Source of the DNA: a virus
Taxonomy: Duplodnaviria; Caudoviricetes
Length of the DNA: 24,136 nucleotides
Direction: 5' to 3' (one strand)
IMG/VR virus record: IMGVR_UViG_3300047284_000209
Span: 1 to 24,136 of that record
Position 1 is the stretch's first letter, and every line of letters begins with the position of its first letter. The notes below the pieces were generated by a model that made no database searches, had not been told where the DNA came from, and worked only from the letters and a program-made list of their open reading frames with translations. Both the position numbers and the translations under genes were made by a program. Positions 1 to 24,136 of this stretch are shown here, one piece after another.

Positions 1-125
1 TCTTTGTCCTTCTCGGCGGCAACGAGGGCGGCGAAGCGTTCAGTTCCTTCAATGTAATCGTCGTCCCACGCCATGTGGTGCATATGCGCCTCTCGCGCCA
101 ACCGGATAACGTCGTCGCGGGTCAT
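1..125 (-). CDS. Small phage hypothetical protein (MTRDD... family), truncated by window edge
   Basis: Manual translation from ATG at 125: MTRDDVIRLAREAHMHHMAWDDDYIEGTERFAALVAAEKDK...; starts 1 nt after the upstream stop. The MTRDD-I-R-AREA...ERFAALVAA pattern recalls small proteins of environmental tailed phages. Confidence 0.75.
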   Translation of the reverse strand, partial: MTRDDVIRLAREAHMHHMAWDDDYIEGTERFAALVAAEKDK

Positions 126-358
126 GTCATTTCACTCCAAATTCTTCGTGTATTTCTAACAAGAACTCATCGTGCTCACGAGTAGCTTTATAAAGATTGG
201 CAAGCACTCTTGGAGTCAGTTGCGCCACTTCATCAAGCGCATCCATAGCCCCTGAATTGCCCTGAAATTCATGAAAGCGCAGCATGTCCCACTTTTCTAA
301 AATCTCTAGTGCCTCCTCAGCGGCTTTGCGTAGGTCGGTGATGTCGTCGCGGGTCATG
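111..358. repeat. 16-bp direct repeat GTCGTCGCGGGTCATG at 111-126 and 343-358
   Basis: Exact match seen; each copy covers the start codon and first codons (MTRDD) of two consecutive genes. Confidence 0.9.
127..357 (-). CDS. Hypothetical protein, 76 aa
   Basis: Track ORF 127..372; start reassigned to ATG 357 (MTRDDITDL...), which overlaps the upstream stop as ATGA. Confidence 0.7.
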   Translation of the reverse strand: MTRDDITDLRKAAEEALEILEKWDMLRFHEFQGNSGAMDALDEVAQLTPRVLANLYKATREHDEFLLEIHEEFGVK

Positions 359-560
359 GCTCTTGCACCCATCGCGAATCAAATCGCTTCAACTGCCTCA
401 CCTCTTCCTCCAGCTCCTCAATGCGCTGCACGTAAAACTGAATGCGCTCGCGCATCTCGCGAATCTCTATCCTGTATTCGGTCGAAGTGTGAGTCATACG
501 ATCCCACTCCTGATCCCACTCATCCATCTCATACAGTTGGTCTGTGCGTTTAGCAATCAT
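354..560 (-). CDS. Hypothetical coiled-coil protein, 68 aa
   Basis: Track ORF 354..575; likely start ATG 560 with AGAAGGAG upstream and ATGA overlap with the previous gene; heptad-like C-terminus. Confidence 0.7.
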   Translation of the reverse strand: MIAKRTDQLYEMDEWDQEWDRMTHTSTEYRIEIREMRERIQFYVQRIEELEEEVRQLKRFDSRWVQEP

Positions 561-706
561 GGCTCCTTCTCCCATTCGTCTTGCTTTTTAACGGCCTCTC
601 GTAATTCCTCAAGCGCTTTAACCATCTCGACTTCATCAATGCCGCACCACATCCAGCGATCGAAGATGCCAATGAAGTTACGTGCGGCTTCCTTTACTTC
701 GTTCAT
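557..706 (-). CDS. Hypothetical protein, 49 aa (not in ORF track)
   Basis: Manual translation MNEVKEAARNFIGIFDRWMWCGIDEVEMVKALEELREAVKKQDEWEKEP; fills the gap exactly with ATGA overlaps at both ends (703-706, 557-560). Confidence 0.75.
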   Translation of the reverse strand: MNEVKEAARNFIGIFDRWMWCGIDEVEMVKALEELREAVKKQDEWEKEP

Positions 707-1134
707 ACTGCGTTATCCCATGGGTTTTCTTGTGGACGAATCTGGTCTTCGTATCTTCGCTGATTCAGATACGTTGATGGGTGAGGGATGAATCCCTTCT
801 TCCACTGATCGGACTGCTTCATCGACTCGATGTGCTTCAAGATGCGGTCGATGTGTTTGTCGGCGTGGCTTTTCTTCCATGCCGTTAGAGCGCCTTGCTT
901 AGCGGTCTTCACTGGATAGGCAGACCAGAACTTCTCGAAGCTGGCATCGGCCCCTTCTGGGACGCCCTTACCTCTGCGAGAAAACTCTTTGATCAGGAAG
1001 TCAGCAATCTGAATCGCCTGATCTTTGTGGACGTAGATCTGCGAAGTAGTCCCGTCCGGCTTGAGCTGGCATATCTGCGTGACGCCGCGCTCGCGGTTCA
1101 CAGATAACTTAATCGGGAAGTGTTGTAGTTCCAT
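703..1134 (-). CDS. Phage replication-initiator-like protein (C-terminal helical domain)
   Basis: FEKFWSAYP-K--K--A--AWKK and FIPHPSTYLNQRRYED motifs are typical of phage replication organiser C-termini; SD GAGGAGG upstream. Confidence 0.75.
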   Translation of the reverse strand: MELQHFPIKLSVNRERGVTQICQLKPDGTTSQIYVHKDQAIQIADFLIKEFSRRGKGVPEGADASFEKFWSAYPVKTAKQGALTAWKKSHADKHIDRILKHIESMKQSDQWKKGFIPHPSTYLNQRRYEDQIRPQENPWDNAV

Positions 1135-1152
1135 GGAGCCTCCTCGAAGTGG

Positions 1153-1182
1153 AGACTATTCCCATGTCACAACAAGTGTCAA
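1153..1182 (-). promoter_or_regulatory. Candidate sigma70 promoter for the rep operon
   Basis: TTGACA (1182-1177), 18-bp spacer, TAGTCT (1158-1153), with an A-tract upstream of the -35. Confidence 0.5.
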
Positions 1183-1201
1183 TACTTTTTTTAGGGTGGC
1201 C

Positions 1202-1470
1202 GGTAATGGGAGTGCATTACCTAGAAGAATTACAGGGAGCCTGTATATTTACTAGGGATTTCTAGAGGCTCCCCACCTGACCCTGAGTGAGCAGATCTAG
1301 CCCATCCTAGCTAGACCTGCCTTCACATACTGACCCGTCGGTCGCATGATCCGCCAGCCTTGTCGCTCTGGGGTGCTAGCTTCGCCGCCCCGCCCGGTGT
1401 TTCAAGCTATCCCACAGTACCGGTATAACCCCGCGCACCCTGCCGTTGTGACCGACGATGCGCGGGGGTT
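1202..1470 (-). ncRNA. Hairpin-rich non-coding element (structured RNA or replication origin; family not identified)
   Basis: Stems at 1202-1221, 1231-1245, 1291-1320 (11 bp, with a G.U pair only on the minus strand), 1370-1391 and 1427-1470; no credible ORF. Confidence 0.45.
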
Positions 1471-1506
1471 GGAATTCTTGCCTACCCCTCAAGGCACAGT
1501 CAAGAA

Positions 1507-1785
1507 CTATTTCGCGTCAGCGTTCTCAACAAACACAACTTTGTTGCGGGTGTTCAGCGCCTGTTTGATGTAGTCCCAGTCGATGTCCTCCGACCGGTTC
1601 ATCAGGGTGCGGAAGTCCAGCTTGCCTTGGCTGTGCTTGTCGATAGCCACAGCGACGGCAAGGGACGTTGTCTCCGCCTTGCGGTAGATCATGGACGTGA
1701 TGTAGGCACCGGTAGTCCCGCCCATGTGGCCAAGAACTTCCCGCTCCTTCAGGTTCAGCCCCTTGATGTAGTCGATAAGCGTCAT
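1507..1785 (-). CDS. Cro/YdaS-like HTH transcriptional regulator
   Basis: 92 aa; MTLIDYIK...GTTGAYIT...SLAVAVAIDKHSQGKL matches the Cro/YdaS pattern; SD AAGGAGG; first gene at a divergent promoter. Confidence 0.7.
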   Translation of the reverse strand: MTLIDYIKGLNLKEREVLGHMGGTTGAYITSMIYRKAETTSLAVAVAIDKHSQGKLDFRTLMNRSEDIDWDYIKQALNTRNKVVFVENADAK

Positions 1786-1812
1786 GAGTGCCTCCTTTTT
1801 TGACTCAAGGAT

Positions 1813-1856
1813 AGTGTAGACGCAAGTGTTGACAGGTACAACTGACAGCGTATACT
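1813..1856. promoter_or_regulatory. Overlapping divergent sigma70 promoters
   Basis: Plus strand: TTGACA 1829-1834, 16 bp, TATACT 1851-1856. Minus strand: TTGTAC, 17 bp, TACACT towards the cro-like gene. TGACAG direct repeat at 1830 and 1843. Confidence 0.65.
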
Positions 1857-1971
1857 CGCCCCTAGTAACTAGATGAGGCTATACATGAGCTTCGATGAGG
1901 ATAACGACGGAGGCGCATACCACGCCCAAGTCGAGTTACGCGAAAGGTTTTACCAAGAGAAGGAGGCTAAG

Positions 1972-2601
1972 ATGAGTCTGATCGTACGAGAAACTGGCGG
2001 TGGTGGCGGTGACTTTGCTCCGGCTCCGGCTGGCGCCCACGTTGCCCGTTGCTACCGAATCATCGACCTTGGAACACAGGTCAAGCAGTGGCAGGGTGAG
2101 GAGCGCAAGGTCAAGCAAGTCCTGCTGAGCTGGGAGTTGCCGGACGCCAAGATCCCTGACGGCAAGCTGGCCGGTCAGCCGTTCTCCATCAGCGAGCGGT
2201 TCACTGCGAACCTATCTGAGAAGAGCAAGCTCCGTGCTGTGCTTGAAGCTTGGCGCGGTCGCCAGTTCACGAAGGAAGAACGCGATGGGTTCAACCTTGA
2301 AAACGTGCTTGGCAAGACCTGCTACCTGAATGTTGTTCATTCAAACAACAACGGCAAGACGTACGCCAATATCGCGAGCATCATGCCTGTCCCGAATGGG
2401 TTGAAGCCGCAGGGCCAGATCAACGAGAGCGTTCTGTTCTCTCTGGAGAAGTTCGACTTGGAGGTGTTCAACTCTCTGTCGAAGAACCTGCAGGAAACCA
2501 TCAAGAAGTCGCCTGAGTATGCGAAAGCTGTGGCTACCAAGGATCGTGTCGAGCTTTCGAGCGGCGATGTCGAGGAGCTTAACGATGACATCCCTTTCTA
2601 A
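1972..2601 (+). CDS. Phage SSB-like / NGO0469-like replication protein
   Basis: PAGAHVARCYRIIDLGTQ, WRGRQFT and YANIASIMP motifs; acidic SSB-type C-terminal tail ELNDDIPF; SD AAGGAGG before ATG 1972; in-frame upstream ATG at 1885. Confidence 0.75.
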   Translation: MSLIVRETGGGGGDFAPAPAGAHVARCYRIIDLGTQVKQWQGEERKVKQVLLSWELPDAKIPDGKLAGQPFSISERFTANLSEKSKLRAVLEAWRGRQFTKEERDGFNLENVLGKTCYLNVVHSNNNGKTYANIASIMPVPNGLKPQGQINESVLFSLEKFDLEVFNSLSKNLQETIKKSPEYAKAVATKDRVELSSGDVEELNDDIPF

Positions 2602-2971
2602 AGTTCTGGACTTTAACGTGCGCGACGCACTCGACAACCTAACTGCCGACATGTTCGGGAGCAAGGCGCTTGCTAGGCGCACTGATCCTGAAACCAGCCA
2701 CGAGGCTGCGTCCAAGGTCAACACGACGAAGCTCGAAGAGATCGTACTCAATACGATTCGAGACAGCGGCGTGTATGGATGCACAGCCGACGAAGTTGTT
2801 GCTGCCAACAGCGGTTACAAAGGCAACAGCCTGACGCCAAGGTTCGCCCCCCTCATCAAGAGGGGGTTGATCTACGACTCAGGTCTGCGCCGCAAGACTG
2901 CGAGTGGTTCAACACAGCGAGTACTCGTAGCCGCTGAATACAAGGGGGTTATATGCTTACCAACAAGCTGA
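2585..2971 (+). CDS. Phage winged-HTH DNA-binding protein
   Basis: ARRTDPETSHEAA motif followed by G-TADEV...SLTPRFAPLIKRGLIYDSG-RR; start at ATG 2585 (SD GAGGAG) is uncertain. Confidence 0.65.
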   Translation: MTSLSKVLDFNVRDALDNLTADMFGSKALARRTDPETSHEAASKVNTTKLEEIVLNTIRDSGVYGCTADEVVAANSGYKGNSLTPRFAPLIKRGLIYDSGLRRKTASGSTQRVLVAAEYKGVICLPTS

Positions 2972-3795
2972 ACCTTCCTCGTTCAATCGTTGCGGCTGTC
3001 TCAAACGACCGCTACACCCGTGGCAACAGCGACATCAGCGTCACACAACTGATCTCGCCGCCTTACCAGCGCAAGCTTCGGGAGACTGTCGAACCCAAGG
3101 AAGATGTATCCGATCGGATATGGTCTCTGCTTGGTCAGGCAGTACATCACGTTCTCGAACGTGCGTACCCGGAAGGCGCTGTCGATGCGGTTGTTGAGGA
3201 GCGGCTGTACACAACTGTGAACGGCTGGGTTGTGAGCGGACAGATGGATGTTCTGGAGTCCGGCGTACTGATGGACTTCAAGGTCACGTCAGTATGGTCT
3301 CGCGATGGCAAGCCAGAGTGGGAACAACAGTTGAACCTGCTGTCCGCGCTGTGCCGCCAGAAGTTCATCGAGACTGAAGACCCAAGGTACATCGTCAACA
3401 GCTTGCAGATCGTTGCGATCTTTCGCGACTGGGTGCAGAGCAAGGCTGGCTTCGACAACTACCCTGAGTCTCAGGTTGGTGTGATCGAAGTCCCGCTGTG
3501 GACTCCGGAAGAGCAGGACGCATTCCTGCTTGAGCGAGTCAAGCTGCACCAGTCTGACAAGCCTGATGTCTGCTCAGACGATGAGCGGTGGAAAACAAAT
3601 GACGTGTGGGCGCTTATGAAAGAAGGCCGCAAGTCTGCTGTTCGACTGTTCGACTCTGAGACTGAGGCTAAGTCAGCGGCTGATGCTGCTGGCTCTGGCC
3701 ATTCAGTTGTTCACCGTCGCGGCGAGTACAAGAGGTGCGCTGGGTACTGCAGTGTTTCGCACGGCTGCCCGACTTGGCAATCTGTTCCATTCTGA
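2953..3795 (+). CDS. PD-(D/E)XK (Cas4-like) phage exonuclease
   Basis: SVTQL, G-AVH--LE, EERL, SGQMD, DFKVT and QLN-L nuclease motifs; C-terminal RCAGYC-----CP cysteine cluster. Confidence 0.85.
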   Translation: MLTNKLNLPRSIVAAVSNDRYTRGNSDISVTQLISPPYQRKLRETVEPKEDVSDRIWSLLGQAVHHVLERAYPEGAVDAVVEERLYTTVNGWVVSGQMDVLESGVLMDFKVTSVWSRDGKPEWEQQLNLLSALCRQKFIETEDPRYIVNSLQIVAIFRDWVQSKAGFDNYPESQVGVIEVPLWTPEEQDAFLLERVKLHQSDKPDVCSDDERWKTNDVWALMKEGRKSAVRLFDSETEAKSAADAAGSGHSVVHRRGEYKRCAGYCSVSHGCPTWQSVPF

Positions 3796-3802
3796 GGCTT
3801 TC

Positions 3803-4099
3803 ATGCGTTGTCCATCGTGCAATTCAAAAACGCTGATCTTCGATACGAGGATTAACTACAGCGGAACGGGGCATCCCATGACGATCCGGAAGCGCCGTTG
3901 CATTAACTGCACGGCAACCTTCCAGACGACTGAGATTGTGAACGACGATATACCAGTCAAAGGAGAAAGCGATGAGGAAGAAAAGGGCCGTGACGAAAAG
4001 GGTGAGAGACGAAGAAGAAGTCTCGATCGAGACGCAAGTCGCAAGGATCTTGTATTTGGGGACGGCAGAATGCCTATCCATTCTGATACGTACCCTTGA
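3803..4099 (+). CDS. NrdR-type zinc-ribbon protein
   Basis: MRCPSC---T---DTR...IRKRRCINC---FQTTE matches the NrdR N-terminal Zn ribbon; no ATP-cone; GAGG upstream of ATG 3803. Confidence 0.75.
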   Translation: MRCPSCNSKTLIFDTRINYSGTGHPMTIRKRRCINCTATFQTTEIVNDDIPVKGESDEEEKGRDEKGERRRRSLDRDASRKDLVFGDGRMPIHSDTYP

Positions 4100-4148
4100 G
4101 ACAGCATCCGACATGATTGAGAAGTCTGGAAGCAAGATAGCTAAGTAA
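3972..4148 (+). CDS. Hypothetical protein, 58 aa (not in track; overlaps the Zn-ribbon gene)
   Basis: SD AAAGGAG then ATG 3972: MRKKRAVTKRVRDEEEVSIETQVARILYLGTAECLSILIRTLETASDMIEKSGSKIAK. Confidence 0.55.
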   Translation: MRKKRAVTKRVRDEEEVSIETQVARILYLGTAECLSILIRTLETASDMIEKSGSKIAK

Positions 4149-4167
4149 GCACAGAGGGCGAGGTGTC

Positions 4168-4542
4168 ATGGAATACGGTAAAGACCGCTTGAATGCAGAG
4201 ATTCGTGCGCTCAAGGAAGAAAACGAGAAACTTAAAGAGGCTCTCGTTAGCGCTAAAGGAGGACGAACTCAAGTCTCTACCCCTGATGCCTCGCCCTCTA
4301 TCGACATGGTCAATCACCCGCCGCATTACCAGATGCCGGGTGGCATTGAGACCATCGACTACATCGAGGCTGTCCTAGGTCAGGACTACTTCAAGACTGT
4401 CCCCGGCATTGTTGCCCATGGAGTCGGATGCTCGCTGAAATATCTCAGCCGTCCGGGCAAGGGGAAGTTCTCTCAGGATCTGCGCAAGTCTGTTTGGTAC
4501 GCCAACAGAGCGATTGAGGCATTGGAGAAGATCGGTGAATGA
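4168..4542 (+). CDS. DUF3310 domain protein (T7 gp1.7 nucleotide-kinase-like family)
   Basis: DMVNHPPHY...IETIDYI...LKYLSR...QDLRKSVWY signature; N-terminal coiled coil; SD GAGG. Confidence 0.85.
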   Translation: MEYGKDRLNAEIRALKEENEKLKEALVSAKGGRTQVSTPDASPSIDMVNHPPHYQMPGGIETIDYIEAVLGQDYFKTVPGIVAHGVGCSLKYLSRPGKGKFSQDLRKSVWYANRAIEALEKIGE

Positions 4543-4852
4543 CGAATCAGTTAGACAGCTATGGGCTAGCGTTATCAGCCAAGCCATCTGCGACATAGAC
4601 GTTAGGGGCGACAGACAGTCGCGCACTGACGCAATCAGATGGATCAACAGCGAAAAGGGTACGCCGCAAAGCTTCATCTGGATATGCGACATGCTCGACT
4701 TAGACGCAGGAAAGATTAGGATGCTTGCCATAAGTAGGCAGGGCAGGAAGCAGCTAACAGGAAAGCTGTTCTCTCGCCGCGCACTCGACTACAAGAAAGC
4801 CACGATGGAAGACGAGATTAACGCAATCAAAATCCAAGAAGTTCTTCTGTGA
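4535..4852 (+). CDS. Phage hypothetical protein
   Basis: Track ORF 4514..4852; likely GTG start at 4535 with GGAG upstream; LW-SVI-QA--D...W...SF-WIC--L pattern. Confidence 0.65.
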   Translation: MNDESVRQLWASVISQAICDIDVRGDRQSRTDAIRWINSEKGTPQSFIWICDMLDLDAGKIRMLAISRQGRKQLTGKLFSRRALDYKKATMEDEINAIKIQEVLL

Positions 4853-4859
4853 GGCAGCT

Positions 4860-5078
4860 ATGGATAATCGACTAACTGGAGTTAAGTGCAAGTGCAGCGG
4901 ATGCGGAAACTACTTCAACAGTACTTCGGCGTTCGACAAGCACAGGATTGGCAGGATCGGAAAGGTGAATGTCCCGCGCCACTGTCTTTCTATCGAACAG
5001 ATGATAAGCGCAGGGATGGTTCAGAACAAAGCTGGCTATTGGTCTTCCAAAGCATGGGATGCAAATAGAAAACTATGA
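4860..5078 (+). CDS. FDXHR-family putative zinc-binding protein
   Basis: CSGCGNYFNSTSAFDKHR motif with a later Cys; GAGG upstream. Confidence 0.75.
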   Translation: MDNRLTGVKCKCSGCGNYFNSTSAFDKHRIGRIGKVNVPRHCLSIEQMISAGMVQNKAGYWSSKAWDANRKL

Positions 5079-5185
5079 GAAAGTTAGCTTGGGCAATCAT
5101 CATTACTTTATTGCTGACAGTGGTATTCGCATCTGTCGGCGCGTACGTAACCATTGCCGCGCTGATCAACCTGATAAGGCAATGA
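5075..5185 (+). CDS. Small membrane peptide, 36 aa (not in track)
   Basis: MRKLAWAIIITLLLTVVFASVGAYVTIAALINLIRQ; ATGA overlaps at both ends (5075-5078, 5182-5185). Confidence 0.65.
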   Translation: MRKLAWAIIITLLLTVVFASVGAYVTIAALINLIRQ

Positions 5186-5343
5186 CCGACGAGCTGCACT
5201 TTGGGGCTGCTATCCAGCAAAGTCGAATAGACGAGCTGATGGAGACTGTGGCGAGGCAGGAGGCCACAATCGAGGAGCTTCAGAAAAAGCTCAGGGAACT
5301 TGAAGATCTAATCGAGGAGGCGGGGAGATTATGGAAGCGCTAG
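5182..5343 (+). CDS. Small coiled-coil protein, 53 aa
   Basis: C-terminal part of track ORF 5059..5343 from the coupled ATG at 5182 (MTDELHF...). Confidence 0.65.
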   Translation: MTDELHFGAAIQQSRIDELMETVARQEATIEELQKKLRELEDLIEEAGRLWKR

Positions 5344-5495
5344 TGGTAACAGTTGTTGCTGTTGTATGTACTGTTCCAGTTGTTGTTCTTTTTGTTCGCG
5401 CCATTAAGAGAGCTAAGCGGATATCGCACGAGCTATGGAGGGAAGTCCCTCCCCCCAATTGGAGATGTCGGAGAGGAGGGACTGACTACCTTTAA
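5331..5495 (+). CDS. Small membrane-anchored protein, 54 aa (not in track)
   Basis: SD GGGGAG; MEALVVTVVAVVCTVPVVVLFVRAIKRAKRISHELWREVPPPNWRCRRGGTDYL (TM helix then basic tail). Confidence 0.65.
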   Translation: MEALVVTVVAVVCTVPVVVLFVRAIKRAKRISHELWREVPPPNWRCRRGGTDYL

Positions 5496-5513
5496 CGCTT
5501 TTTGTACTTAACC

Positions 5514-8500
5514 TTAACCTTCTTCTTCGGAAGCGGCGGCGGCAGCGGCTTTGGCGGCTCGGGTTTCTTCGTAAAACATGCGATTAAACTCGACTTGATA
5601 CTGTCTAATTTGCTCAGCAATTTCTTTACGCTGTTCATATTTCTCTTCTCTGGTTAAGGTTTCATCTTGCTGGATGTCTAGGTCTTGCGATCGCAAGTTA
5701 GATATCGCTCTCTTGTAGGCATCGGCTGAGCTGGTAAGCATTGCCAATCCCTCGATCGCCTGAGCATTCCTAAGCTCAGCCGGTTTCGGCTCATCCGTAG
5801 ACTCCATGACCTTGTCGTATCTTTGCTTGGCCTTCTCGGCTTCCTTGACGTTTTCGTAGAACGCACTGGAGTCGTAGCGGCCATCAGGCTGCCGGTGGAA
5901 CGCCTTCAACACAGGGATCAGGTTCTGCTCGGTAGCAGACGCAGTCCCAGTATTGGCCAGCGCATCAACAGTCTTGATGACATCCTTGATGAATGTTCCA
6001 GCGCCACCGGTAGCAAACGAAGTGATGTATTCGACAGACTCTGGCGATACGTCAATCATCGCGTCGCCAGTCTTGCCGCCGCTAACTTCATACAGCCAAG
6101 CAGTTGCTCTCTGAGTCAGCGTGTCTCTCGTGTTGTTCCAGTAGCGCTCGGCATCCGGTGTCACGCCAGTAAAGTCCTCTGGCATCAGAGGCTGGCCATT
6201 CTCCTTCTCCCCAGTTGCGATGACCAATGCAGGGTCAATCAACGTGGGCGATAGGAAGGTTGCCATGTTGTCCACGGAACCAAGGGGCGAGAAGTGGATG
6301 AATGCAGAATCTCGCATAAACGTAGCGACCTTCATCGGGTCTACGCCGCGATTCAAGTCATACATCGCATAGCCTAGGTTGACGAAGAAGCCAAGTCCGT
6401 AAGGCAGAGGCACGGAGTATGTCTCGCCATTCGGCCCGAAGAAGATCAGGTTCTTGAGCTTCTGCGGCTTCATCGACGGCTTATCCCAGTACGGCTCGTC
6501 ATCGTCGCCAACAGCCTGACTGGCCATTGCCGCAATGAACATACCAAGGGCGACCAAGCTTCCTGCTGCGGCAGCTCCTTTCTTGCTCAGCACAGCCTTG
6601 GCTGTTCTTGTCGCGCCCTGAATGGCGGGGTTGAAGAACAGGTACAGGCCGCTAAGCACCGGAGTCCACTTGCCGCGACGGTTGAAGTTGACCGTGATTT
6701 CCTTGGCGATGTTGGTTGCTTGGATGCGCGACTTGCCATTCTCAAGGGCTACCTTGTATGCGGCCAGTCGAGCGGCACCTTCGATAGCTCCGTTGATATC
6801 CATCATGAAGTCCTCGACTCCGCGCACGTACTTCATAGCAAGTGCGTCATAGGTGCGAGGGTTCTTGATGGAAGCCTGAGCTTGGCGATACGTAGCCATA
6901 AGATCGCTGTGCCGATCTTCGATGCTCTTGAGATCCATCGCGCCGGTCTTGCCGCCATCTTCGCGGTACATGTCGTAGTAACGCTTGAGGTCGCCAGTCC
7001 ACGAGTTGTTAGCCTCTGCTCGCCACACTGTGTAAGCAGCTTTAGGCAGCGAAGCGAACAGCTTGGCTGAACTCCAGAAGCCCTGCTCGACACCAGTGTT
7101 GATCAGCGATGTCTGCAGATCTCGGAAGCTGTTGACGAGGATGAACGGAGGGGACATAACAGTCCACAGTCGCGACAACACCCTGTTGAACGAGCCAAGT
7201 CCGCTTAGCATCGACTTGATCGTGTCTGGGAACTGCGACAGGACGCTCGTCATCTGCAGCTCTTCGAGTATCTCAGGGTCTTTGATTACCATGTGATACA
7301 CCTGACCGCCAACACGAACAGGCAGCGTCTCAGAATCCTTTTGAATAGTCAGCCGATAGCGGACTTCTTCGACAGGGTTCTTGTAGAACGCCTTCTGCAT
7401 AACAGGCTTGTTGACCTGCCACAGTGCGCTGTCCTTGTTGTCGAGGATGAACTTCAGCCAAGCCTTACGAACAGCATTGCGCTCAACAGCAACAACAGCA
7501 TCTTCGTAATCAGCGAGGATGTTCTCGACAATCGCACCGGCCTTTGTGCTGCGACCAGTACGGCGCTTAGCAAACGCCTGAGCAAGGTTGAATCTGCCAT
7601 TGCCGGTAGGTTTACCAAGCTCATCAGCTTGCTCGAACGTCTTCAGCGGAACGTAGTACTTGTACGTCGCATTCCAAGCGGCCACATCAGCAGGGCTGAC
7701 GATGTCTCCATCGACCAGAACACTTTGCGTTTGCTTTGTGATGCCCTGAAGCTGGTCGGCAATCTGCTTAATGCGCAGGAACTTCGGCATGTCCTGACGA
7801 AGGTCGTTCATGACCTGATCGGCCTCGGCATTGGTCATGCCTGAGCCGCCGTCGGGGTACTGCTTGTTGATCGACGCAACACGAGCGTTAGCTTCCTTGG
7901 CGTGAGACGCATACAAGTACAGCTCAACGTCAGCAAGGTCGACATTCAGCTCGGCTGCCTTGTCGAGGATCGGCTGGACAACATCCTTTCGGAAGCGATC
8001 GAGACGGTTTCCAGCCTTACCGTACATACGATGCATTGCCGACTCGATATCAGTCGAGTCAGTCAGTACACCGCCCTGCTCAGCAACAGCTCTTTGCACC
8101 TGAGCGGCGCGGCGAACTTCGTTCTGAATGCCGCGAATGATCTTGTTGACGCGACCGAATGCAGGGAGCCAGTACTTCCGGCCCTGACGGGCAACAGAGA
8201 ACTGGATCTCAGGACGGTTGGGGTCGAACGCACCAACATTGCCAACAGCGGACTTCAACTGTGTCGGCTCGTAAACAGCAAGGTTCTTAGCGCCCTGCTC
8301 AGCGACGTAGTAAGCATCGAACCCGGATGCCTTGATGGCATCTTGGATCTCGTTGCTCTCGATGACTCGCCAGTTACCGTTGACCATGCCATCGGTGATC
8401 TGCCGGTCTCTCGTCGAACCCGGAAGAGTCACGTTGTCCTTCCGCCACTGCTCGATAACCTGACTTACATTGTCAGCATTCTCGTAGTCGAACGGCTTCT

Positions 8501-11500
8501 CCGCTCGAACGTAGAGCGGGTAGATAGAACCGTTGACGCCAGCGTACGAAGCGGCAACATCCGGGTCAGCCGACACGAAGATCGCGCCGCCAGTGCCACG
8601 ACGGAAGACAGAGATGCCTTCTGCCAAGAACTCTTCGCGGCCAGCAACAGGCGGGATAGTCCCGTGGTACATGACCATCGGATCGCCGTTGTCGTCTACG
8701 ATCTGGCTGTCACCGAACCAGCTCTGGAACTCAGGCGTATCTACCTGCGGGTTTCTGACACGCGAGAACAACTGTGGCGCTGTTTCGATAGCGGCGTCCT
8801 GAGCGGCAACACCTTCTTCGTAGGCAGCGATCTGCTCGCCGCCAAGCTCAGAAGCATTGGCCGGGTCGTACACCATGAATACAACATCGGGTTCGCCATT
8901 GTTGAAGTTGGAGAACGCCGCCTTGTCCCAGCCTTCAGGGCTGTACTCGTCATTCCAGCCAACACGAGCAACGACCTTGAAGCCATTGTCTGCGTAGATT
9001 TCCGGAAGCACGGTGTCAAATGCATCAAGCTTACGACCGCCCTCGTCAACGGCGAGCTGCAGCATGGAGTTTGCCGCGCCCTTCAGACCGCTGAACACGG
9101 AGACGATGTCGTTGCCCTTCAGAGCAAAGCCAGACTTCCCGTCTTCGGAAATGAACAGGCGCATGTTGGCGTAGTCGGCCTCGTCATAGACGTAGACCGC
9201 AGCGCCAAACTTGCTTTTGTTCTTAGACGCCTGAATAGCCTGCCGGAACTCGGCTGGCGCATCGTCAAGCTCGTACATAACAGGGGCCGGTTTCCCGGCG
9301 GCCTGCATGGTGTTCTTAAATATGATGCTCGGCTTGTACTCCGCCTTGACCGGGGAGTTTAGAAACCGAATGCGTCGGCCACTTCCTGTGCTTTTTCCGG
9401 AGTAAGACCGGCGTGTCGTTTCACCGCTCTCTCGATAGCGCTTAACTGCTCGGGAGATGAGGACTCGGTCACGCTCTTTTGTGGTGAGCTGACGGGCTGC
9501 TTGGAGTCCATCAGGCTGTTCAGCTCCTTCGCGAGCAGCTTCAGCTTCTCGTCGGACAGCTTCATCAGCCAATCGTTGTGCGCGTCTTGATCCAGATTTT
9601 GCTGCTGCGCTGATTCGTCTTCCATCGTAACCTTCCTTTTTGAGAATTTTCTCAATGGCACCAGCATAGTCTTGGCTAGTGACACGAAGCTTTACACCAA
9701 ATGATTTATACAGCTCTTGCTCAGGATACCAGACAAGAGCCTGCATGGAAGCAGGCGGAACTCGTTCGCCAACAATTCCTTCAACAATACCAACAGTTGT
9801 TTTAACAATCTCACGTAGGTTGCGGCGCTCTGTTCCACTCGACGGAGCATCCTTTGGCTTGTCGAGAGACTTGACCATGTTGGTCGCGTTGTTGACGAGC
9901 GAACTCTTGACGCGATCCTTGCTGTCATAGGCCTTGCGATTGACCTTGAAGTCTTTCTCGTGAGCCTTGACCACAAGTCGAGCAAGCGAGATGGCTGCCT
10001 CTTCGTCATTGACAGCCTGTTCAACAAGCGCCTGATCGAACAGCCTGTTGCCGTCCTTGTCGCGAGAGTTGATGTAGATGCCATTGACTCCGCCAACAGC
10101 AAACGACGCACGGAACTTGCCAAGCTGTGACTTGAACAGCGCCTCGTCGAACGCACGAAGCTTGCCGGTCAGTCGGCCAATGGTTCGCATGAACCACATG
10201 TCGATCGTGACAGGCTCGAAGTTGCCGGACAGGTTCGAGTAGAAACCGAACCCGATCTTCGGGCCGAACACAGACGAGCCAAGGATCTTCTCGTCAGCAA
10301 GCTCGGAGATCTCGAAGCCCATCACGTTCATTTCAGACGTGGTGAACTCGGTCTCAAGGAAGCGGGAGAACTTGTCTACTCCCATCTCCTCGATCATTGC
10401 ATTGGCCAACTTGAAGTTGCTGACCATGGCTGGGCCGTTCTTACCCTGACCGCGCAACGGGAACGTCTTGTTGTCGCGATAGTCCTGATAAACGGACATG
10501 GCGAACTTGAGGTTGTCCTCGACGTTCAGGCCTTGCGATGTGATGGCCACAGAAAGGCGGAAGGCCATCTGCGCTTCTCGGTCTTCGGCCAGCTCTGGGA
10601 ACTTGAGAGAAGCCATCCCCATCGTCTTGGAGATCGTCTCGTTGTACCACTCCTGAGCAGCGCCGCCAGCGCGGATAGCAGCAACCACTTCGGCAGCGAG
10701 TAGCTTGGAAATGGTCTGACGGTCTTCTGCGTTATCGACATCGAGTCGACGCAAGCCAGCCTGACGGCGGATACGCTCGACCTCGAATACGGTTTCAGTC
10801 AGGCCGCCAACAGTGGCCGTGTTGAACTGGTCACCCTTGCTCTTGCCAGTCTGGAACTTGAGCGACGTAGCCTCGAACTCATCCGGAGTCAGGCCAACTT
10901 CGTCTGCAACAGACTGCGCAAACTCAGCGTTAGGAGTCGGGCGCTGCTTCGAGTACAAAGGCAGCTCTCGGACAACGCCATCCTCGTCGGTTACTTCTTG
11001 CGGCTCAACCCTGCCTTCTGCAGCGAGATCGCGACCGCCTGCTTCTGCGCCTTCTTCGCGCTCGACGGGCGGCTGCTCCCGATCTTGCCGGACTTCTGGT
11101 ACTTGTTCATCAGCTCGCTGACGTTCTGGCTGACGACGCTCTTCGACTTTCCTTTCTTCAGGGGCACGACGCTCTCCTATTCGTGTTGCAGTTGCTTCAT
11201 AGGTTCCATCCTCGGGCACAGCCTTAGCTCCGTCGACGACGGACTGGCGGTAATCGAGGGCGACCTTCCTCATGTCGGCTCTGCTCATGCCAGTGACGGC
11301 CATGAACCGAACCAATCTTGCCTCGGCTGCATCCCTGTCTGACTTGGTCGCGTTACGACCCATAGCCTTGTTCAGTTTTGCGCCAAGCTCAAACAAGTCC
11401 TTGTCTAGATCAGCAGCAAAGGTGACGAAGCGTCGGCCCTTGTTCCCAATGTTTACTTGGGCAGAGCGAGACGGCGGCACCTTGGGAGGCTGAGGGGCTG

Positions 11501-13883
11501 CAGGTTCAGCAACAGTCACAACAGGCTGTGCTGCGGCTGCTTGCTGTTGCGCAACAGCCTGAACTTGGGCTGCGGCCTGAGCCTGCTCCTGTGCCTGACG
11601 AGCTGCGGCCCACTGCTGGAACGCCTTCGTGGCTGCATCGCGGACGGCCATAGCATCCTTGCGCGACTTGACCACCATCGGCTGGTAACCCTGAAGAGAA
11701 TTCAGGATGCGGTCGATGATCTGGTTGATCGCGTTAAGGAACTGCTGTCCCAAGGTGGGATCATTGATCGCGCCGAACACATCCTCCCAGAACTTCGGCT
11801 GTCCGGCCTGCTCACCGATCATCTCGGCAACCAGCTCGGACTCGAACAGCTTGGTGTTCAGAGTGCCGTTGACCGTGGCTTCATTCCTGAGCGTGTTCTG
11901 GAACTGCTTAGAGACTTTCTGCTTGGCAAGGTCTACCAGTGTCCGATAGATAGCCGGGTACTGTGTCTCAAGAACATGGGTCAGCTCATGCCCAAGGGTG
12001 TTGAGCATGTTGAAGGTATTGGCGTCGATGACGATCGCGTCCCGCCCACCGATACGGAAGCCGTTAATACCGAACTTGATACGGCGACCCTTGTTGGTCT
12101 TGACCGCCCCACGGTCGAGGTTGGCCCATACCACGTCCACCCCGAAGGCCTGCTTGATGGTCTGAGCGATCTTGTCCCGAACCGGGTCGGCGGGAGCCTC
12201 CGGTATGACCATCGTCTCGCCTTCCGGTAGGGCGAATTGGGCGTTCAACTGCGTAATGGCAGTCTGCATCACCTCCCCTACGGGAACCGCTGTAATGCCA
12301 GCAGGCGCGGTAAATACGCCACTCTTGGTGGTAGCGGCCAAACCGTTCTTGACGGTCTGGTAGACCGCCCCGGCACGGGCATTCAGATCAGCGTCAGGAA
12401 TGCCTAGCTTTTCTGACAGGTTCTTTCGGAGATCATCGGCAAGCTGGACGTTCTCCTTGGTCTTGGGACGGGCGTTAAGCGCACCAAGGGAATACAGGGA
12501 CAGCTCGTCCTCGGTAGCGAATGAGGCATACCGGGTGTCGTCCGTGCCGAACTGGACGGGCACCGACAACTGCGGGTCTACCCCCTCTGGGAGGCTCTCA
12601 GGCTGGGCAATGGCTGCCTTGGCCTGCTCCACGACGGCGGCCCTATCGACCTCCGTAAGCTGTTCACGGAGCTGTTGCTCCATGTCCTGCAGCTCGGGAG
12701 CGGCAGTTGTTGCCGCTACAGGAGGAGGGGCGGCAATTCCTGCAGGCGCAGCAGCTTCGGCTGCTGGCTCAGCAGCAACAGTTGTGCTAGGCTGTTTAAC
12801 AGTAGGGATTTCGGCTGTGGCTGCGGGTTGACCAACAGGTGCCACTGGGGCCGGTTGCGCTTCAGCAACAGGCGGAGCCGGAGGGGGCGCTTCCGGGGGC
12901 TGTTCAAGGGCGGCTCTGTCGGCGGCTCGCTTTTCTAGCGCCTTAGCCGTGACCTCAACAGCCTTAGTCGTCCCAGCAAGAGATCCGGTCGTGAGCAGTG
13001 TCGAGATCAGGGTTACCGCCTGACGCTCGCCCTGAATCTTGGCCATCTCTAATGGCGTCTTAGCTGCAGAAAGCTCCTCATCAAGGCCATTCAGATAAGC
13101 ATTGGCAGACTGAGCTGCCGTAGCTACCTGCTCGCCGGGGACTTCGCCAGCAACGTATTTAACAAGGTTCTTGCGAAGGTCAGAGATGTTCTTAGAACCG
13201 AAGATATCGACAAGCTTGCCAACAGGCATAAGCTCAGTGCCGACTTCGATAGCAGCATCAACGGACGCATACTTAATTGCGTCATCGTGTGACTTACCTG
13301 CAGAGATAGCATTGCCGTAAGATTCCGTTCCGGTCTGTACGCCAGCCGCTGACAGGGCGATCGTAGGATTCTTTGTGAGAATAGATAGGGCAATGCCGGG
13401 AGCCATCTGTGCAGTACTAACAACTGCACCACGAACGCCTTTTTGAATGACGCCCATTTCTCCAGTAGGCTGAGCTTCCATCTCACGTTTTTGTGAGGCT
13501 TCAATCTCTTTACGCTGAGGCTCTGTGAGCTTGTCCATCAAGCTCTTCGGCATCGGAGGAAGCACTTGCTGCAACGTAGCTAACTGCAGCGTAGGAAGAA
13601 TGCGCTTAGCGCTTTCTACGATGCTTGTGCCTACGCCCTTAAAGTAGCCCTCTTCTTCAGGCTGGGCAGCAGGTGCGGCAGCGGGTTTAGCGGCTTCGGG
13701 CTTAGCTGGCTCCTCAAAGAGGAATGAAACATCATCGATCGCACGGGTGCGACGGCCAGTTTCAATCCCTTCAAGATCCTGAGCCACCTCCGTCTTGATG
13801 GCAGCAGCGCGTTCTTGTGTGCGCTGGACATCATTAGCCGGAGTGGCACCATTCTCAAAAAGGAATGAGATATCTCGTGCCAT
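5514..13883 (-). CDS. Giant polyvalent virion/ejection protein, 2789 aa
   Basis: HELTH metallopeptidase motif (11976-11990) with downstream ELVAE; WY...ITSQG..V..N...GPKIG..FY.NL...VTIDMW glycosylase-like block; GGRKLDAFD...Y...GF GNAT-like block; F-SWFGDS-IVD-NG-P-VMYHGT ART-like block; TVNFNRRG/LYLFFN--IQG/PLPYG LPD38-like C-terminus; last gene of the virion operon. Confidence 0.85.
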   Translation of the reverse strand: MARDISFLFENGATPANDVQRTQERAAAIKTEVAQDLEGIETGRRTRAIDDVSFLFEEPAKPEAAKPAAAPAAQPEEEGYFKGVGTSIVESAKRILPTLQLATLQQVLPPMPKSLMDKLTEPQRKEIEASQKREMEAQPTGEMGVIQKGVRGAVVSTAQMAPGIALSILTKNPTIALSAAGVQTGTESYGNAISAGKSHDDAIKYASVDAAIEVGTELMPVGKLVDIFGSKNISDLRKNLVKYVAGEVPGEQVATAAQSANAYLNGLDEELSAAKTPLEMAKIQGERQAVTLISTLLTTGSLAGTTKAVEVTAKALEKRAADRAALEQPPEAPPPAPPVAEAQPAPVAPVGQPAATAEIPTVKQPSTTVAAEPAAEAAAPAGIAAPPPVAATTAAPELQDMEQQLREQLTEVDRAAVVEQAKAAIAQPESLPEGVDPQLSVPVQFGTDDTRYASFATEDELSLYSLGALNARPKTKENVQLADDLRKNLSEKLGIPDADLNARAGAVYQTVKNGLAATTKSGVFTAPAGITAVPVGEVMQTAITQLNAQFALPEGETMVIPEAPADPVRDKIAQTIKQAFGVDVVWANLDRGAVKTNKGRRIKFGINGFRIGGRDAIVIDANTFNMLNTLGHELTHVLETQYPAIYRTLVDLAKQKVSKQFQNTLRNEATVNGTLNTKLFESELVAEMIGEQAGQPKFWEDVFGAINDPTLGQQFLNAINQIIDRILNSLQGYQPMVVKSRKDAMAVRDAATKAFQQWAAARQAQEQAQAAAQVQAVAQQQAAAAQPVVTVAEPAAPQPPKVPPSRSAQVNIGNKGRRFVTFAADLDKDLFELGAKLNKAMGRNATKSDRDAAEARLVRFMAVTGMSRADMRKVALDYRQSVVDGAKAVPEDGTYEATATRIGERRAPEERKVEERRQPERQRADEQVPEVRQDREQPPVEREEGAEAGGRDLAAEGRVEPQEVTDEDGVVRELPLYSKQRPTPNAEFAQSVADEVGLTPDEFEATSLKFQTGKSKGDQFNTATVGGLTETVFEVERIRRQAGLRRLDVDNAEDRQTISKLLAAEVVAAIRAGGAAQEWYNETISKTMGMASLKFPELAEDREAQMAFRLSVAITSQGLNVEDNLKFAMSVYQDYRDNKTFPLRGQGKNGPAMVSNFKLANAMIEEMGVDKFSRFLETEFTTSEMNVMGFEISELADEKILGSSVFGPKIGFGFYSNLSGNFEPVTIDMWFMRTIGRLTGKLRAFDEALFKSQLGKFRASFAVGGVNGIYINSRDKDGNRLFDQALVEQAVNDEEAAISLARLVVKAHEKDFKVNRKAYDSKDRVKSSLVNNATNMVKSLDKPKDAPSSGTERRNLREIVKTTVGIVEGIVGERVPPASMQALVWYPEQELYKSFGVKLRVTSQDYAGAIEKILKKEGYDGRRISAAAKSGSRRAQRLADEAVRREAEAAREGAEQPDGLQAARQLTTKERDRVLISRAVKRYRESGETTRRSYSGKSTGSGRRIRFLNSPVKAEYKPSIIFKNTMQAAGKPAPVMYELDDAPAEFRQAIQASKNKSKFGAAVYVYDEADYANMRLFISEDGKSGFALKGNDIVSVFSGLKGAANSMLQLAVDEGGRKLDAFDTVLPEIYADNGFKVVARVGWNDEYSPEGWDKAAFSNFNNGEPDVVFMVYDPANASELGGEQIAAYEEGVAAQDAAIETAPQLFSRVRNPQVDTPEFQSWFGDSQIVDDNGDPMVMYHGTIPPVAGREEFLAEGISVFRRGTGGAIFVSADPDVAASYAGVNGSIYPLYVRAEKPFDYENADNVSQVIEQWRKDNVTLPGSTRDRQITDGMVNGNWRVIESNEIQDAIKASGFDAYYVAEQGAKNLAVYEPTQLKSAVGNVGAFDPNRPEIQFSVARQGRKYWLPAFGRVNKIIRGIQNEVRRAAQVQRAVAEQGGVLTDSTDIESAMHRMYGKAGNRLDRFRKDVVQPILDKAAELNVDLADVELYLYASHAKEANARVASINKQYPDGGSGMTNAEADQVMNDLRQDMPKFLRIKQIADQLQGITKQTQSVLVDGDIVSPADVAAWNATYKYYVPLKTFEQADELGKPTGNGRFNLAQAFAKRRTGRSTKAGAIVENILADYEDAVVAVERNAVRKAWLKFILDNKDSALWQVNKPVMQKAFYKNPVEEVRYRLTIQKDSETLPVRVGGQVYHMVIKDPEILEELQMTSVLSQFPDTIKSMLSGLGSFNRVLSRLWTVMSPPFILVNSFRDLQTSLINTGVEQGFWSSAKLFASLPKAAYTVWRAEANNSWTGDLKRYYDMYREDGGKTGAMDLKSIEDRHSDLMATYRQAQASIKNPRTYDALAMKYVRGVEDFMMDINGAIEGAARLAAYKVALENGKSRIQATNIAKEITVNFNRRGKWTPVLSGLYLFFNPAIQGATRTAKAVLSKKGAAAAGSLVALGMFIAAMASQAVGDDDEPYWDKPSMKPQKLKNLIFFGPNGETYSVPLPYGLGFFVNLGYAMYDLNRGVDPMKVATFMRDSAFIHFSPLGSVDNMATFLSPTLIDPALVIATGEKENGQPLMPEDFTGVTPDAERYWNNTRDTLTQRATAWLYEVSGGKTGDAMIDVSPESVEYITSFATGGAGTFIKDVIKTVDALANTGTASATEQNLIPVLKAFHRQPDGRYDSSAFYENVKEAEKAKQRYDKVMESTDEPKPAELRNAQAIEGLAMLTSSADAYKRAISNLRSQDLDIQQDETLTREEKYEQRKEIAEQIRQYQVEFNRMFYEETRAAKAAAAAASEEEG
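9359..9625 (-). CDS. Nested +1-frame gene B inside the giant gene, 88 aa
   Basis: SD AAGGAAGG 5 nt before ATG 9625; MEDESAQQQNLDQDAHNDWLMKLSDEKLKLLAKELNSLM...AIERAVKRHAGLTPEKAQEVADAFGF reads like a helical protein; coincides with an R/A/G-rich linker in the main frame. Confidence 0.65.
   Translation of the reverse strand: MEDESAQQQNLDQDAHNDWLMKLSDEKLKLLAKELNSLMDSKQPVSSPQKSVTESSSPEQLSAIERAVKRHAGLTPEKAQEVADAFGF
10991..11167 (-). CDS. Nested +1-frame gene A inside the giant gene: small basic DUF6496-like protein, 58 aa (not in track)
   Basis: SD TAGGAG before GTG 11167; MPLKKGKSKSVVSQNVSELMNKYQKSGKIGSSRPSSAKKAQKQAVAISLQKAGLSRKK, stop TAA 10993-10991; MPLKKG-S...S-N--EL...KQAVAI is a recognisable family of stand-alone phage proteins. 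Confidence 0.8.
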   Translation of the reverse strand: MPLKKGKSKSVVSQNVSELMNKYQKSGKIGSSRPSSAKKAQKQAVAISLQKAGLSRKK

Positions 13884-13886
13884 TTA

Positions 13887-15077
13887 TTATTCCTCTGAGT
13901 CAGGCGAGTTCAATGCAGATGTTCTAGTAGCAGCAGAGTTGGCGAATGATTCCCTCATGTCAGCAATTCCCTGCTCAGAGTTCAGGTACGCATTAACCCT
14001 GTCTTGCAGGAATGTCTGCTCGAAGTTGTTCATTGCGGCAGCGTTAAGGACTCGGACGCCAGCTTTCTTAGCCGCAGCTTCAAGGCTTGCTTTGTACTGC
14101 GGGTGAAGCTGGATTTGCTTTACCTTGCCAATAGCAAAGGCAACGGCTTCGTTGCGATTAGCGCCATATTCCATAGCGCTTGACGCAATGTCAGCTTGAA
14201 TTGCTTTGCCGAATGGCATTTTACCGGGGTTCTTACCCGGCATCGCAGGAGTCGAGAAAGCCAGATCAGGGAACTCTTTGGCAACAATAGGCTTACCCTG
14301 TCTAACGGCTTCCGTTCTAGCGCCAGAGAGTGCAGCGCTAGCTACGGCAGCAGTCGTCCTTGCACCAGACTCTTTAATCGCGGCTTCAGTCTTTCTCTCT
14401 TCAAGCTGGCGAGCTTTGATCTTGTCGAAAGCATCGATGCCGAGAGCAGAGAACATCTGATCGAGAGGGCGTGTCATAGTCTGCCCGTCAAGAGTCACAG
14501 CCTCGATCTTTGCCGAGCCGTCAACGAGAGAGCCGGTAACCTTCACAGTATCAGGATTAAGGTTCAGCTTCTTCGCCAAGAACTTGAGCGAGTTCTGATC
14601 TTTACCATCAGTCAGGTACAGGTTAAGACCAGCATCAGCCAAGCCTGACTTGTTCAGGTAGTTGGCGTACTCGTTGGAAGCCTTGATGTCCTCTGGCTTC
14701 AGCATCCCGTTGTTCATCAGGATACGAGTGTATCCAGAGTGGTAGCGAAGCTGACGCTCACGGCCTTCCGGTGTGCTGTCGTAGATGTCGTAGTACTTGC
14801 GCACCTTCTGAGTAGGCGCAGCACTGGGAGCCTGTCCCGGCATGGCCTGAACAGGAACATCCTCGTCATACCCGAACACGCTGTCCTGCAGTTGCTGGAT
14901 CTCTGTCAGAGCTTTCTCTTGCTTCTGCCGCTGCTGACGAACGTAATCACGCTCCTCTTCCTTAGCGGCAAGATCAGCCATAGTGATCGCTTGCTGACGG
15001 CGCTGCTCAGAGCGACGCAGGTTTGCTTCCTGCTGCTGCTGGAGACCGCGAACTAGACCTTCTGCGAAGCTGGCCAT
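13887..15077 (-). CDS. Putative internal virion / DNA ejection protein, 396 aa
   Basis: N-terminal ASFAEGLVRG plus Q/R/E-rich coiled coil; lies between an ejection-type gene and the giant gene; SD GAGGAAGG. Confidence 0.6.
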   Translation of the reverse strand: MASFAEGLVRGLQQQQEANLRRSEQRRQQAITMADLAAKEEERDYVRQQRQKQEKALTEIQQLQDSVFGYDEDVPVQAMPGQAPSAAPTQKVRKYYDIYDSTPEGRERQLRYHSGYTRILMNNGMLKPEDIKASNEYANYLNKSGLADAGLNLYLTDGKDQNSLKFLAKKLNLNPDTVKVTGSLVDGSAKIEAVTLDGQTMTRPLDQMFSALGIDAFDKIKARQLEERKTEAAIKESGARTTAAVASAALSGARTEAVRQGKPIVAKEFPDLAFSTPAMPGKNPGKMPFGKAIQADIASSAMEYGANRNEAVAFAIGKVKQIQLHPQYKASLEAAAKKAGVRVLNAAAMNNFEQTFLQDRVNAYLNSEQGIADMRESFANSAATRTSALNSPDSEE

Positions 15078-15079
15078 GA

Positions 15080-16159
15080 TTAACCCTTCCTCAAAGCTTT
15101 ACGCCGACGGCTCTTACGCACAGGCGTGTGATGTTTATCGAGCAGTTTGTCGAAGAACTCCTTGCCCTTCTCGCGAACTACATCTGCAGGAATGATGTAC
15201 TCGCCATTGCTCAGGCGGATCGGAGTGTTATCGGAAGTGTTAATCGCCTGAACGCTGTCCGAAGTGCCAGTGCCGGGGCCGGAGATCTTGCCGCCGTCGC
15301 CGTACTCGTTCTTGTCCATCGCGTCCTTAACGACGTTCTCAACCTTTCCGCCATCAGCCGCACCCGGCATGAAGTAGCCGAGAGCCATGCCACCAAGCTG
15401 ACCGAGCGCACCGGCAAGTCCGCTATTCGCTTGGCTATAGGCGAGCTGGTTCTGGTAGCCCATGTTCATCAGGTTGCCAGCGCCTTGAATGCCGCCCATC
15501 TGTCCTTGCAGTCCACCCATAGCGCCTTGGAAGCCAGCATACATCGGAGCATTCTGCTGCTGGACGAGTGCGCCAGTGGCGCTTCCGACGTTTGCGCCAG
15601 TGCCGATAGCAGAGAGCTGCTGAGCCGGAAGGCCGCGACCCATTGCTGCGGCGTTATAGCGGAGTCCTGTTGCATACTGCTCTCCGGCCAGACGGCCAGC
15701 CGTCTTAGCGCCAGCGGTTGCGGCAGCACCTCGCAGTGCGAACTCGTTGTTCAGAGCGGCAAAGCGAGCAGCATTCGGGTTCACGCCCATGCGAGTCAGG
15801 TTGCGCATCGCGGCACCGCGCTGCTGAGCAAGTGACTGCTCAACGTCTGCAGCGGCACGGCCAGCGAAGATGTCCCCGCGCTCCATGGCAGAAGTACGCT
15901 GAGCCTCTTCGACCAAACTGTCTTCGAGGGCGCGGTACTTCAGTCGCTCCTTGGCGGCATCCTTTGCCATCTCCATCGCAAGGCTCTGCCCCTGCAAGTT
16001 GGAGGCAACGAGCTGCTGGTAGAGAGGCATCGTTTCCTGATACCGCTGCTGACCAAAGGCTAGCTGTTGCTGCCCGAGGGCTGCCATCTTGTCTCCGACT
16101 TCACGCATCGCGTTAGCGAGCGGCGTAAAGTCCGGCGGCGGGGGCGCATCACTGCACAT
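15080..16159 (-). CDS. Putative DNA ejection (pilot) protein, 359 aa
   Basis: N-terminal APPPPDF, A/Q/G-rich helices, GALGQLGGMALG glycine zipper, C-terminal GPGTGTSDS...LSNGEYIIPA motif; SD CAGGAG; follows the GNAT gene. Confidence 0.65.
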   Translation of the reverse strand: MCSDAPPPPDFTPLANAMREVGDKMAALGQQQLAFGQQRYQETMPLYQQLVASNLQGQSLAMEMAKDAAKERLKYRALEDSLVEEAQRTSAMERGDIFAGRAAADVEQSLAQQRGAAMRNLTRMGVNPNAARFAALNNEFALRGAAATAGAKTAGRLAGEQYATGLRYNAAAMGRGLPAQQLSAIGTGANVGSATGALVQQQNAPMYAGFQGAMGGLQGQMGGIQGAGNLMNMGYQNQLAYSQANSGLAGALGQLGGMALGYFMPGAADGGKVENVVKDAMDKNEYGDGGKISGPGTGTSDSVQAINTSDNTPIRLSNGEYIIPADVVREKGKEFFDKLLDKHHTPVRKSRRRKALRKG

Positions 16160-16162
16160 GTG

Positions 16163-16759
16163 TTACTCCTGCAATATCTTAGTGAGTTGGTTGCCGGTGT
16201 GGTTATATCCGAGATGCTGTAACAGCCTGCCAACATCGTTGACTGTTTTGACTGTTACTCGAATCTCCGTCACACCCATGTTCGCGAGAACATATTCCAC
16301 GTATCGGATGAGACGAACCCCGAGCCGACCTTTGCGGTATTCAGGGAGGATGTAGATAGTGTCTTCTTCTGCCACCCACTTCTGTGTGTGGGTGCTTCTG
16401 GACAGATACATCATGCAGTTGCCGACCATGACTCCGTTCACGCGAACAGTGAACAGGATGAACCGCCCGTGGTTCTCTGCATTGACCATGTAGTCGTAGT
16501 CTGGGTTCATTTCCAGACCGTGCCGATATGACTCAGTCTCAGCCCAGTGCTGGGCATGAATCGGCTTGATCTCGTCTAAGACATAAGCAAGCCGCTCGGC
16601 AGCGATTCTAGCGTCGCCGTACAGCTCGGGAAGGATGTCCTCGACGTTGATCGAGTTGTCTTGAGGCGGCGCGTTGACCGACATCAAGATGCCTAAAGCA
16701 AGCTCCTCCGTCAGCACGTTACCTATGTTCTGCTGCAGAACGCTTGCTAGGTCTTTCAT
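16163..16759 (-). CDS. GNAT-family N-acetyltransferase
   Basis: EDTIYILPEYRKGRLGVRLI (motif A) and LLQHLGY (motif B); position between tail and ejection genes is usual for podoviruses. Confidence 0.85.
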   Translation of the reverse strand: MKDLASVLQQNIGNVLTEELALGILMSVNAPPQDNSINVEDILPELYGDARIAAERLAYVLDEIKPIHAQHWAETESYRHGLEMNPDYDYMVNAENHGRFILFTVRVNGVMVGNCMMYLSRSTHTQKWVAEEDTIYILPEYRKGRLGVRLIRYVEYVLANMGVTEIRVTVKTVNDVGRLLQHLGYNHTGNQLTKILQE

Positions 16760-17076
16760 TTCGGGTACTTCGCTTTGACAGCCATAAACTTTCTGCGCAT
16801 CTCTTCCATGGCCTCCCCTCCTTTCCAGATGGCATCGAGCTGCTCTTCTACGCTGGGGTATTCGCTCTTCCGCTTCTGCCAGTAAGCCCCTTCAGGACTG
16901 CCTAGTATCTTTTCTACAATGACGCTTCCTGATTTCTCGTAGGCTATTTCCTGAGTTACAGGGTTGTAATCCTTCTTGTCTGCGACAATGACCGGATACC
17001 AGCCATCTCCATCGCCCGGAGAGCTTTGAGGGTACGACTCTCTGCCGTTCTCTCCCCACTTCATGAACATTAGCAT
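16756..17076 (-). CDS. Putative tail-fibre chaperone/accessory protein, 106 aa
   Basis: KRKSEYPSVEEQLDAIW...AVKAKYPK C-terminal motif typical of genes following tail fibres; coupled to the fibre stop. Confidence 0.6.
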   Translation of the reverse strand: MLMFMKWGENGRESYPQSSPGDGDGWYPVIVADKKDYNPVTQEIAYEKSGSVIVEKILGSPEGAYWQKRKSEYPSVEEQLDAIWKGGEAMEEMRRKFMAVKAKYPK

Positions 17077-20000
17077 TAGCGTATCCCCATCACGACAACG
17101 TCTATCGCTTGGATGTAAAGAGCGTTAGCCCACTGCGCCCTAACCCTTACATCGAAAACCCTAGCCTGAGTTGTTTGGGAAAGACCGGTGAACAAAGACA
17201 CGCTGGTCATGTCATAAGCGTCCCAGTAAGTGTCCATGACAAGCGTATACGGGCCAACAACTCCATTGCCTAGGGTGGCTCTAGTTCTTGTGTAATAACT
17301 GCCAAGGTTGGTATTTGGGGCAGATACGAAGACGACTGTATTAGTCCCATTAAAACTCGCACTAGATACAGATCCAGAATCGCCTTCGCTTGATGTAATG
17401 ATATCTCCTGACTGAATATCAAGCTGTCCACTAAAGTGCAAAATCCACCCTAAAACTTCAACAAGTCCAAACTCTATCGATTGAGTCCAGAATTCTTGGT
17501 ACACCGGAGTTATAGGGCCAATGGCAGGAGTTGGTATCCCGTCTCCAACAGGAGCCGAGTAAACCTCAAGGTATCCGCCAACTTGGTAAGGAGCAGCATC
17601 TCTAATTGAGACCTGAATGTATGGCTTATGGCCTGCCGAGTGCGTTGACTTAGGCAGAGTGAGATTTACGTAGGACGTAAACGTCGATGGGATCGGGCCT
17701 GATGGAGCCGCATATCCTGTAATGAACTTCGTTACGTCGCCAGTCAGCTTTTCAACATTAAGAGAGCCGATCTTAGCGCCATTGATATTTGCTTGATCGG
17801 AGATCAGAAGGTCAGTGATGGCACCGCCCTTGATCGAAAGAAGTCCGCCCGGAGTTGCCGTCAGAACAGCCGAGTCGATGTTAAGGCGAGAAGTTGAGAT
17901 CGTGCCTGAAGTGATCTTGCTAGCATCGAGGCTCGTGATCTGCGCATTTCTAATGGTTGCATTTTCAATTTGCGCAGTGGTTATCGTGCCGTCTTTGATT
18001 CTAGCTGTATCAAGATAGACAATGTTGTCTATGACTTGGAACGGGAAGTAGTTTGTCGGAGATCCGCTTGCCGAGTTTGAGACTCTGAAAGCTGAGGCAA
18101 CAAACGTAGCAACACCTCCGGCAATCGAGCATGTTGGGTTAGCAGGTGTGAAGCCAATGACATTGTCATTGCCGTCAGTCTGCACAGTCGTGCTGCCACC
18201 AGAGTACAGCTCAGTGCCATACACCTTAGCGCCATTGATTCCGACAACTGCGTTGATGTAGCCAGTGGTGATCTTGTTCGCGGTGAGCGATGCAATCTTG
18301 GCGCTAGTAATGGTCGCGTCCTGAATGAACGCAGACTTGATGTAGACGCCATTAGGGACATTAGGTACGCCACTGACGTACGCAAACGGAACGCTGTCAG
18401 TCGACGGGTTGTTGGTTAGGTTGTTAGTCGTCGAGGCAGGGTCAACGATCGCAAACTTGTCTGCACGGATAATGAAAGCAGATGTCGGTGTGCCGTTGAC
18501 GCTAGTGCTTGATAGACCAAAGCCAGACACATGGCCGTTGTTGTCGATCTTGACCGAGTACTGTCCAAGCAGAGTGTTGTTCGTGCCGCGCTGTGTAGTG
18601 AAGCGCTGCTCGATAGCAACAGTATCAAGGCCGTCAGATACGCGAACCTGCTTAACAGCAGAAGCTAGCGGTATGCCGACGTTCCACGTAGCAAGGTTGC
18701 CGGGGTTAGCGGCATTCCATGTATCTACGCCAGCCTTGTTCTTGATGGCACCGCCGTTATCGAACGGCTCGCCAGTCGAGTTCAGTGTCGCATAGCCGAT
18801 CTTGGTAGTTTCAAGGCTTACGATAGACGCAGCATTCTGCGGAATACGGGCATCTTCTGTTAGCACCCAAGAAGAACCATTCCATCGGTAAGGCTTGTTG
18901 GTGCCATCAGACGTGTCAAACCAAACGTCGCCAGTAATCAATCCAACTGTAGGCGCAGATGACTGCCGGTAAGTTCTGTTCTTCGATGCCGCAACAGTCT
19001 CGACGCTGTTCATGCGAGTCGCGAGACCTGTTGTAGGATGATTTACGTCATCCTCAAGCTCGGCATAAGTCTCCTGCAGGCTGCTTACGTTAGACGAAAT
19101 AGACTGAATGCGACCATCGTCAGTCGGTGTGAACGTGGTTCCGTTCCACCGATACATCTTGTTGTTGTCGTCGGTATCAAACCAAAGGTCGCCAACAATA
19201 AAAGATCCGCTACCATTCGGAGTTGTCGGCATGGAGGCTTGACTGTAAACAGAGATCTTTACGTCAACCTTGGAAGATATTCCAGAGACAACGGTGTTCA
19301 GGTTGCTGATCGCTGTTGTTCTAGAAGTCCGCTCGTCGCCAATCAGTCCGCCAGCGCTATTAAGTGTCACTCCAGTAGGGGTGGTAAACCCAATAATGGC
19401 AGTAGACAGCAACTGTCTAGATGAGGCCTCCGAACTGTCAGCAGTAGTTCTTGCTGTTTTTTCGTCACCTATAAGGCCGGTTACTGTGTTTAGCGTCAGG
19501 CCTGATGGGTTTGTTGTTCCGGTGATAACAGTAGACAGAAGCTCTCTTGCTGTTACCTCTGCAGAGTCTGCTGAGGCACGAGCAGTGGCTTCTTCGAGAA
19601 TTGCGGCAGTTGAGGCTGCAGGAGCGTTTCTTCCTACAGACACCCAGTCAACATCGAACACTTCGCCACTTGTGCCAAGCAGAAGCTGGATGTTGGTAAT
19701 TGTTCCGCCAGTCCAGTCAGTCGTGCCATCAAGATCCCAGTCGACGATGTTGGTTGCGCCAACAGCGATGCCGGGGTCTGCAATAGTCTTTTCGTAAGTT
19801 GCACTAAAGCCGTGCGCGGTTGTCTTCCAGCGAAGCTTGCCAACCCAGCCTGTGCCGGACACGCGCTTGATTCGAGCCTTTACGATTCGATAAGCAGCGC
19901 CAATGAATCCGGGGTTGAAATCAGAAGCCACGCTGATGGAAGGGTTTGCGCCCGTCGGCGTAACGGTAACAAATCCGTTACCAACAGAAAGAGTCGCATC

Positions 20001-21164
20001 AGTGCTAGTCCATCCTTCGACAGACGAGTCAAAGTGCCAAGTCTCGTACGGGTCAAATCCGCCCGACACGCCAGCGGTAAGCAGAGATATCTGCTGCGCA
20101 AGAGCGCTATCTTGGCTTGAACGAGCCTGCCTTTCTTGGAAGATCAGGCCGGTGGTGATATCGGCAAGGTTGTTGCCCGTGTATCCGCCACGAAGCTGAG
20201 TAGCAAGTGTATTGCGCTGCGTAGCCTCTGCCGAGTCGCCGTCAGCGCGAGCCTGAGCTTCAGCCTGTATGGCAGAAGTCAGAGTCTGGTTGTTGGTGTT
20301 TACGCTGGCCGTCAGAGTCGTAATGTCGGAGGCCAGAGATGAGTCAGCATTCTGTCTGGCAATCTGCTCGTTTGTGATAGCAGCGCCACGGGCAGCAGCT
20401 TCATCGAGAATTGCCTGCGCTCTAGTTGCAGCTTCTGCAGAAACAGCAGCAACACGATCAGTGAACTCACGCAGCATTCGAGCATTGACCGAGTTGGCAA
20501 GCTCAGATGGGCCATCGATCAGGTCGATGCGGGAAGAAAGATTCTTGACGAAGTCGCTATCAAGGAAGTCCTTCTCGATGATCTTGATCAGTTCTTTCGG
20601 ATCTACGCTGGCCTTGGCAGAAGCGGACTCTTGGCTGTACGGGCCAGTGACGTTGGCCTTCGATACGAAGCGAACCCAGTAGTAGTACGTGAACTCTTTC
20701 GCATTCGGGCTATCCATGTAGCCCTGAGAAGAGCTAGTAGCGATCTTTGTCGCAGCGCCAATGTCATCGCTCTCTGCTCGCCAAACCTCAGCAAGCTGAT
20801 GGTTCTTGTAGGCAGGCTGATCCCAAGTGACGAAGATAATTCCAATAGACCCACTAGCCACCACATTCTCAGGAGCTGGCGGAGGCGTCAAATCTATCGT
20901 CGGGTCGTATCCGTCAGGATCTACGCCGCTAGGGATAACAGTGTTGCCGTTCCCACGAACAGAAGTCGGATTGTACTTAACAGAGCCAGTAGCGTCCTGA
21001 GCCAAACCAAGAAGGATGAGGTCACGGTAAGTGACATTCGAGTCCATCTTGTCGCCAACATGTCCCTCGCGCACATCAAGAAGCTGCTTGATAGCGCTAA
21101 GGACGCTCTCAGTAGAGCTGATGCCAGCATCTGGAATTGACGGGACTTTGGTCTCTCTACTCAT
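17076..21164 (-). CDS. Tail fibre / host-specificity protein with DUF1983-like (J C-terminal) domain, 1362 aa
   Basis: N-terminal FN3-like domain (YYYWVRFVS...GPYS); E--AR--AD coiled-coil repeats; two GD-WFDT-D--K-YRWNG modules; YSVKIDNNGHVSGFGL...FIIRADKFAI; ITSAKI/ITTAQI repeats. Confidence 0.85.
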   Translation of the reverse strand: MSRETKVPSIPDAGISSTESVLSAIKQLLDVREGHVGDKMDSNVTYRDLILLGLAQDATGSVKYNPTSVRGNGNTVIPSGVDPDGYDPTIDLTPPPAPENVVASGSIGIIFVTWDQPAYKNHQLAEVWRAESDDIGAATKIATSSSQGYMDSPNAKEFTYYYWVRFVSKANVTGPYSQESASAKASVDPKELIKIIEKDFLDSDFVKNLSSRIDLIDGPSELANSVNARMLREFTDRVAAVSAEAATRAQAILDEAAARGAAITNEQIARQNADSSLASDITTLTASVNTNNQTLTSAIQAEAQARADGDSAEATQRNTLATQLRGGYTGNNLADITTGLIFQERQARSSQDSALAQQISLLTAGVSGGFDPYETWHFDSSVEGWTSTDATLSVGNGFVTVTPTGANPSISVASDFNPGFIGAAYRIVKARIKRVSGTGWVGKLRWKTTAHGFSATYEKTIADPGIAVGATNIVDWDLDGTTDWTGGTITNIQLLLGTSGEVFDVDWVSVGRNAPAASTAAILEEATARASADSAEVTARELLSTVITGTTNPSGLTLNTVTGLIGDEKTARTTADSSEASSRQLLSTAIIGFTTPTGVTLNSAGGLIGDERTSRTTAISNLNTVVSGISSKVDVKISVYSQASMPTTPNGSGSFIVGDLWFDTDDNNKMYRWNGTTFTPTDDGRIQSISSNVSSLQETYAELEDDVNHPTTGLATRMNSVETVAASKNRTYRQSSAPTVGLITGDVWFDTSDGTNKPYRWNGSSWVLTEDARIPQNAASIVSLETTKIGYATLNSTGEPFDNGGAIKNKAGVDTWNAANPGNLATWNVGIPLASAVKQVRVSDGLDTVAIEQRFTTQRGTNNTLLGQYSVKIDNNGHVSGFGLSSTSVNGTPTSAFIIRADKFAIVDPASTTNNLTNNPSTDSVPFAYVSGVPNVPNGVYIKSAFIQDATITSAKIASLTANKITTGYINAVVGINGAKVYGTELYSGGSTTVQTDGNDNVIGFTPANPTCSIAGGVATFVASAFRVSNSASGSPTNYFPFQVIDNIVYLDTARIKDGTITTAQIENATIRNAQITSLDASKITSGTISTSRLNIDSAVLTATPGGLLSIKGGAITDLLISDQANINGAKIGSLNVEKLTGDVTKFITGYAAPSGPIPSTFTSYVNLTLPKSTHSAGHKPYIQVSIRDAAPYQVGGYLEVYSAPVGDGIPTPAIGPITPVYQEFWTQSIEFGLVEVLGWILHFSGQLDIQSGDIITSSEGDSGSVSSASFNGTNTVVFVSAPNTNLGSYYTRTRATLGNGVVGPYTLVMDTYWDAYDMTSVSLFTGLSQTTQARVFDVRVRAQWANALYIQAIDVVVMGIR

Positions 21165-23800
21165 ATCGCCTTCAACTCAGCCATAGACTGGGCAATAGCA
21201 ATCATCTGAATAGGCGCTCGCCCTTCAACAACAATGTACCAGTCCCTAGCGAGATAACCCGAAGGGAGGCGGAAAGGCTCAGAGCTTGTAACGGACTTCG
21301 TTATCTTCAACGCTCCGTCTGCATAGAGCTTAAATGTACAGCCGTCAGTGAAGTTGCTGGACATCACCTGAGCAATGCCGAAGTTAGTCTGGGATGCAGC
21401 CTCGAATATCTTCGACTTCCACCGGTATTGTTTGGTGGCAGCGGCCTTATCCATCTTGACGATGTTACCGCTCTTCACGATATGGAGAGAGTCGGCTGTC
21501 GGGACTACATGCCCTGCTTCCGTATACTCACTGCCGAGAGTAAACGGTGCGTCACTGCCAATCAGGTTAAACACTAGCAGCCCGGTCGCACCACTGGTCT
21601 TCGTATAGAAGGCGTAGTACCGGCCCTCGTGGATATAGGCATGGATGGAGGAAGGGTTGTATTCCTGCCACTGCTTCTGCGAAAGGATCTTGGATGTAAT
21701 AAGGCTGACGCCGCCCAAGCCAATCTGCGCAAGCCCGTCAGGCGATGCATAGATCACTGAGTCGCCAGCCTCGACAATCGAGCGCTTGGAGACACAGGCC
21801 TGCTGGAACGACGTTTTAACCAACGACATCGATGCCGGGTCAACGCCAGTGGCGATGTACGGGAACGAGTCAGTCAGGATTGCGATCGATTGCCCGAACG
21901 CCCCAAGCCCAACCGGGGTGGAGTCGATCGGAAGGAAGTTCTTGCTCGACCATGCATGTGGCATGTACGGCTCAGAGAAGCAGATATCGCGTCCTGAGAA
22001 GCCAACGAAGATGCCGTTGGCCATGACTCGCAGCCCTTTCAGGTTGGTCGGCGGCGGCTCCCAATCAACAGCCGGGAGGATTTCGCCAAGCTCTGCCTGC
22101 TTCTTGTAGTCGTAGTAGGTGGTCGTTGCAATCGGGATCTCTGCAACAAACTGGTAGTCGGTGGTCGTCGTGCCGGTGGAAGTCCGATACAGGTACTTCT
22201 TGGTTATGTTGTAGTTGCCGCTAGGAACGCCGCCCATCGTGATCAGGACAGGCTCACTGGGGTTCACATCGATCAAGGTAGACGGGTCTGACGGCGGCCC
22301 TTCTTCCCCGTACTCAGAGACGTACGTATAGACGTAAACACGGCTTTCCGCAGTGACCTTGGGGGTAAGAACCCCTACCGCGCCGAACGCCCCAACGGCT
22401 CCACCGGGGGGCTCGTCTATGCCACCGAGTACCGCAGCTCCGCTATTTCCCACGATGGCAGAATCAGCGGCTACGTCGGTGTACGAAGTCTGCGATACCG
22501 GGATCTCGGCCACTAGGCGATACGAAGAGTCAGACACGGTGTAAGTGCCCGTGCCAGAGTAGGTGACCGTCTGGCGGTATATGCGCTTCTTGGTTACGTC
22601 AGTAGCCACATTCTCGTTGTGGTTGATGTTTACCGTAGTGACGCCATTGATCACCTTAACCACGCCAGAGGATTTACTGAGCGGCCCCTCGACATCGGCT
22701 GAAGTCACAAACGCAATGGCGTAAACGTGAGCAACAGTTGTTGACCCCGGAGTTACGCTAGTGTCGTTGAACGGGATAACCGCTGTTGGAGCAATCGTTG
22801 GTCTGGCAGGCCGGTTCTCCACGGACGAAGCCAGAGTAGCGGCCCCAGAAAGCTCGGAGTCCAGATAGAGATCGGTGTACTCCGCATCGCTCAGCGGAAC
22901 AGTGGCAACCAGCCGGAACGTGTTGCTCACCTTGCGGTACACCCGCTTGCTGACAACATCTAGATTTCCGTTGTTGTCTGTCGGAAGCCCGAAGAGCTTG
23001 ACCTTGGACGGGTAGCGGCGCTTAACTACATAAGGGCCAGCAGGGGGAGATGCGGGGAACGACTGGGAGTTTTTGATCGTGAACGTCTTTACGTCAACGA
23101 CAGAAGATACTTCCCATGTATTGTTCCACCCAGCGTCTGATGCGCCCGTAATTCCAATGAAGTCACCAGCAATAAGGCCATGCTGTGTCGGGCAGGAGAC
23201 GCGATACGAAGTGGCGCTTTCGTATGTGAACGAAGATGTCTGGATTGTCCCCATGTCGACATTTGCCGACAAAGCTTTGACTGTCACCTCTTCGCTTGGG
23301 GCCGACTCCTTGCTGCCATCGGAATTGATATAGGTGATCACGTAGACGCGATCAACCGTAGTCGGGTTAGTCACGCTAACGCCAGCAGCAAGAGGGACTA
23401 CGGTCGGCTTTGGGATACCAACAGAGTACGAGTTTCGCGGGTACGGGCCAGTGCCTGCAGCAAACGCAACGGTCTCTGGCGCATAGCGGAAGACATCCTG
23501 CCCAGTCCAGTAAATGCGATTGTAAACATCCTGAGTGATTGGCGACTTAACGACATCAACGTCAGTCGTAAACTCAAACCAATTCAGAGCCTCATTCACA
23601 TTGTCCCTAGCGCGGAAAATAGTCTGGACAACTCCAGAAACAGTTTTCAGCTCGGTAACAGTTGTGTTGTTCTCAATAGGCTCAATGTTGCCGGAAGAAA
23701 GGCGAACGTCGAGTGCTTCTTGAGCTTCTGACGGATCAAGGAGTTTGGAGTCAACGATGGGCCGCATTCCACGAAACCCACGCATCACAAAACCTGCCAT
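21161..23800 (-). CDS. Tail/head-closure (stabilisation, nozzle-like) protein, 879 aa
   Basis: N-terminal F-GM-P-----LL...A; FSEPYMPHAW; CVSKRSIV....VIYASPDGL; Y-WKSKIF; PFRLPSG; three internal FN3-like repeats. Confidence 0.7.
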   Translation of the reverse strand: MAGFVMRGFRGMRPIVDSKLLDPSEAQEALDVRLSSGNIEPIENNTTVTELKTVSGVVQTIFRARDNVNEALNWFEFTTDVDVVKSPITQDVYNRIYWTGQDVFRYAPETVAFAAGTGPYPRNSYSVGIPKPTVVPLAAGVSVTNPTTVDRVYVITYINSDGSKESAPSEEVTVKALSANVDMGTIQTSSFTYESATSYRVSCPTQHGLIAGDFIGITGASDAGWNNTWEVSSVVDVKTFTIKNSQSFPASPPAGPYVVKRRYPSKVKLFGLPTDNNGNLDVVSKRVYRKVSNTFRLVATVPLSDAEYTDLYLDSELSGAATLASSVENRPARPTIAPTAVIPFNDTSVTPGSTTVAHVYAIAFVTSADVEGPLSKSSGVVKVINGVTTVNINHNENVATDVTKKRIYRQTVTYSGTGTYTVSDSSYRLVAEIPVSQTSYTDVAADSAIVGNSGAAVLGGIDEPPGGAVGAFGAVGVLTPKVTAESRVYVYTYVSEYGEEGPPSDPSTLIDVNPSEPVLITMGGVPSGNYNITKKYLYRTSTGTTTTDYQFVAEIPIATTTYYDYKKQAELGEILPAVDWEPPPTNLKGLRVMANGIFVGFSGRDICFSEPYMPHAWSSKNFLPIDSTPVGLGAFGQSIAILTDSFPYIATGVDPASMSLVKTSFQQACVSKRSIVEAGDSVIYASPDGLAQIGLGGVSLITSKILSQKQWQEYNPSSIHAYIHEGRYYAFYTKTSGATGLLVFNLIGSDAPFTLGSEYTEAGHVVPTADSLHIVKSGNIVKMDKAAATKQYRWKSKIFEAASQTNFGIAQVMSSNFTDGCTFKLYADGALKITKSVTSSEPFRLPSGYLARDWYIVVEGRAPIQMIAIAQSMAELKAI

Positions 23801-23834
23801 GTTTTCTTCCTGCTAGTAAATTGGGGTGCCTCCC

Positions 23835-23858
23835 AAAAGCAAGGGGCATTGCTGCCCC
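23835..23858 (-). terminator. Probable weak intrinsic terminator
   Basis: Minus strand GGGGCA-GCAA-TGCCCC hairpin (GNRA loop) followed by TTGCTTTT, 6 nt after the stop at 23865. Confidence 0.6.
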
Positions 23859-23864
23859 ATGCCG

Positions 23865-24026
23865 TTACTCCGCTTTCGGAGCTTCTTCCTGAGGCTGCAT
23901 CTGCGGCATAGCCTGCTGCTGCAGCTTCTGGATCAAGCCAGCGACAGCCTCGAACGGCTGCTTGGCGAGGGCGGCAATCAAAAGGTTGCCTTCTTCAACC
24001 GACACTTCAAATTTCAACGTGGACAT
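23865..24026 (-). CDS. Small phage hypothetical protein, 53 aa (not in track)
   Basis: SD TAGGAGGT; MSTLKFEVSVEEGNLLIAALAKQPFEAVAGLIQKLQQQAMPQMQPQEEAPKAE. Confidence 0.8.
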   Translation of the reverse strand: MSTLKFEVSVEEGNLLIAALAKQPFEAVAGLIQKLQQQAMPQMQPQEEAPKAE

Positions 24027-24044
24027 AACTACCTCCTAAGTAGT

Positions 24045-24136
24045 TCAAACTTGCCCGGATGCCCGAGCGATTGCTTCAGCCATAAGGGTATCACGCTGGT
24101 CTTCAGGCAGCTGAGCCAGCAATGCTTCGTATACAC
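24045..24136 (-). CDS. C-terminus of a hypothetical protein (5' end outside window)
   Basis: ...VYEALLAQLPEDQRDTLMAEAIARASGQV with TGA at 24047-24045, just upstream of the next SD. Confidence 0.6.
   Translation of the reverse strand, partial: VYEALLAQLPEDQRDTLMAEAIARASGQV

What the first reader, a model, noticed from the sequence alone, without database searches (positions are those of the whole stretch)
10991..11167. Nested gene A: a normally free-standing basic phage protein hidden in the +1 frame
Seen: TAGGAG-agcgtc-GTG then MPLKKGKSKSVVSQNVSELMNKYQKSGKIGSSRPSSAKKAQKQAVAISLQKAGLSRKK-stop, below the track's length cutoff. From recall: MPLKKG-S...KQAVAI proteins (DUF6496-like) are small Lys-rich phage proteins usually encoded on their own. 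A recognisable family in the alternative frame argues that it is the ancestral gene and the giant protein's linker is the overprint. DNA binding or condensation is inferred from charge.
Basis: partly seen in the sequence, partly recalled or inferred. Interest (0 to 1): 0.85.

Follow-up and report, generated by a model that had tools for sequence, protein, structure and literature searches.

The report
Old virion gene inside giant gene
A conserved 58-codon gene of a widespread phage family lies wholly inside a giant phage gene, one base out of step, and likely makes a small basic protein packed into the phage head; the same gene appears to have been engulfed by giant genes several times, which ordinary annotation misses.

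Summary
Confirmed, on the minus strand: a 58-codon ORF (11167→10991, GTG, TAGGAG) lies in the +1 frame of a 2789-aa polyvalent phage protein (LPD38, ART-PolyVal). ORF, ribosome-binding site and stop are intact in 11 of 11 relatives; host synonymous change collapses across it (1 of 48 codons against 42%). The peptide belongs to phrog_2423; it is DUF6496-related but misses the Pfam cut-off. The family is mostly free-standing, often beside portal or head genes; a Pbunavirus member was found in virions by mass spectrometry. It is nested, always +1, in seven giant-gene lineages seen as DNA, and its off-frame footprint occurs in 25 further long proteins. Distribution and codon usage both make the small gene the older frame, and one origin is weakly rejected (p 0.026). 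The host frame is also constrained. Translation is not shown; DNA binding is inferred from charge only. Five literature searches found no description, but embedded phage genes are known (Rz/Rz1, ShiLan), and this scan noted the same family nested in other genomes.

The parts
10991..11167 (-). Nested gene A: 58 aa, 6.2 kDa, pI 11.0, phrog_2423 family (long subtype); predicted two-helix hairpin (helices 9-26 and 37-52)
11174..11179 (-). Shine-Dalgarno-like TAGGAG, 6 nt before the GTG; its TAG closes the nested frame upstream; region less structured than 199 of 200 shuffles
5514..13883 (-). Host gene: 2789-aa polyvalent protein, last gene of a podovirus-type virion cluster; likely packaged and ejected
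   Evidence: role inferred
10992..11168 (-). Host-frame reading of the overlap (codons 906-964): Glu/Arg/Gln-rich hydrophilic linker with atypical codon usage
8226..8696 (-). ART-PolyVal domain of the host (aa 1730-1886, 65.4 bits, cut-off 31.2)
5949..6464 (-). LPD38 domain of the host (aa 2474-2645, 77.6 bits, cut-off 27)
9359..9625 (-). Second nested +1 ORF (B), 88 aa, AAGGAAGG upstream; the only other dip in host synonymous change (4 of 45)
13887..23800 (-). Upstream virion cluster on the same strand: internal virion protein (phrog_511), tail protein, acetyltransferase, virion structural protein (phrog_8003)

Best explanation
A conserved 58-codon gene of phage family phrog_2423 lies wholly inside the giant virion-protein gene, one base out of frame, and is likely translated from its own ribosome-binding site into a small basic protein that is likely packed inside the phage head, where it would bind the packaged DNA. 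Shown: the ORF, its conservation, selection on its frame, family membership, and the same nesting in other giant genes. Inferred: (1) ribosomes start internally at TAGGAG-GTG on the late virion mRNA (no promoter-like site found nearby); (2) the product is a virion protein like its Pbunavirus relative; (3) its conserved N-terminal helical hairpin needs a free N-terminus, so the gene keeps its own start rather than fusing in frame, and the Lys-rich surface contacts DNA; (4) the small gene is older, and giant polyvalent genes captured it repeatedly by reading through it (loss of a stop between modules, or in-frame insertion), which is possible almost only in this phase; afterwards wobble positions were tuned so that the host frame reads as a stop-free hydrophilic linker. 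My odds: real translated gene 0.9; small gene older 0.85; more than one capture 0.7; virion protein 0.7; DNA as main partner 0.45.
For: Intact with the same SD, GTG and stop position in 11 of 11 relatives, whose hosts are 60-73% identical to the window's for 10 of them. Against L083: 18 base differences, 7 silent in the nested frame but changing the host, 1 silent in the host; 6 of 58 nested against 11 of 59 host residues differ; host synonymous change 1 of 48 against 505 of 1196. Codon adaptation 0.763 in the nested frame (above all 121 other +1 windows, max 0.659) and 0.586 in the host frame (2 of 121 host windows lower). Nested in giant genes in L001/L002, L010, L043, L066, L078, L268, L292, always +1, hosts not alignable around the nest. 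A profile of the off-frame footprint found 521 proteins; 26 of the best 150 are 600 aa or longer, 26 of 26 fit the start motif in +1 and 24 of 26 the second motif, against 0 of 44,206 control positions; DNA of a relative of one of them holds the intact gene (L301). Host-phase frame open in 31 of 194 free copies, the other frame in 6 of 194. One nested clade rejected, p-AU 0.026. Upstream neighbour of family copies: head and packaging in 41 of 106 (17 portal, 14 phrog_241), no hit in 40. Pbunavirus S1 ORF22 (phrog_2423, E 1.3e-28) detected in particles, 7 peptides, 77% coverage (PMC6521218 Table 1); Pa193 gp21, same length and position, also detected (PMC11456595). Module N-terminal in 114 of 120 longer homologs, and at the N-terminus of the AP22 head maturation protease.
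Against: No translation data; RNA contigs over the region are patchy, strandless and low-depth. Nested-synonymous sites are conserved too (6 of 50), so recent exchange of the segment or real host-frame function contributes. The tree has only 53 columns and few supported forks. The 25 protein-only hosts were picked by a profile built partly from nested copies, several are related to each other, and only one was checked on a relative's DNA. S1 ORF22 was found in particles after DNA release and is only about +3 net over 68 residues (my count), which fits shell or protein binding as well as DNA binding. Many members sit in bacterial chromosomal contexts with no capsid genes in the six neighbourhoods I listed. 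The K1E copy has an in-frame stop, so the gene can be dispensable. Within-gene shuffles did not show consistent positional tuning of host charge (p 0.03 to 0.99 over 7 genes).
Confidence: 0.62

Rival explanations
1. The gene is real and packaged, but its hairpin binds a head protein (capsid inner wall, portal or MuF-type minor head protein) and serves as a head-targeting or assembly module; the lysines are secondary.
For: Retained in DNA-released particles of S1; invariant residues M1 P2 L3 K4 G6 N15 A44 A46 are mostly non-basic; N-terminal on a head maturation protease and on many longer proteins; often follows portal or phrog_241 genes.
Against: Occurs in podo-, sipho- and myovirus records and in bacterial chromosomal contexts, so the partner would have to be very general; the Pa193 counterpart is among the virion proteins not assigned in the passages read.
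Confidence: 0.25
2. The nested copy is a relic: an engulfed gene no longer translated, conserved because the host linker is under selection or because the segment was recently exchanged.
For: Both frames show low divergence in the overlap; GTG start; no expression data.
Against: Changes favour silence in the nested frame 7 to 1; conservation starts at the SD and ends at the stop, whose TAA/TAG swap keeps the stop; all 9 DNA copies compared keep start and stop.
Confidence: 0.07
3. The family was born by overprinting inside the giant gene's linker and later escaped to become free-standing.
For: The nested state is widespread among giant proteins; internal de novo frames are usually +1 (PMC8227390).
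Against: Free copies dominate all three surveys; three length subtypes each occur free and nested; codon usage favours the nested frame as ancestral; related giant genes lack it.
Confidence: 0.08
4. The ORF is not made alone but joined to the giant protein by programmed frameshifting.
For: Same strand, adjacent phase.
Against: In-frame stop three codons before the GTG; no slippery heptamer in the window copy, none at a shared place in 9 copies.
Confidence: 0.03

Closest known systems
phrog_2423 small phage proteins (Pbunavirus S1 ORF22; Pfam PF20106 DUF6496 neighbours)
   Same: Same family by HMM and profile alignment with S1 ORF22 (probability 95%); late or head-module context.
   Different: Normally free-standing or N-terminally fused; here wholly embedded. 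The window peptide has a 15-residue insert against the short subtype and misses the DUF6496 cut-off.
Lambda Rz/Rz1 embedded spanin genes (PMC5295617, passages read)
   Same: Small gene wholly inside a larger one, same strand, +1 frame, lying over a linker-like part of the host.
   Different: Rz and Rz1 are two subunits of one machine; here the hosts are unrelated around the nest, no partnership is shown, and the small gene also lives alone.
ShiLan insertion: out-of-frame HNH endonuclease in actinophage methylase genes (PMC11855218, abstract read)
   Same: An existing gene with a GTG start sits out of frame inside a host gene whose frame reads through it as a loop.
   Different: ShiLan is a homing selfish element; A has no nuclease motif, is virion-associated by family, and no clean with/without allele pair was found.
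Phage polyvalent proteins (PMC5512222, passages read); phi24B gp47 (bioRxiv 10.64898/2026.04.10.717836, passages read)
   Same: Host has LPD38 and ART-PolyVal, about 2800 aa, in the virion module; gp47 with LPD38 was in the virion proteome and proposed as an ejection protein.
   Different: Neither text mentions nested genes under the terms searched (overlap, nested, reading frame).

Membership tests
phrog_2423 | HMM match | tested here: met
   E 2.8e-8, best stretch residues 1-21 of 52; close homolog P0007 E 2.5e-11 in two stretches, short member P0030 E 6.6e-19
phrog_2423 | Conserved N-terminal motif, Asn15 and C-terminal Ala-rich helix motif | tested here: met
   alignment A2, 46 sequences
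Pfam PF20106 DUF6496 | Score at or above the 24-bit gathering cut-off | tested here: not met
   no Pfam hit at E<=0.05 for the window peptide; relatives P0027 and P0028 (62-63% identical) score 30.9 and 30.0; ESM Atlas third hit is a cluster with DUF6496 in 17% of members
Embedded same-strand phage genes (Rz/Rz1 type) | Whole ORF inside another gene, +1 frame, own start and ribosome-binding site | tested here: met
Embedded same-strand phage genes (Rz/Rz1 type) | Both frames under selection | tested here: met
   one effective comparison between two clades
Embedded same-strand phage genes (Rz/Rz1 type) | Both proteins shown to be made | not testable with these tools
   only RNA contigs available
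Embedded same-strand phage genes (Rz/Rz1 type) | Products act together in one complex | not tested
   no complex prediction was obtained
Phage polyvalent proteins (host) | Several characteristic domains in one large polypeptide | tested here: met
   LPD38 and ART-PolyVal above cut-off
Phage polyvalent proteins (host) | Encoded with virion genes and packaged | tested here: inconclusive
   gene context met; packaging inferred from phi24B gp47
ShiLan-type homing insertion | Nested ORF encodes an endonuclease | tested here: not met
   58-aa two-helix peptide with no nuclease family hit
ShiLan-type homing insertion | Empty and filled alleles at the same site | tested here: inconclusive
   11 of 11 close relatives filled; two distant giants lack A but differ in modules at that junction
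Known DNA-condensing or DNA-protecting small proteins | Shared fold with a solved structure | tested here: inconclusive
   Foldseek no E<=0.001; VIA best Z 5.1, rmsd 2.4, 51 aligned

The most novel reading that the evidence does not exclude
Giant polyvalent ejection genes grow by swallowing neighbouring small virion genes whole and reusing their off-frame reading as linkers, so that each giant gene is a hidden operon; gene A is kept inside because its product, made from the same mRNA with a free N-terminus, is co-packaged with the giant protein and escorts it or the DNA through packaging and ejection.
Probability: 0.22. Interest if true: 0.82.

Novelty: new variant of a known kind. Interest (0 to 1): 0.6.

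Why it matters
It reverses the textbook overprinting order (the small embedded gene is the old one and the host linker the new text) and shows the capture repeated across many unrelated giant virion genes, with a codon-level reason for the fixed +1 phase. Annotation drops such genes, so virion parts lists of uncultured podoviruses are incomplete and 'disordered linkers' of polyvalent proteins can be misread. The family has free-standing members in cultured, well-studied phages (Pbunavirus, Obolenskvirus, SP6-like), so its function can be tested at once.

Tried and rejected
Chance: ORF plus SD alone is not significant (53 of 200 shuffles). Structure: no PDB sequence match, no Foldseek match at E<=0.001 in PDB or BFVD (top BFVD rows look like family members), VIA best Z 5.1; no NCBIfam hit. 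RNA element as the cause of conservation: no Rfam match in 9000-12500. Internal promoter: none in 10500-12000. Runs: four DNA runs showed no listed variant inside A among the 40 rows printed, 77 rows hidden, uninformative; four RNA runs gave scattered contigs, uninformative for expression. TC6 proteomics resolved only 18-190 kDa bands, so it says nothing on its small member. The off-frame alignment was too variable for a DNA scan; a word-based search with it gave 6 hits, 2 of them long, both my own inputs. A tblastn of the L043 off-frame peptide against cultured phages gave nothing credible; no cultured phage with a nested A was found. Relatives of P0197 were not found. Two loci flagged by a loose rule (L221, L289) were dropped as short open frames, not giant hosts; about seven of the 120 pattern hits are not family members; one of 107 neighbour ORFs (L147) was dropped as a false match. 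The 124 short hits among the best 150 were not checked. Positional tuning of host charge was not supported, although nested footprints are more acidic than GC-matched free ones (-0.08 against +0.03, 7 against 75, p 0.005).

Full report
Observation. The window is a whole 24,136-base contig with a minus-strand virion cluster: internal virion protein, tail protein, acetyltransferase, a virion structural protein and, last, a 2789-aa ORF at 13883→5514 with ART-PolyVal and LPD38 domains above their cut-offs. The reported ORF is on the minus strand, 11167→10991, 58 codons from GTG to TAA, in the +1 frame of that gene over host codons 906-964, with TAGGAG 6 nt upstream. An ORF of that size with such a site arises in 53 of 200 synonymous shuffles of the giant gene, so the anatomy alone proves little.

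Is it a gene? Eleven relatives of the giant gene were found. All 11 keep the ORF, the same SD-GTG and the stop at the same place; they form essentially one clade, so this is one deep comparison. Against L083, host codons with an unchanged residue differ synonymously in 505 of 1196 cases outside, but 1 of 48 inside A (p about 1e-10); a sliding scan shows only two dips along the gene, at A and at a second nested ORF B (4 of 45). Of 18 base differences, 7 are silent in the nested frame while changing the host and 1 is silent in the host; 6 of 58 nested and 11 of 59 host residues differ. Nested-synonymous sites are conserved as well (6 of 50), so the host frame is constrained too, or the segment was exchanged recently. 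The nested frame has gene-like codon usage (0.763, above all 121 other +1 windows), the host frame over it does not (0.586; 2 of 121 host windows lower). The start region folds less than 199 of 200 shuffles; no promoter-like site and no Rfam match was found. An in-frame stop three codons upstream and the lack of a slippery heptamer argue against a frameshift fusion. RNA contigs cover parts of the giant gene, A included, but give no strand or level.

Family. The peptide matches phrog_2423 (E 2.8e-8) and 54 of 264 candidate proteins. It has no Pfam hit; 13 of 46 aligned members hit DUF6496 at E<=0.05 and two pass the cut-off, so it is DUF6496-related, not a member by threshold. A short-subtype member matches 513 of 50,697 phage records at E<=1, many of them weakly. 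AlphaFold gives a confident two-helix hairpin (pLDDT 90) with no significant fold match. The nearest upstream ORF of 106 family copies is a head or packaging gene in 41 cases (17 portal, 14 phrog_241) and has no hit in 40. The Pbunavirus S1 member ORF22 (phrog_2423 E 1.3e-28; profile match) was found by mass spectrometry in particles after DNA release, 7 peptides and 77% coverage (PMC6521218, passages and Table 1 read). Pa193 gp21, of the same 207-nt length and position (sequence not compared), was detected in mature virions and listed as unknown (PMC11456595, passages and supplement search; one supplementary file could not be read). The module is N-terminal in 114 of the 120 best longer homologs (109 by motif, 5 variants starting at residue 1) and heads the AP22 head maturation protease. 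Members also sit in bacterial chromosomal contexts, and the K1E copy has an in-frame stop.

Nested against free. In 80 viral loci ranked by similarity, 6 were nested in long genes; in 120 pattern hits, 2, both repeats of those; in 80 genome loci, 2 more. That gives seven lineages on DNA, all +1. Six hosts are 1000-3200-aa genes that follow smaller same-strand genes in a virion-type cluster; the seventh (L268) is a contig-cut fragment. They are not alignable around the nest. All keep a start with an SD-like or A-rich leader and a stop. A profile of the off-frame footprint (25 sequences, 6 of them nested) found 521 of 1.84 billion proteins; 26 of the best 150 are 600 aa or longer, one being my own input. 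All 26 fit the start motif in +1 and 24 the second motif, against 0 of 44,206 control positions; the selection makes this partly circular, and some hosts are related. As a direct check, DNA of a relative of one hit holds an intact 44-codon copy in +1 of a 2590-codon gene (L301). Eight of the 25 have Pfam hits, among them LPD38, ART-PolyVal and helicase domains. The fixed phase has a simple cause: the host-phase frame is open in 31 of 194 free copies, the other frame in 6.

Order of events. Both published criteria, wider distribution and codon usage (PMC8227390, passages read), make the small gene ancestral. Nested copies fall in three length subtypes that also occur free; on a 94-row tree they need 7 changes, supported branches force at least 2, and an AU test on 43 rows rejects one clade at p 0.026; with 53 columns this is modest support. 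Giant genes of Limnohabitans phage DC33 and MW202640 share domains with the host but have no copy in the 18.5 kb fetched. I infer capture by read-through or in-frame insertion during module shuffling. Nested footprints are more acidic than GC-matched free ones (p 0.005) and lack Cys, Phe and Trp, but a positional test was not consistent.

Mechanism. Most likely A is made by internal initiation on the late mRNA and packed into the head with the giant protein, which by analogy with phi24B gp47 (supplements not seen) is an ejected protein. Its near-constant N-terminal position suggests a need for a free N-terminus, which would explain nesting instead of in-frame fusion. DNA binding (13 Lys, 2 Arg, 1 Glu, pI 11.0) is my preferred activity because the partner must be common to very different phages and to bacteria; binding to a head protein is the close rival. 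Neither was tested.

Novelty. Embedded +1 phage genes are known (Rz/Rz1), as is an old gene read through by a host frame (ShiLan). Five searches (listings only) and a term search of the polyvalent-protein paper found no description of nested genes in polyvalent proteins, and DUF6496 appears in no paper of the library, which lacks most subscription journals. This scan's own unchecked notes report +1 nested genes in polyvalent linkers on other genomes, including this family; they are not independent support. Verdict: real, a new variant of a known kind, function still inferred; interest 0.6.

Noticed in passing
window 9359-9625 (-): Second nested +1 ORF (B, 88 aa) with strong SD; intact in 10 of 11 relatives, lost where L092 swaps the downstream module; no Pfam, PHROG or Atlas family hit.
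   Followed up: partly
L299 (Limnohabitans phage DC33, PQ492659), giant gene codons 1279 and 1562; L300 codons 1235 and 1458: A cultured phage carries a 71-aa B-like +1 ORF with a strong SD and a similar C-terminus at about the same junction, plus further +1 ORFs with SD; not annotated; a test system for nested genes.
   Followed up: partly
L041, L064, L070, L071, L074, L079, L105, L166: An upstream ORF of about 105 codons reads through nearly all of the family gene in the same phase and stops 2-5 codons before its stop, behind a phrog_241 head gene: a possible half-way stage of capture.
   Followed up: partly
P0058, P0060, P0061, P0063; L211, L095, L165, L178: A family of 107-111-aa called proteins carries the same off-frame footprint, a second small-gene overlap class.
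   Followed up: no
L213-L292 (genome loci): Long-subtype members sit in Bacteroidales, Mycoavidus and Rugosibacter contigs among non-phage-looking genes, sometimes several per genome.
   Followed up: no
L296:3501-3623 (phage AP22): The module is the N-terminus of the Obolenskvirus head maturation protease.
   Followed up: partly
L295:2801-2950 (phage K1E): Unannotated copy overlapping the end of the tailspike gene, with an in-frame stop.
   Followed up: no
window 11547-11571: An 18-base in-frame deletion in the host gene's Ala/Gln-rich stretch in two DNA runs.
   Followed up: no
L010 and L301 nested copies: No SD; an A-rich leader instead, as in the Bacteroidales copies.
   Followed up: no
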